In this document: positions 1-64,000 of the stretch, piece by piece | How the letters are laid out: each line of letters begins with the position of its first letter | Position numbering within the stretch: position 1 is the first letter of the stretch | Source: Clostridiales bacterium | GTDB lineage: Bacteria; Bacillota; Clostridia; Oscillospirales; CAG-272 | Reading direction: 5' to 3' | NCBI GenBank assembly: GCA_022791195.1 | Contig: JAAVYP010000051.1 | Location: 44,703 to 108,702, forward strand | Length of the DNA stretch: 64,000 bases | Program-made: the position numbers and the translations under genes | Notes under the pieces: generated by a model | Told to the model about the DNA's origin: nothing | The model's database searches: none | What the model saw: only the letters and a program-made list of their open reading frames with translations

Positions 1-1
1 A

Positions 2-1585
2 GTTACCATTGGCGATGCTTCTCTGCTGCGGCTGCACGATGTAAAAGAAGTGTATGTCATCGGTGCTACCGAGGGCAGCTTTCCCAAAGCGGCATCGGAA
101 AGCTCTCTATTTTCCGACAGTGAGCGAAGAACCCTCAAAGCATTAGGTGTGACACTCAGCGAGGCCAGCGATGTAAAAAACGCAGAAGAACTCTTCTTCT
201 TTTACAAAAGTATCAGCGCCGCCGCTGAAAATGTAACGATCAGTTATCCCAAAGCAACTCTTGCCGGCAAGGGATTGTCCCCTTCTCTTGGCGTAACCCG
301 CATACAAGCGCTTTTTCCTAATCTGACGGTTATTGATTCGGACAAACAGCCGGCGCTTGCTATGATCGAAGATTACGACTCGGCCTTTGAATGGGCGGCT
401 TTCTACAGCGGCACGCCGCTTGGTGACGCGCTCCTCCATGTTTATCAAGCCGATCCTGCCTATTCGGCACGCATCGAGGCATTAGGCACACCAATTTCCA
501 ATACCGACAGCCATCTTTCCGAGTTGTTCGCCAAAGAACTTTACGGCGGCGATCTGTATGTATCGCAATCCCGCTTGGACACCTTTGCGAAGTGTGAATT
601 TTCTTACCACTGCAAATATACGTTAGGACTGCAAAGCACCAAATCACCTGAATTTAAAAGCGTAGACATCGGCAACTTCATGCATATGCTCTTAGAGCGC
701 TTTATGAATCAAATCTCGCAGAACGGTCATATGGATCTTGCCATAAGCAGGACAAGCTGCGAGCAAATCGTGGATGACATTATCAAAGACTATCTGCGGC
801 ATATTTTACGGGACAAGCAGCAAATCAGCGCCCGCATGCAAACCTTAATCAAGCGGCTGCGCCGCACCGCACTGCTTTTAATTGAAAATATTTTAGATGA
901 GTTTCGCCACAGCGATTTTAGACCGGCCTTTTTTGAACTGGCTATCTCCGATCCTAAAGCGCAGGAAGGCCTCTGCGTGGCGCCTTACGCGGTCACTCTG
1001 CCCGACGGAAAACAAATCTATCTCTATGGCAAGATTGACCGGGTAGACTGTTACCGGCAAGATGATCATATCTACATACGCATTGTGGATTATAAGACAG
1101 GCACGAAAAATCTTTCGCTTGACTTGATCGAAAAGGGACAGGAGATGCAAATGCTCCTCTATCTCTTCGCCATCTGGAAAACGAAGGATAAAGCCTTTCT
1201 TGAGAAGCTGGGCGCGAAAGAAGGACAGCTTCTGCCGGCCGGTGTACAATACTATATTGCCAAAGCCTCTTCGCTAAAATTAGACAACCCGCAAGACGCA
1301 CAGGACATCTACGAAGAAGCCAAGAAAAAAATTGTCAGAAACGGTATTTTATTAAAAAATGATGACATTCTATTCGCGATGGACAAAACAGGCACCGGCC
1401 AGTATTTGACCAAAGAAGTACGAACCTTAGAGCAATTCGGCGAAATGGTCACGGCTATCGAAACAAACATATGTGAATTAGGGTGCCAGATAAAATCAGG
1501 TGCCGCCAAAGCAAACTGGAAAGGTGAGCCGGCGCGGCCCTGCGCTTATTGTGACATGAAACCCATATGCCGAAAGGAGGGGTAA
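2..1585 (+). CDS. addB: AddB, helicase-nuclease complex subunit B, C-terminal part (5' end outside the window)
   Basis: The frame is open to the window edge. It has a RecB-type nuclease motif (IVDYKTG) and Fe-S cysteines (C...CAYCDMKPIC, C-x2-C-x5-C). The stop lies just upstream of the addA start. Confidence 0.85.
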   Translation, partial: VTIGDASLLRLHDVKEVYVIGATEGSFPKAASESSLFSDSERRTLKALGVTLSEASDVKNAEELFFFYKSISAAAENVTISYPKATLAGKGLSPSLGVTRIQALFPNLTVIDSDKQPALAMIEDYDSAFEWAAFYSGTPLGDALLHVYQADPAYSARIEALGTPISNTDSHLSELFAKELYGGDLYVSQSRLDTFAKCEFSYHCKYTLGLQSTKSPEFKSVDIGNFMHMLLERFMNQISQNGHMDLAISRTSCEQIVDDIIKDYLRHILRDKQQISARMQTLIKRLRRTALLLIENILDEFRHSDFRPAFFELAISDPKAQEGLCVAPYAVTLPDGKQIYLYGKIDRVDCYRQDDHIYIRIVDYKTGTKNLSLDLIEKGQEMQMLLYLFAIWKTKDKAFLEKLGAKEGQLLPAGVQYYIAKASSLKLDNPQDAQDIYEEAKKKIVRNGILLKNDDILFAMDKTGTGQYLTKEVRTLEQFGEMVTAIETNICELGCQIKSGAAKANWKGEPARPCAYCDMKPICRKEG

Positions 1586-1587
1586 AG

Positions 1588-4500
1588 ATGGCAGACGTTA
1601 CATGGACCGAAAAACAGCGGCAGGCGATCACCGCCGACAGTCATGGCAAGTCCGGCAAGATTTTGGTCTCTGCCGCGGCCGGCAGTGGAAAAACCGCTGT
1701 TTTAACCGAACGAATCATCGAAAAAATTCAAAATAATGCCGATCTTTCGCGTATGCTGATTGTCACCTTTACCAACGCGGCAGCCGGCGAATTAAAAGCA
1801 CGCATGAGCGCCAAATTGACAGAAGCGCTGGAAAAAGACCCCACCAACAAACATTTGTCCAAACAAATCACATCCCTTTCCAGCGCGCATATCGCTACGA
1901 TTGACAGCTTTTGCTATGAAATTGTCAAAAGAAATTATGAAAAGCTGGGGCTACCCTGCCGCATGCGCATTGCCGAAGAAGCAGAAATATCCTTATTAAA
2001 AACCAAGTTGATGAACTCCCTTCTGGATGATATTTACGGCGGATTCATTGCATTTGACGATTTTGCTTCTTTTACCGAACCCTTTATCAACGACCGGGAC
2101 GATTCTCTGCCCGATCTATTCCTTTCGCTATACGACCAGCTTTCCTCTTACGAAAGCGGCATTGAATCAATCAAAACAACGGCTGAAGAGTTATCAGATC
2201 AAGCTGAAAAGCCATTTTTTGCGTCCACCTACGGTCAATTTGTACATACCTATCTTACTTCCTTTGTTGCGTGCTATCAAAAGCCGGTGCACCGCGCCGT
2301 CGCTTTTTTTGAAGAGTCAGACAGCAAAAGCGCCATACGCTACAGACAGGAATTTGAAAATATAGCACTGTGTCTGGAAGCAATGCAAGACGCATTGGCG
2401 CGTGAGCATTTTGAGGACAGCCAAGCAGCGGCGCTTTCCTACTCCTCACTGTCGCTGGCGGGCGCCCGTATCGGCAATGGATCAGAAGAACAAACCATCA
2501 AGGCCGTGCGCAATGCTTTCAAAAAAGATTTATCGCTGATTAACGAGCGTTTTTTCTGCCATACCCAAGAGCAAATTACCACTTGTTTCAGAGAAAGTGC
2601 TGCTATGCTGTTTAAGCTGTACCAGATGCTGTCTATTTTTGATAAAGCTTTCACAGAAGAAAAAATCAATCGCGGCGTTCTTGATTATCCGGACATTGAA
2701 CGCTATGCATTAAAGCTGCTGCAAAATGACGGCAAGCCCAGTGAATTTGCACTTGCCTACGGAGCAAATTTTGATGAAATCTATATCGATGAATACCAAG
2801 ACATAAACGAAGTGCAGGACACGATTTTCAGAATGCTCTCCACCAACTCTCACACCTTTATGGTAGGTGACATGAAACAAAGCATTTACGGTTTTCGCGG
2901 GGCAGCACCGGATATTTTTGCTTCCTACCGAGATCGTTTTCCGCTCTATGATGATGCCCGGCAACAGGACTGCTTTACCATCTTTTTAGCCAACAACTTT
3001 CGCTGTGCCGAACCAATAGTACGCTTCGCTAACAAGTTGTTTTCTTCCATGATGAACAACACCTACGGCAAAGCGGCCTATCTGCCGGAGGATAATTTAG
3101 TCTATTCAAAAAAAGAAGAGAAAAAAATCACAGCGCCGGTTGAAATCACGCTGTTTGATCAATCACCCAAAGAACGTGCCGACATCACAGAAGAAGAATG
3201 GGTCGCGCAAAAGATAAAAGCGCTCATCGCCGAAGGATACGCGCCGGATGACATCGCGCTTCTTTTCCGCTCGCCAAAAAAGAGCGCGAAACGCTTTGAA
3301 GAAGCGCTGAAAAACCTTTCCATTCCCTGTTTTTCGAGTGATGCCAGCTCCTTTTTTGAAAATGCAGAAATTCTATTAGCCATGTGCCTTTTAAACGTCA
3401 TTGACAATCCAAGACGTGATATTTATCTGGCCGGTGCGTTGCAAAGTCCTATCTTCGGCTTGACTTTGGATGAGTTAGCGCGCATCCGGCAATGCACGAA
3501 GCCGCAAAAACCCGCCTCTCTTTACGATGCGGTTTTGCTCTTCCACGAATCGGAGCCGAATCCGAAACTGTCTCATTTTTTCGGCTGGTTAGCAGACATG
3601 CGCGCATATGCGCAAACCAAGCCCATTGACAAGCTGCTGTGGCACATTTATACCACCACCTCCCTGCTTTCCTGCGCATATCATCACAACACGGACGAGG
3701 CAAAAGCAAGACGCGCCAATTTAATGCTGCTATACGAACATGCGCGCCATTTTGAAGCAGGCTCTTTTAAAGGTCTTTACAATTTCATACTCTATATGAA
3801 TCAAATGATGCAGAGTGAAGCAAGAGTGGAAGAAGCCAAAGCGCAAAACGACGCCATGCCGGCAGTAAAAATTATGTCGGTTCATGCCTCTAAGGGCCTT
3901 GAATTTAAGGTGTGTTTTTTATGCGCGTGTGAATATACATCCAAAAGCGAAGAAAGCCGCGATGGCATCTTAATGGCCAAGGACTTTGGCTTAGGCCTTT
4001 ATACGCCCGACACCACCGGATTTGCCAAGATCAACGGCATTGTTCGCAAAACCGTCGGATTAAAATTAGAGGCCGACCGAACCGAAGAAGAAATGCGCGT
4101 ACTGTACGTAGCCTTAACCCGTGCCAAAGAGCGATTATTTGTCACGGCCTCTCCATCAAGCGTAAAAACTCTGATGGAAAGATGTCAGCAAAGCGCTGCG
4201 CTTTATTCAAAATTCGCCCTTCTCTCCTGCCGTAATTTCATTTCCTTAACCCTCTCCACTCTGCTGCAAAGCAACGAAGAGGATTACACGCTCCAAATCA
4301 TCAAACAAGGTGATACACCATCGTTTATCTCAAACGAAAGCGTCAGCCCCGAACAAGAGACGGCTCCATCACAATCAATGCCTGATTATGAGACTTGCTG
4401 CCAGATCATCAAGGAACGGTTTGATTTTTCCTATCCATACACATATCTTTCCCATTTGCCATCCAAGCTGTCTGTCTCGAATCTGTTTCCTGGCATTCTG

Positions 4501-5118
4501 GATGAAGAGGAGGAGCCACTGCCCTCTTATTTTGCCAACGGGCCCAAGTTTCTGGAAGAGAAAACCTTGTACACATCGGCGGACCGCGGAACAGCCACCC
4601 ATGTATTTATGCAGTTTTGCGATTTTGACGCTGTCAGGCAAACAGGAATTGATGCCGAAATCGAACGCCTGATCGCGCAAAAATTTATCACCGCCCGATA
4701 CGGCGAATTAATCAATCGAGAGCATTTGCGTGCTTTTTTCAAGTCAGATCTATTTGACGAAATGCAAAACGCAGAAAAAATGTACCGAGAAATACGGTTC
4801 AACATTAACTTGCCCGCGGCAGATTTCACCGAACAAGCTGACCAACAAGCAGCTTTTGCGCAAGAGCAAATTCTGGTACAGGGGGTCATCGACTGTTTTT
4901 TCATCACACCTGAGGATACCATTAAAATTATAGACTACAAAACCGACTCGTTTTCCCCTGCCCAAAAAGAGAATCCCGAAAACTGTGCAGCTATTCTGCG
5001 CCGCCGCCATCAAAACCAACTCTCCTATTACCGCACCGCCTGTGAAAAAATGGTGGGCAAAAAGGTAGAAGAAATTATGATTTATTCGTTTGATTTAGGG
5101 CAAGCAATTAAACTTTAA
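1588..5118 (+). CDS. addA: AddA, ATP-dependent helicase/nuclease subunit A (UvrD/Rep-like)
   Basis: Walker A AAAGSGKT, DEYQD box, and a C-terminal RecB nuclease motif (GVIDCFF...IIDYKTD). The ATG at 1588 is preceded by AGGAGGGG. The track start at 1567 lies inside addB and has no RBS. Confidence 0.9.
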   Translation: MADVTWTEKQRQAITADSHGKSGKILVSAAAGSGKTAVLTERIIEKIQNNADLSRMLIVTFTNAAAGELKARMSAKLTEALEKDPTNKHLSKQITSLSSAHIATIDSFCYEIVKRNYEKLGLPCRMRIAEEAEISLLKTKLMNSLLDDIYGGFIAFDDFASFTEPFINDRDDSLPDLFLSLYDQLSSYESGIESIKTTAEELSDQAEKPFFASTYGQFVHTYLTSFVACYQKPVHRAVAFFEESDSKSAIRYRQEFENIALCLEAMQDALAREHFEDSQAAALSYSSLSLAGARIGNGSEEQTIKAVRNAFKKDLSLINERFFCHTQEQITTCFRESAAMLFKLYQMLSIFDKAFTEEKINRGVLDYPDIERYALKLLQNDGKPSEFALAYGANFDEIYIDEYQDINEVQDTIFRMLSTNSHTFMVGDMKQSIYGFRGAAPDIFASYRDRFPLYDDARQQDCFTIFLANNFRCAEPIVRFANKLFSSMMNNTYGKAAYLPEDNLVYSKKEEKKITAPVEITLFDQSPKERADITEEEWVAQKIKALIAEGYAPDDIALLFRSPKKSAKRFEEALKNLSIPCFSSDASSFFENAEILLAMCLLNVIDNPRRDIYLAGALQSPIFGLTLDELARIRQCTKPQKPASLYDAVLLFHESEPNPKLSHFFGWLADMRAYAQTKPIDKLLWHIYTTTSLLSCAYHHNTDEAKARRANLMLLYEHARHFEAGSFKGLYNFILYMNQMMQSEARVEEAKAQNDAMPAVKIMSVHASKGLEFKVCFLCACEYTSKSEESRDGILMAKDFGLGLYTPDTTGFAKINGIVRKTVGLKLEADRTEEEMRVLYVALTRAKERLFVTASPSSVKTLMERCQQSAALYSKFALLSCRNFISLTLSTLLQSNEEDYTLQIIKQGDTPSFISNESVSPEQETAPSQSMPDYETCCQIIKERFDFSYPYTYLSHLPSKLSVSNLFPGILDEEEEPLPSYFANGPKFLEEKTLYTSADRGTATHVFMQFCDFDAVRQTGIDAEIERLIAQKFITARYGELINREHLRAFFKSDLFDEMQNAEKMYREIRFNINLPAADFTEQADQQAAFAQEQILVQGVIDCFFITPEDTIKIIDYKTDSFSPAQKENPENCAAILRRRHQNQLSYYRTACEKMVGKKVEEIMIYSFDLGQAIKL

Positions 5119-5121
5119 TGT

Positions 5122-5159
5122 AAAAAAAGGACTTGGATCATACCGAAGTCCTTTTTTTA
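5122..5159. terminator. Bidirectional intrinsic terminator between convergent genes
   Basis: An A-run, then stem AGGACTT.. / ..AAGTCCT, then a T-run (aaaaaaaggacttggatcataccgaagtccttttttt). Confidence 0.6.
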
Positions 5160-5172
5160 TGGTTATTTTCAT

Positions 5173-5937
5173 TTAATCTCTTTTGTTGATTACCGCCTGA
5201 TTTACTTTATACACATAGGCCTTGCCCCGCTTGCCGACAAAATCGATGAGTCCCATATAACGCAGCATACGCACCGTAGTCGAGGCTAATCTTGGACGAA
5301 TATGACAGCACTTGCCAAATTCGCTGACGGTAAATTCCACTTGATACAGCTCTTCGGGGACAAAAAACAAATAGTCCTCGGGCGCATGAAATACAATTTC
5401 GCTGTCAAACGCCACCGGGATACGGTCACAGCGATGAGAACCCTTTTTTCGGTCAGTGCTCCAGCCGTCTAAATAGCGATATTCTTCCATATCCAGCATG
5501 GCTATTTTAATATGCAAGTGTTCATGAAGGATAACGTCCTTAATGCGGCACAGCTCCATAAAAAGACTGTATGGCGAGCCTTCTTTGGGGCTTTTTCGCT
5601 TTTTGGTCACTTCGCCCGTCACAGGATCCACCCATAAAATCCATTTGATATGGGCAATGGGATAGACAATCGTCACCGGATAATCAGGCAGAAAAAAAGA
5701 AAGCTTGCGTTTAAGCGGGGTAAAGGAGCCGGTCTGCACCTCTATAATTTCATGATTTTTCATGATATCGGCTATGTATCGGCCCAATTTGACCTCATGA
5801 TAATCGATTTCCGGCTCATAATAATATTTTAATACACTGTGCAGCGTCTTTTCCTGATAAGTGCCGATATTATAACTCGAAATCCGGCTGCATGCTGCCT
5901 TTTCTTTTGCCGCCTCAAAGCGCTGATTATGATTCAT
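5173..5937 (-). CDS. Conserved hypothetical protein; possible PD-(D/E)XK/CoiA-like nuclease fold with a C-terminal winged-helix
   Basis: 254-aa ORF. D...E-x-Q style motif (ADIMKNHEIIEVQT) and a C-terminal HTH-like segment (RLASTTVRMLRYMGLI). The fold call is inference only. Confidence 0.55.
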   Translation of the reverse strand: MNHNQRFEAAKEKAACSRISSYNIGTYQEKTLHSVLKYYYEPEIDYHEVKLGRYIADIMKNHEIIEVQTGSFTPLKRKLSFFLPDYPVTIVYPIAHIKWILWVDPVTGEVTKKRKSPKEGSPYSLFMELCRIKDVILHEHLHIKIAMLDMEEYRYLDGWSTDRKKGSHRCDRIPVAFDSEIVFHAPEDYLFFVPEELYQVEFTVSEFGKCCHIRPRLASTTVRMLRYMGLIDFVGKRGKAYVYKVNQAVINKRD

Positions 5938-6067
5938 CTTTATATATGCAAATAGGGTGAACGCATCACCCTATTTTAATATCCTTATTGATTCAAACGG
6001 TCTTATTACTCAGATAAAATTCAATCTTATTCTGCGAACAAAACCGCCGTTTACTTAAACTCTCTTT

Positions 6068-7183
6068 TTACTGATAATAGCGTTTGATTGTGGCGCACAT
6101 ATAGTCATAATTATTCATCATATCCTTTGCGAGCTGAATCTGACAGCGCGCACGATCTAAATTATGAAATCTTCTGGTAATTTTAAAATAATTATCACCG
6201 TCGATATAATCCGCCAAAAAACGAGAGGCTAACTCATATGTAATCGTCAACGCGCCAAGCGCTAAAGACTCTACCTCATCTTCTGTTAAAAACTGTTTAG
6301 CCTCCGTCACAAATCCTTTGGTAAATGCTTCAAAATAGGTTTTATCCAAGCCGACTTTGGATAAATCAACCTCATCCTCTACCGATTTATTGGCGGCACA
6401 GCGTATCGCGTCGCCAAAATCATGCGCGGCAAGGCCCGGCATAACCGTATCTAAGTCAATCACGCAAATGGGTTCTTTGGTCAGCGCATTCACCAGCATG
6501 TTATTATATTTGGTATCATTATGCGTAACGCGAAGCGGCAAACGCCCCTGCTGCTGCAATCGGACCAATCGATCGGCTATTTCCTTATAATCATAAAAAA
6601 ATTGAATATCTTTTTCTATGCCGGCCGCCCGGTCTGCCGGATTTTCCTTGACTTTCCTATCAAATGCTTCAAACCGTTTGGCTGTATTATGAAAATCCGG
6701 TATAGTATACTGAAGCTCCTCTGCATTTAAATCAGAAAGCATATTCTGAAAATGGCCGAACATATAGCCCGTATCATGCAAAACCGAGGGATCATCAATC
6801 TGATCATAAGAAACACCAACGACAAATTCATTGACCCGCCAAAAGCTGCCGTCATCTAAAATCGTATAATTTTCGCCCGCGTCATTGATTAAATAGGACA
6901 TAATTTCAGTCGTTTCTTTACTGCCGGCCCCATATTTTTCAACCAAATGGTTGGATATTTTCGATATGTTAAACATAATTTTGAGCGGTTCGGTAAACAC
7001 AGCCGTATTCACTCTTTGGAACATAAATTCCCGTTTTGTGCCCTCTGGTGTATAGACCACCACATAATGAGTGTCGTTAATATGGCCTGTATCGTTTCGC
7101 TGGCACAAAATAATCTCTCCTTTTATGCCATAGCGCTTCATCAGCGCCTCAACGCTTCGAGTAACTGCGCGATTTTCGATCAT
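6068..7183 (-). CDS. APH-fold phosphotransferase, N-acetylhexosamine 1-kinase (NahK)-like
   Basis: Brenner-type motif HNDTKYNNMLV followed by VIDLDTVMPG...DFGD. The ATG at 7183 has GGAG 7 nt upstream; the track start at 7252 has no RBS. Confidence 0.7.
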   Translation of the reverse strand: MIENRAVTRSVEALMKRYGIKGEIILCQRNDTGHINDTHYVVVYTPEGTKREFMFQRVNTAVFTEPLKIMFNISKISNHLVEKYGAGSKETTEIMSYLINDAGENYTILDDGSFWRVNEFVVGVSYDQIDDPSVLHDTGYMFGHFQNMLSDLNAEELQYTIPDFHNTAKRFEAFDRKVKENPADRAAGIEKDIQFFYDYKEIADRLVRLQQQGRLPLRVTHNDTKYNNMLVNALTKEPICVIDLDTVMPGLAAHDFGDAIRCAANKSVEDEVDLSKVGLDKTYFEAFTKGFVTEAKQFLTEDEVESLALGALTITYELASRFLADYIDGDNYFKITRRFHNLDRARCQIQLAKDMMNNYDYMCATIKRYYQ

Positions 7184-7374
7184 AGCAACTCCATTCTGAG
7201 TGTTTGATATCCGTTTACCGATTTCAAACAGCACGATAAAGAGTTTGCTCATTCACAGACTGCTATGAATGAGCAATCGGTTTATATGCCCTGTTTTCAC
7301 AGCACATCTTTTGACACCATACTCTTTATTTAATCAAAATATATTGTATATTGTAACATTACTTTTATTTTATG

Positions 7375-8856
7375 TCAACGCACGCTGTCTTGTACCTTCA
7401 AAAGCACCGTGGCTACCTCGGCTCTAGTGGCATAATCCTGCGGGACAAATCGATTCTCTCCTCTGCCTGTCATAAGGCCGGCCTGCTGTGCCTTATAGAT
7501 AGCATCGACTGCCCAGGAACTCATATCCTCTTCATCGGCAAAATCAGTCTTTTCTTTTTCTTTCGGCAATTTTTTGCCTGTCAATTCATAATACCGAACA
7601 ATAACCGAACACAGCTGTTCCCGGGTCAGCGGCTCTTCCGGCTCAAACATGTCTGATCCCACACCGCTCATAAAGCCCATTTTATCAGCCCACACCACGG
7701 GACCTGCATAATATTGATTCATATCAAGATCCAAAAAGCGGCTGGTTGTATATTCGGAAACATCCGCCCCGGCCATTCGGCCGATCACGGTGGCCAACAT
7801 TCCTCTTGTCATCAAAGAATCAGGCTCAAATGTCGAGTCTGACGTGCCATAAAACAAATGATTGGCTAAAGCCCCCTTCACCGCATTAACATGCCAGTCG
7901 GAAAGTTTTACGTCGGTATAGGTCTTTCCCCCATAGGTTAAATACGGACTTTCCACTGTCACTTTGCACTTTGCCTCGTGACCGGACGCCGATCTCGCCC
8001 CCACGTAGGTGGTGCCATATCCATTGGCCCGCACGGTGCCATCAGCGCCAATAGAAGCGACCGACTCATTCTCTGAAAAGAATATCACTTGTTTATTTGA
8101 GGCATTATCCGGCAGCACGGAGGCCTTCAGCACAAACGATTCCCCCAGCTGCAAAGCAATCGAAGAATGATCCAGTTTGATTCCTGTATCCTGCACAATC
8201 TGCCCTGAGAAAACATAATAACTGCCCGAAAGCTTGGTATATTTGCTTCGTATCAAACTGCCGTATCGAGCGCTATGCGTTGCCAACCCTTTTAAAAAAC
8301 GAAACTTTGGTATGTAATCGGGATTATCCTTAAATTTGTCAAACACCTTGATCGTCGTATCGCTGGAGGATGCCCCGACAGGAAAGGCCTGCAAATGGAG
8401 ATGAACCCCGGTGCTGTTGCCGGATGTACCCATTTTGCCAAGCACCGTACCGGCAGATACCTTCTGTCCCTTTTTCACGCTCACCGACTGCAGATGTGCA
8501 TACACAATATATATGCTATTATACCGAATCATAACATAATTGCCCCAAGAGCCGTCATTGACATTATAGTCACCATAAGTAGTAACGGTGCGCTCAACAA
8601 CACCAGAGGTACAGGAAACAATGTCAAGACGCTGGCTTCCGTTATAGCCATTGTGACCAATATCAATACACTGGCCTTCATTATGCGGCGAGCCATCCTG
8701 GTAAACATCCAACGAATTGATAACATAACTGCCCGGCACAGGCCAGACCCATACATCCTCTGCCTGTACAGCCGGCATGCCCATCATCGGCAGTGCCAGC
8801 AGAATAGCTAAAACAAACCCTGTTATTCTTGTTACATTCTGATCCTTACTTTTCAT
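7375..8856 (-). CDS. Secreted M23 (LytM) peptidase with an Ig-like (Big_2-like) domain and three C-terminal SLH repeats
   Basis: Signal peptide; M23 motifs (HNEGQCIDI, GNSTGVHLHLQ); three SLH-like repeats (FEPDSLMTRGMLA, FEPEEPLTREQLC, FVPQDYATRAEVA). Confidence 0.85.
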   Translation of the reverse strand: MKSKDQNVTRITGFVLAILLALPMMGMPAVQAEDVWVWPVPGSYVINSLDVYQDGSPHNEGQCIDIGHNGYNGSQRLDIVSCTSGVVERTVTTYGDYNVNDGSWGNYVMIRYNSIYIVYAHLQSVSVKKGQKVSAGTVLGKMGTSGNSTGVHLHLQAFPVGASSSDTTIKVFDKFKDNPDYIPKFRFLKGLATHSARYGSLIRSKYTKLSGSYYVFSGQIVQDTGIKLDHSSIALQLGESFVLKASVLPDNASNKQVIFFSENESVASIGADGTVRANGYGTTYVGARSASGHEAKCKVTVESPYLTYGGKTYTDVKLSDWHVNAVKGALANHLFYGTSDSTFEPDSLMTRGMLATVIGRMAGADVSEYTTSRFLDLDMNQYYAGPVVWADKMGFMSGVGSDMFEPEEPLTREQLCSVIVRYYELTGKKLPKEKEKTDFADEEDMSSWAVDAIYKAQQAGLMTGRGENRFVPQDYATRAEVATVLLKVQDSVR

Positions 8857-9656
8857 TGTCCTATCTTGATCTGTCCATCCTTATATAGAATAGATAAAAA
8901 ATTCTGTTTGATAAAATACACCGTACAGCCGGCATCCCTGCCAGCCTGCTCTGCCTCACGGTTCGCTTTTTCTGTCTGCCATGGTGAAATAAACACCATA
9001 CGAGGCTTAGCCAGTGCAAGCAGCTTTTCAAATGCAAGCACATCATCACATCCAGACACAAAAGCAAAATCACAAGACAAGTCACAGTGTCCGTCTGCTA
9101 TGACAGAAGCTGCGTCCACGGCCGGCCAATACAATAATGTCTGTCCCGGAAAACCCGCCCTTACGACAATCGTCTGATTGACCATTTCTCTGTCGATTTC
9201 TTTGCCTGAAACCAGCAAATCGAGCCTGCCTTGTCCGACAGGCAGTGCCATATCTTCAGCAACCACAATCGGCATTATATCCTTGGTGCTTAAAGCAAAA
9301 TAATATTCTTTGACATATTCGTTACCCAAGCTGTAGGCCGGTTCATAGACCATGCCAATCTCCATATTTTTGATCAGCTTTTCAGCGCCGCCCATACAAT
9401 CTTTTGTGAAAGAAGAAATAATCAGCATATCTATCCTATTTATTTCTTGTTCCCGCAAATATTGCAATATTTTTTTCGCCTCTTCGGGACCGCCCGTATT
9501 GAGCAAAATAGTTTTGCCTTGGATTGTGAACAGTGTTGCAGTTGACTCGTCAAATGTAAATATGGCCGCTTCAAAAGCACAATCATCACTGCGGCTGCAA
9601 GCAAAAAGCGACAATGAAACAGCCAACGCAAACAAAAGGCAAACACTTCTTTTCAT
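8853..9656 (-). CDS. Lipoprotein with a degenerate metallo-beta-lactamase (ComEC C-terminal-like) fold
   Basis: Lipobox LFAC. MBL-like stretch ILLNTGG...IDMLIISSFTKDCMGG, in which the HxHxDH metal motif is replaced. The stop overlaps the M23 peptidase start (ATGA). Confidence 0.6.
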   Translation of the reverse strand: MKRSVCLLFALAVSLSLFACSRSDDCAFEAAIFTFDESTATLFTIQGKTILLNTGGPEEAKKILQYLREQEINRIDMLIISSFTKDCMGGAEKLIKNMEIGMVYEPAYSLGNEYVKEYYFALSTKDIMPIVVAEDMALPVGQGRLDLLVSGKEIDREMVNQTIVVRAGFPGQTLLYWPAVDAASVIADGHCDLSCDFAFVSGCDDVLAFEKLLALAKPRMVFISPWQTEKANREAEQAGRDAGCTVYFIKQNFLSILYKDGQIKIGQ

Positions 9657-9732
9657 TCTATATCCCTCAATCTTGTCTTACTTTACTTTTATTGTAAGAC
9701 CAAAATCGATAAAATAAACCGCTTCCAGCGGT

Positions 9733-11244
9733 TTATTTTGCTTTGGCATATATTTTTTTGAATTTGCTGTTTCCATTGCTGAAATAGTAGACGCCGTCTT
9801 GTTCATAATAAGCAGAACCGGCCGCCGCAGAAAAAGTTCCTACATTTTCGCACAAACATTTTGGCTTGGACACGCCGCGTATGACATATAAATCATTCGT
9901 CTCGTTCTCCGGCACTGTATAAAACACATAGTCCCGCCCGCTTTGACGTACAGAACTCACTGTGTCTGCTATCTTTTTAGCCCTCAGCTTACCTCGCTTA
10001 CCCCACAAAGCGGCATTGCGATCAGTATAATACAGATAGCGTCCATCACCCGTCATCGTAAAAGCGATTACCTCTTCCGCTAATACGCTTGTCTTTCCCT
10101 TAGCCGAAGACGAAATCAAATGAGAATCTTTCATATAATACACACGATTGCCTTTGTCGTTGACCAAAGGTGCGCTAACCAATGTATCAATTAAAGAGGA
10201 TTGATATTTTCCGCCTACATAATGCAAACTCTGGTTATTATCTTCATAAAACTTATTGGCAAATGAACGAATGCCATAAGAAACAATCTTTGTATCCATG
10301 GAAAACAAAAGAGGACTGCTGTAACTGGCAAGTTCAGTGCTGCAAACCAAATTGACCATCGCTTCGGATACAAGCACTGCTTCTTTGCCCCCTCTAAACA
10401 GATAGCTCCCCGAATCGGCATAAAATAAAACATCAGAAAAATCATTGTCAAATGCAAAGGTATTGGCTACATTACGAAAAACTTCCGTCTGTTTACCGCC
10501 CGATGCATAATATAAATTCATAGACCCGTCTACCATATAGAGATGTTTTAAACCATCCGACACGGCAATGGGGATTCGATCCTGTGCATAGCGTTCGGCC
10601 TTTTTTCCGGTGAAGCAATACATCACTTCGCTGTCCGCCTCTTTCTTCAGATAGGCAATGGTATCGCCGCCCGAAGAAACACTGATATGATTTTCAAGTA
10701 CATCGGTATCAATCTGTTTGGTTTTTTTATTTTTGCAGGTAAAGCGAAAAAGCTCTCCCTCTGAATTGACATAAGCGACACCGCCGCCATACGAAGCCAT
10801 GCGGTATGCGGCCACATTATTGGAAATGAGGTACAAACCTTTTTTGTTTACCATGTATAACTCATCCTGCTCGGTTAAAAACACAAGCAAATCACCATAC
10901 ATGGAAGTAGACTCATGCAGCATATTGCCGGAGAAGGTTCCCTCAAGCAGCTTATCATTGTAAAAAAATACAGTATTTCTTCCATCCTGAACATAAGTAA
11001 TGGTCACTGTTTTGGAAGAATAAGGGCCTGGACGAAAGCTATAAAGCAAAAGCCAGCCCGCCACGATCAAAGCCAAAAACAAAATAATCACGCAGAGCCA
11101 ATTGCGAAGAGGCATTTGCTTTAATGGTTCCAACACCCTGCCAATCAAATTGTGTTTTATCGGCTCTTTACAGTTCGCGCAAAAAGCATCCTCGCGGTTG
11201 ACTTCTTGTCCGCATTTTTTACAAATCATTTTCTTCTCCGCCAA
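9733..11244 (-). CDS. Membrane protein: N-terminal zinc ribbon, one TM helix, large extracytoplasmic repeat (beta-propeller-like) domain
   Basis: CKKCGQ...CANC zinc ribbon; TM helix WLCVIILFLALIVAGWLLLY; Y/G-rich repeated strands thereafter. Confidence 0.6.
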   Translation of the reverse strand: MAEKKMICKKCGQEVNREDAFCANCKEPIKHNLIGRVLEPLKQMPLRNWLCVIILFLALIVAGWLLLYSFRPGPYSSKTVTITYVQDGRNTVFFYNDKLLEGTFSGNMLHESTSMYGDLLVFLTEQDELYMVNKKGLYLISNNVAAYRMASYGGGVAYVNSEGELFRFTCKNKKTKQIDTDVLENHISVSSGGDTIAYLKKEADSEVMYCFTGKKAERYAQDRIPIAVSDGLKHLYMVDGSMNLYYASGGKQTEVFRNVANTFAFDNDFSDVLFYADSGSYLFRGGKEAVLVSEAMVNLVCSTELASYSSPLLFSMDTKIVSYGIRSFANKFYEDNNQSLHYVGGKYQSSLIDTLVSAPLVNDKGNRVYYMKDSHLISSSAKGKTSVLAEEVIAFTMTGDGRYLYYTDRNAALWGKRGKLRAKKIADTVSSVRQSGRDYVFYTVPENETNDLYVIRGVSKPKCLCENVGTFSAAAGSAYYEQDGVYYFSNGNSKFKKIYAKAK

Positions 11245-11648
11245 TTTTGATTACACAGCTTATTTTATACAGGAAATCAAATTCGTTTTATAGTGAATAT
11301 CATAGTATTTCCCAAAAAGCGATGTTTTTATAGACATTTCGTCCGATTTTTGTTGCACATGTATCATGAGAAAGCCTGTCTTGTTGCCCAACAAAAGCAA
11401 CCTGCTAACCGCGCAGCAAACGCTGTCTGTGTACTTAGACTTCTATGGTATCACAACAGCAATCATTTCGCAAGGAACGACAGCTATATTTGACAAACTC
11501 TTCATGAATCCCTGAAAATTTAGCAATATTTATTTAAGTATACCATAAATCCGTATTTTTTACAATATCTGACTGCAACCGGCCCGCTTTTCTCCTCTCT
11601 TGACCATATGCAACATACGTAAAGGTGGTTGACGCATGTTTTTGTATA

Positions 11649-11677
11649 TTGACAATTTTCATTTAATCTGCTATACT
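11649..11677 (+). promoter_or_regulatory. Sigma-A type promoter for tRNA-Pro
   Basis: TTGACA (11649-11654), 17-nt spacer, TATACT (11672-11677), about 22 nt upstream of the tRNA 5' end. Confidence 0.65.
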
Positions 11678-11699
11678 GACTAATAGTGTATAATAAAAT

Positions 11700-11775
11700 C
11701 GGGGTGTAGCGCAGTTGGTAGCGCGCGACATTTGGGATGTTGAGGCCGCAGGTTCGAATCCTGTCACTCCGACCA
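11700..11775 (+). tRNA. tRNA-Pro (anticodon UGG), CCA encoded
   Basis: Cloverleaf folded by hand: 7-bp acceptor stem (CGGGGTG/CACTCCG), D arm GCGC/GCGC, anticodon stem CGACA/TGTTG with loop TT-TGG-GA, T arm GCAGG-TTCGAAT-CCTGT, 76 nt. Confidence 0.9.
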
Positions 11776-11780
11776 CCTTT

Positions 11781-11823
11781 CCGGCTGATTTAGCATTGAA
11801 TATTAAATCAGCCGGACTTTTTA
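11781..11823 (+). terminator. Intrinsic terminator after tRNA-Pro
   Basis: 12-bp stem CCGGCTGATTTA / TAAATCAGCCGG followed by ACTTTTT. Confidence 0.7.
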
Positions 11824-11850
11824 GGTTTGATTGAGAGAGAGGTGACAAAA

Positions 11851-12036
11851 ATGCAGATGTGTCCTTTTTGTGACAAAGTATATGATGAATCCGAATACAG
11901 CCATTGCCCTTATTGTTCTGGGGAATTAGATGAAGATGACGAAGAAACAAGACCATGTCCTGAATGCGGTGGTTGTTTACACTGGGATGGCGATGAGTGG
12001 GTATGTTCCAACTGTGATTACGCAGAAGAAGACTAA
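11851..12036 (+). CDS. Small double zinc-ribbon protein (61 aa) with an acidic linker
   Basis: ATG at 11851 after GAGAGAGGTGA. Two CxxC...CxxC pairs (CPFC..CPYC; CPEC..CSNC) flank an EDDEE linker. Confidence 0.55.
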   Translation: MQMCPFCDKVYDESEYSHCPYCSGELDEDDEETRPCPECGGCLHWDGDEWVCSNCDYAEED

Positions 12037-12094
12037 GTTCAAGTATAATATCTCAGAAGATTGTTCTTTATAAAAAAACTCTGCAAATTTCGAT

Positions 12095-12245
12095 TTTTCT
12101 TTGTCTACTGCGGCGCAGATTTTGACAGAGTGACCGAAACCGGTCACTCTGTCATTTTTTCTTTTTCCGCTTTGATTTGCGCCTTTACCTGAACGATCAT
12201 CCCCGCAAGCTTTTCTTCGCATTCCTCTCGCGTCTTAGCGTAAAT
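12095..12245. repeat. Direct repeat copy A (3' end of the 479-aa recombinase gene plus downstream hairpin)
   Basis: Aligns by eye with 22743-22891, roughly four-fifths identical, with two 1-nt indels. Confidence 0.8.
12124..12166 (+). terminator. Plus-strand hairpin plus T-tract embedded in the recombinase 3' end; likely terminates the zinc-ribbon transcript
   Basis: 13-bp stem GACAGAGTGACCG / CGGTCACTCTGTC followed by ATTTTTTCTTTTT on the plus strand. The recombinase stop codon lies inside the stem. Confidence 0.45.
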
Positions 12246-13583
12246 ATTATGGCTTTCGCGCTTGCCGTAGGCGTTGGTCGGCGTATACCGTCCTTCGTAT
12301 ATATGGTCGTTGATCATCGTTACACAACCTGTCCCAAGCTTGCGTATTTTGGGCGTATACGGCTTGAATTCGATCGGGGCGGTATCTTTCCTTGTCTGTT
12401 GATCAACCGTCGGCATTTGGGCGTCTGTGCCACCGATTTTGCGGTCAATCCGCACTGCCGCCTGCCTCTGCATCGTGTCGGTGATATGGCTGTAAATATC
12501 AAGCGTGGTTGCGGACGATACATGACCTATCGTAGCCGACAGCGTTTTCACATCCATACCGTGTTCCAACGCCATAGTCGCGAATGTGTGCCTGAGATCG
12601 TGGAAACGCACTTTTTTGCATCCTGCCCGTTCCAATATCAGTTGTAACCGCTTTCGGACAGACGACGGATTTCTCGGTCTGCTGTTATTCAGCGGTGACG
12701 GGAACATCCACTCCGAATCCACCGATTTTCTGTACTCCGCAAGTATCTTTACAAGTGACTGAGACAGTATCACCGTACGGACAGACGCCTTTGTTTTCGG
12801 CGCTGATATGATTACTTCTGCCTTGATAATATATACCTGCCGTTCGATGCGAAGCTCACCTGTTGAGAAGTTAAGATCGCTCCATTTGAGTGCCAGTATT
12901 TCACCTCGGCGCATTCCAGTACCAAGCTCCAACAAGAACAGTTCGTAATATCCCTCATCCTTTGCCTGATGAAGAAACCGCAGTATCGCATTTTGTGTCA
13001 GCACTTGCATCTCTCTCGCTTTTTTCGGCGGCAGTTTACAGCCGACAGCGGGATTTGTTCGGATCAGTCCGTCCTGCACTGCTCGCTGTAATGCTGTACG
13101 ACAATTGGCGTGTATCGCCCTTATCGTTCTGTCTGAAAGTCCCTTACCGAGTGTTTCGGTGTGCAGTTTTCTTCCGCCTGTCTTTTCCTTTGCATAGAAT
13201 TGCTGCAGATCGGATTGCGACAGCTTGTTCAGCGGAATTTTTCCGATTTCGGGAATAATGTGATTGTAGATGCGGTTTTCATAGTCGCTTTTTGTGGTGA
13301 TCCGAAGTGTGTGCCCGCAATAGGTCTGATACCAAAAGTCGATCCACTCACCGAATGGCATATCCGGCTTTATCTTTTCCGTGGCGCTGCCGTACTGTTC
13401 TTTCAGCGTTTCAAGCTTAGCGGCACATTCCGTTTTTGTTTTCGCCGTTACGCATTTCGTAATAGGCAGGCTTTTCTCATTGTACCCGACAACGATTCTC
13501 CCTTCCCAACGTCCGTCTTTGCGCAGGCGTAATGTGCCTTCACCGTTTTTTCGTTTTTTAGCTATTAGTATCATCTCCTTCAA
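12144..13583 (-). CDS. Tyrosine recombinase/integrase (479 aa) with a C-terminal extension that repeats the N-terminal arm-binding-like module
   Basis: Catalytic pattern MRRGE...HDLRHTFAT...IGHVSSATTLDIYSHI. N-terminus DGRWEGRIVVG...AKTKTECAAKL; C-terminus YEGRYTPT...AKTREECEEKL. Confidence 0.9.
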   Translation of the reverse strand: MKEMILIAKKRKNGEGTLRLRKDGRWEGRIVVGYNEKSLPITKCVTAKTKTECAAKLETLKEQYGSATEKIKPDMPFGEWIDFWYQTYCGHTLRITTKSDYENRIYNHIIPEIGKIPLNKLSQSDLQQFYAKEKTGGRKLHTETLGKGLSDRTIRAIHANCRTALQRAVQDGLIRTNPAVGCKLPPKKAREMQVLTQNAILRFLHQAKDEGYYELFLLELGTGMRRGEILALKWSDLNFSTGELRIERQVYIIKAEVIISAPKTKASVRTVILSQSLVKILAEYRKSVDSEWMFPSPLNNSRPRNPSSVRKRLQLILERAGCKKVRFHDLRHTFATMALEHGMDVKTLSATIGHVSSATTLDIYSHITDTMQRQAAVRIDRKIGGTDAQMPTVDQQTRKDTAPIEFKPYTPKIRKLGTGCVTMINDHIYEGRYTPTNAYGKRESHNIYAKTREECEEKLAGMIVQVKAQIKAEKEKMTE

Positions 13584-14733
13584 TCATAATTTCGTCCATA
13601 AAGTTACCCACAATGTTGGAAGCATTTTTTTGCATATCGGTGGTTACATGTGTATAGGTATCCAGTGTAAAGCTTGCATTTGTGTGACCTAAGATTCCCG
13701 AGAGCGTTTTCGCATCTACACCGCTTATTAATGCATGCGTTGCAAAGGTATGTCTGAGATCGTGAAAGCGTATCAGCGGAAGTTCGGCTTGCTTTAACAG
13801 CGTTTTTAATCGGTGATAAGCGTAGTCGGGATGCATCGGTTCTTCCGGCTTGTAGATATTCGGGAATATCCATTCACTAACTGATTTTTCTTTTCTCTTG
13901 CGCAAAAGCTCTGCCGTGCTCGGCGGAAGAAGAACTGTGCGTGTGCCTGTTGCGGTTTTTGTTTCGCCGACAGTAAGTCCTCCGCCTTTCTTTTTATGGA
14001 TCGCTCGCCTGATTTTTAATTTTCCCGTGTCAGCGTTAAAGTCTTCCCATCTGAGTCCGCAGATTTCACCTCGGCGCAGACCTGTTGTCAGCTCCGTATA
14101 GAAGAAACCGTACCACAGCTCATCCTGTCGGATTCGCTCCATAAATCTGTCAAGCTGTTCGTCATTCAAGATCTGCTTCGGTGCATAATTATTTTTCGGT
14201 ATTGTCGTTCCGTTTGTAGGATTTTTTATGATCAGCCGCTGTGTCACCGCCATATCCAACGCTTCATGCAACATCATATGTATCTTTCGAATCAAGCTGT
14301 CGGCAAGCTCTGTTCCGTGAAGTTTGTCTACTCTTACTCTGCCGTACTTTTTGACTGTGTTATAGAATTTTTGTATCTCCTGCGTGGACAGCGCCGACAG
14401 AGGCCTGTCGCCGAGATACGGCTTGATCTGATTTTTTATCATAGCCTTGTAAGCATCCAGCGTAGTTTCCCGAACCGTAAATATCATATATTCATTGATC
14501 CAACGGTCGAGCCATTCGCCGAGCGTCATATTGCAGTCATCGGTAAGATCGGCATCGCGGTACATCTCAATATGATCGTGCAGTTTTTTCATCAGTTCCT
14601 TTTGTGTCTTTGAAAGAACATATCGATGTATGGGATCACCGTTCTTTTTGTGACCAACAACGATTCTGCCTTCCCACCGTCCGTCGTCACGCTTTCGCAC
14701 CATTCCGTCGCCTGCTGGTCTTCGTTTTGCCAT
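13558..14733 (-). CDS. Tyrosine recombinase/integrase (391 aa)
   Basis: LRRGE...HDLRHTFATHAL...LGHTNASFTLDTYTHV. RBS AGAGAGGTGA. The 3' end overlaps the next recombinase by 26 nt. Confidence 0.9.
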   Translation of the reverse strand: MAKRRPAGDGMVRKRDDGRWEGRIVVGHKKNGDPIHRYVLSKTQKELMKKLHDHIEMYRDADLTDDCNMTLGEWLDRWINEYMIFTVRETTLDAYKAMIKNQIKPYLGDRPLSALSTQEIQKFYNTVKKYGRVRVDKLHGTELADSLIRKIHMMLHEALDMAVTQRLIIKNPTNGTTIPKNNYAPKQILNDEQLDRFMERIRQDELWYGFFYTELTTGLRRGEICGLRWEDFNADTGKLKIRRAIHKKKGGGLTVGETKTATGTRTVLLPPSTAELLRKRKEKSVSEWIFPNIYKPEEPMHPDYAYHRLKTLLKQAELPLIRFHDLRHTFATHALISGVDAKTLSGILGHTNASFTLDTYTHVTTDMQKNASNIVGNFMDEIMIEGDDTNS

Positions 14734-14921
14734 ATAGAATCACCTCTCTTTTCAACACAACATACCACAAAGGTTTTTAGATATCCAGCAACAATAAAAA
14801 GTTTATCAAAGAGTTCACAATCATTTGTAGATTGAGATTCAAAGTAGCAATCACTGTTAAAACCGCTGTAATATCGGCATTTATTCGCATAGCAACCTAC
14901 GATTTCCTCCATGCCATTTTC

Positions 14922-15025
14922 AGCAACCCACCCTGAAAAACAGAATAGAAATCGCTGAAAATGCCCACACGATCGGCATTGCCGTCCGTTGTTACTGCAG
15001 GGGGGAGCAACCGCAACCCACCCTG
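14922..15025. repeat. Two copies of a 13-nt direct repeat GCAACCCACCCTG (14922-14934, 15013-15025) inside a structured non-coding stretch
   Basis: Exact 13-mer seen twice, 91 nt apart. Extra GCAACC half-sites lie at 14891 and 15007. Inverted repeat CATTTTCAGC/GCTGAAAATG at 14912-14921/14955-14964. Confidence 0.6.
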
Positions 15026-15037
15026 CTTTCTCCTGCT

Positions 15038-15316
15038 TCACTCTAAATTCGGCATATCTTCCGCGTATGCCGCCATTTCCTCATAGGGATCGGGAAGCGG
15101 GTTGATTTTGCATCGCGGTACAAGCTCGTCCATCAGACTGTCAAAGCATTTGCAGCAAAATTTGAGATCAAGCTGATAACAGTCATACTTCGATCCGTAT
15201 CCGAAACGGTGACGGAAACAGAAATTTTCTTCCTCGTCCCACATATCAAATTTCTTTCCGCATAAGCTGCACTTTTTAACTAACCTCGCTCTGATTCTTT
15301 TTATCCTCATTTTCAT
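15038..15316 (-). CDS. Small Cys-rich hypothetical protein (92 aa)
   Basis: CSLCGKKF...CCKCFDS zinc-binding-like pairs. The start overlaps the stop of the upstream ORF (ATGA-type junction at 15313-15316). Confidence 0.5.
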   Translation of the reverse strand: MKMRIKRIRARLVKKCSLCGKKFDMWDEEENFCFRHRFGYGSKYDCYQLDLKFCCKCFDSLMDELVPRCKINPLPDPYEEMAAYAEDMPNLE

Positions 15317-15783
15317 ACCGCCTCCTGCTTTTTCTTTCGGTCATACCGTTCCAATTTCCTGATCGCTTTTTCATGCGCCTGCTGACAAGCAGCTCTCTGT
15401 AACTGCTGTTGCAAATACAAATTCTTTGCCTGTTCAACTGGCAGAATTGTATAGAGCAAATTGCCGTTGCGCTTCACTCCGCTTGCTGTTCGGACTTCCG
15501 TCGGCTCGGTTCGGATCAATTGCTTTTCCTCCAGACGCTTTACATATTTGCTCACCGTATTGCGTGACATCTTCGATGCGTCGCAGATCGTTCTGAAACT
15601 CGGATGGCATTTGAATGTTTTTCTGTCCTCACGGTAGAGCAGATATGCATAGACGGCGATCTCTCCATAGGAAAGATTCAGGCAGAAAATTTCATTTGGC
15701 AGAGGAAAATAATCTCTGATCGCATCGCGCTTTTGATAACAGTTGTACTTCAAATGCGGCCTCCTGTCTTTTCTTCGACCCAC
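15313..15783 (-). CDS. HTH DNA-binding protein, replication-initiator/regulator-like, of the mobile element
   Basis: Pattern FPLPNEIF...LSYGEIAVYAYLLY...MSRNTVSKYVKRLEEKQLI (winged-helix). Sits between the excisionase and recombinase genes. Confidence 0.6.
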   Translation of the reverse strand: MGRRKDRRPHLKYNCYQKRDAIRDYFPLPNEIFCLNLSYGEIAVYAYLLYREDRKTFKCHPSFRTICDASKMSRNTVSKYVKRLEEKQLIRTEPTEVRTASGVKRNGNLLYTILPVEQAKNLYLQQQLQRAACQQAHEKAIRKLERYDRKKKQEAV

Positions 15784-15959
15784 CTACTGAACTTTTCTTT
15801 TGGTACGATGAGACGTGAGCCGATACGAAGTGACGGAAATCCTTTTTCATGCATCAGCTCATAGCTGCTCGATATGGAAATACCGAGCAGCTTCGCCACC
15901 GTTTCTGCATTGAGAAACAGCGGCAGTTCATCGTAAGTGGTGTAAACAGATTCTTTCAT
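15750..15959 (-). CDS. Excisionase-family (MerR-like) HTH protein
   Basis: ATG at 15959 after GAAAGGAGG. Motif LNAETVAKLLGISISSSYELMHEKGFPSLRIGSRLIVPKEKF is typical of Xis-type HTH proteins. Confidence 0.7.
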   Translation of the reverse strand: MKESVYTTYDELPLFLNAETVAKLLGISISSSYELMHEKGFPSLRIGSRLIVPKEKFSRWVEEKTGGRI

Positions 15960-16288
15960 CAGGCTTGTGCCTCCTTTCAAATTCACACAGCTTTCCTGCC
16001 GTGTATGTATCAAATCAGGCTATTTTGCAAAACAAAAAAGACCTTACCTACATTTCATCACGGAAACACAAATAAAGCGGACAGGCGTTCGCTTAGGGGA
16101 ATGTTCCGTGCCTGAATATGTAAGTAAGATCTTTGCGATTCAATATGTACGGTTGCTCAGTGGCAACCTGTTAAGGTGGCACTTTATTCAATTGTGAGAT
16201 TAGTATAGCATAATTAAAAAAATTTGTCAAGGCTTTTGAATAAACTCAGAGGTTTACGGGAATACTATTTTATTTACCTGTTATTGAA

Positions 16289-16330
16289 AGAGAGAAGGCT
16301 GAACAGAATTAACGGCTCAGCCTTCTCTCT
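16289..16330 (-). terminator. Strong hairpin immediately 3' of the 93-aa ORF (possible terminator, no clear U-tract)
   Basis: 14-bp stem AGAGAGAAGGCTGA / TCAGCCTTCTCTCT. Confidence 0.4.
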
Positions 16331-16335
16331 CAAAT

Positions 16336-16617
16336 TCAATCTTCTTTATCGGACGGTTCATGCATCACTTCTATCATGATTCTTGTTGCAAGCTTGAAAC
16401 CGCTGATGAACGCCTCAAGCTCATTCATTCCGTGCAGCTCCGATTCGCAGTCCTTGAGCTTCTCAAAGATTTCTTTCTGCTGTTCGGTGAGCGTTGGTAT
16501 CAAATCATCCTGATGCCGGACGATATATCCTAACACTTCGCTGTATGCACTCCCTCGCTGAAAACTATGCTCATTAGGAATGATGTTGCCGTAATACAGA
16601 TCTTCAAGCGTTGTCAT
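16336..16617 (-). CDS. Small hypothetical protein common in Clostridial mobile elements (93 aa)
   Basis: RBS GAGGTGGG. Sequence LEDLYYGNI.P.E...EQQKEIFEKL. No function can be assigned. Confidence 0.55.
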   Translation of the reverse strand: MTTLEDLYYGNIIPNEHSFQRGSAYSEVLGYIVRHQDDLIPTLTEQQKEIFEKLKDCESELHGMNELEAFISGFKLATRIMIEVMHEPSDKED

Positions 16618-16626
16618 CGTCCCACC

Positions 16627-16851
16627 TCACAAAGAAGAGGACGACACATCATCGGTCATACCCGATATCGTGTCGCCCTCTTGTCTCATTTTTTCTGCCG
16701 CAATTAACGCATGCTTTACAAGCAACATGTCAACCCACGTCCGCTCGTCGCACTCTGACGGTCGCCCGTCTTTCAGATACTCTGCCATCGCCGCACTCAT
16801 CACATCATACTTTTCTCCGCTGTAAATTTCAGCTATGCTTATCTGTGCCAT
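16627..16851 (-). CDS. Small hypothetical protein (74 aa)
   Basis: ATG at 16851 after AAAGGAGG. The track start at 16917 lacks an RBS. Confidence 0.5.
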   Translation of the reverse strand: MAQISIAEIYSGEKYDVMSAAMAEYLKDGRPSECDERTWVDMLLVKHALIAAEKMRQEGDTISGMTDDVSSSSL

Positions 16852-16933
16852 ATCCGCACCTCCTTTGCAGTACACAACAGTACCACAGGAAGAGGCGGAA
16901 GTCCAGAGAAAATACAATTTTTAGCATAGAAGA

Positions 16934-18817
16934 CTAATCAACATCATAAAAAACTAAACCGTCGGGGAATTTTATATTAGGAATCCAAATCTCTTTTCCC
17001 TCCCATCCCTTAGTACCTGTAACTTTATACATTGTTAACGATACTTGATCGGTTATTTTTGAAACCAGCGCACGATCATTAGGAGATAACAATGTTCCTG
17101 TTCCTTTTGCAATATCTCGGCCTCTTCTAACAATCAAAACTCCCTGTCTAGAGGGATCTTCTGATATATAGGAATTCAAGAAAGATAAATATGATTTCTT
17201 ATTCCAATCACCTTTTTCGCTATCAATCATTTGGATAATTTGATAAATCAATTGAAGGTTCACAGAATAGCCTTCGTTTTCGCTAAAAGCTGACAGAATA
17301 TTGTCAATTTGGGAAATGTCATCATTGGTTGGATAAAATGGAAAATAACTTACTCCGCCTACGAGCATATTCAAATGTGAATGATCAAGTACATTCTTCC
17401 TAGTTGGACGTAAAGTTTTCGGATAATACATTTTAATATCATCCGCGTTTTTTGCTTTCTTAATTTGATTAATAATGGAATTGTTAGTTTTATTAATCTC
17501 GCTAAACCGTTTAATTAATAACGGAGGCATGAAGACTCGCACAAGTCCTGGATCTCTATCGTATCCAAACATTCTCGAGTGCTGCCACATCGTATCTGCC
17601 TGAGGATTTTTAGCAACTCTGCAATAATATATTGTTTGAAGCATGGGGAAAGTAATGCCTCTTCCCAAACTATTGCCGCCCACAACTATATTGAGCCCTG
17701 TTTCATATCGTATGTTTTCATCATAAGAAGCTTTTGAATTGATAACCAAAACATTAATTTGATCGTTTTCAAGTGCTTCCTTTATGTATGAGTAAATGTC
17801 ATCAAACGGTGCAATATCCGGCTTTGTAGTTTTGAAATTTTCGTATGTTTGCTGTAATGTTTCAATAGTACAATCTTCGTCAATAGAAAGATTCAATTCA
17901 TTTAAATATTCTCCAATTTTATTAGCGAACTTTTGATGTTCAGAAACTTTAACGCTTGGATGAACAACAAAGTTACTAACTTGAGAACCATTAAGAAACA
18001 AATGCGCGGATGATACCAAGTGCATTAATAACGCTTGTTTTAATCCGTTTTCAGGAAATTCATCATCTGATAAAAGCTCTTTTCCTTCATCATTGTCTGT
18101 CGGTATGACATACGGACAGTTCTCATCAGAAAAGAAAAAGTCACCTCCAAGATATCCTGCTCCGGGCTCAAAATAATATATAAACGCGGGTTTCCATCCG
18201 GCAATTTTAGTTTGCAACAATAAAGACTGCGGGGTACCTGTCACTTGTAAATAAATGCTGCTAGCGCTTGTTTTCTTGATAGCGTTAAGAGTTCTATTTA
18301 TTGCACTTACATCCTTTTGATTAACTTTGGTATTAGGACTGGCTGCATCTGCCTCATCATCAACAATAAATAGAGGATTGCCTGCGCAGAAATTTGTAGA
18401 ACTAAAATTGTTTTTCCACTGTTTCAGAACATGAACATTCTTCTTCAATACGATCAACACAGGCTTTTTCAATGCATTGGCTTGAAAACGAATATAGTCA
18501 TTTTCTCCGCACACACAAAATGTATCCAAATCGGCAAGAGCGCGTTTAAATGTTTGTTCTTGTAACAATGTGTTATCAGTTGTTAGCAATACAAAAATAT
18601 TAAAACCTTCATCCGCAGCAGCGGCAATAAGTCCAAACATATGGCTTGTTTTTCCGCTTTGTACATTTCCCATAAGGAGACTAACAATATGCTCTCGATA
18701 TGAAAAGTTTGAAATATATTGAGGTACAATATCATTAATCGTTTTCTTCACAGCATCCGCAAGTGATGCTCTGTTTCGTTGTAATAATTCGTTTATGTAA
18801 TTTTCTGCGTGACTCAT
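16934..18817 (-). CDS. Z1-domain SF2 helicase-like ATPase (H/N subunit of a CglI/NgoAVII-like restriction enzyme)
   Basis: Walker A GNVQSGKT, DEAD-like IVDDEADAAS, TGTP, GGNSLGRGITF. The ATG at 18817 overlaps the nuclease stop as ATGA, with GGAGTGAG upstream. Confidence 0.8.
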   Translation of the reverse strand: MSHAENYINELLQRNRASLADAVKKTINDIVPQYISNFSYREHIVSLLMGNVQSGKTSHMFGLIAAAADEGFNIFVLLTTDNTLLQEQTFKRALADLDTFCVCGENDYIRFQANALKKPVLIVLKKNVHVLKQWKNNFSSTNFCAGNPLFIVDDEADAASPNTKVNQKDVSAINRTLNAIKKTSASSIYLQVTGTPQSLLLQTKIAGWKPAFIYYFEPGAGYLGGDFFFSDENCPYVIPTDNDEGKELLSDDEFPENGLKQALLMHLVSSAHLFLNGSQVSNFVVHPSVKVSEHQKFANKIGEYLNELNLSIDEDCTIETLQQTYENFKTTKPDIAPFDDIYSYIKEALENDQINVLVINSKASYDENIRYETGLNIVVGGNSLGRGITFPMLQTIYYCRVAKNPQADTMWQHSRMFGYDRDPGLVRVFMPPLLIKRFSEINKTNNSIINQIKKAKNADDIKMYYPKTLRPTRKNVLDHSHLNMLVGGVSYFPFYPTNDDISQIDNILSAFSENEGYSVNLQLIYQIIQMIDSEKGDWNKKSYLSFLNSYISEDPSRQGVLIVRRGRDIAKGTGTLLSPNDRALVSKITDQVSLTMYKVTGTKGWEGKEIWIPNIKFPDGLVFYDVD

Positions 18818-19875
18818 CTTCTCACTCCAAAATCTATGTACCATTTATCAGATTGTTCTAACTTTGTTAATGTGAAACTTGTTCGACCGTAGCGTACTAA
18901 CGTTTCTTGCATTACAGGTTCACCAACTCTTAATACACCAGCGTTTTCAAGACGGCCTTTTATCCATTTCCCTAAAATTTTCAGGTCATTTTCAGATCTG
19001 AAATTTTTGTTGTTTTGTCCACTAACTTTACATGAAAATTCCCATCCGTCATCAGTTATAACATTGAATACAGCATCCTCGGTTCTGCTAATCGGATAAT
19101 TCGGAAGTGTTGCAATTTCCGCAGGTACGATCAATTCAATCTCATACCAATGTCTTGGCATAATTAAACCATTTGGAGTTCTTCGTCCCTCACCAAAAAA
19201 TACATTCAAATTACTTCTAGGCGCAACCTCGTATCCTTTTAGCGGAATTTCAAAACTAATATTTGACAAATGATTTCGATAAGCTTCTACATCCGGTTCA
19301 GATATTTTCCGAACATGTTCATGATTTTCGAGAAGCGGATTGGCATTTCTGAATTCAGTTATTTCTATATTCGAAATAACATCCGATGATCTTGCGCTTA
19401 AATCAGCAATAAAACCATTAAGCTGATTAACTATAGGCTGCTGAGAAACAAGAATAGCCGATTCATAAGTTCTATGTCCGCTGTCTATGATGCTACTCAA
19501 ATTATTCGAGCCAATTATACCGCTTTGTGCATTACCGTTTTGATTCACAAATGAATAAAGTTTTCCGTGGTACATGAAAGTGGTTACCAAATTAACTTGT
19601 CCGATATGATTTTCTCGCAAAAATGAATTGAGATCGAGAGCGGCATTGTATTCCAAAGCTGTAAATTTTTCAAAATAATGCATGCCGATTGTAAGATTCA
19701 TTCTGTGAATATCATTTTGTTCTACCATTCCTTTTAATTCAGTTAAAGAATCAGCTGTTATATATCCAACCGAAATATCTGCACCTTTATGAATTTGTAA
19801 CTGTTCATAAAAACATTCAGAAAACTTTCTAAATGGCGTTCTCATTGGCGGTAAGTTCGAAAACAACAACTCCAT
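18814..19875 (-). CDS. PLD-family (NgoFVII-type) restriction endonuclease with a C-terminal B3-like DNA-binding domain
   Basis: Single HKD motif (YHGKLYSF...GIIGSNNLS). The C-terminal beta-rich domain (WYEIELIV...WEFSCKVSGQNNKNFRS) is laid out like BfiI/NgoAVII. Confidence 0.75.
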   Translation of the reverse strand: MELLFSNLPPMRTPFRKFSECFYEQLQIHKGADISVGYITADSLTELKGMVEQNDIHRMNLTIGMHYFEKFTALEYNAALDLNSFLRENHIGQVNLVTTFMYHGKLYSFVNQNGNAQSGIIGSNNLSSIIDSGHRTYESAILVSQQPIVNQLNGFIADLSARSSDVISNIEITEFRNANPLLENHEHVRKISEPDVEAYRNHLSNISFEIPLKGYEVAPRSNLNVFFGEGRRTPNGLIMPRHWYEIELIVPAEIATLPNYPISRTEDAVFNVITDDGWEFSCKVSGQNNKNFRSENDLKILGKWIKGRLENAGVLRVGEPVMQETLVRYGRTSFTLTKLEQSDKWYIDFGVRR

Positions 19876-19888
19876 AATATGATACCTC

Positions 19889-20992
19889 TTACTTCATTTC
19901 ATTATTAATGCGCTCCAAGCGTTCTTGTACGGATAATTCTTTTAGTTCCTCATATTCTTTTTCTAAATCAACACGCTTATATTCATCTGTAAATAGCGGC
20001 ATCAATCTCTTTGCAACAAGACGTACTCCTTCAGGCGGAACAGCATTACCAATTTGCCTGCGTACCTCTGTAATATTACCTGCAAATACGAAATCATCGG
20101 GAAAAGATTGTAATCTCGCTCTTTCTCGGTTTGTAAGAGGACGAGGCTCTGGATAATGATATCCCCATGTTCCTCCACCACCGGCAGCAATAATTGTTTT
20201 TGCAGGTTCATTTCGGTTTATACGGCGATAAACATGACTTATCATACCTTTGACATATAACGGACTGTCTTTAGGTATATCTGTAAAATTGCCTCCCTCC
20301 GGAATTAATTCTAACATTTGACGTGTTTTTTCTTTGCAGCCCAACGGCTCATTGTTAAAAGGTACTTTCTCAACATCTTTAAGTGCTTCGCCTGCGGTAA
20401 AATATGGTTTGTTTGTACTTGGACCGCATATTGGTTTTGGATGTACAAAATTAAAACCGGTGTCTTTTCGTATTCCAACTATCAAAACTCGTTCTCTAAA
20501 TTGAGGTACACCATATTCTGCAAAATTGTACAAATGCGGCTTGACAATATACCCAGGTGCAATTGTTTCGAAATCCTTGATAATAACATCGATAGCCTTT
20601 CCTTTGTTTGCAGTAAGCAATCCTTTAACATTTTCTGCAACAAAAGCCTTCGGCTTTTTTGCATCAACAAACTCCGCAAAATGACGGAACAAACCGCCGC
20701 GTTTTCCATTTAACCCCGGTTGCTTCCAGATAATTGAGAAGTCTTGACAAGGAAAACCTCCTAAAACCAAATCGCATTCCGGGATATCTTTGTCTTGGTA
20801 TGGGTTTATTTGAGTAATATCTCCGTGAACAATTACATTTCCAAAATAATTAGCAAATGATTGACAAGCCCATTCAGAAAAGTCGTTTGCCCATACTGTA
20901 TCATATCCTTCCAAATGAAATCCAAGATCTAATCCTCCGCAGCCGGAAAACAAAGAAATAACTTTTGGTTTGTTATTGTTGCTTATAACCAT
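19889..20992 (-). CDS. DNA (cytosine-5) methyltransferase
   Basis: Motif I FSGCGGLDLGF, IV GGFPCQDFS, VI ENVKGL, VIII QFRERVLIVG, X GNAVPP. Confidence 0.92.
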   Translation of the reverse strand: MVISNNNKPKVISLFSGCGGLDLGFHLEGYDTVWANDFSEWACQSFANYFGNVIVHGDITQINPYQDKDIPECDLVLGGFPCQDFSIIWKQPGLNGKRGGLFRHFAEFVDAKKPKAFVAENVKGLLTANKGKAIDVIIKDFETIAPGYIVKPHLYNFAEYGVPQFRERVLIVGIRKDTGFNFVHPKPICGPSTNKPYFTAGEALKDVEKVPFNNEPLGCKEKTRQMLELIPEGGNFTDIPKDSPLYVKGMISHVYRRINRNEPAKTIIAAGGGGTWGYHYPEPRPLTNRERARLQSFPDDFVFAGNITEVRRQIGNAVPPEGVRLVAKRLMPLFTDEYKRVDLEKEYEELKELSVQERLERINNEMK

Positions 20993-20993
20993 T

Positions 20994-21425
20994 TTAAATA
21001 CCTCTTCCTGTTTGTAAAGATCTTTCTATTAACTCGACACATCTATCAGTTTCTTTTAATATTTCAGTTTCCCAAAATCTATGAACAATCCAGCCTTGTT
21101 CTTCTAAGGTCTGAGTCACTTCTATATCACGTTCAATGTTGCGCTTGATTTTTTGTTTCCAATATGAAGAATTTGTTCCTATTCGATCAACGCAAGCATG
21201 ATAATCCTTTCCGTGCCAAAATTCACTATCGCAAAACACGGCCACTCTTTTACTGATAAAAACTATATCTGGTTTTCCGATAAGTTTTTTGTAGTTTTTT
21301 CTATATCTATAGCCTTTTGCCCATAGCGCCTTTCGCAGAACAACTTCGATTTTACTATCTTTTGACCGAATTGCTTGCATATTCTTTTTTCTCTGCTCAG
21401 GAGTGTGATTATCCACATTAATCAC
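20994..21425 (-). CDS. vsr: Very-short-patch repair endonuclease
   Basis: MQAIRSKDSKIE..., GKPDIVF, FCDSEFWHG. The stop is 1 nt from the methyltransferase start. Confidence 0.88.
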   Translation of the reverse strand: MINVDNHTPEQRKKNMQAIRSKDSKIEVVLRKALWAKGYRYRKNYKKLIGKPDIVFISKRVAVFCDSEFWHGKDYHACVDRIGTNSSYWKQKIKRNIERDIEVTQTLEEQGWIVHRFWETEILKETDRCVELIERSLQTGRGI

Positions 21426-21476
21426 CCCCTTACATTAACTATAGTATCACAACTGATGTCCCATAAAACGTACTTA

Positions 21477-22343
21477 CTATATTTTGGAAAAATATTCTTC
21501 ATCAATTTCATAGTCCTTTATCTCTCTTACACCAATACCGTATTCAGCCAACTTAGTCATAAACTCTTCGCCGTCAATTAAATCTATTTGCTGTTTTCCA
21601 GGATTGCTAGCTTCTTCGATAGCTGGCTTCGAAAAAGATCCTGTTGTTATAAAAACTCCTTTTTCAATATCAGTTGTCAGAGAACCGCGAAAATCTCTTA
21701 TCTCGGCAGCACCAACAGACCCTTGATAACGCTTGCACTGAAACGCTATATTAAAACTAAAAATACCGTTAATTCTTAATTTTCCAGTTCCGTCAATGCC
21801 TCCGTCTCCGGATTTTTTAGTAACATGTACATCATCGAATCCACATTCTCTTAAGAGTCTTTGAGAAAGCTTTTCAAAAGAATATGGATTCATTTGAATT
21901 AATACTTCATATAACTTTTTTCGCCACGGTTTAATTTCATCAGGTAAATCTAAGCCACTATTTTCGAGTTGGTCATCTGAAATTTCCGGAAAACTATTAG
22001 GCTTGGCTCTTTGATGAAAATTCTTTTGAATATATAACCCGTCAACAGACTTTTTATTTGAAAAATTTGGTGTTATTGTCCAAACACTTCTTGCGCTATT
22101 GGCAATTGCACCATAGTTTTTTAACAGTGTTCTAGCCCATGCTAATCTATAATGAATTTCAGACAAACTTGTACTGTTAAGGTGAGGAATATCTAAAATT
22201 TCATCTGACAATTTTAAGCCTGAAATTGCTTTTGCGTTGATTTCATCGTTTTTCCCCGAACCTCCAAGATCTCTTAGCGCAACATATGTTGCCTCCACAA
22301 GCTGAGCATATGTCGGCATCTGTATATTTTCGTTTTGTTTCAT
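21477..22343 (-). CDS. mrr: Mrr-family Type IV (modification-dependent) restriction endonuclease
   Basis: N-terminal Mrr_N-like winged helix; C-terminal catalytic core GDGGIDG...QCKRY. Confidence 0.85.
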   Translation of the reverse strand: MKQNENIQMPTYAQLVEATYVALRDLGGSGKNDEINAKAISGLKLSDEILDIPHLNSTSLSEIHYRLAWARTLLKNYGAIANSARSVWTITPNFSNKKSVDGLYIQKNFHQRAKPNSFPEISDDQLENSGLDLPDEIKPWRKKLYEVLIQMNPYSFEKLSQRLLRECGFDDVHVTKKSGDGGIDGTGKLRINGIFSFNIAFQCKRYQGSVGAAEIRDFRGSLTTDIEKGVFITTGSFSKPAIEEASNPGKQQIDLIDGEEFMTKLAEYGIGVREIKDYEIDEEYFSKI

Positions 22344-22349
22344 TTACAA

Positions 22350-22571
22350 CTACCTCGCAATATTCTTGTTTGAAACTATTTCTACGATATCATCCATTTT
22401 ACAATCAAGTGCGGTACATATCTTTACCAGTACATCGCTGCTGACAACAGCGCCGTCCTTTCCCATCTTAGTGATGGTAGCGATGCTGATGCCGGCTTTT
22501 TCGGCGAGTTCTTTCTTTTTCATATCACGGTCGATCAAAAGCTTGAACAATTTTTTATAGCTTGCGGCCAT
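22350..22571 (-). CDS. XRE/Cro-type HTH regulator (73 aa), first gene of the defence operon
   Basis: MKKKELAEKAGISIATITKMGKDG. The stop is 6 nt from the mrr start. Confidence 0.8.
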   Translation of the reverse strand: MAASYKKLFKLLIDRDMKKKELAEKAGISIATITKMGKDGAVVSSDVLVKICTALDCKMDDIVEIVSNKNIAR

Positions 22572-22623
22572 TGTATTACACCTCGTAAGTCGTTATAGTC
22601 AGTGCATTGTATCACTAATATAT

Positions 22624-22652
22624 AGCATACCACACACTCCGTTGAATTTCAA
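22624..22652 (-). promoter_or_regulatory. Promoter of the HTH-mrr-vsr-MTase-R-H operon, with a palindrome over the -35
   Basis: On the minus strand: TTGAAA, 17 nt, TATGCT with an upstream TG. The perfect palindrome GTTGAATTTCAAC (22641-22653) overlaps the -35. Confidence 0.5.
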
Positions 22653-22742
22653 CAGCTTTCGGCAGATAAATCCTGCGATTGCAGTATTTATCGACTTTTT
22701 GTTGCAAATACACCATTCCATTTCTTGTACTTTCATATTCCC

Positions 22743-22891
22743 TTTTCTTTGTCTACTGTGTCGCATATTGTGACAGGGTACTGAAAACAGTCACCCTGTC
22801 ATTTTTCTTTTCCCGCTTTGATGTGAGCCTTGATCTGCACAATCATTTCCGCAAGTTTTTCTTCACACCCCTCTTGCGTCTTGGCGTAAAT
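22743..22891. repeat. Direct repeat copy B
   Basis: Aligns with 12095-12245. The hairpin is retained with a compensatory change (GAG/CTC in copy A vs GGG/CCC in copy B). Confidence 0.8.
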
Positions 22892-22895
22892 TTTT
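22799..22895 (-). pseudogene. 3'-terminal remnant (about 30 codons) of a second, related tyrosine recombinase
   Basis: Translates to IYAKTQEGCEEKLAEMIVQIKAHIKAGKEK*, versus IYAKTREECEEKLAGMIVQVKAQIKAEKEKMTE* in the intact gene. Nothing homologous lies upstream of it. Confidence 0.75.
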
Positions 22896-22901
22896 ATTTC
22901 C

Positions 22902-23548
22902 CTAATATGTTATCCGGTGTGAAATAAACACTGCTGAGCATCCTACGGTCAGCTCGTGATAGCTCTGATAAATCTCGCTCTCCGCAATCAGGTCAAGCGC
23001 TGCGGTGGGCTCATCGAGAATTAACACAGGCGCATCCTTATACAGCGCACGGGCAAGTATCAGGCGCTGGGGCTGTCCGCCTGAAAGTTCTATGCCGTCC
23101 ACGTGTACCGTCCTGCCGAGATAATGATCATAACCGTTCATAAACATGAACACCCAATTCACAAAGTCGGTGATAGCATGAAAGTACAATAAAAAACTCA
23201 GATACCGCCCAGCCGTCATCGTGACGAGATACGCATAAGATATACCGTTGCGGAGCAGGAAAAGCAACTGGTCTAAAACTTTGACCGCTAAATACCGCGC
23301 CTTTATCCTGCGGAAAAATGCGCGGTATAACCCAATCGTGCGTTCATAAATGCCCATAAGCCATGCCTGCAAACCAAAGATGCGAATATCCTTCGCCATC
23401 GCAATATTTTGTGAACATTCGAGCACATATCGTAACTCGCCCCTTCTGCATTCTGCCGATACTCCCAGTCATTTACCCGCTACGCAAACGAAAAAATATG
23501 TACCGTATTCTGCCACAGATTATATTTAGATATTTTTAGATTTTTCAC
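22902..23548 (-). pseudogene. Decayed ABC exporter (fused TMD-NBD type): N-terminal 22 codons, stop, internal deletions, truncated C-terminus
   Basis: AAGGAGG plus GTG gives MKNLKISKYNLWQNTVHIFSFA*. A later frame reads ...KDIRIFGLQ...LSGGQPQRLILARAL...LILDEPTAALD...FISHR. There is no Walker A, only about 200 codons remain where a full-length fused exporter would be several-fold longer, and it ends at the junction with the recombinase remnant. Confidence 0.75.
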
Positions 23549-23649
23549 TATACCTCCTTTGTAAACTTTTTTATATCGAACGAAATAACACATTAACATA
23601 AAGTTTATAATGCTCAATTCATTAAATTCATATAATTCGCAGCGATACT

Positions 23650-25335
23650 TTATTTTAAGTTAGATTCATTTTCGAATTTTCTTAATACAACGCGGTGATT
23701 ATCTGTATCTGATATAAAAAACATACCATCTATTCCTGGACACAGCCAACGAGGTATTGATAATTTTTTATCATCCAAACCGCGTCCTTCTCCGAAAATA
23801 TATTTTATATGACTTGCATCGTGATTGCAAACATAGATCTGTGAAGTACCGCTATTAACAATATATAAATATTCATCATTCATCAACATCATACGCGGCT
23901 TTTTAAGACATACTTCTTCGTTTTTATACATAAACTTTTGTATAACAGTAACCTCGTTGTCCTGAATAAGCAGCCCACGATTATTGCCTGTATCAGATAT
24001 TAAGATTCGATTGCCGCTTAAAAATTGGGCGTGATGAATATCTCTCATATGTAACTGCAAATCCTGCGTCGACCAAATTATCTCTTCAGTATTTATATCG
24101 AATAAAATCACCTCTGTTTCAAAGGCTATTAACATAATATTCCAATGTAAATCAACAGCTTGTATCCATTGATTTGGCAAAAAGTTTGATGGAATATCGA
24201 TCTTTTGTTTTATTTTATAATACTGATCCAGAATAACGATATTTCGCAAAACACTGTTTGCAACGATTAAATCATTCTCCAACCACTTAACACAGCGGGG
24301 CCAGTGCAAACCGGGAATGACAGATTCATTAATCGTTTCAATGATTTCACCCTCCATATTGAAAACAAGTATTTGATCATGATATGTATCTGCCACAGCT
24401 AAAAGTTGCTTTGACGGCGAGTAATCACACGCCCGGGGAAAATTCATTTTTGATTCGATTATGACAGGCCGGCCATAATAATCTTCCACATTTTTACCAT
24501 CATCCGTTACTTTTCTTATATATATATTGGCGCCTTTACACATGACAACAAAGAGACTGTCATTGATAAATACAGCTTGCGGCGCCCACAAAAAAGAAGT
24601 GTCACAACCAACGTGATTTGTCACTCCAAATTGATGAACTATTTTATTCGTAAAGTAATCTACTATAATAATTCGGTGAGATCTTTGTTCCGAAATCACC
24701 ACAAAATCCCCTTTTTTGATAGCATTTACAGGTACACTTAATTGATTTGGTAAACTTCCGGGCGTATTGAATTCACCATATTGCCAGTATATATGCAGTG
24801 AACTGTCAATGAGACGAACCGTACTATTTGAACTATCCGTAATTAAAAATCTATCATCAAGTTTTTGTACAAAATACGGTTCAATTGCATGAATCATTAG
24901 TAAGTCTAAATCCAGTGTAATGCCAAAGTCGTCTTTTGAGATAACCAATAATCGCGCCGGCTGCATAGTTATTATTATTTCATTTTCGGTTTCAGTCAAA
25001 AAAAGAGGTTTGTTATTTTTGTATTTCTCAAAAATAATTGTTCGCAATAATGCATTGTTCTGGTATACGACCAGTTTTAACGGCTTACTGCACAAATAAT
25101 ATATCTGATTATCAAAACATGATTCAAGTTGTGCAACTATATTTTTTTCATTTGAAGCTGTGCTCTCAACATACCCTTTATCAATATGTATAGTGTTACT
25201 GAAACCATGAGCAAATTCTTCGCGAAAAACAAATTGATTTTTACTATTTACTCCACAGAATTTTATATATCCATTAAACTGTTCTTTCACCTTCTGAACT
25301 GGATATACAACACCAAAATCACATTCTAACATCAT
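23650..25335 (-). CDS. Cytoplasmic NHL-repeat beta-propeller protein (561 aa) with an unassigned N-terminal region of about 150 aa
   Basis: NHL-like blades (VADTYHDQILVF, ISDTGNNRGLLI, FISDTDNHRVVL). No signal peptide or TM helix. Intact long ORF in very AT-rich DNA. Confidence 0.7.
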   Translation of the reverse strand: MMLECDFGVVYPVQKVKEQFNGYIKFCGVNSKNQFVFREEFAHGFSNTIHIDKGYVESTASNEKNIVAQLESCFDNQIYYLCSKPLKLVVYQNNALLRTIIFEKYKNNKPLFLTETENEIIITMQPARLLVISKDDFGITLDLDLLMIHAIEPYFVQKLDDRFLITDSSNSTVRLIDSSLHIYWQYGEFNTPGSLPNQLSVPVNAIKKGDFVVISEQRSHRIIIVDYFTNKIVHQFGVTNHVGCDTSFLWAPQAVFINDSLFVVMCKGANIYIRKVTDDGKNVEDYYGRPVIIESKMNFPRACDYSPSKQLLAVADTYHDQILVFNMEGEIIETINESVIPGLHWPRCVKWLENDLIVANSVLRNIVILDQYYKIKQKIDIPSNFLPNQWIQAVDLHWNIMLIAFETEVILFDINTEEIIWSTQDLQLHMRDIHHAQFLSGNRILISDTGNNRGLLIQDNEVTVIQKFMYKNEEVCLKKPRMMLMNDEYLYIVNSGTSQIYVCNHDASHIKYIFGEGRGLDDKKLSIPRWLCPGIDGMFFISDTDNHRVVLRKFENESNLK

Positions 25336-25559
25336 TTCCCCACACTCCTATCCAATTTTGATTTTGTCTTATTAGCGCAAATAAGACAGCGCCCCACTTT
25401 CATTAAGGCGCCTCTTACTTTTTGATAATTAAGATACTCTGCAAAACTTTTAATTTTATCAACAAACACGATCCCGTCTAAAGTGTTAAGACATACTTTA
25501 TTTGAATCAAATGAGATTACAGTTGCAAACATAAAATCACTTATTAACTCTCCAATCAC
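25332..25559 (-). CDS. Small hypothetical protein (66-75 aa), translationally coupled to the NHL gene
   Basis: The stop overlaps the NHL start as ATGA. Start is either GTG at 25559 or ATG at 25532. No recognisable motif. Confidence 0.45.
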   Translation of the reverse strand: MIGELISDFMFATVISFDSNKVCLNTLDGIVFVDKIKSFAEYLNYQKVRGALMKVGRCLICANKTKSKLDRSVGK

Positions 25560-25940
25560 TTCTATATTTTAAAATTCAACACTTCACAAAGACTCTTGAT
25601 CCATAAGTTTTTTTGATTAAACAAAACATCCATGCGTTAAGTGGGGGTTCAGGTGGGAAACATGTTAACGCATTTGCACTTTAAAAATAAATCTGTATAT
25701 TTTTCTAATAATAGATTACTATATTTTAGTGTATTTGTCAACAACTTTTTTGTTTTTAGTCACAAAAAATACATTTTTATAAGTATATTTTTCACAAAAC
25801 CGTATCATTTGATACAATGATTGTTTTTCGACAAAATTCCCGTAAATCGATTTCTTCGTGTAATTAAATTTAGATATCGCCAAACTGTCTAATAAAAATA
25901 AGATTAAATCTATATATTATTTTATGATGGTTCCGAAAAT

Positions 25941-25978
25941 ACAAAAAGGCAGAGAGTAAAAACTCTCTGCCTTTTGTT
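25941..25978 (-). terminator. Intrinsic terminator of the MBL hydrolase gene
   Basis: Stem AAGGCAGAGAG / CTCTCTGCCTT followed on the minus strand by TTTTTGTATTTT. Confidence 0.7.
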
Positions 25979-25992
25979 CGATCTGATGATTA

Positions 25993-26754
25993 TCATAATT
26001 CAATGGTCTGCCCGTCGTGGGCTGCTATAATTGGATGGGAGAAAATAGCTTTTGCGGCGGCCAGCTCTTCTTCCAAATGATCCTGCATCCACGGTCCATG
26101 ATGGGTAAAGAGTAATGTGCCCACCGTTTTGCCGCCTTCCTCGACCGTGCGAGCCACATCCGCTGCGCGATGATGGCCTGTCTCGGTAATGAGAATATCG
26201 CATGGCAGCATCGATTCATAATCGGCATATCCTCGTGTATCGCCCGTATAAACAATTCGCTTGCCTTCTGCTTCAATCAAAAAGCCAAATGAACGCCAGC
26301 CATCAGCATTCTTTTCCAAATGATGATTGTGCAGTGCGCTGACTTTTATATCATCGTCACATAATATGCCATCCGTCATTTTGTGCGGAAAAATCTCCCA
26401 AGATTTTTCAAAATTTTCTTCCGTATGTTTTAAGATTTCTTCTAAATGATTCCATACAGCTGGTTCAGGCAAGTATAAATCAACATCACATGCTTCTCTT
26501 GATTCGACCCAACAACACTTGCGGATATTCCAAAACAAATTGCCAAGGCCGCCTATATGATCCATATGTGAATGGGATATAAAAATCTTTCGGGTACGCA
26601 AAAGATCAACACCCATCAGATAAGCGGTATACGAACAATTTTCCCCCGCGTCAAACCAATAAAAACCGTTTTGCGTTTCGAGTGCAAACGAACAATGATG
26701 CCGTCCTGGCCTTGGTTCTGTACCAGAACATGAACCAAAAATATGAAGCTTCAT
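25993..26754 (-). CDS. MBL-fold metallo-hydrolase
   Basis: Intact HSHMDHIGG motif and downstream His/Asp ligands (TGDT, ETGHH). Confidence 0.8.
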   Translation of the reverse strand: MKLHIFGSCSGTEPRPGRHHCSFALETQNGFYWFDAGENCSYTAYLMGVDLLRTRKIFISHSHMDHIGGLGNLFWNIRKCCWVESREACDVDLYLPEPAVWNHLEEILKHTEENFEKSWEIFPHKMTDGILCDDDIKVSALHNHHLEKNADGWRSFGFLIEAEGKRIVYTGDTRGYADYESMLPCDILITETGHHRAADVARTVEEGGKTVGTLLFTHHGPWMQDHLEEELAAAKAIFSHPIIAAHDGQTIEL

Positions 26755-27085
26755 ATTACTTTCTCCTTTGTTAAATCAAAATATGGTATGGACAAAAATG
26801 CTGTCTTGTTTTTTCCTTTTTATTACTTATAAAAAATACAAAATGACGAATATCTTTATTATATTTTATAATCCGTCCTGTGTCAATTGCAAAATAACAT
26901 AGCACGGCTGTACCCGGCCTGCAAACTCAAATGTACTATCTTTATATGCATATCGTCTTGTTTCTACAACGCTGCGTTGAGTTACTCTTATACAAACCTC
27001 AAACAAGCGTTTATTGAAATAAACAGAGAAATATGCTACAGTAAGGACAAGGGATCCCAGCCTCATTTCAGAAAGGATAAAAGAT

Positions 27086-28240
27086 ATGTATAACATCGAT
27101 AAACTCGGAAGCAAAATTACAGCAGCACGTAAAGCACTTGGACTTACACAGGAACAATTAGCAAAAGAATTATCCGTTACCGCTCAGGCAGTATCCAAAT
27201 GGGAAAGCGGCGCAGGCTTTCCGGATATATCCCTTATTCCGGAAATTGCCCAAATACTGCAAATTCCAATCGACCATTTGTTTGGATACTGCAATGGATT
27301 TGATGAGACGTACCAAGGACTCCCGTTCATTACCAGTTTTGGCAAAACCGCCTGCTATTCAGACAAAGAAGTAGATGTTATCTATCCAGACGGCATCGTC
27401 TATTTCAAAGACCGAAGCGCAGCAAACATTCCGTCACTAACCGTTGATAATTATGGAAAAGGTGAAATTCGTTTTTGTACAAAAGAAACATTTGGCCGCT
27501 CTTTCAAAAACGATAAAACAGGAGAATACAAATATATTTGTTCTGGAATAGAGTGGCTTGAACTAACCGTTTACGAAGCGGACGAGATTCATATTTTCCA
27601 TAGCGAGGATGAAAACACTCATATTATGGCCTATGGCAGTGAATGCTTTACTTCTTCCATAAGATCCTCGAACGATAGAAACAAGCTCTGCCTTACACAA
27701 GAAGCCAATGCAATACAAAAAGGAACTGAACCAAACCGAATTGAAATTTATACTCCCAGCGCACCGCAGCTGTTAACACTAAATCTATATGGAGATACCA
27801 ATGTCATGGTTGAATGTGACTTTGCAGAATTGGGCGTCAGCGTATATAATAAAGCTGAGATTCATTGCCAAAATACTGGTTTACTCGGCATATATGCTCC
27901 GGGAACTTGTTATTTTACCTGCGCGCGTGCGGATGGTGCGAATATAGAAATAAATGGCGCAGCCACCATTGAAATTGAAGAACCGCATAAATATGTCCAT
28001 CTTACTTCAAGCGGTGATTGCAATGTTAACCTTGGCAATGCTCATATTGATTATTTAGAAACCAATCTAAGCGGTACAGGAATATTAAATGCCCCTGATC
28101 TCACCGTACAAAATGCGAAACTCTGCGCACAAAATCAAAACGATATTATATTAGGCCGCATTGTGGAATATTCCTATGAAGCACTGCGAAACAATGCACA
28201 ATTAAGCGTCAGGCATCGTGGATGGAATGAAAATGATTAA
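27086..28240 (+). CDS. XRE-family HTH protein with a C-terminal domain of about 310 aa and unknown function
   Basis: LGLTQEQLAKELSVTAQAVSKWESG. The C-terminal part is repetitive and beta-rich, with no assignable motif. Confidence 0.7.
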   Translation: MYNIDKLGSKITAARKALGLTQEQLAKELSVTAQAVSKWESGAGFPDISLIPEIAQILQIPIDHLFGYCNGFDETYQGLPFITSFGKTACYSDKEVDVIYPDGIVYFKDRSAANIPSLTVDNYGKGEIRFCTKETFGRSFKNDKTGEYKYICSGIEWLELTVYEADEIHIFHSEDENTHIMAYGSECFTSSIRSSNDRNKLCLTQEANAIQKGTEPNRIEIYTPSAPQLLTLNLYGDTNVMVECDFAELGVSVYNKAEIHCQNTGLLGIYAPGTCYFTCARADGANIEINGAATIEIEEPHKYVHLTSSGDCNVNLGNAHIDYLETNLSGTGILNAPDLTVQNAKLCAQNQNDIILGRIVEYSYEALRNNAQLSVRHRGWNEND

Positions 28241-28249
28241 ATAGAGGCT

Positions 28250-28297
28250 AACGCCCCTTTTGCTATGTACAAAAGGGGCGTTATTTATGTTGTTTTT
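28250..28297 (+). terminator. Intrinsic terminator
   Basis: 12-bp stem AACGCCCCTTTT / AAAAGGGGCGTT followed by a T-rich tail. Confidence 0.7.
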
Positions 28298-28394
28298 TGC
28301 CATAATTCCCTCTAAACACGAAAATACAGGCTTTAGACTGTGATTTTTACTAAAACGAAATATCCAAAAACATTCATTTTGGGCTATAATAGAC

Positions 28395-28424
28395 TTGACA
28401 TCCTTTCTCTTCATGGTCTATAAT
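28395..28424 (+). promoter_or_regulatory. Sigma-A type promoter for the deacetylase gene
   Basis: TTGACA, 18 nt, TATAAT. Confidence 0.55.
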
Positions 28425-28492
28425 AAACAGGAATTTATACTTATTTGTATAAAAATGTTTAAAGTACCATAAGTTGTAAAATAGGAGTAGAG

Positions 28493-29335
28493 ATGAAAAG
28501 ACTTGCTTTATTATTAATTTTTTTATGTATGATTTTTTTGGTCTCCTGCAAGGATAATAAACACAATCAGCCGACTGAACCTTTGAACACAGAGCCCTCC
28601 ATCCTACAAACCGAACCTGTCACAGAACCCACTGCGACAGAGCCTGCGCCCACCGAATCGCCGGTTATTTATGACGAAAACGGCGATCTGCCGGCCGCTG
28701 TTATGTATCATTTAATTATGGAAGAGCCCTACAATAAAAACACGGCGCTTTTTGTTCGTCCGGGCGATTTTGAAGACCAGATTAAAGCCCTTATTGAAGA
28801 GGATTATGTTTTTCTTTTTGCCAATGATTATCGGAAAACAAAACAAAAAAGCATTATGATCACTTTTGATGATGGTTATTTAGATAATTATACGACCATG
28901 TTTCCAATTATCAAAAAATATAATGTCAAGGTAACTATATTCTTAATTACTGATTCAATTGGCAAACCCGAGCACATGACCGAAGAACAAATCAAAGAAA
29001 TGGCAGACAGCGGTCTTGTTAAATTTGAAAGTCACACCGCCACCCACCCTTCACTGCCAAATCTCAACGAACAGCAATTAATCAATGAATTTGAAAGATC
29101 CATTACCAAAATTGAAGAATTGACCGGCCAAAAGGTCACCGCTTTGGCTTATCCCGGCGGTAATTTTGATCAAAATGTAATTGATGTCGCCGAACGGTAT
29201 TTTAAATACTGTTATTTGGCCAGAACCTACGGCCAAGAAGGGTTTACACCTGATATGGCCATTCCCCGTTACTATGGAGCACGGGATATGTCGACAGAAA
29301 GCTATTTACAAATGATCAAAAAACATTTAAAATAG
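28493..29335 (+). CDS. Polysaccharide deacetylase (NodB/CE4) lipoprotein
   Basis: Lipobox LVSC, T/E/P-rich linker, ITFDDGYLDNY and HTATHPSL motifs. Confidence 0.85.
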   Translation: MKRLALLLIFLCMIFLVSCKDNKHNQPTEPLNTEPSILQTEPVTEPTATEPAPTESPVIYDENGDLPAAVMYHLIMEEPYNKNTALFVRPGDFEDQIKALIEEDYVFLFANDYRKTKQKSIMITFDDGYLDNYTTMFPIIKKYNVKVTIFLITDSIGKPEHMTEEQIKEMADSGLVKFESHTATHPSLPNLNEQQLINEFERSITKIEELTGQKVTALAYPGGNFDQNVIDVAERYFKYCYLARTYGQEGFTPDMAIPRYYGARDMSTESYLQMIKKHLK

Positions 29336-29404
29336 AATGAGAGAGCCTATGATAGAATATAAATAATATAGAGGCAAGCCCTGTATATGTTTATAGCGCT
29401 ATTA

Positions 29405-29523
29405 TATCAAAAGGGAGTAGTTATCAGGTATGCTCAACAATCTCGGATGAAAGTCCTGGGTATACCCCTTCTTCGTAAGGAACAAGACTTTTGGTACCTA
29501 TGTGCCAAAAGTCTTTTATTTTA
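29405..29523 (+). promoter_or_regulatory. yybP-ykoY-like (Mn2+) riboswitch aptamer plus expression-platform terminator
   Basis: P1 (UAUCAAAAG 29405-29413 / CUUUUGGUA 29488-29496) brackets the conserved GGAGUAG (29414-29420) and ACAAGA (29482-29487). The 11-bp terminator stem 29484-29494/29505-29515 plus U-tract shares its 5' arm with the P1 3' strand. The aptamer is shorter than the examples I recall. Confidence 0.55.
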
Positions 29524-29540
29524 TGTCTTGGAGGAATACA

Positions 29541-30521
29541 ATGACAGAAAACATATTCACTTTTATTTTATTTGGAATTGGTATTTTGCTGATTGTCAAA
29601 GGCGGCGATTTATTTGTTGACAGCGCCAGCTTTATTGCCGAGGTATCCGGCGTGCCAAAATTTATTATCGGTGCAACGATCGTAAGCCTTGCTACCACCA
29701 TGCCCGAGATGCTTGTTTCAGCCTTAGCCGCATATGATTCTCGTTTTCTGACCGGGGCCATGGCAGACGATAAAGTGCTCATGGCGATTGGCAACGCCGT
29801 TGGTTCGGTCACCTGCAATATCGGTATGATTTTAGCGATCAGCATATTGTTTATGCCTTCTATTATTGAACGAAAAAAATTCATTCCTAAAGCAATTTTG
29901 CTGATTGTTTCCATCATATCCTTGACACTGCTCTGCCTATCCGGCACCCTGACTTTGCAAAAAAGCATTGTTCTGCTCATCATATTTATCATCTTTATTG
30001 CGGAAAATATCAAGGGCGCTAAAAGCGAGATGCAGAATATTCCCTCTGTACAAACTGCAGCAAAAGGAGACATTGTTAAAAAAGTTGTTTTCCTCATTAT
30101 CGGAGCGGCGGCCATCGTTATTGGATCAGAGCTGTTAGTTGATAAAGGAAGCGTGATTGCGAAAATGCTGGGCGTATCCGAAAAAATCATTGGGTTCACG
30201 GCTATTGCCATCGGAACCAGTTTGCCAGAATTAGTAACGACGGTTTCTTCGCTAATCAAAAAAGAGCCTTCTTTAGGCGTTGGCAATATTATCGGCGCTA
30301 ATTTAATTGACATTGCCCTGATTTTGCCTGTCTGCGCAATCATTAAAGGCGGCGCGTTGCCGGTAGAGGCCACCACCGCTCGTTTGGATATACCTATTTG
30401 TCTTTTGGTCACCTGCATTGCCCTCATTCCGCCTATGTTTACGAAAAAATTCATGAAATGGCAAGGGGCCGCCATGTTGACCACTTATGTTGCTTATCTC
30501 ATATACACATGCATAGGGTAA
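29541..30521 (+). CDS. CaCA-family cation antiporter (YrbG/Na+:Ca2+ exchanger-like)
   Basis: Two alpha-repeats (GNAVGSVTCN, GNIIGANLID) and about 10 TM helices. ATG at 29541 after GGAGGAA. Confidence 0.85.
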   Translation: MTENIFTFILFGIGILLIVKGGDLFVDSASFIAEVSGVPKFIIGATIVSLATTMPEMLVSALAAYDSRFLTGAMADDKVLMAIGNAVGSVTCNIGMILAISILFMPSIIERKKFIPKAILLIVSIISLTLLCLSGTLTLQKSIVLLIIFIIFIAENIKGAKSEMQNIPSVQTAAKGDIVKKVVFLIIGAAAIVIGSELLVDKGSVIAKMLGVSEKIIGFTAIAIGTSLPELVTTVSSLIKKEPSLGVGNIIGANLIDIALILPVCAIIKGGALPVEATTARLDIPICLLVTCIALIPPMFTKKFMKWQGAAMLTTYVAYLIYTCIG

Positions 30522-30615
30522 AGCATAAAATATAAGAGCGCCTTATTAAATATTAGCAGTGGATGAATTCTCACGTGCCAAAGCATTCTGGCAATTCTAA
30601 ATTTAAACAATAAAT

Positions 30616-30654
30616 AAAAAAGCTTCTCCTATTAACGCAAGAGAAGCTTTTTTG
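30616..30654. terminator. Bidirectional intrinsic terminator
   Basis: A-run, stem AAGCTTCTC / GAGAAGCTT, T-run, between convergent genes. Confidence 0.7.
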
Positions 30655-30663
30655 TTATCGACA

Positions 30664-31149
30664 TTATTTTCCGAATATTTTATGAAAAATATTTTTCTTC
30701 AATATCGCTTTTGCCGTTACTGACCTTGGGAATGGTTCATCTAACATCCACGAAAGCCTAATTCCACGAACAGACATCGTAAAATATTCTTCCGTTTGTT
30801 CATTAGGTGAAGCAAAGCCTTTGACGACAACTATACTTAAAAACAAATTATCATAAACATCAACTTTATATTCGCCTACTGATTTTACATTTCCGCAAAC
30901 AGTATAATCCACACAGATATAATCAATACAATCATCATCTGCTATAACACTCATTATTTCATCTGGTTTTGCAATGTCAACACCAAATTCGCTTAAAAAA
31001 TCATTTAATTTAGGTAATTTTTCTTTAATTTGAGTGCAACAGTTGCGACATAATGCGCAGTCACAAACAGAATGGGTTTTATAATACTTTTTTGTTTTTT
31101 CAGTATCAACATAAAAAATACATTCATCTTTTTGAATTGCTGTCATCAT
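30664..31149 (-). CDS. Hypothetical Cys-rich protein (161 aa), AT-rich orphan
   Basis: CDCALCRNCC cluster. No recognisable family. Confidence 0.5.
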   Translation of the reverse strand: MMTAIQKDECIFYVDTEKTKKYYKTHSVCDCALCRNCCTQIKEKLPKLNDFLSEFGVDIAKPDEIMSVIADDDCIDYICVDYTVCGNVKSVGEYKVDVYDNLFLSIVVVKGFASPNEQTEEYFTMSVRGIRLSWMLDEPFPRSVTAKAILKKNIFHKIFGK

Positions 31150-31226
31150 TATATCTCCACGTAAAACATTGCATCACAGAATCATTCGACTAAAAAAATT
31201 TGAACTAAACAGTTTATTATTGCATC

Positions 31227-34200
31227 TCAATCAAAGGCAAATGTAATCTGATTGGTTTCGGATAAGTCTTTCAGCACACCGGCTTGTGACAAAGTTTCAA
31301 TCACGGCTTTGGTAATGCCGGTACGATGAAGCAAATCTTCTTTAGAAAGAAACTCTCCATTCTCCCTTGCCTCGATAATTTTATCAGCGGCCGATTCACC
31401 AAGTCCGGAGAGCGAAGAGAACGGCAGTCTGATCTTTCCGTTTTCGGGCAAAAAGGCATGAGAATCTGACTTATACAAATCCACCGGCAAAAAGGAAATG
31501 CCGCGGGCTAAACATTCGTTCGCCAGCTGTAAGCTGGATACCATTTCTTTTTCTTTTTGGGTTGCATCATTTCCCTTTTTCTCAATGTCTTTAATCGTTG
31601 CCAGCAAATGCCGCCTGCCCTGCATAACAATGGCTGCATCAAAACCGCCCGGTGCCACTGTGAAGAACGCGGCGTAAAATTCCATCGGTCTATATACTTT
31701 ATACCAACCGATGCGAAGGGCCGAAATTACATATGCAGCTGCATGCGCTTTAGGGAACATGTATTTGATTTTCTCGCAGGAGTCCAAATACCATTCAGGA
31801 ATCTGCTGTTCACGCATGGCCTCTTTGTATTCGTCTTTGAGGCCTTTTCCCTTTCGCACATCCTCCATGATTTTGAAGGCTGTGCTTTTTTCAACGCCAT
31901 GATAAATTAAATAGGTCATGATGCTGTCACGTGTACCGATTACCTCTGAAATGCTGCAGGTCCCCTCACGAATCAGTTCTTGGGCATTGCCCAGCCACAC
32001 ATCCGTACCATGAGAAAGTCCCGAAATCTGCAAAAGGTCTGAAAAGTTCTTTGGCTTTGTTTCGGATATCATCTGCTGTACAAACCGCGTGCCAAACTCA
32101 GGCAAGCCATAGGTACCCACCGTACAACCGATATCATCCGGACTGACGCCAAGCGGTTTCACCGAAAGGAACAGCTCCATGACTTTGGGATCGCTCATGG
32201 GCACATCCAAAACCGAGGTATTGGTATAAGTTTCAAGCATTTTATATTTGGTTGGAATATCATGCCCCAACTCATCTAACTTGAGGATGGTGTCATGCAG
32301 ATAGGAAAACGGAAAATGCGTGGTAATAATATCCGTGTTGGGGTCATCAGCCGGGTGCTCAACCGGCGTAAAATCATATACCTCATACTCACGAGGAATA
32401 ACCACAATGCCGCCGGGATGCTGTCCTGTCGTCCTTTTTACACACATACAGTTCGTCACAAGGCGGTTAATTTCCGCCTTGTTAATCGAAACGCCTTTTT
32501 CCTCTAAATATTTCATGACAAAGCCAAAAGCTGTCTTTTGCGCCACCGTACCCAGTGTACCCGCCCGGAACACATTTTCTTTGCCAAAGAGCGTTTCGGT
32601 ATATTTATGGACACGTCCCTGCACATCGCCCGAGAAGTTCAGGTCAATATCAGGTGATTTTTCACCATAGAATCCCAAAAAGGTTTCAAAGGGTATATCA
32701 TGGCCGTCCTGCACCAGCGGTTCCCCGCAGTGAGGGCAATTTTTCGCAGGAAGGTCAAAACCGGAGCCAACCGAGCCATCGTCAATAAACTCTGAATATT
32801 TACAAGATGGACAGCGATAATGAGGCTGCAATGGATTGACCTCTGAAATGCCCGACATAGAGGCAACAAAGGAAGAACCGACCGAACCGCGCGAGCCAAC
32901 CAAATAGCCTTCCCCTTCGCTGTAGGCCACTAACTTTTGGGCAATCATATACAGCACAGCAAAGCCATTTTTTATAATTGAGGTCAATTCCTTATCCAAA
33001 CGATCCTTGACCTGCGGCGGCAGCTCTGCGCCGTATAATTCATGCGCTCTGTCCCAGCAAAGCCTTTGCAGATCCTCTTCCGCCCCTTCCATTTTAGGGG
33101 TGAAGGTGCCGTCGGGAATCGGTTGCAGCACATCAATTTGGTCATTGATCAAGTTTGTATTTTCAACAACCACCTCATAGGCCTTTTTTTCGCCCAAATA
33201 GGCAAATTCCGCCAGCATCTCATCGGTTGTCCGGAAATAAAGCCCGCTCTCTTCCTCGCCCATTTTTTTGACCGACATAAGCACCTGTCTGTAAATCTCG
33301 TCGCTTTTTTCCATAAAATGCGCGTCGCAGGTAGCAACAACCGGTTTTCCGGTTTTTTCACCCAATTTGATAATCGTGCGGTTAATCTCGTGCAGTCCCT
33401 CTACATCAGCGATTTGTCCTTTTTTGATCAAAAAGGCGTTATTGCAGTCAGGCTGAATTTCAAGATAATCATAATAGGAGGCAATCTTGATCAGATCGCC
33501 AAAAGGCTTGTTATCTAATATCGCGCTGTACAACTCACCATACACACAGGCAGAGCCGATAATTAGCCCTTCCCGATATTCATTTAACACGGTTTTAGGT
33601 ATACGAGGGGTTTTGTAAAGATAGTTTAGGTAACTCATCGAAACTAACTTATACAAATTTTTAAGCCCCACCTGATTTTTTGCCAAAATAATCATATGAT
33701 TCGGGCGCAGCTTTAAGGGATCGCTCCCCGCGCTCATCGCGGCGGACATGCCGTTAAAATCACGCACGCCTTCTAACTTTAATTTGTCCACCATACAAAA
33801 GAAAATGGCAGCCAGCATTTTGGCGTCATCACTGGCACGGTGATGGTTAAACTCACCCAATTTAAAATAAGCGGCCAGCGTATCCAACCGATGCCGTTTC
33901 AGTTCCGGATTCAGATAGCGAGATAACGCAACCGTATCCAAATAGGGATTGGTAAACAATATTTTGTTTTTATCACATACCGAACGAATAAAGCTGATAT
34001 CAAACCCTGCGTTGTGAGCAATCAAAATGCGGTCGCCGCAAAAATCCAAAAAGCTTTGCACCGCCTCAAAGGGACTTGGTGCTCCCTTGACCATTTCATC
34101 GGTAATGCCGGTTAATTCTACAATATTTGCAGGGATAGGCATGCCGGGATCCACATAAGTACAAAATTCATCGACAACCTCGCCGCCCCGTACCAGCACT

Positions 34201-35636
34201 GCACCAATTTCGGTAATTTCACAGGTGTAAACCGAAAGGCCGGTGGTTTCAATATCAAAGACCACATATTCATCGTCAAAATCGGCAGATGATTCTCCAT
34301 AAAAAGCCCGGGCCGTATCGTCAACAAAATAGGCCTCCATGCCGTAAATAACCTTCATGCCGGTCTTTTTCTGTATTTCCATTGCCTCGGGATAGGCCTG
34401 CACATTACCATGGTCGGTCAGCGCAATAGCAGGCATGCCCCATCGTTTCGCTGTCTGAATCGCATCGCAAGGCCAAATGGTTGAATCCATACGGGACATA
34501 TTGGTATGTAAATGCAACTCCACCCGTTTTTTGGGGGCTTTGTCCTCTCTTTTCAGCAAAGTAACCAGTGAAATGGCTTTGGGTGTAATGGCAAGCTCTC
34601 CATCAAATTTATCGATCTTCAGATTGCCCTTTACCGCTAAAGCCGCATCATAAAAATCGACTGATGCTTTGCCCTTTATCCGCTTTTCTTTGGTTTCTTT
34701 AATCGCTTTGGTAATCACACCGGCGGCCTCATTATCGGCAATTAGTTTCACCATAATTGAGGCGTCGTGATCAGTGATTGACAAATTAAGAATAGTCTTT
34801 TCACCCGATCTGGTTACCCTTTCATCAACTGTCACCACTTGGCCTAACACCACCACGTTGTTTTCTTCGGCCGTGAGATCACGCAATGCCTTTGGATTTA
34901 TCGCAAAATCACTGCCGAAAAGAATGCGTGGATTAGACACGTCAAACCGACAATGACCAATCGTGTAAATGGTATCAGTTTCCGCCTGAAAGGTAAGTTC
35001 CTCACTCATGAGGGTACTGACCTTTTCGGCCGGCGGCATCTGTTCGGCATTGTCTTCTTCGACGGTCTGTTTTTTCATATTTTCGATATTTTCACGACGA
35101 ATGCGGGATAAAGTTTCTTCCTGTTCTCTCACCATTTGTTCATAGCCGGCCCACGGCGCAGCACCACGGCGCAGCACCACCTCAAAGGAGAGAGAAAATT
35201 CATCCATCAAAATTTGTTTGATAACATCGTTGGTTTTAGCCTCGTTTAATAATAAAACACCGCCGTTGGTAGACTGTATATCAATCGTAATCATATTATC
35301 CTGCACAGCATATTGAAAACCGTCAAAAAAGCCGCGGGACACCGTTCCAATCCGCTCTGTTTCCATAATGACTTGAGGAATATAGCGCGGCTCAAACAGA
35401 CTGCTGTCATATTTAGGACAAATGCGCACGGAATTGACCTCATAAGCTTTTTTGATATGAGATTCAACTTCATATAATTCAATTTTGTTGACAATCTGCT
35501 CAAAAGCAGCATCCACTTCAATAAACTTATGCTCGCGATCCACCCGAACCGCCTGACTGACGCCGCTTTCCAGAAGCATTCGCTCGGAGGGCGTCGGGGC
35601 ATATTTTTTAAATACTTCCAATAATGTTTTGGTCAT
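31227..35636 (-). CDS. polC: DNA polymerase III alpha subunit, PolC type
   Basis: 1469 aa. PHP domain (HLHTNMS, DHGNVQAYPEA), inserted DEDD exonuclease (VVFDIETTGLS), zinc finger CPSC...CPHC. Confidence 0.95.
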   Translation of the reverse strand: MTKTLLEVFKKYAPTPSERMLLESGVSQAVRVDREHKFIEVDAAFEQIVNKIELYEVESHIKKAYEVNSVRICPKYDSSLFEPRYIPQVIMETERIGTVSRGFFDGFQYAVQDNMITIDIQSTNGGVLLLNEAKTNDVIKQILMDEFSLSFEVVLRRGAAPWAGYEQMVREQEETLSRIRRENIENMKKQTVEEDNAEQMPPAEKVSTLMSEELTFQAETDTIYTIGHCRFDVSNPRILFGSDFAINPKALRDLTAEENNVVVLGQVVTVDERVTRSGEKTILNLSITDHDASIMVKLIADNEAAGVITKAIKETKEKRIKGKASVDFYDAALAVKGNLKIDKFDGELAITPKAISLVTLLKREDKAPKKRVELHLHTNMSRMDSTIWPCDAIQTAKRWGMPAIALTDHGNVQAYPEAMEIQKKTGMKVIYGMEAYFVDDTARAFYGESSADFDDEYVVFDIETTGLSVYTCEITEIGAVLVRGGEVVDEFCTYVDPGMPIPANIVELTGITDEMVKGAPSPFEAVQSFLDFCGDRILIAHNAGFDISFIRSVCDKNKILFTNPYLDTVALSRYLNPELKRHRLDTLAAYFKLGEFNHHRASDDAKMLAAIFFCMVDKLKLEGVRDFNGMSAAMSAGSDPLKLRPNHMIILAKNQVGLKNLYKLVSMSYLNYLYKTPRIPKTVLNEYREGLIIGSACVYGELYSAILDNKPFGDLIKIASYYDYLEIQPDCNNAFLIKKGQIADVEGLHEINRTIIKLGEKTGKPVVATCDAHFMEKSDEIYRQVLMSVKKMGEEESGLYFRTTDEMLAEFAYLGEKKAYEVVVENTNLINDQIDVLQPIPDGTFTPKMEGAEEDLQRLCWDRAHELYGAELPPQVKDRLDKELTSIIKNGFAVLYMIAQKLVAYSEGEGYLVGSRGSVGSSFVASMSGISEVNPLQPHYRCPSCKYSEFIDDGSVGSGFDLPAKNCPHCGEPLVQDGHDIPFETFLGFYGEKSPDIDLNFSGDVQGRVHKYTETLFGKENVFRAGTLGTVAQKTAFGFVMKYLEEKGVSINKAEINRLVTNCMCVKRTTGQHPGGIVVIPREYEVYDFTPVEHPADDPNTDIITTHFPFSYLHDTILKLDELGHDIPTKYKMLETYTNTSVLDVPMSDPKVMELFLSVKPLGVSPDDIGCTVGTYGLPEFGTRFVQQMISETKPKNFSDLLQISGLSHGTDVWLGNAQELIREGTCSISEVIGTRDSIMTYLIYHGVEKSTAFKIMEDVRKGKGLKDEYKEAMREQQIPEWYLDSCEKIKYMFPKAHAAAYVISALRIGWYKVYRPMEFYAAFFTVAPGGFDAAIVMQGRRHLLATIKDIEKKGNDATQKEKEMVSSLQLANECLARGISFLPVDLYKSDSHAFLPENGKIRLPFSSLSGLGESAADKIIEARENGEFLSKEDLLHRTGITKAVIETLSQAGVLKDLSETNQITFAFD

Positions 35637-36712
35637 TAGTATTTATTGATCTCCTCAATTAACACATCCATCATTTTTTCTTCGGGAATTTTGCCGATTG
35701 CTTGGCCGTTTTTAAAAAGCAATCCTTCGCCGGCGCCGGCGGCAATACCTACATCTGCCTCTCTTGCTTCGCCTGGGCCGTTGACCGCACAGCCCATAAA
35801 TGCAGCATGAACCGGTCTTGATGGATGACATTCGGCTTCGATTCTTTTTTCAAGCGTTTCTACATACGAAATTAAATTAACCTTAGTTCTGGCGCAAGTA
35901 GGGCAAGAAGTTAAATTGACATAAGGCTTATTATAAAGTCCCATTGCCTTTAATAAATTTGTTCCCTCGATTCCTTCCCTGCACGGATCAGCCGTCAAAG
36001 ATATGCGCAGTGTATCGCCGATTCCTTCTGCCAACAGCGCACCGATCCCGGCCGCATTTTTTAACGTGCCCATATGGACACCGCCTGCTTCGGTCACGCC
36101 TAAATGCAAGGGATAATCGCATTGTTCCGCCAACAGGCGATTGGCTTCGATCATAGTTTTCACATCTGACGATTTGATGGATAAAATAATATCGCCAAAA
36201 TCCGCCTCTTCAAGCAGAGCGGCATGATAGAGTGCGCTTTCAGCCAACGCCTCGGCGCATGGTTTTCCATATTTAGCCAAGATTGAAGCCTCAAGAGACC
36301 CGCCGTTCACGCCAATGCGAATCGGAATATTCTTGGCAGCACAAGCTTTAGCAACCGTCCGAACCCGGTCCTTTGCACCAATGTTTCCTGGATTGATACG
36401 AATTTTATCAACTCCTGCACTCACACAGGCAAGGGCAATTTTATAGTCAAAATGAATATCAGCAACAAGCGGCAGCGTTACGCCCGCATTTTTGAGTTTG
36501 TAAATCGTTTCAGCCTGTTCAACGCTTGGTATGCTGATTCGCACAAGATCGCAGCCCGAAGCGGCCAAAGCACGCACTTGTGCCAATGTTGCCGGCACAT
36601 CGCCGGTATCGGTGTTGGTCATTGACTGAACCGAAAGGGGCGCATCTCCACCAATATACAATCCGCCCACCTGAACCTGACGGCTTTTTCGTCTATACTC
36701 GTTATAGTTCAT
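35636..36712 (-). CDS. ispG: 4-hydroxy-3-methylbut-2-en-1-yl diphosphate synthase
   Basis: GcpE family (VQSMTNT, RINPGNIG, C-terminal CPTCAR...GCAVNGPGE). Confidence 0.92.
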   Translation of the reverse strand: MNYNEYRRKSRQVQVGGLYIGGDAPLSVQSMTNTDTGDVPATLAQVRALAASGCDLVRISIPSVEQAETIYKLKNAGVTLPLVADIHFDYKIALACVSAGVDKIRINPGNIGAKDRVRTVAKACAAKNIPIRIGVNGGSLEASILAKYGKPCAEALAESALYHAALLEEADFGDIILSIKSSDVKTMIEANRLLAEQCDYPLHLGVTEAGGVHMGTLKNAAGIGALLAEGIGDTLRISLTADPCREGIEGTNLLKAMGLYNKPYVNLTSCPTCARTKVNLISYVETLEKRIEAECHPSRPVHAAFMGCAVNGPGEAREADVGIAAGAGEGLLFKNGQAIGKIPEEKMMDVLIEEINKY

Positions 36713-37746
36713 TACATAAATCCTATCACATCTTTTACGGTTACAACAATCATAAGCAGCATTAATAAACCAAGCCCTGCCGCATTGATCAGTCCCTCAA
36801 TTTCCGGTTTCATTGGCTTTTTACGTATGGCCTCAATCAGCAGAAACAACAGCTGACCGCCATCCAGTGCCGGAAAAGGCAATAAATTGAAAATACCAAG
36901 ATTAATCGTGATCAGCGCTATCAATATTAAAAAGCTATCCATACCAGAGCTGGCTGCATCGCCAATAGCCGAGGAAACCCCTACCGGTCCTGACATCGCC
37001 TCTAAACCATATCGCCCTGTGATCATATCAATGATCGATTCCCACACCATGCGCACGGTGGTAACGCCGTGATGATACGCATAATAAAGAACCGAAACAG
37101 GATTTTTTTCAATTCTGGTTACCTTAAAATCCTGCTCGCCAAAAACAACGCCCATTTCGGTGTAAGAGGGAAAAGAGACATTCTCTAAGACGATTTTTTT
37201 GCCGTTTCGGACAACGGTAAGCGAGATTGGCTCGGTACCGTGTCGGGCAATAGCATATGATAAATCATAAAGAACATGCACCCTATGGCCGTCAACCGAT
37301 ATAATCTCATCACCGGTCTGCAAGCCCGCTTGATACGAGGATGCCTCTTCCGAAAATTCGGCCACCACGGTTGACCCGAGTGCCGGCGAGAGCGAGACAT
37401 AAATCACTAAAATTACAAAACCGAGCAGCAGATTCATACATGCACCGGCCGCCAAAACAATCGCCCGTTGCCATTTGGGCTTTTTATGAAGCGCGCCTTC
37501 ATCCTCACTGTCTCCATTCTCGCCCACCATAGAGACAAAGCCGCCGATGGGCAAAGCGCGCAGCGAATAAGCAATCCCTGTTTTTTTGGATTTTTTAGAG
37601 AATACCTTTGGCCCCATGCCAATGGCAAATTCCAGAATGCTCACCTTAAAAAGGCGGGCGAACAGATAATGGCCAAACTCATGAATAAGAATGAGTGCGC
37701 CAAAAACAAGAACGGTAATCAATATGGTCGTTACAATGTTTATCAT
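36712..37746 (-). CDS. rseP: RIP metalloprotease RseP/RasP (M50 site-2 protease with PDZ domain)
   Basis: HEFGHYLFA, PDZ segment, NLLPFPALDGG. Confidence 0.9.
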   Translation of the reverse strand: MINIVTTILITVLVFGALILIHEFGHYLFARLFKVSILEFAIGMGPKVFSKKSKKTGIAYSLRALPIGGFVSMVGENGDSEDEGALHKKPKWQRAIVLAAGACMNLLLGFVILVIYVSLSPALGSTVVAEFSEEASSYQAGLQTGDEIISVDGHRVHVLYDLSYAIARHGTEPISLTVVRNGKKIVLENVSFPSYTEMGVVFGEQDFKVTRIEKNPVSVLYYAYHHGVTTVRMVWESIIDMITGRYGLEAMSGPVGVSSAIGDAASSGMDSFLILIALITINLGIFNLLPFPALDGGQLLFLLIEAIRKKPMKPEIEGLINAAGLGLLMLLMIVVTVKDVIGFM

Positions 37747-37843
37747 TTTATATCCTTTCTTGATACCGACAGATTTTCAAAACAAGAAACCGCCGCTTGA
37801 GCAACAACAGGTTTCGTACTGTGAAACAATCCTCCAAAGCCTA

Positions 37844-38992
37844 TCATCCCTCTTTCACGGCTTCTCTTACCTGCTGGTCTGCCTGCATGATCTGGGCAAG
37901 CGTTGGCGCTTTTTGATTTGGATACGTTTGCACCGCCCTTGTCACTATATCAAAAATATCGGTAAAACCAATTTTATCATGCAAAAACAAGTCTACCGCC
38001 GCCTCGTTTGCCGCGTTTAATACACATGGCAAAAGGCCGCCGGCCACATAAGCCTGCCTTGCTAAGGGCAACAAGGTAAATGTCTCTTCATCAGGCGCAT
38101 AAAAAGTCAATTTGCCAAGAGCCGCCAAATTCAGCCCCTCGCCCTGATAGTCACAGCGATCGGGATAAAAAAGCGCATATCGAACGCAGCTTCGCATATC
38201 AGGCACGCCCATTTGTGCCATCACACAGCCGTCTGTAAACTCAACCATAGAGTGAATCACACTCTCTCGATGAACGACAACCTCCACCTTATCAGCCGAA
38301 ACGCCAAACAAATGGCAAGCTTCTATAATCTCAAATCCTTTGTTCATCATCGTTGCTGAATCGATCGAGATTTTTTGTCCCATGCTCCATGTAGGATGTT
38401 TTAACGCCTGCTCTTTTGTAATGCCGCAAAGTTCGTCTTTTTTCCGGCCCAAAAAAGGTCCGCCCGACGCTGTTAAAAGCAAGTGTTTGACCTCTTCGCG
38501 TTTTCCAGACAATAAACACTGAAAAATAGCCGAATGTTCACTGTCCACCGGCAAAATTTTCACGTTGTTTTCTTTGGCCGCCTGCATAACCAGCTCACCG
38601 GCACAAACCAGTGTCTCTTTATTGGCAAGCGCGATATCCATACCACGATGAATAGCCGCTAATGTCGGTTCCAAACCAGCACGACCCATGATCGAATTAA
38701 ACGCCATATCCGCATCTGATTCTTCAATCATATGCAAAAGTCCTTGCGGTCCGCTGAGAATTTGAGTGTTTGTATCTGCCGTTCGCACAGTTAGGTCTTT
38801 AGCGGCCTCTTCGTTCAGCACAGCACAATAACGGGGACTTAGCATACGGATTTGTTCCTCTAAGCATGCAATATTCTGATAGGCGGCGATTCCATCTACC
38901 GTAATCGAATAAGAATTAGCAACATCAACCGTTTGACGTCCTACCGAACCGGTAGAACCCAAAATAATAATTTTTTTGCTTTGTTTTTCCAT
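37844..38992 (-). CDS. dxr: 1-deoxy-D-xylulose 5-phosphate reductoisomerase
   Basis: ILGSTGSVG, LANKETLV, DSEHSAIFQC. Confidence 0.93.
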   Translation of the reverse strand: MEKQSKKIIILGSTGSVGRQTVDVANSYSITVDGIAAYQNIACLEEQIRMLSPRYCAVLNEEAAKDLTVRTADTNTQILSGPQGLLHMIEESDADMAFNSIMGRAGLEPTLAAIHRGMDIALANKETLVCAGELVMQAAKENNVKILPVDSEHSAIFQCLLSGKREEVKHLLLTASGGPFLGRKKDELCGITKEQALKHPTWSMGQKISIDSATMMNKGFEIIEACHLFGVSADKVEVVVHRESVIHSMVEFTDGCVMAQMGVPDMRSCVRYALFYPDRCDYQGEGLNLAALGKLTFYAPDEETFTLLPLARQAYVAGGLLPCVLNAANEAAVDLFLHDKIGFTDIFDIVTRAVQTYPNQKAPTLAQIMQADQQVREAVKEG

Positions 38993-39046
38993 AATATATA
39001 TAAAGTTTTTCTTTCATTTAGTAACGTGTCTAAGCATAGAGCTGAG

Positions 39047-39976
39047 TTATATTTTTCCGAATCCGCGAAGATACAAACAATTTGAAATAACAACGTTTGC
39101 TTTCCACCAGTTTTTGCTGATGGACCATTCTTCCGGATAATCGCTCCAGTCCCATGGGATTGGCCACGAACCATCGTCAAGCTGCGTTTTTGTAATAAAA
39201 TCGCACTCATATTCTGCTATTGATTGATTGTCCGCATAAAAACAGCTATCTTTTGTATTGAAAAACTGTGACGGCTTACATATATAGGCATTTCCCCATG
39301 CTGTCAAATCAGCGGTGATACTACCCTTTACTTGTGCACGCAGCTTTTCTTTCAGCATCGGTACATCAAGAATATCATTATAATAGGCTTCCTCTATATA
39401 TTGCATCAATCGGATATAGCAGGCAATAGTATGCATATCCTCTACTGTTTCATCTGAAAAGAGAGAATCATAAGCATCTTTGGCAATACGGCGGCCAAGC
39501 ATGTTTAAACGACTTCCCGGTTTTGCAAATCGAATGATAAATCCAGCCAGACATGCTGTGGGATTATAGGAATGATGTGATGTACTTTCACCATCGGCAT
39601 GCCACCATGGGGCATGCGGATAGTCATTGTTGCTTTTTATGGTATTGTACCATAAATTATTTTCAAAATTCCGCCCGCTTTCAAGATATCGAAGAATACC
39701 CGATACAATCGGGTGTGAAGAATCGGTAACACGAATTTCATGCAAAATCTCGGTTGCGGCCCATGTTTGAATCGGCGATGAATGCGGATTCCATGCATCC
39801 GCTTCCAACGCATGGCCAAAGCCGCCGTCCTCGTTTTGATAATAAGACAAAGCGCCAAGCACAGCATCCTGACTGCCGTTCTCAAAATGATATTGCCATC
39901 TTGCCAAATCGATCGGCCTTGCATTTCGATAGATAAAATTTCTTGCTTTTGATAATGTCATGTCCATCATATGCAA
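39047..39976 (-). CDS. Hypothetical protein with prenyltransferase/terpene-cyclase-like (alpha/alpha toroid) repeats
   Basis: YQNEDGGFGHALE and TQLDDGSWPIPWDW resemble Q..DGG(F/W) repeats. No signal peptide. Inserted between cdsA and dxr. Confidence 0.5.
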   Translation of the reverse strand: MHMMDMTLSKARNFIYRNARPIDLARWQYHFENGSQDAVLGALSYYQNEDGGFGHALEADAWNPHSSPIQTWAATEILHEIRVTDSSHPIVSGILRYLESGRNFENNLWYNTIKSNNDYPHAPWWHADGESTSHHSYNPTACLAGFIIRFAKPGSRLNMLGRRIAKDAYDSLFSDETVEDMHTIACYIRLMQYIEEAYYNDILDVPMLKEKLRAQVKGSITADLTAWGNAYICKPSQFFNTKDSCFYADNQSIAEYECDFITKTQLDDGSWPIPWDWSDYPEEWSISKNWWKANVVISNCLYLRGFGKI

Positions 39977-39979
39977 TCC

Positions 39980-40819
39980 TTATTGAATTAATATAAAGTA
40001 ATCTGAAAGATTACATAAAACGAAAATAAATAATGAGGAAGCAAGAATACTGTCAAATCGATCCAACACGCCGCCATGTCCCGGAAACAGCGTACCAAAG
40101 TCTTTGACGCCGTAATGCCGCTTGACCAGCGATGCAATTAAATCGCCAATCATAGAAACAACCGCAACCAAAAGCCCCATGATAAACAGACCCGCATAAT
40201 TAACCTGATGATCAAAAACCTTGTTTATGAATAAACCATACAACAGAAATACCAGCGTAGTAATCAAAAGACCGCCCACAGCGCCTTCGACTGATTTTTT
40301 GGGACTCACATCGGGAATCAACTTATGCTTTCCTAACGTCACGCCTACAAAATAGGCGCCTGTATCGGTTACCCAAGCCCCGATAAACAGCAGCGGAAAC
40401 ATAAACATACCAGCCCCTTCTAAATCCCGCAGAAAGACCATCGAGCAAAAGCCGGCACAAGCATAGGCATTCATCATAAAAACAAGACAAGCATCTGTAA
40501 TTTGAATTTTTCCTTTAGAAAAAACTGCCACAGCAAAAACGTAAAACATATATATTAACAGTACAACGCAAACATACCTTAAAAAAGCACTGTTTTCAAC
40601 AAATACATACCGTGTACAAAAAGGAATAAAGGTGAAGACCAACATAGTTGGAATCGATAAAAACCACTCTTTATCAAGACTGGCACATTTCAATATTTCA
40701 TAGGAAGCCAAAAGGCTGACCACACAAGCAAAAGCGACAAATGGCCACGTGTCGGAAAAATACAAAATAGGTGCAAAAACAGCTAACGCCACAATAGCAG
40801 TTATAATTCTTGTTTTCAT
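39980..40819 (-). CDS. cdsA: Phosphatidate cytidylyltransferase
   Basis: SLVKRHYGVKDFGTLFPGHGGVLDRFDS signature; multi-TM. ATG at 40819 with GGAG 8 nt upstream. Confidence 0.9.
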   Translation of the reverse strand: MKTRIITAIVALAVFAPILYFSDTWPFVAFACVVSLLASYEILKCASLDKEWFLSIPTMLVFTFIPFCTRYVFVENSAFLRYVCVVLLIYMFYVFAVAVFSKGKIQITDACLVFMMNAYACAGFCSMVFLRDLEGAGMFMFPLLFIGAWVTDTGAYFVGVTLGKHKLIPDVSPKKSVEGAVGGLLITTLVFLLYGLFINKVFDHQVNYAGLFIMGLLVAVVSMIGDLIASLVKRHYGVKDFGTLFPGHGGVLDRFDSILASSLFIFVLCNLSDYFILIQ

Positions 40820-40873
40820 ACAAAACTCCATTCCGCCGCCCTGAAGCGGCCTTGATTCGATTACCCTCGCAAA

Positions 40874-41587
40874 TTAGATGCCTCCGAAACGCCGATTTCG
40901 CCTTTTATATTCTGCAACAGCCTGATCAACGTCGCTTTCGGTAAAATCCGGCCACAAAACATCGGTAAAATACAATTCTGAATAAGCGCTCTGCCACATG
41001 AGAAAATTAGAAATACGCTGTTCGCCGCCTGTACGCACGATTAAATCGGGCATGGGCGCATCTAAGGTATACAAGTGATTTGTGACATCCTCTTCTGTAA
41101 TTTTTTCATACCCTTGCGCTATTAATTCATTAACGGCATGTACAATTTCTGCTCGGCCGCCATAATTCATCGCGATATTCAACCGCTTTGTGTTTTGCGA
41201 TGAATCCCGCTCTATCTCTTCCATTTGCTTAACAACATCCTTAGGAAAGGGACTTTTATCCCCTAAAAAAACAATGCGTATATCCCGTTTCATCATTGTT
41301 TTGACCGCATCTTTTAAATACTGTTTGAATAACAGCATAATGGCGCTGATTTCGTGGCCTGGCCTTTTCCAATTTTCGGTCGAAAATGCGTATACCGTCA
41401 CACAGTGAATACCGATATCATCGCAATATTCTACTGTTTTACGAAAAACATCTGCCCCTACCTTATGGCCGTATTCTCTCGGCAAACCGCGCTTTTTAGC
41501 CCAGCGTCCATTGCCATCCATAATAAAAGCGATATGTCGAATATCCTTTTCTCTTTGCATTTTTGACTCAGTCTGCATCAGCATCAC
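40874..41587 (-). CDS. uppS: Isoprenyl transferase (undecaprenyl diphosphate synthase)
   Basis: HIAFIMDGNGRWA, RTGGEQRISNFLMWQ. Confidence 0.92.
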   Translation of the reverse strand: MMLMQTESKMQREKDIRHIAFIMDGNGRWAKKRGLPREYGHKVGADVFRKTVEYCDDIGIHCVTVYAFSTENWKRPGHEISAIMLLFKQYLKDAVKTMMKRDIRIVFLGDKSPFPKDVVKQMEEIERDSSQNTKRLNIAMNYGGRAEIVHAVNELIAQGYEKITEEDVTNHLYTLDAPMPDLIVRTGGEQRISNFLMWQSAYSELYFTDVLWPDFTESDVDQAVAEYKRRNRRFGGI

Positions 41588-41650
41588 AATTCCTTTTTAC
41601 CCAAACGATTTACAACTTCTGCCAAAGACAGCTTTTAGCCAGTATAGTTC

Positions 41651-41676
41651 TTTGGGCAGACCAACGTCTGCCCAAA
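41651..41676. other. 11-bp hairpin between frr and uppS (no U-tract; possible attenuator or processing site)
   Basis: TTTGGGCAGAC CAAC GTCTGCCCAAA. Confidence 0.35.
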
Positions 41677-41682
41677 ATAACC

Positions 41683-42237
41683 TTAAATTGACATGATTTC
41701 CTTGTTTTTCTTATCCGTAATCGTTTCTACTTGTTTAATAAACTTATCAGTAAGATCTTGGATTTTCTTTTCCAAGGTTTTTTCATCGTCCTCTGTGATT
41801 TCTTTCGCCTTTTTAGCCGCTTTTAGTTTATCATTGGCATCCCGACGTACATTTCGGATAGCCACCTTACCCTCTTCGCTCATTTTAGCCACCTGTTTGG
41901 TAAGCTCTTTTCTGGTTTCTTCGGTCAGCTGGGGAATGGAAATACGAATCACTTTTCCATCGTTCTGGGGCTGAAGGCCTAAATCCGCCACCATAATAGC
42001 CTTTTCAATTTGTTTGAGCAACGAAGGATCCCATGGGGAAACCACGATCGTTCTTGGATCAGTTGCCTTTACTTCCCCAACCTGATTGACCGGTGTGGGC
42101 GATCCATAATAATCGACTGTTACCTTATCCAACAAAGACGGATTGGCACGGCCGGCCCGCACAGTGGCCAATTCCCCTTCAAAAGCTGTAATGCATTTGT
42201 TCATTTTTTCCTCGTAAGGCTTTACTTCAAAACTCAT
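41683..42237 (-). CDS. frr: Ribosome recycling factor
   Basis: Typical Frr sequence (RAGRANPSLLD, ISIPQLTEE). ATG at 42237 with GGAG 8 nt upstream. Confidence 0.93.
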   Translation of the reverse strand: MSFEVKPYEEKMNKCITAFEGELATVRAGRANPSLLDKVTVDYYGSPTPVNQVGEVKATDPRTIVVSPWDPSLLKQIEKAIMVADLGLQPQNDGKVIRISIPQLTEETRKELTKQVAKMSEEGKVAIRNVRRDANDKLKAAKKAKEITEDDEKTLEKKIQDLTDKFIKQVETITDKKNKEIMSI

Positions 42238-42353
42238 ATTAATCTCCATTATAATAATAAAATTCGACTATCTTTCGGAAAGAAACAACTCCTCATATAG
42301 CTGCGAAGCTGTTTAATTTATGATATAGAAAATATAGTACCATTACTTTTGCG

Positions 42354-43088
42354 TTATGTTTCGCTCCGTAATATTGTACCGATTTTTTCACCTTGAATCG
42401 CTTTGCCAATATTCGCTGGATCGTCTAATCCAAAAACAAGAACCTTCAGTTGATTGGCAAGACAAAATGCCGCCGCCGTTAAGTCGATAGCCGCTAATCT
42501 TTTGCTGAGAATCTCCTCATAGCTTAACGTATCATAGCGAACTGCCTGCGCGTCTTTCTTGGGATCAGCCGTATATACCCCGTCTATATTTTTAGCAAAT
42601 AAAGAAATATCGGCCCCTATTTCAGCCGCACGCAAAACAGCGGCCGTATCGGTCGAGAAATAAGGATTGCCAAGCCCACAGCCAAACAACACAATTTTAC
42701 CATCCTCTAAAGCCTGCACAGCGTCATCCCGCGTATAGGTATGTGCAAACGATGGCATATCAGCGGCGGTAAATACTTCTGCCTCTGTCCCCAGCGATAA
42801 AAAAACATCCTGCATAGCCAAACAGTTAATCGTTGTAGCCAACATGCCCATATGATCAGCCCGTGTTTGATCCATTTTATCGCCCTGACGACCGCGCCAT
42901 ATATTGCCGGCGCCGATGACAATTGCAATCTGCACACCCGCATTTTTCCATTTCATAATTTCAAGGCAAACTTCCTTTACATAGGAAAAATCAATAATTT
43001 CATTTTTTCCGTTGCGCAAAGCTTCTCCCGAAAGCTTCAGCAACACACGCCGATAAGACGGCTTTTTTTCACACTCCATTTGTTTCAT
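42354..43088 (-). CDS. pyrH: UMP kinase
   Basis: RVLLKLSGEAL, GAGNIWRG, FSTDTAAVLRA. Confidence 0.93.
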   Translation of the reverse strand: MKQMECEKKPSYRRVLLKLSGEALRNGKNEIIDFSYVKEVCLEIMKWKNAGVQIAIVIGAGNIWRGRQGDKMDQTRADHMGMLATTINCLAMQDVFLSLGTEAEVFTAADMPSFAHTYTRDDAVQALEDGKIVLFGCGLGNPYFSTDTAAVLRAAEIGADISLFAKNIDGVYTADPKKDAQAVRYDTLSYEEILSKRLAAIDLTAAAFCLANQLKVLVFGLDDPANIGKAIQGEKIGTILRSET

Positions 43089-43204
43089 CCTTTTCCAAAT
43101 TTACCATTCATATTTTACATGAAAAAGCCGTGTTTGTAAATAGACTTTCAAGATTTTAAAACAAATCCACTTCTTAATCAATCAATTATTCTACATTCGA
43201 CTGA

Positions 43205-43244
43205 AATACATAAAAAACGGATCATTGTTTTCACATGATCCGTT
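43205..43244 (-). terminator. Intrinsic terminator after tsf
   Basis: 10-bp stem AACGGATCAT / ATGATCCGTT followed on the minus strand by TTTTATGTATT. Confidence 0.65.
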
Positions 43245-43269
43245 TTATAATTATAAAATAATTTGTCAA

Positions 43270-44202
43270 TTATTTACCAAGCATCTTAGCCACTTCATCG
43301 CCAAGATTATCTTCTCTTTTTTCAATACCTTCGCCCTTTTCAAACAAAACGAAAGAATGAATCGAGAGAGGTGCATCCAATTCTTTTGCAACAGACTCTA
43401 CGTATTGTTTAACGCTCATGCCATCATCTTTTACATAAGCTTGCTCATTCAAGCAGTTTTTCTCATAAAACTTGCCAATACGTCCAGTAACCATTTTTTC
43501 AATGATCTGCTCTGGCTTGCTTTCATTTTTCGGGTCTGCTTTAATCTGTGCAATCAGCACTTCTTTTTCTTCGTTAATAATTGCCTCCGGCACATCTTCT
43601 TTGGCTGTATACGCCGGTGCCATCGCAGCAATCTGAAGCGCGATATTTTTAGAGCACTCAGCAAACTGCTCGCTCTTTGCCGCGTCATCATTGGCGTTCA
43701 TTTTAACAATAACGCCGGTTGTGCCCTTGCCGTGGATATAGGTATTCAAATATCCTTCTACAATAACAAAACGACGAATCGAGAGTTTTTCACCAATAAC
43801 AAAGGTCTTGTCCTTCAGTTCATCCTCTACACTGACATCGCTTCCATCGAAAGGCAGTGCCATCAGCTCGTCTACATTGTTCGGACGCTTGCTCAAAATA
43901 GTACGAAGCAATCCTTTTACAAATTCGCCAAACGACTCATTTTTAGCGACAAAGTCAGTCTCCGAGTTAACCTCGATCATAGCAGCTGTTTTGCCGTCGT
44001 CGGTCAGCATAATATCAACCAGTCCTTCAGCAGCGATACGATCCTGCTTTTTCGCGGCTACTGAAAGTCCTTTTTCACGCAAAATTTTCTTGGCTGCTTC
44101 AAAATCACCGTCTGCCTCTACAAGAGCCTTTTTACAATCCATCATACCGCATCCGGTTGCTTTTCTGAGTTCGCTAACCGCACTTGCTGTAATATTTGCC
44201 AT
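43270..44202 (-). CDS. tsf: Elongation factor Ts
   Basis: N-terminal UBA-like LRKATGCGMMDCKKAL. Position after rpsB. Confidence 0.93.
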   Translation of the reverse strand: MANITASAVSELRKATGCGMMDCKKALVEADGDFEAAKKILREKGLSVAAKKQDRIAAEGLVDIMLTDDGKTAAMIEVNSETDFVAKNESFGEFVKGLLRTILSKRPNNVDELMALPFDGSDVSVEDELKDKTFVIGEKLSIRRFVIVEGYLNTYIHGKGTTGVIVKMNANDDAAKSEQFAECSKNIALQIAAMAPAYTAKEDVPEAIINEEKEVLIAQIKADPKNESKPEQIIEKMVTGRIGKFYEKNCLNEQAYVKDDGMSVKQYVESVAKELDAPLSIHSFVLFEKGEGIEKREDNLGDEVAKMLGK

Positions 44203-44215
44203 TTTCTACTCCCCC

Positions 44216-44974
44216 TTACTCTGCTGCTTCTGCGTTATCTGCATTTACTTCTTCTGCATCGGCTGTTTCTTCTGCAGCGTCATCAAATTGTTCGCCTTGT
44301 CTGCCCTCAATGACAGCGTCAGCCAAAGAGGAAGAAATCAATTTAATCGCACGAATGGCATCATCGTTACCAGGAATAACATAATCAGCGTCGTCCGGAT
44401 CGCAGTTCGTATCAACGATAGCCACTACCGGAATACCCAATTTCTTTGCCTCTAAAACAGCGTTTCTCTCTTTGCGAGGGTCAACAATAAAGATACAGTC
44501 AGGCAAACCAGGCATATCTTTAATACCGCCGTAGTTTTTCTCCAAAGAATCACGCTCTTTTAACAGAGCCGCTACTTCTTTTTTAGGAAGAAGGTTGAAA
44601 GTGCCATCCTCCTGCATCTGATTCAGCGCATTCAATCTGGCAATACTTCTTTTAATGGTTTTAAAGTTAGTCAGCATACCGCCCGGCCAACGTACATTTA
44701 CATAATACATGCCGCATTTGAGCGCTTCTTCTTTGATCGCGTCAGCCGCCTGCTTTTTTGTACCGACAAAAAGAATATTTCCTTTAGCGGTGGCAACATC
44801 GCGAACAAACATATAAGCTTCGTCAAATTTTTTCACGGTTTTCTGCAGGTCAATGATATAGATACCATTTCTCTCGGTGAAAATGTACTCAGCCATTTTC
44901 GGGTTCCATCTTCTGGTGTGGTGTCCGAAATGAACACCGGCTTCAAGCAATTGCTTAATAGAAATAACAGACAT
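44216..44974 (-). CDS. rpsB: 30S ribosomal protein S2 (with acidic C-terminal tail)
   Basis: [21 protein letters not shown] at 44974 after AAGGAGG. The track start at 45028 is rejected. Confidence 0.95.
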
Positions 44975-45070
44975 ATTTATGTCCTCCTTCGGTTTATTCC
45001 ACCACCACGCCGTTAGCTTGCCATACAAGCAAGAACCGAATAGGCATAGTGTGTGTTTTTATACCTTGGT

Positions 45071-45099
45071 ATTTTACCATAAATAGTCTGTTAAATCAA
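45071..45099 (-). promoter_or_regulatory. Sigma-A type promoter of rpsB-tsf
   Basis: On the minus strand: TTGATT, 17 nt, TAAAAT with upstream TG (TGGTAAAAT). Confidence 0.5.
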
Positions 45100-45136
45100 G
45101 GGGTATTTCTAAGTTTTATAGGACAAACATGGATTT

Positions 45137-45397
45137 TTATTTGGGCGGACCTGATGGATGCGGTTCCGGACGTACTAAGATTGTATCATCACCGATACGT
45201 TCGATATTACACCACGGAATGCTGATTAAATCCGGCTTTTTAAAGCTAAACACCTTCATGTCACCCGGAACAACTATGGAAAGAATGCGGCCGGAACAAG
45301 TATCAATGGTCAAATCGCAGATGTAGCCAAGCTTGCGGCCGTCGCATACGTTGATAACTTCTTTCTCTTTTAACTCATCCACCGAACAGCCAAACAT
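45137..45397 (-). CDS. YlmC/YmxH-family sporulation protein (PRC-barrel)
   Basis: EVINVCDGRKLGYICDLTID..GRILSIVVPG. The ATG at 45397 avoids overlap with spoIVA. Confidence 0.85.
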   Translation of the reverse strand: MFGCSVDELKEKEVINVCDGRKLGYICDLTIDTCSGRILSIVVPGDMKVFSFKKPDLISIPWCNIERIGDDTILVRPEPHPSGPPK

Positions 45398-45399
45398 TT

Positions 45400-46878
45400 T
45401 TACAGGATTATGCATATAAGACCGCCGCTTCCTTCGTTGATAATACGCTGTAACGTTTCGCCCAACTTCATCCGCGCGTCGTCCGGCATGTGGGCCAGCT
45501 TAGTGTGCAGACCTTCGTTCACCAGTTCGTGTAAACTCTTGCCGAAAATATTTGAATTCCAGATCGATTTGGGATCTTCTTCAAATTCATGAAGCAGATA
45601 GCTGACAAGCTCTTCCGACTGCTGTTCGGTGCCAACCACCGGATTAATTTCCGTTTCAATATTCGCTTTAATCATATGAATGGAAGGAGCGCTGGCCTTG
45701 AGTCTTACACCATAACTGCCCGAACGCTTTACAATTTCTGGTTCATCCAAAGACAGCTCAGAAATATCCGGCATAATAATACCATAACCTCGATTTTCCA
45801 CCTCAGTCAATGCCGCTGCCACTGAATCAAACTTCTTTTTTTGCCTGGAAAGCTCAATTATTGAATACATAAGGTCTTCTTCATCTTTAATTGTGCTGCC
45901 CGTATACTCGCTGACTAACTGATAAAATACATCGCCATCCAGCTTGACCTTTACACGAACCGCTCCGCTGCCTGAATCGATACTGGCGACGCTCGCATCC
46001 TCAATCGCCTCTTCACTGCTCATATAAGCAACAGCGCCTTTTACATCAGCCAAATTCACAATACTTCTGGCGCACTGCAAGGATGCATCCATTAATGATT
46101 TACGAAGCGGACTTTCTTCTTCTAACAAAGTCAGCCAAGCAGGCAGATCAAAGCCTAACTCTTTCACCGGAAATTCATCTAAAATCATGCGCATAATCGA
46201 ATGAATATCCTCTGTGTTCAGACTTTGGCAATTAACAAGCGCAACCGGCGCTTGGTACTTATCTTCCAATGTCATAGCCAGGTTGATTGTTTGCTCGCTT
46301 TCGGGTGAAGCACTATTGATCACCAACACAAACGGCTTGCCATATTTTTTCAAATCAGCCACAATTTCTTCTTCCGCCGACACATAATCCTCTCTGGTCA
46401 GCTCACCAAAGCTGCCGTCGGCTGTTATGGCAACGGCAACCGTTGAATGCTCTTTGATAACCTTCATTGTGCCGAATTTAGACGCCTCTTCAAATTTCAT
46501 TGGCTTTTCGCTCCACGGCGTCATAACCAATCTTGGCTGCTCGTCTTCATAATAGCCAAGCGCGCTGGGCACTACATAACCGACGCAATCAATCAGCTTC
46601 ATTCTCATAGAGATAGCATCATTCATTGTCACTTCAACCGCTTCGTCCGGAATGAATTTAGGCTCGGTCGTCATAACCGTTTTGCCTGAGCCGCTTTGCG
46701 GCATTTCATCGATAGCACGTTCCCGATCAAAGGGATTCGCTATATTCGGAATCACAAGGGATTCCATGAATTTTCTGATAAATGTACTTTTGCCTGTGCG
46801 CACTGCGCCAACAACGCCCACATACATTTCGCCGTTTGTCCTTTTTGCAATATCTTTGTATACACCTGCGTCAACCAT
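45400..46878 (-). CDS. spoIVA: Stage IV sporulation protein A
   Basis: VYKDIAKRTNGEMYVGVVGAVRTGKSTFIRKFME matches the SpoIVA N-terminus. ATG at 46878 after GGAGGTG. Confidence 0.93.
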   Translation of the reverse strand: MVDAGVYKDIAKRTNGEMYVGVVGAVRTGKSTFIRKFMESLVIPNIANPFDRERAIDEMPQSGSGKTVMTTEPKFIPDEAVEVTMNDAISMRMKLIDCVGYVVPSALGYYEDEQPRLVMTPWSEKPMKFEEASKFGTMKVIKEHSTVAVAITADGSFGELTREDYVSAEEEIVADLKKYGKPFVLVINSASPESEQTINLAMTLEDKYQAPVALVNCQSLNTEDIHSIMRMILDEFPVKELGFDLPAWLTLLEEESPLRKSLMDASLQCARSIVNLADVKGAVAYMSSEEAIEDASVASIDSGSGAVRVKVKLDGDVFYQLVSEYTGSTIKDEEDLMYSIIELSRQKKKFDSVAAALTEVENRGYGIIMPDISELSLDEPEIVKRSGSYGVRLKASAPSIHMIKANIETEINPVVGTEQQSEELVSYLLHEFEEDPKSIWNSNIFGKSLHELVNEGLHTKLAHMPDDARMKLGETLQRIINEGSGGLICIIL

Positions 46879-46907
46879 GACCGCACCTCCGATTATTATT
46901 ACACTCA

Positions 46908-46936
46908 TTGGTATGCATTGGCGCTTTCATTTATGA
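46908..46936 (-). promoter_or_regulatory. Sigma-E-like sporulation promoter for spoIVA
   Basis: On the minus strand: TCATAAA, 14 nt, CATACCAA, against the B. subtilis sigma-E consensus ZHATAxx-14-CATACAHT. It lies about 30 nt upstream of the start. Confidence 0.45.
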
Positions 46937-46957
46937 CTCAATATAAAGCCGACTGCC

Positions 46958-46995
46958 CTAAAACAAAAGAACAGCCGATTTAAAAACAATCGGCT
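46958..46995 (-). terminator. Intrinsic terminator after the histidine kinase gene
   Basis: Stem AGCCGAT / ATCGGCT followed on the minus strand by GTTCTTTTGTTTT. Confidence 0.6.
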
Positions 46996-47012
46996 ATTCT
47001 TTTATACCTTTT

Positions 47013-48713
47013 TTATTTTTCGTTTTCCGGGACATGCTTTTTTAACATAACCGTAACGGTATAATAGTTCCCTTCCGTTTTGATCCGGAGCTGCCCCTCC
47101 ATACGAGACAGCAAACGCCGGCAGCTTTTAAGGCCAATCTTAGTGCTGGCCACCTTAACGGCTGTTTTGTTGATCCGATTCTTAATCATGATTCGGATAA
47201 ACGGATCGTCATGGTCAATCGCCACTTGGATCGGCTCTTTTTTATCGGCATATTTCAATAAATTTGAACAAATATTATCAAAGACACGTAACAGTGCATC
47301 TGAATCAATACACAGCGAAAAGCTATCGTCTTGTGCCTCCAGCGCCTCTTTTTCAGAAGACACTTTATAGCCGCGTTCTTCCAACATATACACTTGCTCA
47401 GCAATCATTTGCTCTAACAGCGCCCGTCCGTCAAAGCATTCCATATGGAGAGATTCCGGTGCGTCGTTTTTAAATACCGTAAAATAATCGAACAGTTTAT
47501 CAGACATATTTTTTAACTGATAAGCCTTCTCAACTGATTTTTGAATATACTGTTCTTTTTGCGCTTCCGAAGAATAAACACCGGCGTTAATAATTTCAAG
47601 ATAACCGATCAAGGCAGAAAGCGGCGTTCGCAAATCATGAGACATAGCTGTAATCAGTTCTTGGTTCGCATCATATGCTTCTTTTTCGGCCTGCAAACGC
47701 TCGATCAACGAAATTCTCATGTCATCTACATTCTGCGCTAAATAAGAAATTTCGTCTTTTCCCTTTACGGTGACGCTTTTCTCGAATTGACCGCCCTCAA
47801 TTTCAGCAACTTCATCGGCAATCTGGCTCAAATACATAATCGTATTGCGCACAAACCGAAGCACCAACAAAGAAAATACAATCAACGATAAAATAACTGA
47901 AATGATTAAAAGAATCAACAACAATCTAACATCGGTACCAACCGCAATGAAAACATTTAAGTCTTCATAGTAAATGCGCTCATATGTGTTGTCTTTTAAA
48001 TTGGCAGGCGTACTGGAGTTGCCTAAAGCCTCTGTTCCATCTATATCTTGCTGCTTTGCCGCTTCGTCAGTGGGAAAAGCAGAACTTGGCTCCGTACTTG
48101 CGTTAGAGGTACTGTCAACATCCTCATCCGTGTCAGGCTCCTTTGCCATATCCGTATCATCAGTAGAATCAACACCCATATCATCTGTACCAGCAGAATC
48201 AGTGATATCCGTACTGTCTGCGCCCGGCTGGTCAGAAGAGTCCTGCGTCGTTGGTTGATTGATTTTAACTTGCTCTTTGCGTTCAATAAAGCGGATAACC
48301 CGGCTGTCCCAATAGTAATCTCTTTCCCGTTCGTCATACGAATAGCTATCGTCAATCGGGTCATCTGAATTAAAAATCAACTGGTCGCCACGATAAATAT
48401 GCATGAACTTCAGATCGTTGCGATTGATCCACGAAGTCAGAGTGGAAAAATCACTGCTGACAACCCCTTTGTGCTCAACATACTCTTCAAATTCACTTAA
48501 TTTTCGTTGCGCATATTGGGTTGATGAATATTTATCGACCACTTGCGAACTAACCAAATACAATATCCAAAACAACAAAAGAGAAATGCAAAGAGAACAA
48601 AAAACGGCAGTCAATAATTTCATGCCGAGTTTTGTTCTGATTAAATGTTTTTTATTTGTTTCTTTTTTTCTGTTATTCAACCCTGTATCCTTTACCCCAT
48701 ACCGTTTTGACAT
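47013..48713 (-). CDS. Sensor histidine kinase with an acidic D/T/S-rich extracytoplasmic insertion
   Basis: Two TM helices, HAMP-like linker, H-box SHDLRTPLSAL, N-box DNICSNLLKYA. The G1/G2 boxes are replaced by IKNR...STKIGLKS. Start uncertain (48713 or 48623). Confidence 0.85.
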   Translation of the reverse strand: MSKRYGVKDTGLNNRKKETNKKHLIRTKLGMKLLTAVFCSLCISLLLFWILYLVSSQVVDKYSSTQYAQRKLSEFEEYVEHKGVVSSDFSTLTSWINRNDLKFMHIYRGDQLIFNSDDPIDDSYSYDERERDYYWDSRVIRFIERKEQVKINQPTTQDSSDQPGADSTDITDSAGTDDMGVDSTDDTDMAKEPDTDEDVDSTSNASTEPSSAFPTDEAAKQQDIDGTEALGNSSTPANLKDNTYERIYYEDLNVFIAVGTDVRLLLILLIISVILSLIVFSLLVLRFVRNTIMYLSQIADEVAEIEGGQFEKSVTVKGKDEISYLAQNVDDMRISLIERLQAEKEAYDANQELITAMSHDLRTPLSALIGYLEIINAGVYSSEAQKEQYIQKSVEKAYQLKNMSDKLFDYFTVFKNDAPESLHMECFDGRALLEQMIAEQVYMLEERGYKVSSEKEALEAQDDSFSLCIDSDALLRVFDNICSNLLKYADKKEPIQVAIDHDDPFIRIMIKNRINKTAVKVASTKIGLKSCRRLLSRMEGQLRIKTEGNYYTVTVMLKKHVPENEK

Positions 48714-49362
48714 ATTTAGGACTTTGCGGATTGTCTTCGATCTTGGTTCTTAGCTTGCGAATGTGCACCATCACCGTATTATTCGCCGAATAAAAATACG
48801 GTTCGTCCCAAATACTTTCGTAAATATTTTGAGGTGAAAAAATTTTCTTTTTATGCGAAGCAAGCAAAAGCAGAATCCGGTATTCAATATCAGTTAAAAT
48901 GATTTCATTTTCGCCTTTTTTTACTTCGTTAAATTCCGTGTTGATCAACAAATCATACACAGTTATATATTTATCCAATTCTTTGTTTTTTCCGTTGTAA
49001 ACATAATAGCGCCGCAGCAAAGCCTTTACTCTGGCTAACAGTTCATTATAGGAAAAGGGCTTGGATAAATAATCGTCTCCGCCTGATGAAAAGCCCATCG
49101 CTTTATCAGAATCCTGTGTTTTAGCAGTCAAAAACAGCACTGGCGCCATCGTGTTCTCCCGCAGCTGCGCGCACACCTTATAGCCAGACATGCCCGGCAT
49201 CATGACATCTAAAATAATTAAATCAATAGTATCGTCCACAATCGCCAGCGCCTCAGGCCCATCTGAAGCGGTAACTACATCATATCCTTCTCCACTCAAA
49301 AAGATAGATATGACCTCTCTTAGATCAGGATTATCATCAACAACTAAAATTCTATTTTTCAT
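48673..49362 (-). CDS. OmpR-family response regulator
   Basis: Receiver domain (ILVVDD, LIILDVMMPG, TAK) plus winged-helix (VHIRKLRTKIE...TVWGKGYR). Confidence 0.92.
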   Translation of the reverse strand: MKNRILVVDDNPDLREVISIFLSGEGYDVVTASDGPEALAIVDDTIDLIILDVMMPGMSGYKVCAQLRENTMAPVLFLTAKTQDSDKAMGFSSGGDDYLSKPFSYNELLARVKALLRRYYVYNGKNKELDKYITVYDLLINTEFNEVKKGENEIILTDIEYRILLLLASHKKKIFSPQNIYESIWDEPYFYSANNTVMVHIRKLRTKIEDNPQSPKYVKTVWGKGYRVE

Positions 49363-50636
49363 TTTTCAATGGCTGCTCCATTAAAACGAACAGGTATACC
49401 GGCATTTTTAGCAACAGGCTTATGAATAATCGGCTTCCATTCCACTCTGGCAAACAGCGCATAAATCGAAATAGGCACATAGGTGAACATAAAAAACGGA
49501 AAAGTAAATAAATACAACATTTTTTTAGCAGCGTGACAATGTATCTTTTTCCATTCGGAAATGACAGTCAGCGTTCCCATGAGCACAAAAAGACCATAGA
49601 ATCCTAAAAACGCCTGTGCCAACACAATCAAAAGATCTGATGCCAAAGGATCACCCACAGCAGCCGCATAAATAAAGGCAACACTGTCGATCACAAAAAG
49701 CAGCAATGTAATCAGCATGCTCGGTGCAATCGTCATCATCATATCGAAAGCAGAAAACTTTGCCCCTTTAAACATAGAAGTAAACAGCTTGCCGCCATAG
49801 TTAAAGAACACTTGGTAAAAGCCCTTGGCCCATCTAAGCCGCTGTCTTGCCGACTGCTTAAGCTTAACAGGCTGCTCGTCATATAATACAGCATCGTCAC
49901 AATAACCAACTTTTTCCCCGTGAACAATGCTGTCAATCGTAAATTCAATATCCTCGGTCAGCAAATTATGCTTCCAGCCGCAGTTGCGGCGCACAATATC
50001 ATCGCAAATTAAAAAGCCGGTACCGGATATAGCACAGCTTGTGCCTAAAATCATACGTGCGTTATTCAAAAAACGTGCTTCACGCAAAAACCAAAGAGAG
50101 GATGCCGCTGACAACCAGTTATCACCGTAATTTTTCGAGTTGCGATAGCTGGTAACAATTCGATAGCCATGATCAAAAGTAGCATTCATGTTGGCAATAT
50201 AATTTTCATCTAATATATTATCCGCATCAAAGACAAAGAAACCCTCATAGCCGCGCTCGGCATAATCGCTGTAAATAATATTAAAGATATAATTTAGTGC
50301 ATAGCCCTTGCCGATATGCGCAAGGTCATTTCTTGCATAGACATACGCACCCTTCGAGGCAGCTACTTCTGCCGTACGGTCGGTACAGTTATCGGCAATA
50401 ACAAATACGTCAAACAACTCTTTGGGATAATTTTGCTGATTTAAGCTGTCCAGCAACTCACCAATCACCGCTTGCTCATTACGCGCTGAAATAATCACAG
50501 CAAATTTATGGAGCTTTTCTGCTTCAAATTTTTTCGGTTTGCAAAAAAGCGCAACAGCAACATAAAAAAACTGATACGCAAAACAAAGTGTAAAAACAAC
50601 AAACAGTACAAAATTAATAAAAATTACAGTACTCAC
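49359..50636 (-). CDS. Membrane-embedded family-2 glycosyltransferase (processive, QxxRW type)
   Basis: N-terminal TM helix, GT-A core (VIISARNE, FDADN), QRLRWAKG, C-terminal TM bundle. GTG start. The stop overlaps the response-regulator start (ATGA). Confidence 0.85.
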   Translation of the reverse strand: MSTVIFINFVLFVVFTLCFAYQFFYVAVALFCKPKKFEAEKLHKFAVIISARNEQAVIGELLDSLNQQNYPKELFDVFVIADNCTDRTAEVAASKGAYVYARNDLAHIGKGYALNYIFNIIYSDYAERGYEGFFVFDADNILDENYIANMNATFDHGYRIVTSYRNSKNYGDNWLSAASSLWFLREARFLNNARMILGTSCAISGTGFLICDDIVRRNCGWKHNLLTEDIEFTIDSIVHGEKVGYCDDAVLYDEQPVKLKQSARQRLRWAKGFYQVFFNYGGKLFTSMFKGAKFSAFDMMMTIAPSMLITLLLFVIDSVAFIYAAAVGDPLASDLLIVLAQAFLGFYGLFVLMGTLTVISEWKKIHCHAAKKMLYLFTFPFFMFTYVPISIYALFARVEWKPIIHKPVAKNAGIPVRFNGAAIEK

Positions 50637-51000
50637 AAAAACCTACCCTTTCAAAGCGCCAGAAGGTTATACCAAAAGGTATAGAAAATCCATTGGTTGC
50701 GATCACAGAAAGTCGGTTCGCCTGTCAACAGGCATTTTCTAAACGCTCTTTTTCAATTTTTACAAAGAATTTCTCATACCAACAAGAAACTTTTTGCAAG
50801 TTTTCTGTAGCCATTGTAAGCAGACAATCTTAAAATTCGTATACAAAAATTCTTAAAGTTTCTTAACATGTTGATAAAACAAGAAATTTTATTCATATCA
50901 AACGCCAACAAAAACAGTTTCTTGAACGTTCATTGTATTTATTTCATTCATCTTGTACTGCCCTGAGCAGACTCTTTTACACTCTCCTTTGTTGCTTTTC

Positions 51001-52473
51001 TCACTCCGCTGCCAATATTTTCAATAACAAGTCGTATGTACGGCCCACTGAAAATAAATCCAACCTTTCTTTGACCGTATGAATATCGTACAGGTTTGGT
51101 CCGATCGAAATAAGTTCAGCTTTTTCGCCCAAGCCTTTTTTGATAAAGCCGCATTCGACCCCTGCATGCATACCCGCAATGCGCGGCTTTTGGCCATGAT
51201 ACAGCTTTTCATATTCACGGATATAGATTTTCTCAAGCTGGCTATTTTCTGCTCGTTCCCAGCAATCATAAAAACCGGTTTCTTCGATTTCTGCATCTAA
51301 TAGAGATGCGATCGACTGATAACGGGCAAGCCATTCATGATATTTAGACGCCGTATTAAATCTCATCAAATAGGCAAGAACGATTTCATTCTCTTTGGTA
51401 TGAACAACCCCTAAATTAGAGGAAACATCCACAAGATTCATCTGCGGCTCTTTCCCAAGCGAAAGGACACCCTCAGGCGCCATAAACATGCACAGCAGCA
51501 CTCTATGCGTTTGTCTGTACGAGAGCACCTGTTCTTTGGCACCAATAGAATCAAGACGAATCGTAAAAGATGCGTCCTCTTCGGACAGCTCGCCCGCTAT
51601 CTGTTTTTTTAAGCATGCCGCTTCTCTTTTTAGTTTTTCAAAATCCGCACAAGTAATCACAGCGCAGCTTTCGCCCGTGATAACATTGTGCTTATCACCG
51701 CCGTCAAAAGAGACTAAATTAAACGGCATTTTTTGATATTGCTGATACAGAAAACGCGCTAAAATCCGGTTTGCATTCCCGCGCGACAAATGAATATCAG
51801 CACCCGAATGTCCACCGGCAAGTCCTGTGACTTTAATACGCGCGCATTTATACGGCGAACAGGCCTTTTCATAAGCAAAACGATAGGTAATGTCCGCGCC
51901 GCCAGCGCAGCTGACAATGCAGGTACCCTCTTCTTCAGAGTCAAGGTTTATGACACGCTCTGCCTGAATTTTAGTATAATCGAAATGCTTGGCACCGGTC
52001 ATGCCGCTTTCTTCATCCACAGTAAACAAACATTCAAGAGGACCATGCCGCAAAGATGAATCGGTTAAGACAGCCAACATCATAGCAACCGCAATGCCGT
52101 CATCAGCCCCAAGCGTGGTATTCTCAGCCGATAAAAAACCTTCTCGCACCACCAGTTGGAGAGGATCTTTTAAAAAATCGTGCGAAGAGTCCGCTGTTTT
52201 TTCACCGACCATATCCAAGTGCCCCTGCAAAAGAAGCGCCGGCATGTTTTCACAGCCCGGCGCCGGTTTTTTGCGGACAAACACATTATGGTATTCGTCC
52301 TGTTCGCAATACAGACCATGTTCCATGGCCACTTTCTCAATATAATCGGCTAACTTTTTTTCATGGCCTGATATATGGGGAATCGAGACAATTTCCTGAA
52401 AAAAGAAAAATACATTTTCCGGGTAATAGCCACGCAACGCCTCTAATCCACCATTTTTACCTTTATTCATCAT
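51001..52473 (-). CDS. pepD: Aminoacyl-histidine dipeptidase (M20C, PepD-like)
   Basis: [23 protein letters not shown]...[10 protein letters not shown]. The ATG at 52473 overlaps the galE stop. The upstream 54 codons of the track ORF lie inside galE and are rejected. Confidence 0.85.
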
Positions 52474-53446
52474 AACCGTTCGGATGGGCTTTGTGCCATG
52501 CAAAGGCAGAGGCAATAATATCTTCAATGCCGTATTGTCTATGCCATCCCAAAATTCGTTCAGCCTTTTCACTGGTGGCAACCAAAACAGGGGGATCGCC
52601 CGGTCTTCTGTCCTCAAATACAGAGGGAATCTCACACCCGGTTACCTTGCGTGCCGCATTCAAAATTTCCAAATTAGAATATCCGCCGCCTGAACCAAGA
52701 TTAAATTCGTCAGAGCAATTGTTCTTGAGCATATATTCCATCGCCAAAATATGCGCTTGTGCTAAATCCATAACGTGAATATAATCGCGAATACAGGTAC
52801 CGTCTTTGGTTGGATAATCATTGCCAAAAACGCTTAATTTTTCTCTTTTCCCCAGCGCGACCTGCAGTATAATCGGAATTAAATGTGTTTCAGGATTATG
52901 ATCTTCTCCGATATTTCCCGAAGGATGTGCACCTGCCACATTGAAATAACGCAGACTCATGCTGTTCAGACCATAGGCTACGCCAAACCATTTCAGCATG
53001 TCTTCAATAGCCAGCTTTGTCTGACCATAAGTGTTAATCGGGTGCTGCGGCGTCTCTTCTGAAATTGGATTTTCTTCGGGTTCTCCATACGTAGCTGCTG
53101 TAGAAGAAAATACAACATTTTTTACGCCATGCTCAATCATGCTGTGGAAAAGATGCATGCTTTGCGCTACATTGTTGTTATAATATTCATAAGGATGCAG
53201 CATGCTTTCGCCCACTAACGAAAAAGCAGCAAAATGCATAACCGCGTCAATTTTGTTTTCGGTAAACACCTTGTGCATAAACGTCTCGTCTCCGACAGAA
53301 CCGATATACAGCTTTACATCGCCGACGGCTTGTTTATGTCCTTTGGATAAATTATCAACAACAACAACTTCATATCCTTTTTCTTTCAGAGCTGCTACGG
53401 CACAGCTGCCGATATAGCCAGCTCCGCCTGTTACCAGAATACTCAT
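52463..53446 (-). CDS. galE: UDP-glucose 4-epimerase
   Basis: [15 protein letters not shown] (YxxxK), typical length. Confidence 0.92.
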
Positions 53447-53523
53447 TCTGTTTCCCTCCCAAATTCAATATGCATATCAATAAAAGATTATCCAATTTTA
53501 CACACAAAAATGCAACGAAACCG

Positions 53524-54513
53524 TTAACGGTTTCGTTGTAAAAAACGATCCAACGCTTCGCGCAGCTGCGCCGCATTCGCTTCTGGCGAAGAAGGATTGC
53601 AGCTTGCCCATACACCCGATTCGCTCGAGGCCCTGTACTGCTGCACATCGGCACTGCGCATCGGCGTCAGCATTTCCACATGGAAATGATAACAGTCCGC
53701 CACGGGTTCAGATAAATTAACCGGTGCATTGTGCATACACATCATATAAGGAAAAACCGTATCAAACAAATGGTCATAGGCGCCGGTAATCTGGCGCAAG
53801 ATGATTCCAAAATTCTCTTTTGTCTTTTTATCAAACTGTCCGATATGCTGAATATGTTTTTTAGCGCTGATATAAACACCATAGGCATATTCTGAAAAGA
53901 ATGGAACATAAGCGACAAAATCTTCATTTTCACAAATGATTCGTTCGCCAAAGTTTTTCTCTTCTTCATTCATAGCGCAAAACAGACATCTGCCCTGCTC
54001 TGCCAAAAACTCTTTGGCGCTGGACAGCTCCAACTCAATCTTTTTTGGCAAAAAGGGATAACCATAGATTTGACCATGCGGATGAGGCTGTGTCACCCCG
54101 ACCTCTTTGCCTCTGTTCTCAAAAATAAATACATATTTTATTTTTTCATCGGCTGACAAATCACAAAACCGCTGCTGCCATAAATCAACGAGCTGGCCCA
54201 TATGATCATCATCTAAATCATATAATTTCCCGTGATGGTCAGGCGAAAACAAGATGACCTCACACTTGCCGTATGCCGGCGCTGTCTTATAAAACGCTTT
54301 GCCCGCAGGTGTGACCGGAGCACTCATCTCAGCCGGCGGATTCGAGAGAGCCGGAAAATCATTGTCATATTTATAGACTTTGTAATCATCAGGCACCTTG
54401 CCCGATCCAGGACAAAAAGGACAATAATCCTTGGGCATATTGGGTCGTTTGGCCCGATTTGAAATGACCATGACCCAATCTTTTGTCATTGGGTTCCATC
54501 TAAGTTCTGCCAT
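53524..54513 (-). CDS. galT: Galactose-1-phosphate uridylyltransferase (HIT-type)
   Basis: CPFCPG zinc site and HPHGQIY active site. ATG at 54513 with GGAG upstream. Confidence 0.88.
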   Translation of the reverse strand: MAELRWNPMTKDWVMVISNRAKRPNMPKDYCPFCPGSGKVPDDYKVYKYDNDFPALSNPPAEMSAPVTPAGKAFYKTAPAYGKCEVILFSPDHHGKLYDLDDDHMGQLVDLWQQRFCDLSADEKIKYVFIFENRGKEVGVTQPHPHGQIYGYPFLPKKIELELSSAKEFLAEQGRCLFCAMNEEEKNFGERIICENEDFVAYVPFFSEYAYGVYISAKKHIQHIGQFDKKTKENFGIILRQITGAYDHLFDTVFPYMMCMHNAPVNLSEPVADCYHFHVEMLTPMRSADVQQYRASSESGVWASCNPSSPEANAAQLREALDRFLQRNR

Positions 54514-54650
54514 ACCAAACTCCATTTCATCTATATAATTTAATAAAATAATAACATGTCAGCGCTTATTTTAATGAATCGACTTACAGACATACTCTAA
54601 ACTAATCAATTATATCATATTTTTACCCAAAATACAATTATTTTTTCGGC

Positions 54651-55079
54651 TCACTGCTTTATTTTTTGATTTAGTCTTTGATCCAAATAGCTTTGCAGAA
54701 TAATTTCTGCAGCAAGTGTATCCACTCGTTTTTTTCTGTTTTTTCCGCGTGTATTAGTCATGTTTAAATAAACATGTGCTTCGCTCGTTGAGAGACGTTC
54801 GTCTACCATGACCACATCAAGACCACTCGTCTGCTGCAGCAATGTCCCAAATTGTACGGCTTTTTCGGAGCGTTCTCCTCTGCTGCCGTTCATATTAATC
54901 GGATTTCCCAATACAATGAAGTCGCATTCACGCTCTTTGGCAATTTGAGCAACTTGAGCAGCCAACTGCTTTTTACCATCAGCCGTCATCGTAAAAAGAC
55001 CGCTTGCAATGGAGCCGGTAGGGTCGCTAATCGCGATACCAGTTCGTTTATCTCCGTAATCAACACCTAATATTCTCAC
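54651..55079 (-). CDS. ruvX: Holliday-junction-resolvase-like nuclease RuvX/YqgF
   Basis: ILGVDYGDKRTGIAISD, VDERLST. Confidence 0.9.
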   Translation of the reverse strand: MRILGVDYGDKRTGIAISDPTGSIASGLFTMTADGKKQLAAQVAQIAKERECDFIVLGNPINMNGSRGERSEKAVQFGTLLQQTSGLDVVMVDERLSTSEAHVYLNMTNTRGKNRKKRVDTLAAEIILQSYLDQRLNQKIKQ

Positions 55080-55114
55080 TCCGACTTTCCTCTTTTCTTA
55101 TCAACAAACAGTCC

Positions 55115-56077
55115 CTACTCACGTACATTTAGAAACAGTTCCGGGCAGTTGGCTTTGGCAAATTGAATAATCGTCTCTTTATCCGGTACCGCCTCAAGGC
55201 CGCCTTCGGCGGCATCAGTCAAGGTGCCTGCCACATTAGCATACTCACACGCATGGTCATATAATTTGCGTTTCATATAATCATCAATAAAAGCAATATC
55301 AAAAGCGGCGTCTGCATATCCATTTTCATACACATGATCCGCAGGCTTTAATGCATACGATTGAATTGCTTTATAATATTTTCCGTAATTCAGAAAAATG
55401 CCCTTTTCTTTCCTTTTAATTACTACACATTTTGCCCCCGTCTTGTTTTGAAATAAGACAGCTGCTTTCATACAGCCCTCCATCGAATCTACTTTGACGC
55501 GGGTATATTGATAGACCTCTTCCTCATCTAAAAAGACTGTGTTAACCCCTTCCAACAGCTCAAAAGGAAAATCCCGCTTTATAGGGCTGGCTGACAAAAA
55601 CAACGGAATATGCTTCATCTTAGCCAAGCGCGCACTGGCAACGGCCACTTCATGGGCCACATCAAAATGAAGATACACCGCATCCGGCTTTGTAGTAAAG
55701 GCATTTTCAGCATCTTTTACCGCAAAGTCTGCATTGGCTCCGGCAAAACAAATCTCACTCTGATTCCCTTGAGCGCTGTGAATAATAGTGCGAAGTCCGG
55801 TCTTTTGCTTGCGTGTCATATAAAAAAAGCGAACATCGATCCCGCTGCCATGTAAATACTCTCGTATGCGCCGGCCGGTAAAATCCTCACCAGCACGTCC
55901 CGCTAAAATGGAAGATGCGCCTAATTTGCATGCACAAAGCGCCGAAATGGCCCCTTTGCCGCCTACCCATTCTTTGCATGCTTCGGCTTGCGTTACATAC
56001 CCAGATACAGGCAAACCGGGAACATGAAAATCAGTCTGCAAATACGTATTGCCAATCACAAGAATGCGCGGTTTCAT
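55115..56077 (-). CDS. PfkB-family carbohydrate kinase (ribokinase-like), substrate unknown
   Basis: GGKGAISA near the N-terminus. The C-terminal GAGD-type motif is divergent (GYADAAFD). Confidence 0.7.
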   Translation of the reverse strand: MKPRILVIGNTYLQTDFHVPGLPVSGYVTQAEACKEWVGGKGAISALCACKLGASSILAGRAGEDFTGRRIREYLHGSGIDVRFFYMTRKQKTGLRTIIHSAQGNQSEICFAGANADFAVKDAENAFTTKPDAVYLHFDVAHEVAVASARLAKMKHIPLFLSASPIKRDFPFELLEGVNTVFLDEEEVYQYTRVKVDSMEGCMKAAVLFQNKTGAKCVVIKRKEKGIFLNYGKYYKAIQSYALKPADHVYENGYADAAFDIAFIDDYMKRKLYDHACEYANVAGTLTDAAEGGLEAVPDKETIIQFAKANCPELFLNVRE

Positions 56078-56277
56078 TTCATTTTCCTTTCCGATTTCAC
56101 AACTGAAAAGCTATTGCATTCGTCTTTTTTCTCTATTTCAATAACACTGCATTTGTTTTAGGGCATGATACAGCTCAAGAGCTATTCTGTTTGTATAATA
56201 AGCAAAAAATATATTTTCATTTTATCATAATGCCTTTTCAAAATCAAGAGAAGCACCATGCAAAACACCGCTTTGTA

Positions 56278-56306
56278 TTGACACAAGTCCCTGCATATTG
56301 TATAAT
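56278..56306 (+). promoter_or_regulatory. Near-consensus sigma-A promoter (extended -10)
   Basis: TTGACA, 17 nt, TG-n-TATAAT, about 70 nt upstream of the lipoprotein gene. Confidence 0.7.
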
Positions 56307-56377
56307 TTATACAATTTAGATACTGACCCTTGATCACTTTCTCAATTTTACCACGAAGAAAGGCAAATAAGAACAAA

Positions 56378-56896
56378 ATGAAAAAAATCTCTCTGCTTTT
56401 TTTGGCCCTATGTCTTACACTATTCGCCGCCTGTTCCAAAAATGAAAGCGATGTGCCAAACGGCATGAAGGCTGCCTCCAACGAATATTCCGATTATCAT
56501 TTATTCGTGCCGGACAGTTGGACAGTTGAAACCTCTACCGGTGTCATCACGGCTAAATACAGCGATTCTGTTATGGCTAATATTTCCATGATGGCGTTGT
56601 CTCTTGGCAGTGAAAGTACCACCATTGACGCTTATTGGGATTCTTTTAAAGAAACCTTTGCGCAAACAATTGCCGACTGGCAGGAAGAAAGCAGCGAGGA
56701 CATGCTTTTGGATGGTCACGCCGCAAAAAAGTATATTTACACCGGCACGGTCGCCTCTATTGAAGCGAAATATATGCAGGTTCTCTGTATACGCCAAAAT
56801 GCTGTCTATATCTTTACCTACACGGCATCCCCTGAAAAATTCGATGACTATATAAACGATATTAATAAAATGCTGGATACATTTACATTTAAATAA
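56378..56896 (+). CDS. Lipoprotein of unknown function
   Basis: MKKISLLFLALCLTLFAAC lipobox. The stop overlaps the next start (TAATG). Confidence 0.75.
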   Translation: MKKISLLFLALCLTLFAACSKNESDVPNGMKAASNEYSDYHLFVPDSWTVETSTGVITAKYSDSVMANISMMALSLGSESTTIDAYWDSFKETFAQTIADWQEESSEDMLLDGHAAKKYIYTGTVASIEAKYMQVLCIRQNAVYIFTYTASPEKFDDYINDINKMLDTFTFK

Positions 56897-58056
56897 TGAA
56901 CAAAGAAATTTACTTTGATAACAGCGCAACAACAAAGCTTTGCTCACCGGCGATCGATGCCATGGAAGAAATGATGAACCAAACATTTGCCAATCCTTCT
57001 TCCCTGCACTCAGCCGGGTTTCAAGCTGAAAAGCGCCTTGACGAAGCAAGACAAAGAGTTCTTGCCGCATTGGGCGTGCGAGATAAAGGCGCACGTCTTG
57101 TTTTTACCGCCTCGGGAACCGAAGCAAATAATCTCGCACTGATAGGAACTGTCCGCGCAAAGGAAAAATATCACGGCGGAACGATTATTCTTTCAGACAG
57201 CGAACATGCCAGCGTACATGAGTGCGCTGCCTATTTAAAGAAAAAAGGCTTCACAATTGTTTATCTTTCCGCCAAAAAAGGAAAAATAGATCCGGCAGAG
57301 TTAGCAGAACTCATTGACGAAAAGACTGTTTTGCTATCGATTATGCACGTAAACAACGAATTAGGTTCACTTTATGATCTGCAAACGCTTTTTCGTATAG
57401 CCAAGCAAAAAAAGCCGGATCTGATTACACATACAGACGCCGTACAGTCATTTTTAAAAATACCATTTACCCCACAACAGCTGGGAGCCGATCTTGTCAG
57501 CATCAGTGCCCATAAGATACATGGGCCTAAAGGTGCCGGCGCTCTTTATATTTCCGGGGAAATGATCAAGCAGAAAAAAATTTCACCGCTCATTTTTGGC
57601 GGCGGACAAGAAAATGGATTTCGTTCAGGTACCGAAAATACAATCTCTATTGCCGGGTTCGGCGCCGCGGCACAATACATGGCCGCCCGCATGAAAGAAA
57701 ATTATGTCCATGCGCTCAAAGTTCGCACCGCGTTGATCGAACACCTGTCCTCGTCTGTTCAGATCAATCAGGCCGAGTTGTATTCTCCCTATATAATCAA
57801 CTTGACACTGCCCTGCATTAAAAGTGAAACAATGCTGCATTATTTATCTGGTCAAGCCATTTATGTTTCCAGCGGCTCTGCGTGCTCTTCTCATAAAAAA
57901 GCACCAAGCAGAGCGCTTATCGCATACGGATTAACCGAACAAGAAGCAGACTCCTCTTTGCGCATCAGTTTGTGTGAAGAAAACACGATAGAAGAAGCCC
58001 TGTATACAGCCGATGCACTAAACCAAGGTATTAAAACACTAATACATGCAAAGTAG
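56896..58056 (+). CDS. Cysteine desulfurase (class V aminotransferase, NifS/IscS-like)
   Basis: PLP lysine context SISAHKIHGPKGAGALY and C-terminal SSGSACSS active-site loop. Confidence 0.88.
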   Translation: MNKEIYFDNSATTKLCSPAIDAMEEMMNQTFANPSSLHSAGFQAEKRLDEARQRVLAALGVRDKGARLVFTASGTEANNLALIGTVRAKEKYHGGTIILSDSEHASVHECAAYLKKKGFTIVYLSAKKGKIDPAELAELIDEKTVLLSIMHVNNELGSLYDLQTLFRIAKQKKPDLITHTDAVQSFLKIPFTPQQLGADLVSISAHKIHGPKGAGALYISGEMIKQKKISPLIFGGGQENGFRSGTENTISIAGFGAAAQYMAARMKENYVHALKVRTALIEHLSSSVQINQAELYSPYIINLTLPCIKSETMLHYLSGQAIYVSSGSACSSHKKAPSRALIAYGLTEQEADSSLRISLCEENTIEEALYTADALNQGIKTLIHAK

Positions 58057-58149
58057 ACAAGTATAATTCAAAATTTATTTATACATTTGTGCTACTATAA
58101 AGAAAACGATTCACAAAAAGAAACCACACTCGAAAGGATGACAATCAAA

Positions 58150-59772
58150 ATGGGAAAAGGGAATCGCATAAGAACTGAACGTGCCGATGAAAGACTGGCA
58201 AAAAAAGAAGCAGAAAAAAGAAAAAATAAAAAAGCCCGTATCAACCACATCATCACCATGGTTGTTTGCGTTTTTTTAATTGTTGTTTTAGTGGGCAGCC
58301 TTATTTTTGCCGCATTTAAAAACACAATCGATAAACATTTTCTGCACAGTTCTGTTTCTGTCTCATCTGAAAATTATCAACTCAACAATGCAGAAATGTC
58401 TTATTTTTTCAACACCCAGTATAACTACTTTTTGAATCAATATGGCAGCATGATCTCTTATTTCAATCTTGATACGACCAAAAGCTTGAAAAAGCAAGCT
58501 TGCACCATGGCACAAAAAGAAAATTACACATGGTATGACTATTTTGTTGATGCAGCAAAAAACAGCATAGAAGAAGTTTTCGTTCTATGTGAAGAAGCCA
58601 AAAGCCGTGGTATTGCATTGAACGATGAAGACAACAAAATTGTTGATGAAACTATAGAACAGTTGAAAAGTGCTGCATCAAAAGCAAACGTGAGCCTAAA
58701 AAAATACATTGAACAGAATTTCGGCAAAAATGTAACCGAAGAAGATGTACGTAATTGCGCCACCATGCAGCAGCTCGCTTCCAAATGCTATCGTGAAGTC
58801 TATAATGAGCCATCATATAGTGATGACGCCATTGCAAAGCAATGCGAAGAGAATATGGGAACCTATTATTTCTTCGATTATAAATCCTTCGTATTTAAAG
58901 CAGAAACAACCGACAGCGCTTCTGATGAAGAGAAAGAAGAAGCCGACAAAAAAGCTTCTGATGATGCCGATGCATTATTTAAAGCCGCCGTATCTGCTGA
59001 AGCCTTTGATACTTTTGTAGAAGACTATTACAGAAAAAACAATACCGTTGTTGCTGACAATGCAGACAACGCGTCCGACCAAAATGTTATGACTGAATCA
59101 AAGTTAAAAGAAAATGTAGAAAAAACATTGACAACCGGCGCCGCATATACAACCGAAACAGATCTTGGCAAATGGGCCTTTTCTAAGGATGCGATTGGCA
59201 ATTATGAACGCAAAGCCGGCGATGTAACAATCATCAGCGACAAGACAAATAACACATATACCGTTTATTATTTGGTCACTCCCCTCTATCGTCATGAATA
59301 TAACACCAAAAACGTACGGCACATTTTGATCGCAACGGATACTGCCAATTCAGGTGAGGGACTGAATGATGAAGCCGCCAAAGCCAAAGCAGAAGAGATT
59401 TTAACTGAGTTTAAGGCTGGCAGCAATACAAGCGATGCTTTTGGCGCCTTAGCTGAACAATATACCATGGACGATGGTTCCAAGACAACCGGCGGCCTTT
59501 ATGAAAATGTGAAAAAGGGACAAATGGTAGACGAATTTGAAGATTGGATTTACAGCTCTGAAAGACAGCCCGGACAAACCGAAATCGTAAAAACCTCCTA
59601 TGGTTACCACATTATGTATTTTGTTGGAGACGGCAAAATTTCTTGGCAAGTAGAGGCAGAAGAAGGCTTGCGCAAAGCTGATTATGACGAAGTCTACACC
59701 GGCCTAAAAGAAAAATACGAGTTGAATTACAATGAGAAAAATCTCAAAAAATTAAGCACTATCGGCGCATAA
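58150..59772 (+). CDS. Membrane-anchored parvulin-type peptidyl-prolyl isomerase (PrsA/SurA-like, long form)
   Basis: Basic N-terminus plus TM helix. Parvulin motifs VRHILIA... and GYHIMYF near the C-terminus. ATG at 58150 is preferred over the TTG at 58087. Confidence 0.8.
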   Translation: MGKGNRIRTERADERLAKKEAEKRKNKKARINHIITMVVCVFLIVVLVGSLIFAAFKNTIDKHFLHSSVSVSSENYQLNNAEMSYFFNTQYNYFLNQYGSMISYFNLDTTKSLKKQACTMAQKENYTWYDYFVDAAKNSIEEVFVLCEEAKSRGIALNDEDNKIVDETIEQLKSAASKANVSLKKYIEQNFGKNVTEEDVRNCATMQQLASKCYREVYNEPSYSDDAIAKQCEENMGTYYFFDYKSFVFKAETTDSASDEEKEEADKKASDDADALFKAAVSAEAFDTFVEDYYRKNNTVVADNADNASDQNVMTESKLKENVEKTLTTGAAYTTETDLGKWAFSKDAIGNYERKAGDVTIISDKTNNTYTVYYLVTPLYRHEYNTKNVRHILIATDTANSGEGLNDEAAKAKAEEILTEFKAGSNTSDAFGALAEQYTMDDGSKTTGGLYENVKKGQMVDEFEDWIYSSERQPGQTEIVKTSYGYHIMYFVGDGKISWQVEAEEGLRKADYDEVYTGLKEKYELNYNEKNLKKLSTIGA

Positions 59773-59801
59773 AAAAAGAGACCTGACGGTCTCTTTTTTT
59801 A
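59772..59801. terminator. Bidirectional intrinsic terminator
   Basis: AAAAAAAGAGACC TGAC GGTCTCTTTTTTT. Confidence 0.8.
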
Positions 59802-59823
59802 TGCATGATAGTAGCAACAAGAA

Positions 59824-60216
59824 TTAAATCCACCAGTGCGGCGTCAGATCACCAAGTGTTATGATTTGTTGTTTTTCATAATCCAGCATGATTTCGATTT
59901 TCGTATAGTTTTCCGGCATTAACTGAACCATCAGTTCCCGACACGCACCGCAGGGCGCTCCTGATTTGCCATCAGGCATCAGCGCTAACACTTTCTTAAT
60001 CTCATGCTCCCCATTGGTTATCATCGAAAACAAAGCACTTCGTTCTGCACAGATGCCAAGTGTAGAACATGTATCTACGCAAACGCCTGTATAAATGCGA
60101 TTGGTAGCCGAAAGAACAGCGGCGGCAACCCCGCCTGCTTCCACATATTTTGAAATCGTTCTGCCGTTTTGTACACGTTTAGCGGCTTGATACATCTCCT
60201 GCCATATTAAATCCAT
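59824..60216 (-). CDS. cdd: Cytidine deaminase
   Basis: CAERSAL and PCGACRE zinc-binding motifs, 130 aa. Confidence 0.9.
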   Translation of the reverse strand: MDLIWQEMYQAAKRVQNGRTISKYVEAGGVAAAVLSATNRIYTGVCVDTCSTLGICAERSALFSMITNGEHEIKKVLALMPDGKSGAPCGACRELMVQLMPENYTKIEIMLDYEKQQIITLGDLTPHWWI

Positions 60217-60250
60217 TTTTTATGCAACCTTTTCATCAACCTTTTTCGGT

Positions 60251-60985
60251 TTATGCGTCGGCATTTTCCCAGTTATGATACACTTGCTGCACATCATCGT
60301 TATCCTCTAAATGTTCAAGCAGCAAATTCATGTGACGAATATCCTCTTCGTCGCTGAGCGTCACATAGTTTTGCGGAATCTTGTCCTGTTCAGCCGAAGC
60401 AATCGAATAGCCCTTCTCTTCTATCGCTTGTCTTACGTCACTAAGCTGATTCGTCGCGGTATAGATCATGTAGAAACCATCATCAGCCTGAAAATCTTCA
60501 GCGCCGGCCTCCAGTGCTACTTCCATGAGCTGATCTTCGTCGAGTTTGTTATCCTCGTCCTCAATGACAATAGTTCCCTTATCCTCAAACAAATAGCTAA
60601 CACAGCCGGTTTGCCCTAAATTGCCGCCGAATTTATCAAAATAATGTCTTAAATCAGACGCTGTACGATTCCGGTTATCTGTTGTGGTATAAACAATTAC
60701 CGCCACACCAGAGGGGCCATAGCCTTCATAGTAAAGCTCTTCATAGGCAACATCGTTTTCGCCCTGCGCCTTTTTGATCAAACGGTCTATATTGTCATTC
60801 GGCACATTGTTGCTCTTCGCTTTTGCAATCAAGTCCTTTAACTTTCGGTTTACCGATGGATCAGCGCCGCCTTCTTTGATAGCAATCATCATCTCTTTAC
60901 CAATTTTGGTAAACACCTTGGCCCGCTGTGCGTCTGTTTTTTCCTTTTTATGCATTATATTTTTCCATTTAGAATGTCCTGACAT
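60251..60985 (-). CDS. YebC/PmpR-family DNA-binding regulator
   Basis: MSGHSKWKNIMHKK... canonical N-terminus. Confidence 0.92.
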   Translation of the reverse strand: MSGHSKWKNIMHKKEKTDAQRAKVFTKIGKEMMIAIKEGGADPSVNRKLKDLIAKAKSNNVPNDNIDRLIKKAQGENDVAYEELYYEGYGPSGVAVIVYTTTDNRNRTASDLRHYFDKFGGNLGQTGCVSYLFEDKGTIVIEDEDNKLDEDQLMEVALEAGAEDFQADDGFYMIYTATNQLSDVRQAIEEKGYSIASAEQDKIPQNYVTLSDEEDIRHMNLLLEHLEDNDDVQQVYHNWENADA

Positions 60986-61028
60986 GTTCTTCTCCTTTCA
61001 TTTCACAAAATGATGACAATCGGTTTAT

Positions 61029-62732
61029 TTAAATTTTTTCGGGTGTTTTCATACAAATTAAATGCATTGCATTTTCTAACACCTGTTTGGCCGCGGCTGT
61101 CAGGCGCAAACGAGTATTGCGCACCTTCTCATTTTCTGCGCCAACAATTTTGCAGGCATGATAAAAACGGTTAAAAGTACTGCACACCTCTAATATGTAA
61201 CGTGTAATCAAATAAGGCTCGTACTCATCTAACGCTTGTGTGATTCTCTCTTCAAATTGAGACAGTGTTTTGGCCAGCACCATCTCTTCTGCCGTGCTGA
61301 GCTCGCAGTCATTCCCAGTCGGACTTGCCTTTTTCAATACCGAACAGGCACGTGCGTAGGTATACTGCGCATAAGGGCCTGTATTTCCTTCAAAGGATAA
61401 AACATCTTCCATAATAAAATTAATATCCTTAATGCGGGTGTTGGAAAGATAGTGGAAAATGATAGCGCCTACGCCAACCGCCTCAGCGGTTTTCTCATCC
61501 AAAACTTCATCTGGATTCTTTTCTTTCATAATATCCGAAGCCTTAGCAATCGCTTGGGCAAACAGATCACGCAAAAGAATCACGTTTCCGGTACGGGTGG
61601 CTAATTTCGCACCATTAATGCTCACTGTGCCGTATGGAACATGGACCAATTCATTGTACCAGTCATAACCCATAAGCTCCACTACCTTGAACCACTGGGC
61701 AAAATGAAGACTTTGTCCGGCCGAGGTTACGTAAATCGCTTTGTCAAAATGATAGGTTTCTTTGCGATATACCGCCGCTGCAATATCCCGCGTAGGATAT
61801 AGGGTTGTACCGTCGCGCTTCAAAATCAAGCAAGGCGGCATATTGTAAGCCGAAAGATCGACAATCGAAGCGCCGTCGTCCTGCTTTAAAAGACTCATGT
61901 CTCTCAGCTTTTGCACCTGCGCAGGCATTTTGTCCGTATAAAAGCTCTCGCCCTTATAACTGTCGAAGGTGATATCCAGCTGTTTATAAGTTTTTTCATA
62001 TTCAGCAAGGCTGATTTCAATAAACCATTTCCAAAGCGCTATATTCTCTTCGTCCTGCTGTTCCAATTTTTTAAATTCCGCTCTAGCCCGTTCGTTCAAG
62101 CTTTCATCATGTTCCGCTTCCTGGTTAATGCGAACGTAGAGAGAGACCAGTTCATCAATGCCGTTTTCCTCAATCGCTTCTTTGCTTCCCCACAGCTTAT
62201 AGGCGGTAATGAGTTTGCCGAACTGGGTGCCCCAGTCGCCTAAATAATTGATGCCCACACATTGATAGCCTGCAAATTCGTGCATTTTTTTGAGCGAGTG
62301 CCCGATGACGGTCGTGCCTAAATGGCCAATATGGAAAGGCTTCGCCACATTCGGTGACGAATAATCCAAGACAACCACCTTGCCTTTACCCGTTTCGCTT
62401 GCGCCGTATCGTTCGCCTTCGCACAATACCCGGTCAATAACGCGGCCGGCAAAATGCTGATCGACGGTAAAATTCAAATAGCCGCCAAGCACGTTGGCAT
62501 TGCCAATGCCGTCACAGTTAAACTGATCGGCTATTTTTTCAGCAATCATCTGCGGCGAAGCGCGCAGTGCCTTGCTAAGTTTGAAACATGGCAGCGCCAA
62601 ATCTCCCATCGCTGCATCCTTAGGATATTCCAGCATGTCCTGTACATTTTCGATCGACAGACCATGCTCTGCATTGAATAAGCTCAGCTTTTGTAAAATG
62701 GCGTCAGCCAGTCGTTTTTTCAGTTCAATCAT
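61029..62732 (-). CDS. argS: Arginine--tRNA ligase
   Basis: Class I HIGH-type motif (PFHIGHLG) and length; DALR-type C-terminal anticodon-binding domain. Confidence 0.93.
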   Translation of the reverse strand: MIELKKRLADAILQKLSLFNAEHGLSIENVQDMLEYPKDAAMGDLALPCFKLSKALRASPQMIAEKIADQFNCDGIGNANVLGGYLNFTVDQHFAGRVIDRVLCEGERYGASETGKGKVVVLDYSSPNVAKPFHIGHLGTTVIGHSLKKMHEFAGYQCVGINYLGDWGTQFGKLITAYKLWGSKEAIEENGIDELVSLYVRINQEAEHDESLNERARAEFKKLEQQDEENIALWKWFIEISLAEYEKTYKQLDITFDSYKGESFYTDKMPAQVQKLRDMSLLKQDDGASIVDLSAYNMPPCLILKRDGTTLYPTRDIAAAVYRKETYHFDKAIYVTSAGQSLHFAQWFKVVELMGYDWYNELVHVPYGTVSINGAKLATRTGNVILLRDLFAQAIAKASDIMKEKNPDEVLDEKTAEAVGVGAIIFHYLSNTRIKDINFIMEDVLSFEGNTGPYAQYTYARACSVLKKASPTGNDCELSTAEEMVLAKTLSQFEERITQALDEYEPYLITRYILEVCSTFNRFYHACKIVGAENEKVRNTRLRLTAAAKQVLENAMHLICMKTPEKI

Positions 62733-62872
62733 ATTTCTCTTCCTCGATTATATAGTCTATATTGATCATCACCATATCGTGGTTGATTTTTCGCATCGTG
62801 CTCATTGAACCGCACCGATCATATATCGATTTAGTTTATCACAAAATCTTATTTTTGTCTATAGAAGAGCCC

Positions 62873-62901
62873 TTGACAAAGGAAAGAAAGTGTGATAAAC
62901 T
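62873..62901 (+). promoter_or_regulatory. Candidate sigma-A promoter for ylxM-ffh
   Basis: TTGACA, 17 nt, TG-a-TAAACT (extended -10). Confidence 0.45.
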
Positions 62902-62902
62902 T

Positions 62903-62927
62903 ACTGTAAAGTAATTCACTTTACAGT
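62903..62927. promoter_or_regulatory. Perfect 10-bp-arm palindrome at the predicted transcription start (operator or 5' hairpin)
   Basis: ACTGTAAAGT AATTC ACTTTACAGT. Confidence 0.4.
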
Positions 62928-63006
62928 TGTTGCCAGTAAAATAGCATTAGGCAATAATATTTTGTTGCTATTGATAGTAAAGTCGGTCAGAAAGGATGCT
63001 GCAAAT

Positions 63007-63342
63007 ATGGAGCTAAGCGAAAAAAATCGGTTTTCTCTGCTCTATGATTTTTATGCACCGATGCTCACGCCAAGACAAGCGGATATCATGCAGCTTTACT
63101 ATGCTGACGATCTGTCTTTACAAGAAATCAGCGAAATCACAGGACTTTCAAGACAAGGGGTCAGAGACGCAGTTAAAAAAAGTGAAAAAATTCTAATCGA
63201 CTGCGAAGAGAAGCTTGGTTTGTATCAAAAATACATGCAGCAAAAAGCTGATTTTGAAATGATCGTCCATCAGCTTGAACAGATAGATAAACCGGAAATT
63301 ACAAACGATCTGATAGAACGCATCCGAAACATGATATTATAG
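63007..63342 (+). CDS. ylxM: YlxM/UPF0122 putative DNA-binding protein (SRP operon)
   Basis: LYDFYAPMLTPRQADIMQLYYADDLSLQEISE..GLSRQGV. Located upstream of ffh. Confidence 0.88.
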   Translation: MELSEKNRFSLLYDFYAPMLTPRQADIMQLYYADDLSLQEISEITGLSRQGVRDAVKKSEKILIDCEEKLGLYQKYMQQKADFEMIVHQLEQIDKPEITNDLIERIRNMIL

Positions 63343-63350
63343 GAGACGAA

Positions 63351-64000
63351 ATGTTCACAAACCTACAAGAAAAGCTGAACGAAGCGTTCAAAAAGTTTAA
63401 AAACAAAGGCAAGCTTTCTGAAAAAGATGTTAAAGAGGGCTTGCGTTCAGTAAAACTCGCTCTTTTAGAGGCAGACGTCAATTTTAAAGTCGTTAAAGAA
63501 TTCATCAGCCGTGTCACTGAACGGGCCATCGGCACAGAAGTTTTAGAAAGCCTGATGCCTGGCCAACAGGTCATAAAAATTGTCAATGAAGAATTAGTTT
63601 CTTTAATGGGCGGCGAAGCGGCCAAAATTCAAATCGCTTCCAATCCGCCCACCGTGATTATGATGGTAGGGCTTCAAGGTGCCGGCAAAACAACCCACTG
63701 CGCCAAGTTAGCTGGTTATCTCAAAAATCAGGGCAAACACCCTCTTTTGGTGGCCTGTGACGTATACCGACCGGCTGCGATTAAACAGCTGCAGGTGGTG
63801 GGAAGTCAAATTGACGTACCAGTATATGCAGAAGAAAACAACCAGAAACCTGTTCGCATTGCTGAAGCCGGTGTCAAATATGCCAAGCAAAATATGAATG
63901 ACGTTGTCATTATCGATACCGCCGGTCGGCTTCATATTGATGAAGTATTAATGGAAGAGCTTCGCGCTATTAAAGAAACCGTGCAAGCCCACGAAATTCT
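63351..64000 (+). CDS. ffh: Signal recognition particle protein Ffh, N-terminal part (3' end outside the window; absent from the ORF track)
   Basis: Own translation from ATG 63351 (RBS AGGAG): MFTNLQEKLNEAFKKF...GLQGAGKTT...IIDTAGRL. The frame is open to the window end. Confidence 0.93.
   Translation, partial: MFTNLQEKLNEAFKKFKNKGKLSEKDVKEGLRSVKLALLEADVNFKVVKEFISRVTERAIGTEVLESLMPGQQVIKIVNEELVSLMGGEAAKIQIASNPPTVIMMVGLQGAGKTTHCAKLAGYLKNQGKHPLLVACDVYRPAAIKQLQVVGSQIDVPVYAEENNQKPVRIAEAGVKYAKQNMNDVVIIDTAGRLHIDEVLMEELRAIKETVQAHEI

What the first reader, a model, noticed from the sequence alone, without database searches (positions are those of the whole stretch)
16934..21425. CglI/NgoAVII-like ATP-dependent restriction system: C5-MTase + Vsr + PLD/B3-like nuclease translationally coupled to a Z1-domain SF2 ATPase
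The sequence shows a canonical m5C methyltransferase and a Vsr whose stop is 1 nt from the MTase start. It also shows a single-HKD PLD nuclease with a beta-rich C-terminal domain, whose stop overlaps (ATGA) the start of a 627-aa protein with GKT, DDEAD, TGTP and GRG helicase motifs. As I recall, the only characterised enzymes with this R (PLD+B3-like) plus H/N (helicase+Z1) composition are CglI and NgoAVII. Those need both proteins and ATP hydrolysis and recognise a short GC-rich site. This is a divergent Clostridial member carried on a mobile island; its specificity and mechanism are unknown.
Basis: partly seen in the sequence, partly recalled or inferred. Interest (0 to 1): 0.55.

Follow-up and report, generated by a model that had tools for sequence, protein, structure and literature searches.

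The report
NgoAVII/CglI-type ATP-dependent restriction-modification operon
This is an intact copy of a known class of bacterial restriction system, in which a nuclease needs a helicase-like motor and ATP to cut; it sits on a small mobile island in a gut Clostridiales genome and is already annotated at family level, so it is an ordinary find.

Summary
On the minus strand, 16934-21425 holds four tightly packed genes: Vsr, a C5-cytosine methyltransferase (M), a PLD+B3-like nuclease (R) and a DEAD-Z1 ATPase (H). R and H overlap by ATGA.

- **Domains:** all four pass curated Pfam cut-offs.
- **Nuclease:** R matches the crystal-structure sequence of R.NgoAVII over its full length (E 2.4e-70).
- **Motor:** H is 41% identical to N.NgoAVII end to end and keeps every DEAD-Z1 motif.
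- **Methylase:** M is 68% identical to M.NgoAVII. That is closer than the two characterised GCSGC methylases are to each other (62%).
- **Key residues:** the catalytic and named DNA-contact residues of R.NgoAVII are conserved here. Seven of nine are invariant in 121 family members; the two phosphate-clamp lysines are nearly so.
- **Selection:** dN/dS against an [Eubacterium] siraeum copy is 0.03-0.11.

I therefore predict an R2H2, ATP-driven enzyme that cuts next to unmethylated GCCGC, with GCSGC methylation protecting the host. Specificity and activity are inferred, not shown.

The family is large: about 1,000 R clusters, and M-R-H is conserved across Firmicutes. GenBank already calls this R an "NgoFVII family restriction endonuclease". 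BceSIV and Bce14579I are also characterised relatives. This is a new member of a known kind, of low interest.

The parts
16934..18817 (-). H (N) subunit: DEAD-Z1 helicase-like ATPase with a CglI-type C-terminal domain, 627 aa
   Evidence: Pfam Z1 2.5e-31. PADLOC Helicase_II 6.4e-233 over the full length. 41% identity to N.NgoAVII over 627 aa, E 8e-169. The C-terminal domain matches PDB 6F1S, E 1.9e-15. Motifs present: GNVQSGKT, DDEAD, TGTP, H/H (HPSVKVSEH), GRGIT, QHSR.
18814..19875 (-). R subunit: N-terminal PLD nuclease (single HxK) plus C-terminal B3-like DNA-recognition domain, 353 aa
   Evidence: Pfam RE_NgoFVII 1.1e-28 and RE_NgoFVII_C 3.5e-40. PDB 4RCT (R.NgoAVII) 2.4e-70. Active-site and DNA-contact residues are conserved. 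The stop overlaps the H start as ATGA.
19889..20992 (-). C5-cytosine DNA methyltransferase, predicted GCSGC-specific, 367 aa
   Evidence: Pfam DNA_methylase 1.2e-77. TIGR00675 231 bits. 68% identity to M.NgoAVII over 362 aa including the variable region.
20994..21425 (-). Vsr very-short-patch T:G mismatch endonuclease (likely start is the GTG at 21416, 140 aa)
   Evidence: Pfam Vsr 2.3e-30. TIGR00632 142 bits against a cut-off of 97.85. Its stop is 1 nt before the M start.
21477..22343 (-). Mrr-family (Mrr_N + Mrr_cat) putative Type IV modification-dependent endonuclease; conserved neighbour, not part of the NgoAVII-type core
   Evidence: Pfam Mrr_cat 3.7e-29 and Mrr_N 3.3e-10. PADLOC mREase_IV 1.7e-23. 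Syntenic in L001-L008. dN/dS 0.044.
22350..22571 (-). Small Cro/C1-type HTH protein, 6 nt upstream of Mrr; possible regulator of the block
   Evidence: Pfam HTH_26 3.5e-17. Syntenic in L001-L008.
12095..22894 (.). About 10.8-kb integrative island carrying the system. It is bounded by imperfect direct repeats and contains two tyrosine recombinases, an HTH_17 excisionase-like gene, an HTH_36 gene and DUF6809.
   Evidence: Direct repeats 12095-12248 and 22743-22894, 83-86% identical. Integrases and HTH genes. Homology to the E. siraeum island spans 12116-22588 only. GC is 36-37% across the RM block, against 44-47% on the integrase side and further out.

Best explanation
This is an orthologue of the NgoAVII/CglI class of ATP-dependent restriction-modification systems, carried as cargo on a small tyrosine-recombinase island in a gut Clostridiales bacterium.

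Shown here: a Vsr-M-R-H operon with intact, purifying-selected genes. Each core protein is a full-length homologue of the NgoAVII protein in the same position, and every motif that was mutationally shown to matter in CglI or NgoAVII is present.

Inferred by homology:
- M methylates C5 of a cytosine in GCSGC on host DNA.
- R dimerises through its PLD domains to form one active site, and reads GCCGC with the N- and C-arms of its B3-like domain.
- R cannot cut alone. It assembles with H, probably as R2H2, which is consistent with the conserved R/H translational coupling.
- ATP hydrolysis by the DEAD-Z1 motor drives translocation along dsDNA from an unmethylated site. Communication between complexes then licenses strand cleavage 6-7 nt downstream of the site.
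- Vsr nicks T:G mismatches that arise when the m5C made by M deaminates, which offsets the mutagenic cost of the methylase.

The upstream HTH-Mrr pair is most likely an independent Type IV module that travels in the same island.
For: - **Domain hits:** Pfam and PADLOC matches.
- **Solved structures:** R against 4RCT, E 2.4e-70 over residues 4-349; H C-domain against 6F1S, E 1.9e-15.
- **Direct comparison:** the N. gonorrhoeae DSM 9188 locus, whose R is 100% identical to the 4RCT sequence, has the same M-R-H order. Identities are M 68%, R 40%, H 41%, all end to end.
- **Methylase calibration:** M.CglI and M.NgoAVII share only 62% identity, yet both recognise GCSGC (PMC4267653).
- **Key residues in R:** PLD active-site positions 104, 106, 124 and 137 are identical in the window. 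So are DNA-contact positions 212, 241, 243, 275 and 285, which include the arginine that reads the central G. All are invariant in 121 aligned family members except the two phosphate-clamp lysines, 212 and 275, which are nearly invariant (119 and 120 of 121).
- **Recognition arms:** the N-arm is 67% and the C-arm 71% identical, against 40-43% for the whole protein.
- **H motifs:** H carries the family-specific Q-variant Walker A, DDEAD, the H/H motif, the motif V arginine and the short QxxR motif VI. These are the features defined and mutated in PMC5861437.
- **Selection:** dN/dS is 0.03-0.11 for Mrr, Vsr, M, R and H against L001.
- **Synteny:** M-R-H is conserved with an R/H overlap of 1 or 4 nt in Clostridium formicaceticum, Paenibacillus crassostreae and metagenomic loci.
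Against: - No activity, methylation or specificity data exist for this locus; everything mechanistic is homology transfer.
- R and H are only about 40% identical to the characterised enzymes.
- Only five of the nine base-contacting residues of R.NgoAVII could be identified from the text of the structure paper. The rest are in a figure that is not held.
- Relatives such as BceSIV read GCWGC, so the central-base preference can shift within the wider family.
- GCSGC is not avoided in the window (197 sites against 114 expected). This neither supports nor contradicts the predicted site.
Confidence: 0.88

Rival explanations
1. The architecture and mechanism are the same, but the recognition sequence differs from GCCGC/GCSGC (for example GCWGC as in BceSIV, or another short GC-rich site).
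For: R is only 40% identical to R.NgoAVII. The structure paper itself warns that base contacts of B3-like domains are hard to predict from sequence. BceSIV in the same family reads GCWGC. Some arm positions differ, for example Ngo 228-231 RDKR against RTPN in the window.
Against: M is 68% identical to M.NgoAVII through the variable region with only small gaps. That is higher than the 62% shared by two methylases of identical specificity. The arginine reading the central G (R285) and the acidic pair at positions 241 and 243 are invariant in 121 sequences.
Confidence: 0.15
2. The six genes HTH-Mrr-Vsr-M-R-H form one functionally integrated defence module. The Mrr-type enzyme would be regulated with, or would back up, the ATP-dependent enzyme, rather than the two being independent neighbours.
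For: All six genes are syntenic and under purifying selection in the E. siraeum-type island, which was seen in hundreds of contigs. HTH and Mrr are 6 nt apart, and Mrr to Vsr is only about 50-60 nt.
Against: The M-R-H core occurs without Mrr or HTH in Neisseria, C. formicaceticum, Paenibacillus and other loci. Vsr changes position or is absent. Clustering of independent defence genes in islands is common (established knowledge).
Confidence: 0.2
3. The locus is an inactive remnant, or only the methylase works (an orphan methylase plus decaying R/H).
For: Restriction genes on mobile islands are often inactivated. No expression or activity data are available.
Against: All reading frames are full length relative to NgoAVII. 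All catalytic motifs are intact. dN/dS is 0.035 for R and 0.044 for H at dS of 0.6-1.0.
Confidence: 0.05
4. R is a stand-alone BfiI-like Type IIS nuclease, and the Z1 ATPase belongs to a different system (for example an MZA-like one).
For: R shares the BfiI architecture of PLD plus B3-like domains (PMC4267654). H gives weak partial hits to MzaC.
Against: The MzaC score is 61.5 bits against a cut-off of 1500. H aligns end to end with N.NgoAVII and with PADLOC Helicase_II at 6e-233. The R/H overlap is conserved across the family. The PDB search with R returned only NgoAVII, not BfiI.
Confidence: 0.02

Closest known systems
NgoAVII RM system of Neisseria gonorrhoeae (M.NgoAVII / R.NgoAVII / N.NgoAVII; PDB 4RCT, 4RD5)
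   Same: - The M-R-H gene order and protein lengths match: 367/353/627 aa here against 374/345/629 aa.
- Homology is full length: M 68%, R 40%, H 41%.
- The PLD active-site residues, the named B3 DNA-contact residues and all DEAD-Z1 motifs are identical.
- R and H are tightly juxtaposed in both.
   Different: - The Neisseria locus sits between radA-like and hemE genes, with no Vsr, Mrr, HTH or integrase nearby.
- The window copy is preceded by Vsr, which is translationally linked to M, and by an HTH-Mrr pair, and it rides on an integrative island.
- R and H overlap by 4 nt here and are merely adjacent in Neisseria.
- The host is a low-GC Firmicute rather than a proteobacterium.
CglI RM system of Corynebacterium glutamicum (cglIM / cglIR / cglIIR; H C-domain PDB 6F1S)
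   Same: - The three-component architecture is the same.
- The H C-terminal domain is homologous (E 1.9e-15).
- Equivalents of the functionally tested residues are present: Walker B D158/E159, H282/H290, R379, Q405/R408.
- Both are carried on mobile DNA; CglI lies in prophage CGP3.
   Different: The full-length CglI proteins could not be fetched, so identity was measured only for the C-domain. The carrier element is a prophage in one case and a small integrase island in the other.
BceSIV / Bce14579I of Bacillus cereus
   Same: A PLD-family nuclease plus an ATPase that need ATP or GTP for cleavage. They are Firmicute members of the same family, as described in PMC4267653.
   Different: BceSIV recognises GCWGC and is reported to cut on both sides of the site. 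The window R keeps the arginine that reads a central G:C pair.
BfiI (stand-alone Type IIS PLD + B3-like endonuclease)
   Same: The R-subunit domain architecture and the single shared active site in a PLD dimer.
   Different: BfiI needs no ATPase partner and recognises ACTGGG. The sequence search of the PDB with the window R did not retrieve it.

Membership tests
NgoAVII/CglI-type ATP-dependent RM system | Three adjacent co-oriented genes in the order methyltransferase, PLD nuclease (R), DEAD-Z1 ATPase (H/N) | tested here: met
   Window genes at 19889-20992, 18814-19875 and 16934-18817, all on the minus strand. The order is the same as in N. gonorrhoeae locus L009 and in L024-L027.
NgoAVII/CglI-type ATP-dependent RM system | [quoted passage not shown] | tested here: met
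   PF09565 at 100 bits and PF20731 at 137.5 bits, both against a cut-off of 23.8. Match to 4RCT at 2.4e-70 over residues 4-349.
NgoAVII/CglI-type ATP-dependent RM system | PLD active-site residues equivalent to NgoAVII positions 104 (H), 106 (K), 124 and 137 (E) | tested here: met
   The window has H103, K105, N125 and E138. All four columns are invariant in 121 sequences.
NgoAVII/CglI-type ATP-dependent RM system | H has a DEAD N-core with the Q-variant Walker A and DDEAD; a Z1 C-core with the H/H motif, the motif V arginine and the short QxxR motif VI; and a CglI-type C-terminal domain | tested here: met
   Motif positions found by regex in both the window H and N.NgoAVII. Z1 at 109 bits against a cut-off of 25. 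The C-domain matches 6F1S. The motif definitions come from PMC5861437.
NgoAVII/CglI-type ATP-dependent RM system | Cognate m5C methyltransferase specific for GCSGC | tested here: inconclusive
   M is 68% identical to M.NgoAVII across the whole protein, against 62% between the two characterised GCSGC enzymes. The methylated site itself cannot be measured here.
NgoAVII/CglI-type ATP-dependent RM system | R recognises GCCGC through the N- and C-arms of the B3-like domain | tested here: inconclusive
   Residues equivalent to K212, 241, 243, K275 and R285 are identical. The arms are 67% and 71% identical. The other four base-contacting residues are known only from a figure that is not held.
NgoAVII/CglI-type ATP-dependent RM system | DNA cleavage requires an R-H complex (R2H2) and ATP hydrolysis, and occurs 6-7 nt downstream of the site | not testable with these tools
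   This is a biochemical property. Only the conserved R/H translational coupling speaks to co-expression.
Vsr very-short-patch repair endonuclease | Full-length match to the Vsr family model above the curated cut-off | tested here: met
   TIGR00632 at 142.3 bits against a cut-off of 97.85. PF03852 at 104.7 bits against 27.
Mrr-type Type IV restriction endonuclease (neighbour gene) | Mrr_N winged-helix domain plus Mrr_cat PD-(D/E)xK domain | tested here: met
   PF14338 at 40.4 bits (cut-off 29.5) and PF04471 at 101.6 bits (cut-off 21). Modification dependence is not testable here.
MZA anti-phage system (MzaC) | Full-length match to the MzaC equivalog model | tested here: not met
   NF041933 scores 61.5 bits against a cut-off of 1500, and the match is limited to the Z1 region.
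BfiI-like stand-alone Type IIS PLD nuclease | A PLD-B3 nuclease that acts without an ATPase partner | tested here: not met
   An H gene overlaps the R stop codon, and it is conserved with R across the family. BfiI was not retrieved by the sequence search.

The most novel reading that the evidence does not exclude
The conserved HTH-Mrr-Vsr-M-R-H block is a coordinated two-layer module in which three functions are co-regulated by the small HTH protein. An ATP-dependent enzyme attacks unmethylated GCCGC. An Mrr-type enzyme attacks foreign methylation patterns. A Vsr repairs the damage caused by the system's own methylase. The block travels as the fixed cargo of a tyrosine-recombinase island that also has a swappable slot, occupied by a SIR2 gene in the E. 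siraeum copies. Alternatively, the Clostridial clade may have a cleavage geometry or site that differs from NgoAVII and CglI.
Probability: 0.15. Interest if true: 0.4.

Novelty: new member of a known kind. Interest (0 to 1): 0.18.

Why it matters
It matters mainly for annotation. The locus can be labelled with confidence as an NgoAVII/CglI-type ATP-dependent RM system with predicted GCCGC/GCSGC specificity. That is relevant to anyone trying to transform these gut Clostridiales or model phage-host barriers in them: DNA would need GCSGC methylation or site removal.

It also shows that this class, which has been studied in four strains, is abundant in gut Firmicutes and moves on small integrase islands together with Mrr and Vsr. 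It opens no new mechanistic question beyond those already posed for CglI.

Tried and rejected
- **Site avoidance as a test of specificity.** GCSGC occurs 197 times in the window against 114 expected from shuffles. There is no avoidance, so this is uninformative, probably because of codon effects.
- **Retrieving the exact source contig.** I tried to retrieve it through the exact H and R protein sequences. Neither is in that index. The exact-sequence cluster look-up did place R, M, Mrr and PolC in an NCBI 'Clostridiales bacterium' MAG.
- **The full list of nine base-contacting residues of R.NgoAVII.** No supplement is held for the structure paper, and the residues appear only in a figure. Only five named positions could be checked.
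- **Plasmid and phage collections.** Sixteen plasmid records match at 28-42% identity, though two of them are 2.17-Mb N. gonorrhoeae records, apparently chromosomes. Two unannotated faecal phage contigs match at about 31%. None is close, and this added nothing to the interpretation.
- **MzaC/MZA membership.** Considered and rejected.
- **The upstream ATG at 18844 as the H start.** Considered and rejected in favour of 18817.
Full report
**Observation**

The interval 16934-21425 contains four consecutive minus-strand ORFs:
- a 143-aa ORF at 20994-21425;
- a 367-aa ORF at 19889-20992;
- a 353-aa ORF at 18814-19875;
- a long ORF ending at 16934.

I read the junctions directly from the sequence:
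- The first ORF ends in TAA, followed by one base and then the ATG of the second.
- The second is followed by a 13-nt spacer carrying GAGG and then the ATG of the third.
- The TGA of the third overlaps an ATG as ATGA, with GGAG upstream, which gives a 627-aa product.

The mechanical ORF list extends this last ORF to an in-frame ATG at 18844. All relatives, however, are called at 627 aa with the same 4-nt overlap. The alignment to N.NgoAVII begins at residue 7 of the 627-aa form.

The first ORF more probably starts at the GTG at 21416 (140 aa). That codon lies 8 nt after AGGGGG and matches the 140-aa calls in relatives.

**Identity of the four proteins**

Pfam gives these matches, all far above the curated cut-offs:
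- Vsr, 2.3e-30;
- DNA_methylase, 1.2e-77;
- RE_NgoFVII (PLD domain, 1.1e-28) plus RE_NgoFVII_C (B3-like domain, 3.5e-40);
- Z1, 2.5e-31.

NCBIfam confirms Vsr (TIGR00632, 142 bits against a cut-off of 97.85) and dcm. The PADLOC models derived from REBASE categories match at full length: 'Type II helicase domain protein' at 6.4e-233, 'REase_II' at 2e-100 and 'MTase_II' at 6.8e-118.

Against solved structures, R matches R.NgoAVII (4RCT) at 2.4e-70 over residues 4-349. The last 157 residues of H match the CglI H-subunit C-terminal domain (6F1S) at 1.9e-15.

**Direct comparison with a characterised system**

Using the R.NgoAVII sequence, I fetched the N. gonorrhoeae DSM 9188 locus (L009). Its R is 100% identical to the crystal-structure sequence. 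It is flanked by a 374-aa methylase upstream and a 629-aa ATPase downstream. This is the M-R-N arrangement described for NgoAVII (PMC4267653).

The window proteins align end to end with these:
- M: 68% identity over 362 residues, including the variable region.
- R: 40%.
- H: 41% over the full length, E 8e-169.

For calibration, M.CglI and M.NgoAVII share 62% identity and both recognise GCSGC.

**Functional residues in R**

The structure paper names four groups of residues:
- the active site of the PLD dimer, at positions 104, 106, 124 and 137;
- the clamp lysines K212 and K275;
- R285, which reads the central G;
- two acidic residues at 241 and 243, which contact the central C through water.

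All of these are identical in the window protein: H103, K105, N125, E138, K213, E245, E247, K283 and R293. In an alignment of 121 family members all are invariant, apart from three substitutions at the two clamp lysines. The N-arm is 67% identical to NgoAVII and the C-arm 71%, against 40-43% for the whole protein.

**Functional residues in H**

H carries each feature that PMC5861437 defines for the DEAD-Z1 motor, most of which the authors tested by mutation:
- the Q-variant Walker A (GNVQSGKT, residue 50);
- DDEAD (residue 153);
- TGTP (residue 193);
- the H/H motif (HPSVKVSEH, residue 286);
- the motif V arginine (GRGIT, residue 385);
- the short QxxR motif VI (QHSR, residue 412).

All of these sit at positions matching N.NgoAVII.

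M shows the canonical PCQ, ENV, QxRxR and GNAVPP motifs in the translation.

**Are the genes alive?**

I compared the window with the [Eubacterium] siraeum-type copy (L001), where the block is 86-90% identical at the nucleotide level. dN/dS is 0.044 for Mrr, 0.11 for Vsr, 0.030 for M, 0.035 for R and 0.044 for H, at dS values of 0.44-0.98. This is strong purifying selection on every gene.

**How common is it?**

The homology searches returned 1,067 R clusters and more than 4,500 Z1-ATPase clusters at E <= 1e-10.

Relatives with H 77-96% and R 72-93% identical occur in hundreds of gut-metagenome contigs and E. siraeum MAGs. Relatives at 55-65% identity occur across Clostridia and Paenibacillus, with source names such as 'NgoFVII family restriction endonuclease' and 'Z1 domain-containing protein'.

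The exact R, M and Mrr proteins of the window are GenBank entries from a 'Clostridiales bacterium' MAG. There, R (MCI8332267.1) is already named 'NgoFVII family restriction endonuclease'.

The M-R-H core recurs in Clostridium formicaceticum, Paenibacillus crassostreae and other metagenomic loci, with an R/H overlap of 1 or 4 nt. Vsr is absent from two of these loci and lies downstream, as a tandem double domain, in another. The Neisseria locus has no Vsr or Mrr nearby.

**Context**

Immediately upstream lie a Cro/C1-type HTH gene (22350-22571) and an Mrr_N+Mrr_cat gene (21477-22343). They are syntenic with the RM genes in all eight E. siraeum-type loci.

Downstream of H are:
- a small unassigned ORF;
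- DUF6809;
- an HTH_17 (excisionase-like) gene;
- an HTH_36 gene;
- another small unassigned ORF;
- two tyrosine recombinases.

Homology to the E. siraeum island covers window 12116-22588 only. That island carries an extra 3.9 kb (a 206-aa gene and a 767-aa SIR2_2 gene) between H and the DUF6809 region, which the window lacks.

The window element is bracketed by imperfect direct repeats at 12095-12248 and 22743-22894, which are 83-86% identical. The second repeat encodes only the last ~30 codons of a related integrase and abuts a truncated ABC-ATPase ORF. A tRNA-Pro gene lies at 11700-11775.

GC is 36-37% across the RM block, against 44-47% on the integrase side of the island and further out.

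**Mechanism**

By homology with CglI and NgoAVII (PMC4267653, PMC4267654, PMC5737866, PMC5861437), the most likely mechanism is as follows.
1. M methylates GCSGC on host DNA.
2. An R dimer with one shared PLD active site binds unmethylated GCCGC through its B3-like domains.
3. R is inactive without H.
4. An R2H2 complex burns ATP to translocate on dsDNA.
5. One-dimensional communication between complexes activates cleavage 6-7 nt downstream of the site.
6. Vsr repairs the T:G mismatches left when the methylase's m5C deaminates.

The gene content, homology, motif conservation and selection are shown here. The stoichiometry, ATP dependence, site and cut position are inferred.

**Comparison and novelty**

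The locus meets every sequence-testable defining feature of the NgoAVII/CglI class and fails none. It differs from the prototypes in three ways: the host phylum, the carriage of Vsr (translationally linked to M) and an HTH-Mrr pair, and its location on a small integrase island.

BceSIV and Bce14579I of B. cereus were also characterised, with GCWGC reported as the BceSIV site.

This is a new, uncharacterised member of a known and populous kind that is already annotated at family level. Interest is low (0.18). The main residual uncertainty is the exact specificity, which I put at about 0.8 for GCCGC/GCSGC.

Noticed in passing
window 21477-22571 (-): A 73-aa Cro/C1-type HTH gene lies 6 nt upstream of a 288-aa Mrr_N+Mrr_cat gene, a putative Type IV endonuclease. 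Both sit directly upstream of Vsr-M-R-H. They are syntenic and under purifying selection in E. siraeum-type islands. An Mrr-type enzyme next to an m5C methylase implies the two are compatible.
   Followed up: partly
window 12095-12248 and 22743-22894: An imperfect direct repeat of about 150 bp (83-86% identity, spacing 10,647 bp) brackets the island. The second copy is only the last ~30 codons plus the terminator hairpin of a related tyrosine integrase. This suggests tandem insertion or recombination between related elements rather than a simple target duplication.
   Followed up: partly
L001-L007 11970-15744, against window 16919-16941: In E. siraeum-type copies of the island, a 206-aa gene and a 767-aa SIR2_2 gene (about 3.9 kb) sit between H and the DUF6809 region. 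The window lacks them, so this looks like a variable defence-cargo slot.
   Followed up: no
window 22902-23426 (-): A 174-aa ORF matches only the last ~45 positions of the ABC_tran domain. It looks like a truncated ABC-transporter ATPase gene abutting the island border.
   Followed up: no
window 11700-11775 (+): The only tRNA or Rfam hit in the window is tRNA-Pro (TGG). It lies about 320 bp from the integrase end of the island, separated from it by a 69-aa zinc-ribbon ORF (11827-12036).
   Followed up: no
window, whole: GCSGC occurs 197 times against 114 +/- 10 expected from dinucleotide shuffles. The predicted target site is enriched rather than avoided.
   Followed up: no
window 23650-26000: This is the lowest-GC stretch of the window (32-37%). 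It holds a 561-aa protein with a single weak NHL-repeat hit and small ORFs. It may be further foreign DNA next to the island.
   Followed up: no
L026/L027 7893-8732: In another clade of the family, the gene after H is a 279-aa protein with two Vsr domains in tandem.
   Followed up: no
L009 5992-7029 (R.NgoAVII), against the text of PMC4267654: The paper's text writes D124, D241 and D243. The N. gonorrhoeae sequence, which is 100% identical to the sequence of PDB chain 4RCT_A over the 338 residues reconstructed from the hmmer alignment, has N124, E241 and E243. The positions fit, but the residue letters differ.
   Followed up: partly

What the first reader, a model, noticed from the sequence alone, without database searches (positions are those of the whole stretch)
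22902..25560. AT-rich orphan module: small ORF translationally coupled to a cytoplasmic NHL beta-propeller protein, followed by a decayed ABC exporter
This segment is conspicuously AT-richer by eye than the flanking core genes. It sits immediately beyond the island scar, i.e. in the same variable hotspot. A 66-75-aa ORF ends in ATGA with the start of a 561-aa protein. That protein has NHL-type blades (..ISDTGNNR.., ..ISDTDNHRV.., ..VADTYHDQ..), an unassigned N-terminal region of about 150 aa and no export signal. A 1.7-kb ORF staying open in such AT-rich DNA argues for purifying selection. Ninety nt downstream, with its own AAGGAGG, is an ABC exporter now reduced to fragments, so the original unit was small protein, NHL protein, exporter. 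That layout recalls peptide-maturation/export or toxin/immunity gene sets, and its location next to restriction genes also fits an uncharacterised defence function. I recognise no described system with this composition.
Basis: partly seen in the sequence, partly recalled or inferred. Interest (0 to 1): 0.55.

Follow-up and report, generated by a model that had tools for sequence, protein, structure and literature searches.

The report
Lone propeller gene from decayed cassette
The "small ORF + NHL protein + broken exporter" is the eroded wreck of a rare, uncharacterised mobile gene cassette (small kinase, methyltransferase, double beta-propeller protein) in which only the propeller gene is still intact; the small ORF is the leftover first ~55 codons of the kinase gene, not a partner protein.

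Summary
The interpretation needs correcting.

- The NHL protein belongs to a rare family (9 clusters in 5.8 billion proteins). A confident model shows beta-propeller blades along its whole length, probably 6+6, so the "unassigned" N-terminus is more blades.
- In relatives the conserved partners are a Bud32/RIO-like small kinase and a HemK/PrmC-type N-methyltransferase immediately upstream. All three are fused in one 1072-aa protein. ABC exporters are often nearby.
- The small ORF has no homologue of its own. Its residues 12-52 match the N-terminus of that kinase (HMM E = 0.0014 among 1851 window ORFs; 0 of 2000 shuffles; hhalign E = 9e-5). A roughly 1.5-kb deletion therefore removed the rest of the kinase gene and the whole methyltransferase.
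- The exporter carries a nonsense codon and large deletions, and abuts an integrase 3' scar.
- The propeller keeps 36 of 36 family-conserved residues. Parvimonas genomes show the same loss of partners with the propeller spared (dN/dS about 0.28).

The cassette's function is unknown and appears undescribed. This copy is a relic.

The parts
25560..25992 (-). AT-rich (26.8% GC) spacer between the terminator of the upstream MBL-fold hydrolase gene and the small ORF. Presumed promoter region of the remnant operon.
   Evidence: GC. A 14-bp-stem terminator at 25975-25944 follows the MBL gene. No Rfam family reaches significance. No promoter was shown.
25332..25559 (-). Small ORF (75 aa from GTG). It is the 5' stub of a Bud32/RIO-like small kinase gene ('PKL'). 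Its tail runs into the NHL start with an ATGA overlap.
   Evidence: HMM of 6 PKL proteins against all 1851 window ORFs: top hit E = 0.0014, 14.9 bits; next best E = 1.8. 0 of 2000 shuffles reach it (maximum 7.8 bits). hhalign E = 9.1e-5. No homologue as a protein in its own right.
25404..25526 (-). The part of the small ORF that is homologous to the kinase N-terminus (ATVISFDSNKVCLNTLDGIVFVDKIKSFAEYLNYQKVRGAL). The deletion junction lies between here and 25336.
   Evidence: Aligned to PKL profile positions 10-50. Compare L021: DKVISYNSERVKFEVVSKKPTVIKNTNYFEYLNYIEARRLL.
23650..25335 (-). Intact 561-aa cytoplasmic NHL-repeat protein, predicted to be a tandem beta-propeller (about 12 four-stranded blades, probably 6+6).
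   Evidence: Pfam NHL above cut-off. 9 homologue clusters at 34-50% identity over the full length. AF2 pLDDT 92.5, pTM 0.90, all-beta. Best PDB fold matches are tandem propellers such as Utp21 and Aip1. TRIM-NHL domains are the closest solved sequences. 36 of 36 family-conserved positions kept.
23480..23559 (-). RBS (AAGGAGG, 23553-23559), GTG (23548) and the first 22 codons of an ABC exporter gene, ended by TAG (23480-23482) where a relative has Trp.
   Evidence: Sequence. Window 'FSFA*RVNDWEYR' compared with L008 ABC2 'FSLAWRFDWRK' by eye. This similarity was not tested statistically.
22902..23479 (-). Remaining ABC exporter fragments. These are a frame-shifted piece of the membrane domain fused to the signature, D-loop and H-loop part of the ATPase. 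Walker A is missing and the C-terminus is cut off. About 1.1 kb of a roughly 1.75-kb gene is lost.
   Evidence: Pfam ABC_tran covers only profile positions 93-137 of 137. NCBIfam MsbA positions 452-530 of 572. HMM of cluster-associated ABC exporters covers positions 470-547 of 591 only. GC is 48%.
22743..22909 (-). Integrase 3' scar. It holds the last ~31 codons of a tyrosine recombinase paralogous to the one at 12144-13583, plus downstream DNA. It forms a 154-bp direct repeat with 12095-12248.
   Evidence: blastp-short: 77% identity over 31 aa, E = 1e-12. blastn: 82% over 154 bp, E = 2e-38.

Best explanation
The segment is the eroded remnant of a rare, horizontally moving accessory cassette.

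The ancestral core was three genes in a row:
- a small Bud32/RIO-like protein kinase ('PKL', about 280 aa; WLDFAPRN...VDFE[KR]G motifs);
- a HemK/PrmC/RsmC-type N-methyltransferase (NPPQ motif);
- a roughly 560-aa cytoplasmic tandem NHL beta-propeller.
Type-B ABC exporter(s) usually lie nearby.

In this genome:
- A deletion of about 1.5 kb removed everything after roughly codon 55 of the kinase gene and the whole methyltransferase gene. This left a 75-codon stub ORF that runs into the propeller's start codon.
- The exporter gene acquired a nonsense codon at codon 23 and lost about two thirds of its length.
- The exporter's 3' end now abuts the last 31 codons of an integrase gene.
- Only the propeller gene is intact.

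Inferred mechanism:
- In intact cassettes the propeller is the substrate-binding platform that physically works with the kinase and the methyltransferase. The three are fused in one polypeptide in at least one relative.
- A ring of conserved Arg/Gln/His residues sits at the start of the innermost strand of each blade of the second propeller (R301, R347, Q392, H434, R481, R529). I suggest it binds an anionic, possibly phosphorylated, ligand.
- Here that pathway cannot run. The propeller is either kept for a job it can do alone or has simply not decayed yet. I lean slightly towards the former.

What is shown and what is inferred:
- Shown: gene anatomy, homology, partner conservation, the fusion, the decay.
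- Inferred: the platform role, the ligand type, and any present-day function.
For: Family and partners:
- Only 9 homologue clusters exist, all full length.
- PKL + MTS + NHL lie in a row in L005/6, L008, L009, L021 and L023.
- P0011 is one 1072-aa protein with PKL (1-265), MTS (270-525) and NHL (525-1070).
- In L008 the MTS reading frame appears to run into the NHL N-terminus.
- PKL has a kinase fold by weak hits: Pfam ABC1/Pkinase E ~ 1e-3, NCBIfam Bud32 3e-5, PADLOC PD-T4-6 9e-8.
- MTS gives HemK/PrmC/RsmC-type hits.

The stub:
-.
- No MTS trace remains in the window.

Parallel decay elsewhere:
- Parvimonas parva L011 keeps a 72-aa C-terminal MTS stub directly upstream of an intact NHL gene.
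- Relative to the intact L023, the deletions are L011 8332-9764 and L012 8350-9604. L028 similarity begins only 74 nt before the NHL start.
- dN/dS between solo and triad NHL genes is 0.27-0.30.

State of the window copy:
- The window NHL keeps 36 of 36 positions that are at least 90% conserved in 18 other members.
- ABC decay.
- Integrase scar.

Propeller fold.
Against: - The stub homology rests on about 41 residues at 33% identity (hhalign probability only 59%). It is statistically clear but short.
- The exact deletion junction is not mapped.
- The nearest relative is under 50% identical, so dN/dS cannot be measured for the window gene itself.
- The dN/dS of about 0.28 in Parvimonas averages over time before the deletions.
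- Some relatives lack PKL/MTS altogether (L007, L022, L024) and have other kinases instead. The 'triad' is therefore the core of one subfamily, not of the whole family.
- The ABC remnant is 48% GC against 34% for NHL, so it may not share its history with NHL. The same GC jump is seen in L008 and L001.
- The platform/ligand mechanism is inference from fold, conserved residues and the fusion. No experiment or complex model supports it.
Confidence: 0.8

Rival explanations
1. A functional two-gene module in which a small protein is translationally coupled to the NHL protein (toxin/immunity, precursor/maturase or defence pair), originally with its own exporter.
For: ATGA overlap and an internal RBS. 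ABC exporter directly downstream here and in L009. Location beside restriction genes.
Against: The small ORF has no homologue anywhere, and was not even called in the deposited MAG. It is absent upstream of every relative. It is explained as a kinase 5' stub. PADLOC finds nothing for either protein.
Confidence: 0.04
2. The whole locus, including the NHL gene, is functionally dead. The propeller ORF is intact only because the deletions are recent.
For: Everything around it is broken. Relatives show frameshifted NHL genes (L008, L010) and IS insertions (L021). The family looks dispensable and patchy.
Against: 36 of 36 conserved positions are retained. A 561-codon ORF is open in 34% GC DNA. In three Parvimonas-type genomes the upstream genes are eroded to different extents but NHL is always spared, and dN/dS is about 0.28.
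Confidence: 0.35
3. The cassette family is a tailoring, immunity and export module of a secreted secondary metabolite or modified peptide. The lone propeller and exporter were retained for a time as orphan self-protection genes after the modifying enzymes were lost.
For: Neighbours of relatives include: acyl-AMP ligase + carrier protein + two ABC exporters + glycosyltransferase (L005, L008); NTP_transf_5 (L001, L008, L024); radical SAM + HPr-kinase-like + glutamine-synthetase-like + GNAT (L022). Kinases of three different families sit immediately upstream of NHL: PKL, APH in L024, and HPrK-like in L022 (the last below the Pfam cut-off).
Against: No precursor peptide or core biosynthetic enzyme was identified. 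The ~340-nt gaps upstream of NHL in L001, L005 and L021 hold no conserved small ORF. Neighbourhoods differ greatly between loci. The exporter remnant shows no peptidase domain.
Confidence: 0.3
4. The kinase-methyltransferase-propeller cassette is an undescribed anti-phage or abortive-infection system, with the propeller as sensor. The window holds a disabled copy in a defence island.
For: The window copy adjoins Mrr, Vsr/Dcm/REase genes and an integrase scar. L008 lies beside OLD-TOPRIM ATPase, reverse transcriptase and relaxase genes. Relatives sit on ICE/integrase contexts. PKL resembles the PD-T4-6 defence kinase and MTS resembles MADS mad2 at domain level.
Against: The matches are domain-level only. 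NHL itself matches no PADLOC model. No relatives were found on phages or plasmids. The Parvimonas copy lies between metal-uptake ABC importers. Many contexts look biosynthetic.
Confidence: 0.15

Closest known systems
NHL-repeat six-bladed beta-propeller domains of TRIM-NHL proteins (Thin, TRIM71/LIN-41, TRIM2/3, Brat) and NHLRC2
   Same: These are the best sequence matches among solved structures (E = 1.5e-16 to 1e-8). They share the [IV]xDxxNxR[IV]-type blade motifs and act as binding platforms rather than enzymes.
   Different: Those are single six-bladed domains attached to RING/B-box or thioredoxin modules in eukaryotes. This one is a stand-alone bacterial protein made entirely of blades (about 12) and is genetically tied to a kinase and a methyltransferase.
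Tandem beta-propeller proteins (Utp21, Pwp2, Aip1, LRP6 E1E2)
   Same: Best whole-chain fold matches (Foldseek E = 1e-17 to 1e-13), consistent with a two-propeller architecture.
   Different: TM-scores are only 0.30-0.38 and identity is 8-13%. They are WD40/YWTD types, not NHL. There is no functional link.
Beta-propeller partner subunits of methyltransferases (Trm82/WDR4 with Trm8/METTL1; MEP50/WDR77 with PRMT5). From my own knowledge, not tested here.
   Same: A non-catalytic propeller bound to a methyltransferase as a substrate-presenting platform. This is the working analogy suggested by the MTS-NHL fusions.
   Different: There is no sequence relationship. Those are eukaryotic WD40 proteins. 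Here there is also a kinase, and the methyltransferase is of HemK/PrmC type.
PD-T4-6 defence kinase and the MADS mad2 methyltransferase (PADLOC models)
   Same: Domain-level similarity of the partner genes found in relatives (E = 9e-8 and 5e-18).
   Different: The similarity covers only the catalytic domains. Architectures and gene sets differ, and neither partner is present in the window.
Orphan immunity or resistance genes left after loss of bacteriocin or antibiotic biosynthetic genes (a general pattern, from my own knowledge)
   Same: One gene of a cluster is repeatedly retained intact while its neighbours erode (window; L011, L012, L028).
   Different: No toxic product or protective activity is known for this family.

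Membership tests
NHL-repeat beta-propeller superfamily (Pfam PF01436) | Sequence match to the NHL repeat model above the curated cut-off | tested here: met
   25 bits against a cut-off of 20. Relatives score 27-47 bits.
NHL-repeat beta-propeller superfamily (Pfam PF01436) | Profile similarity to experimentally solved NHL domains over several blades | tested here: met
   Thin NHL E = 1.5e-16 (residues 157-375). TRIM2 E = 6e-10 (residues 305-544, nearly a whole six-bladed domain).
NHL-repeat beta-propeller superfamily (Pfam PF01436) | Four-stranded antiparallel blades arranged as a propeller | tested here: met
   AF2 pLDDT 92.5. About 12 groups of four strands between residues 23 and 552. Propeller matches in PDB. 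The 6+6 split is inferred; coordinates were not inspected.
Kinase-methyltransferase-NHL cassette (defined here; not a published family) | Intact Bud32/RIO-like small kinase gene upstream | tested here: not met
   Only an N-terminal stub of about 41-55 residues remains.
Kinase-methyltransferase-NHL cassette (defined here; not a published family) | HemK/PrmC-type methyltransferase gene between the kinase and NHL | tested here: not met
   No tblastn hit. No HMM hit better than E = 2.6 anywhere in the window.
Kinase-methyltransferase-NHL cassette (defined here; not a published family) | Full-length ~560-aa NHL protein orthologous to those in the triads | tested here: met
   41-49% identity over the full length to the NHL genes of L005, L021 and P0011.
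Translationally coupled two-gene toxin/antitoxin-like or precursor/maturase pair | Small partner gene conserved next to homologues of the large gene | tested here: not met
   No homologue of the small ORF in L001-L010 or in the 5.8-billion-protein collection.
Peptide (RiPP/bacteriocin) maturation-export cluster | Precursor peptide gene, recognised maturation enzyme, and peptidase-containing or dedicated exporter | tested here: inconclusive
   None is present in the window. The exporter remnant has no peptidase domain and matches bacteriocin exporters no better than MsbA/CydDC. Relatives have radical SAM, HPrK-like and NTP_transf_5 neighbours, but no precursor was found. antiSMASH was not available.
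Known anti-phage defence systems (PADLOC-DB v2) | Match of the component proteins to a defence-system model | tested here: not met
   No family matches the NHL protein or the small ORF. The ABC remnant hits only the generic ATPase part of mad3.
Functional type-B ABC exporter | Six-helix membrane domain plus an ATPase with Walker A, Q-loop, signature, Walker B and H-loop in one frame | tested here: not met
   Stop after codon 22, a frameshift, and Walker A and the Q-loop absent. Only profile positions 93-137 of 137 of ABC_tran remain.
Beta-propeller lyases/hydrolases (Vgb, PAL, SMP-30/lactonase) | Sequence similarity to these enzymes and their metal/catalytic residues | tested here: not met
   None appears among 41 PDB sequence hits. 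Pfam Lactonase E = 0.19, below cut-off. Catalytic residues were not examined.

The most novel reading that the evidence does not exclude
The kinase-methyltransferase-tandem-NHL-propeller cassette is a new kind of mobile-element-borne system, for example a toxin/antidote-like, defence or metabolite-tailoring module. In it the propeller has an autonomous protective or antidote role. That would explain why selection repeatedly keeps it intact while the kinase and methyltransferase genes are deleted, as seen in this window and in three Parvimonas-type genomes.
Probability: 0.2. Interest if true: 0.65.

Novelty: new variant of a known kind. Interest (0 to 1): 0.4.

Why it matters
For this window the result is a clean re-annotation. 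The 'orphan module' is not a new two-gene system but a relic, and the small ORF should not be treated as a gene.

The by-product is more interesting. There is a very rare NHL family, only 9 clusters at 90% identity and 168 representatives below E = 1e-30 (many of them giant multi-repeat NHL proteins rather than members). It forms an all-propeller protein tied by synteny and gene fusion to a Bud32/RIO-like kinase and a HemK-type N-methyltransferase. It is carried on mobile elements of gut and oral Firmicutes. I found no description of it.

If the propeller is a phospho-ligand-binding platform or an antidote, this would be a new bacterial use of NHL domains and a testable three-component system. 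The better experimental starting points are the intact triads (the L023/Parvimonas type, or the P0011 fusion), not this window.

Tried and rejected
- Small ORF as a remnant of the methyltransferase C-terminus. My first guess came from a 'YxNY' look-alike. The MTS HMM does not hit it at all, and the motif belongs to the kinase N-terminus instead.
- Riboswitch or leader RNA upstream of NHL. Rfam finds nothing significant in 22000-27200. The only hit in the relatives is a dfrA-dnaX motif in L011.
- Conserved small ORF or precursor peptide in the ~340-nt gaps upstream of NHL in L001, L005 and L021. None was found.
- Phage origin. No relatives in IMG/VR or GenBank phages. BFVD fold hits are generic propellers.
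- Plasmid carriage. Only domain-level hits.
- Nearest intact relative of the ABC remnant. The search returned mostly ATPase fragments at 60-70% identity over under 50% of the query, which is uninformative about origin. The N-terminal resemblance to L008 ABC2 is by eye only.
- Exact-sequence look-up of the window's own NHL protein. Not on record.
- Literature searches for an NHL/kinase/methyltransferase cluster or NHL defence systems. Nothing relevant.
- dN/dS for the window gene itself. Not attempted, because the closest relatives are under 50% identical and synonymous sites are saturated.
- Census of kinase-methyltransferase pairs lacking NHL.
Full report
**1. What is in the sequence**

All features lie on the minus strand.
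- An MBL-fold hydrolase gene (25993-26754, 44% GC) ends in a strong terminator at 25975-25944.
- A 27%-GC spacer follows.
- Next is a 75-codon ORF (25332-25559). Its TGA overlaps the ATG of a 561-codon ORF (23650-25335) as ATGA, with AGGAG 9 nt upstream of that ATG.
- About 91-97 nt after the NHL stop lies AAGGAGG (23553-23559). It is followed by GTG (23548), 22 codons and a TAG.
- Beyond that lie frame-shifted pieces of an ABC exporter, ending in a 174-aa ORF (22902-23426).
- That ORF joins part of a membrane domain directly to the LSGGQ, D-loop and H-loop part of the ATPase. There is no Walker A and the C-terminus is truncated.
- Immediately after come the last ~31 codons of a tyrosine recombinase. 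They are 77% identical to the C-terminus of the integrase at 12144-13583.
- 22743-22894 forms a 154-bp, 82%-identical direct repeat with 12095-12248. This repeat brackets the restriction-modification island.

The ABC remnant is 48% GC, not AT-rich. The NHL gene and small ORF are 33-34% GC against 42% for the window.

**2. The NHL protein**

- Pfam NHL is above its cut-off.
- A profile of the family hits solved TRIM-NHL domains: Thin at 1.5e-16, then TRIM71, TRIM2 and Brat. It does not hit Vgb or PAL-type propeller enzymes.
- The family is rare. There are nine clusters in 5.8 billion proteins, at 34-50% identity and nearly all full length.
- An exhaustive profile search adds about a dozen more distant full-length members. 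The other hits are generic NHL proteins matching only residues ~150-550.
- The AlphaFold model is confident (pLDDT 92.5, pTM 0.90). It is all-beta from residue ~23 to 552, with about twelve four-stranded blades.
- The best PDB fold matches are tandem propellers such as Utp21, Pwp2, Aip1 and LRP6.
- The 'unassigned' N-terminal 150 residues are therefore more blades, and the protein is probably a 6+6 double propeller. TRIM2's six-bladed domain aligns to residues 305-544.
- Conserved residues are mostly blade motifs. One conserved polar or basic residue precedes the innermost strand of each blade of the second propeller: R301, R347, Q392, H434, R481, R529.
- I read this as a ring at the central channel suited to an anionic ligand. 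That is inference.

**3. What the relatives show**

The conserved partners are not a small ORF.
- *The triad.* In L005/6, L008, L009, L021 and L023 the NHL gene is preceded by two genes.
  - One encodes a protein of up to ~290 aa with motifs WLDFAPRN...VDFE[KR]G. Several copies are 177-186 aa and appear truncated or cut by a contig end.
  - The other is a PF05175 methyltransferase with an NPPQ motif.
- *The kinase-like partner.* It gives weak kinase-fold hits: Pfam ABC1/Pkinase ~1e-3, NCBIfam Bud32 3e-5 and PADLOC PD-T4-6 9e-8.
- *The methyltransferase partner.* It gives HemK/PrmC/RsmC-type hits.
- *Fusions.* P0011 is a single 1072-aa protein with all three parts in the same order. In L008 the methyltransferase frame appears to run into the NHL N-terminus.
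- *Other kinases.* More distant subfamilies have a different kinase directly upstream. L024 has an APH-family kinase. L022 has an HPr-kinase-like protein (below the Pfam cut-off) next to a radical SAM enzyme.
- *Recurrent neighbours.* These are type-B ABC exporters (L005, L008, L009, L023, L024), an acyl-AMP ligase with a carrier protein (L005, L008) and NTP_transf_5 (L001, L008, L024).
- *Mobile-element genes.* These are frequent: TraG and M23 peptidase, integrase and resolvase, relaxase, transposases.

**4. The small ORF**

- It has no homologue in the protein collection. Even its own sequence is absent, so it was not called in the deposited MAG.
- No related locus contains it.
- An HMM of six kinase-like partners was searched against all 1851 stop-to-stop ORFs of the window. 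The small ORF was the top hit (E = 0.0014, 14.9 bits). The next best was E = 1.8.
- None of 2000 shuffles of the ORF exceeded 7.8 bits.
- hhalign gives E = 9e-5 over the same 42 columns.
- The aligned part (25404-25526) corresponds to positions 10-50 of the kinase N-terminus. The rest of the ORF has no detectable match.
- No trace of the methyltransferase remains.

The simplest reading is a deletion of about 1.5 kb, running from roughly codon 55 of the kinase gene to just before the NHL start. The ATGA 'coupling' is thus a by-product, or at most a leftover of the native methyltransferase/NHL junction. I could not test that.

**5. Decay versus retention**

Decay of this cassette is common.
- L021 has IS elements between the three genes.
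- In L008 all three genes are truncated or frameshifted.
- L010 is a frameshifted solo NHL.

The closest parallel is in Parvimonas, measured against the intact triad L023.
- P. parva L011 lacks 8332-9764 and keeps a 72-aa C-terminal methyltransferase stub abutting NHL.
- L012 lacks 8350-9604.
- L028 matches only from 74 nt before the NHL start.
- All three NHL genes are intact. dN/dS against L023 is 0.27-0.30.

In the window, the NHL protein keeps 36 of 36 positions that are at least 90% conserved in 18 other members.

This pattern favours some selection on the propeller alone, but it does not prove it. The deletions may be recent, and dN/dS averages over earlier history.

**6. Function**

I found no published description. 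No PADLOC model matches the propeller. There are no relatives on phages or plasmids.

My best mechanistic guess is this. In intact cassettes the propeller is the binding platform for a substrate that the kinase phosphorylates and the N-methyltransferase methylates. The fusion and the synteny support a physical partnership.

What the cassette is for is open.
- Tailoring, immunity and export of a secreted metabolite or peptide: about 0.3.
- An undescribed defence or abortive-infection system: about 0.15.

In this window the pathway is broken. The propeller is either an orphan still useful on its own or a not-yet-decayed relic.

**7. Verdict**

- The window copy is a remnant, so its own interest is modest.
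- The cassette it points to is rare, apparently undescribed and testable.

Noticed in passing
window 12095-12248 and 22743-22894: A 154-bp direct repeat (82% identity). Each copy covers the 3' end of a tyrosine-recombinase gene plus about 50 bp downstream. The repeats bracket the ~10.5-kb island that carries two integrases and the restriction genes. This looks like tandem accretion of related elements at one site, with the older integrase reduced to its last 31 codons.
   Followed up: partly
window 16934-22571 (minus strand): AT-rich (35-38% GC) restriction island. It holds an HTH regulator (22350-22571), an Mrr-type endonuclease (21477-22343), a Vsr-like gene (20994-21425), a C5-cytosine-methyltransferase-like gene (19889-20992), and 353-aa and 636-aa ORFs that overlap by 31 nt. 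Only the HTH and Mrr genes were checked against Pfam.
   Followed up: partly
L011 9671-9745 (Parvimonas parva NZ_JACVDA010000004.1): An Rfam dfrA-dnaX RNA motif (55 bits, above the gathering score). It lies in the scar left by deletion of the kinase and methyltransferase genes, about 250 nt upstream of the solo NHL gene.
   Followed up: no
L008 14003-17628; L001 4331-5281: Sharp GC mosaicism inside what look like single operons. The ABC genes are 56-58% GC, while the flanking NTP_transf_5, acyl-ligase, kinase, methyltransferase and NHL genes are 32-40% GC. This could be recent gene replacement or an assembly chimera. The same jump (48% against 34%) is seen in the window.
   Followed up: no
L021 2111-3385 and about 4500-5620: Two GC-rich (~50%) insertions with transposase-like ORFs split the kinase, methyltransferase and NHL genes of an otherwise intact triad. 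The sequence just upstream of NHL is shared with L001 and L010.
   Followed up: no
L007 (whole locus): This NHL homologue (39% identity) sits among nucleotide-metabolism genes: ribonucleotide reductase large subunit, dCMP deaminase, thymidylate kinase, MazG, HisG, a PurM-like AIRS protein and glycosyltransferases. A thymidylate-kinase-like gene also follows NHL in L005. The set resembles a phage-like or nucleoside-product gene set. No viral contig matched.
   Followed up: no
L011 5640-9457 and 11913-15824: In Parvimonas parva the solo NHL gene lies between a ZnuABC-type metal importer and an iron(III)/polyamine-type ABC importer. This is a chromosomal context quite unlike the mobile-element contexts of other members.
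   Followed up: no
window 25993-26754 (minus strand): An MBL-fold hydrolase with a weak, sub-threshold resemblance to the anti-Pycsar nuclease Apyc1 (E = 0.079). It is followed by a very strong terminator. It is probably an ordinary core gene.
   Followed up: no
window 30664-31149 (minus strand): A second small AT-rich islet (30.7% GC) encoding a Cys-rich 161-aa ORF, set between ~43-46% GC genes. Not examined.
   Followed up: no

Follow-up and report, generated by a model that had tools for sequence, protein, structure and literature searches.

Manganese-responsive riboswitches of the yybP-ykoY family include L. lactis yoaB and X. oryzae, two transcriptional ON switches with crystal structures, in which P2 is stacked on P1.2, P3 is stacked on P4 and a four-way junction is formed. 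In these aptamers, the ligands of Mn2+ are five phosphoryl oxygens of loops L1 and L3 and N7 of an invariant L3 adenosine (Suddala 2019, PMC6754395), which is A48 in the X. oryzae loop ACAUACU and A41 in the L. lactis loop UCAAUUC, and L1 extrudes A10, which makes an A-minor contact with P3.1 (PMC6754395). The 3' side of L1 carries an invariant AGA (Martin 2019, PMC6649816), and an ON mechanism in which P1.1 competes with a terminator is established for other members of the family (PMC6754395, PMC12153347). Two members lack one peripheral helix: the E. coli alx aptamer has no P2 and forms a three-way junction, alx-like riboswitches being reported only in Enterobacterales (Stephen 2025, PMC12153347), and the S. 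pneumoniae mgtA member forms a three-way junction with UNAAA in place of P4 (Martin 2019, PMC6649816). As for the regulated genes, the leader of B. pertussis BP3410 (BprK) is a yybP-ykoY riboswitch that controls a CaCA/YRBG-family Mn exporter, the BP3410 protein lowers cellular Mn by ICP-MS (PMC8546581), and it is listed as a YRBG-family Mn exporter in a review (PMC9936198). A yrbG gene is also listed under yybP-ykoY control in V. vulnificus.

Here we describe a leader upstream of a CaCA-family antiporter gene in a Clostridiales bacterium, located within the window, i.e. the whole 64,000-nucleotide stretch of DNA that was analysed. We consider it about 85% probable that positions 29405-29524 form a transcriptional ON riboswitch of the yybP-ykoY (Mn2+) family with a P2-less three-way junction, and that the antiporter is most likely an exporter of Mn2+ or of Mn2+/Ca2+. 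The fold, covariation, core conservation, homology to proven riboswitches, terminator overlap and gene associations that bear on this reading were all computed in the present study, and the features of the locus are collected in Table 1.

Table 1. Features of the leader and of the antiporter gene, in window coordinates
Feature	Position	Strand	Basis or remark
Candidate sigma-70-type promoter, TTTACA-17-TAAAAT	29305-29333	+	consensus scan only
Candidate sigma-70-type promoter, TTTAAA-16-TATGAT	29326-29353	+	consensus scan only
P1.1 switch helix, 5' strand, UAUCAAAAG	29405-29413	+	pairs with 29488-29496
L1, 5' side, GGAGUA	29414-29419	+	invariant in the nine gene-seeded leaders
P1.2, 5' strand, GUU	29420-29422	+	pairs with AAC 29481-29483; alifold prediction
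Linker AUCA, 4 nt, at the canonical P2 hairpin site	29423-29426	+	alignment to mntP and alx
P3.1, 5' strand	29427-29436	+	pairs with 29457-29466; predicted fold
L3, putative metal-sensing loop, ACAAUCUC	29437-29444	+	predicted; CAACA invariant in the gene-seeded set
P3.2 hairpin, GGAU-GAAA-GUCC	29445-29456	+	covariation of helix 5
P3.1, 3' strand, UGGGUAUACC	29457-29466	+	pairs with 29427-29436
P4 hairpin, CCU(U)-loop-(A)AGG	29467-29480	+	covariation of helix 6
P1.2, 3' strand, AAC, then L1, 3' side, AAGA	29481-29483, 29484-29487	+	RAGA invariant in the gene-seeded set
P1.1, 3' strand, CUUUUGGUA	29488-29496	+	common to the terminator 5' arm
Intrinsic terminator, 14-bp stem, loop CUAU, U-tract 29516-29524	29484-29524	+	terminator scan
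Ribosome-binding site, GGAGG	29530-29534	+	sequence; 6 nt before ATG 29541
326-aa CaCA (YrbG-type) cation antiporter	29541-30521	+	PF01699, TIGR00367

The 9 bp of P1 (one of them a G-U pair, as read from the sequence) and the boxes GGAGUAG (29414-29420) and ACAAGA (29482-29487) that adjoin the helix on its inner side are present as the initial annotation had described them. Both sides of the internal loop L1 between P1.1 and P1.2, GGAGUA and AAGA, are found in the window, and the former matches the RF00080 consensus GGGGAGUAG. G29414, G29415, A29416 and the G, U and A that follow correspond to L. lactis G8, G9, A10, G11, U12 and A13, and if the roles are carried over from PMC6754395, the 5' side of L1 would supply phosphate contacts to the metals and A29416 would be the A-minor adenosine. 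The predicted L3 begins with A29437, C, A29439, A, U, C and U (ACAAUCU, compared to UCAAUUC in L. lactis and ACAUACU in X. oryzae), and A29439 corresponds to the invariant discriminator adenosine of this loop, A41 of L. lactis and A48 of X. oryzae. L3 and its closure, CUCAACAAUCUC...UGG, match the RF00080 consensus GUCAACAUACUU...UGGC; when the window's CUCA-ACAAUCUC...UGGG is set against GUCA-ACAUACU...UGGC of RF00080, the L3 discriminator adenosine and the closing pairs are both present, with the top pairs of P3.1 (U-G, C-G and A-U, 29434-29436 with 29457-29459) in agreement with the consensus GUCA/UGGC. All residues that contact metal according to PMC6754395 are present in the element, and at the level of its letters the core of the window RNA is indistinguishable from that of Mn2+-responsive members. 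It thus resembles L. lactis yoaB and X. oryzae in L1 (GGAGUA/AAGA), in the L3 discriminator adenosine and in a P1.1 that competes with a terminator, but differs from them in that the P2 helix is absent, with only the 4-nt linker at 29423-29426 in its place and hence no four-way junction. The segment between the conserved boxes, whose shortness had been noted as a caveat, is explained by the absent P2, for which E. coli alx is the precedent (PMC12153347). An open reading frame of 77 aa that lies over the leader (29387-29620) was dismissed, as the conserved RNA fold accounts for the region.

Relatives of the element were collected by searching the CaCA protein against one genome per GTDB species, which gave 80 loci, every one of them clostridial. 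Of the 76 CaCA loci with enough upstream sequence, at least 31 carry a GGAGUA...RAGAC leader closed by a P1 helix. The P2-less architecture of the window recurs in eight of these loci (L001, L002, L004, L011, L013, L018, L021 and L023), while the remaining CaCA leaders have the P2 hairpin and lack P4, the P4-less form lying upstream of many other clostridial CaCA genes (e.g., L019, L029 and L061). The nine gene-seeded P2-less leaders were aligned with plain MAFFT and folded with RNAalifold, which returned the order P1.1, the GGAGUA/RAGA loop, P1.2 (GUU/AAC), a linker, P3.1, CAACAnnCnC, P3.2, UGG and P4; compensatory changes were seen in 14 of the 28 pairs, and GGAGUA of L1, CAACA and RAGA were invariant across the nine leaders. 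When metagenomes were scanned with a pattern that fixed the invariant letters (GGGAGTARTT, CAACA and RAGACT) and left the stems unconstrained, at least 120 stretches were retrieved. A model made from the nine leaders (R1) gave an alignment of 80 full-length matches, 70 of them distinct among the matches listed.

In the alignment of these 70 distinct sequences (A2), 95.2% of the cells were paired, as against 34-45% when the partners were slid by 1-3 columns, and 20 of 28 pairs (434 cells) showed compensatory changes, counts that lean towards the model structure since A2 was fitted to the model; none of 500 shuffles matched the observed pairing values. Among the same 70 sequences, P1.1 (helix 1) was 95% paired with compensatory changes in 4 of its 8 pairs, the first pair of P1.2 (helix 2) exchanged G-C for A-U and G-U, and P3.1 (helix 4) was 98.6% paired with 7 of 9 pairs compensatory; in P3.2 (helix 5) and P4 (helix 6), 94% and 91% of the cells were paired and all pairs (4/4 and 3/3, respectively) were compensatory. 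Conservation of the letters fixed by the search pattern is uninformative in A2, because the pattern itself imposed them. Among the matches listed, several positions that the pattern did not force were nevertheless conserved, namely the UGG after P3.2 (100, 100 and 91%), two cytidines of L3 (83% and 80%) and a junction A (91%).

We then replaced a model built by plain MAFFT (R2), in which variable-length stems were misaligned and only P1 was kept (8 pairs), by a structure-guided one. The resulting model R3, which was built from 63 P2-less aptamers and excludes the window, L001 and L002 (although its guide model R1 included them), matched the window at 29404-29498 with 80.6 bits (E = 2.5e-16), the only significant match in the 64 kb. 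In two E. coli loci (96 kb in total), R3 found only the two known Mn2+ riboswitches, both at their known sites and in full length: mntP (L081, 10462-10577) with 23.7 bits (E = 0.005) and alx (L082, 6372-6505) with 21.7 bits (E = 0.016). R1, which contains only P2-less leaders, likewise found mntP and alx in full length; these reciprocal matches are weak, with E-values of about 0.005-0.08 from roughly calibrated models. In the R3 alignment of mntP, the entire P2 hairpin is inserted at the site of the window's 4-nt linker, and alx aligns at the P2 site without any insertion with both R1 and R3.

These results bear on whether the element senses anything at all. A constitutive or protein-controlled attenuator that senses no metal, with a strong leader terminator and fortuitous GGAGUAG and ACAAGA boxes, would suit the lack of an RF00080 match and the ordinary folding energy of the aptamer alone (-23.5 kcal/mol, z = -1.5, in the comparative structure). 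Such an attenuator would have to share a multi-helix fold with compensatory changes among the 70 sequences listed, which come from different genomes and precede different transporter genes, would have to keep the unpaired core nucleotides invariant while its stems vary, and would have to be matched by a model free of the window that also finds proven Mn2+ riboswitches, which makes this explanation very improbable. We regard the comparative evidence as strongly indicating more than a chance arrangement, and as decisive on this point, the single-sequence thermodynamics of the aptamer alone being unremarkable.

With RF00080 of Rfam 15, no match was obtained at the gathering score (45 bits) in the whole 64-kb window, and none at E <= 10 on the 301 bases at 29300-29600, where the only matches were chance ones to unrelated families. 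The RF00080 search by which the initial annotation was to be checked therefore came out negative at either cutoff. Little weight attaches to this outcome, since mntP of E. coli, a proven riboswitch, also falls below the gathering score with the same copy of Rfam (44.9 bits versus 45), and the gathering threshold is an operational criterion of the curators rather than a structural feature. In the Rfam 15 consensus, UUGGGGAGUAGC is single-stranded at the 5' end, P2 is short, P3 carries GUCA-ACAUACU-...-UGGC, P4 takes up about 100 model positions and the P1 3' strand is absent; the window element was missed because, lacking P2 and having a short P4, it loses most of the score that this model can give. 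None of the 19 other P2-less relatives, among them the ones in front of MntP and GDT1 genes, reached the gathering score. One of them (L128) gave 32.8 bits (E = 3e-5) with RF00080 and 60.5 bits with R1, and the other 18 gave nothing, which indicates that the Rfam miss is systematic for the P2-less architecture. On 20 CaCA loci, RF00080 likewise gave no match at the gathering score, a single tRNA being the sole Rfam match, and L019, of the longer leader type, scored 12.4 bits. The annotation was to be abandoned if the element had neither an RF00080 match nor covariation, and the data contradict the covariation half of this statement; the proposal of a yybP-ykoY-type ON riboswitch before a CaCA gene is supported by strong covariation despite the RF00080 miss.

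The failure of RF00080 on the window, on all 19 P2-less relatives and on the 20 CaCA loci at the gathering score could also be read as the mark of a new riboswitch class, unrelated to yybP-ykoY and converging on similar short boxes. We find this, too, very improbable. P1.1, L1, P1.2, P3.1, L3, P3.2 and P4 follow one another in the same order and spacing as in yybP-ykoY, the loop sequences are alike on both sides of both loops, the mntP alignment differs essentially by one inserted hairpin (P2), L128 is matched by both R1 and RF00080, and the genes under control make up the same regulon. Both a P2-less form (alx) and a P4-less one (S. pneumoniae mgtA) are recognised in the yybP-ykoY family, so the loss of one peripheral helix, as in these two, is accepted variation within it. 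A designation of the element as a class distinct from yybP-ykoY was accordingly dropped after its likeness to the RF00080 consensus and the reciprocal matches to mntP and alx were seen.

Within the yybP-ykoY family, E. coli alx is alike in being without P2, in its three-way junction of P1, P3 and P4 and in its intact L1 and L3 (PMC12153347), and alignments of the P2-less models span its whole length. The alx element differs in that it acts on translation, has a long P4 that contains a pause or termination site, responds in connection with alkaline pH and controls a TerC-family gene, whereas the window element has a terminator/antiterminator switch and a short P4, comes from a Clostridia genome and lies before a CaCA gene; moreover, its L3 ACAAUCUC has more in common with those of mntP and L. 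lactis. S. pneumoniae mgtA is alike in coming from a Firmicute, in being a terminator-type ON switch with a three-way junction, and in controlling a transporter of a classically Ca2+-specific family (PMC6649816), but it lacks P4 (UNAAA) and keeps P2, the opposite of the window element. The BP3410 leader BprK is alike in the family of the gene it controls, and differs in being proteobacterial and recognised by Rfam (E = 8.5e-15 in PMC8546581), presumably with the canonical architecture.

The terminator stem pairs 29484-29497 with 29502-29515 and is followed by UUAUUUUAU at 29516-29524. The initial annotation had called this stem and its U-tract and both stand, but the stem is longer than the 11 bp it gave, as 14 pairs are counted; its statement that the terminator 5' arm coincides with the P1 3' strand agrees with our data, and the arm in fact holds the whole of that strand together with the AAGA of the internal loop. 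The terminator is mutually exclusive with P1.1 and L1. In the minimum free energy fold of 29405-29525 the terminator forms and P1 dissolves (-38.6 kcal/mol, z = -4.5), which suggests that the default state is OFF and that a ligand stabilising P1.1 would turn the gene ON. Among the matches listed, each of the 70 distinct P2-less relatives has a terminator that overlaps the 3' strand of P1.1, with the U-tract hairpin starting at most 10 nt from RAGAC of L1 and a median of 14.5 uninterrupted pairs, lending support to the ON-switch logic that had been proposed for this leader.

Both candidate promoters of Table 1 are conserved in L001, and from either of them the predicted transcription start would lie 38-65 nt upstream of P1. 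In six relatives, TTGACA-17-TAnAnT ends 7-11 nt before P1; by consensus scan, this P1-abutting promoter is absent from the window and from L001. It is possible that transcription also comes by read-through from the upstream deacetylase gene.

The antiporter matches PF01699 at 1e-52 in two stretches (two Na_Ca_ex domains) and TIGR00367 with 209.7 bits (cutoff 179.65), and contains the alpha-repeat motifs ATTMPE, GTSLPE, GNAVGS and GNIIGAN. No substrate signature was found in the CaCA alpha-repeats, the ion-site motifs being alike in leader-bearing and leaderless homologues, a comparison in which the leaderless class is approximate, as leaders with imperfect P1 (e.g., L057, L065 and L078) went unflagged and a few high-GC loci were excluded. 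By analogy with other yybP-ykoY-controlled genes, it is plausible that the protein is a metal exporter rather than a Ca2+ exchanger, as the initial annotation had suggested. More specifically, the window CaCA is probably an Mn2+ exporter because BP3410 provides a CaCA precedent (PMC8546581), the two proteins being compared at the level of family.

The first downstream open reading frames of the P2-less aptamers amounted to 58 distinct proteins among the matches listed. Of these, 25 are P-type cation ATPases (Cation_ATPase_N and Cation_ATPase_C domains) and 23 are CaCA proteins, nine of which come from the window and from the loci of the CaCA protein search; the rest include three OAD_beta proteins and one each of MntP, GDT1/UPF0016, a FeoA-FeoB fusion, CitMHS and an ABC ATPase, and no TerC gene was found among the 58. 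Oddities aside, this gene set is, as judged from the proteins listed, the known yybP-ykoY regulon.

The same census invites another view of the ligand, in which the fold and the switching are as described but the physiological ligand is Ca2+ (or Ca2+/Mn2+, or another divalent ion) and the CaCA protein is a Ca2+-induced Ca2+ extruder. P-type ATPases and CaCA proteins, which make up most of the 58 listed, are classical Ca2+ transporter families, and the set holds only one MntP and lacks TerC; the S. pneumoniae mgtA member binds Ca2+ with a Kd of 1.72 μM versus 54 μM for Mn2+ (PMC6649816), i.e. about 30-fold tighter by Kd (the paper states 50-fold), and Sherlock and Breaker expect changed metal specificity in some yybP variants (PMC7266159). 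In S. pneumoniae, however, read-through is activated far better by Mn2+, and Ca2+ stress brings no induction (PMC6649816); L. lactis chimeras are not induced by Ca2+, as cited in that paper. The discriminator adenosine and all core nucleotides of the window element are as in Mn2+-responsive members, the only CaCA protein studied under the yybP-ykoY family exports Mn (PMC8546581), and MntP and GDT1 genes, too, stand behind P2-less aptamers. We therefore hold a Ca2+-driven switch at this locus to be unlikely, and give similarly low odds to a physiological shift of the P2-less subclass as a whole towards Ca2+, or to its sensing both Ca2+ and Mn2+; were such a shift true, no earlier riboswitch would be known with a response to Ca2+ in vivo.

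By analogy with the members of known ligand, Mn2+ is most likely the ligand of the window element, and we infer its mode of action by carrying over the docking mechanism from the crystal structures of other members. In the absence of ligand, the nascent RNA would fold into the strong 14-bp terminator (29484-29515 and the U-tract), which takes up the AAGA of L1 together with all of the 3' strand of P1.1, a weak and AU-rich helix, and transcription would stop before the CaCA gene. When cytoplasmic divalent metal rises, most likely Mn2+, the metal would be bound between L1 (GGAGUA/AAGA) and L3 (ACAAUCUC), with N7 of A29439 as its soft ligand, and this binding would dock the P1 leg on the P3 leg and stabilise P1.1. 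The 5' arm of the terminator would then be withheld, and RNA polymerase would read through into the antiporter gene, whose product would most likely export Mn2+, or Mn2+/Ca2+.

Both unusual aspects of this locus, the P2-less form and the pairing with a CaCA gene, have published precedents. Less expected is the wide occurrence in Clostridia, in company with intrinsic terminators, of a P2-less form that had been reported from Enterobacterales only; among Clostridia of the gut and the rumen this terminator-coupled subclass is common, with at least 120 metagenomic stretches. Both P2-less and P4-less forms are common upstream of clostridial cation transporters, and those tested were missed at the gathering score by RF00080 of Rfam 15 as run here, which suggests that Mn2+ riboswitches are probably undercounted in Firmicutes of the gut and the rumen. 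The 70 distinct aptamers provide a ready alignment for a subfamily model. With a manganese-type ON switch in front of its gene, the protein that is annotated as a calcium/sodium antiporter probably serves in Mn2+ (or Mn2+/Ca2+) detoxification, by analogy with BP3410, and the aptamer set offers material on Mn2+ versus Ca2+ control of transporter families that are supposedly Ca2+-specific.

A second three-way-junction form of the same leader, in which P2 is kept and a UNAAA-like stretch stands in place of P4, was found before other clostridial CaCA genes (four are tabulated; about 20 further CaCA loci carry it), and this combination is also that of the S. pneumoniae mgtA leader. None of the P4-less CaCA leaders reached the gathering score of RF00080, the Rfam yybP-ykoY model (L019, 12.4 bits). 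The mntP leader of E. coli K-12, a proven Mn2+ riboswitch, scored 44.9 bits against the cutoff of 45 (Rfam 15) and is therefore unreported by a gathering-threshold scan. The printed RF00080 consensus has P4 as its final element, without the 3' strand of P1.

Near-consensus promoters (TTGACA-17-TAnAnT) ending 7-11 nt before P1 were present in six relatives (L002, L004, L011, L013, L018 and L021), whose promoter region, ~40 nt upstream of P1, was compared with 29305-29353 of the window. Such a P1-adjoining promoter was absent from the window and from its closest CaCA locus, that of a Clostridiales MAG with 94% identity (L001), both of which instead displayed weaker candidate promoters 38-65 nt further upstream.

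In the window as a whole, the sole gathering-level Rfam match was a tRNA gene (67.4 bits). A weak match to R3, our covariance model of P2-less aptamers, lay in a segment of 21% GC and was taken as chance (14.1 bits, E ~1). An HTH_3 and DUF2807 protein is encoded upstream of the deacetylase gene, and a 1469-aa ORF is, by eye from its sequence, presumably a PolC-type DNA polymerase III alpha; this assignment, if right, would agree with a Firmicutes source for the window, and the closest CaCA locus (the Clostridiales MAG) points the same way. Separately, a T-box leader match downstream of a CaCA-like gene on a metagenomic contig (L084) scored 87.6 bits, slightly below its gathering score of 93.

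Features and coordinates in the window and at related loci
Feature	Locus	Positions	Strand
P4-less leader	L019	1304-1392	
P4-less leader	L029	1318-1409	
P4-less leader	L061	1289-1387	
P4-less leader	L056	1261-1362	
mntP leader	L081	10468-10558	
T-box leader match	L084	2232-2475	-
Candidate promoters	window	29305-29353	
tRNA gene	window	11700-11772	+
Weak R3 match, taken as chance	window	49488-49530	+
HTH_3 + DUF2807 protein	window	27086-28240	+
Putative PolC-type ORF	window	31227-35636	-
P2-less aptamer before PF03977 gene	L101	8021-8116	-
P2-less aptamer before PF03977 gene	L134	6653-6748	-
P2-less aptamer before PF03977 gene	L152	3069-3164	-
P2-less aptamer + terminator	L105	82-189	
FeoA-FeoB fusion ORF	L105	259-2763	

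P-type ATPases and CaCA proteins predominated, among the matches listed, in the 58 proteins encoded downstream of P2-less aptamers (alignment A3), a sample skewed both by the pattern used in the search and by its nine CaCA-derived sequences (the window and eight loci reached via the CaCA protein). From the same matches, no TerC-family gene was found among the 58, even though the yybP-ykoY family classically regulates TerC genes (YkoY, Alx). At three loci, a PF03977 gene (Na+-transporting oxaloacetate decarboxylase beta subunit) lies ~154 nt downstream of a P2-less Mn-type aptamer, possibly with a small gene between; to our knowledge, no tie between PF03977 and this riboswitch family has been reported. 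At L105, a P2-less aptamer and terminator precede a fusion of FeoA-FeoB, a ferrous iron importer, and we speculate that an ON switch raising Fe2+ uptake there could offset Mn intoxication.
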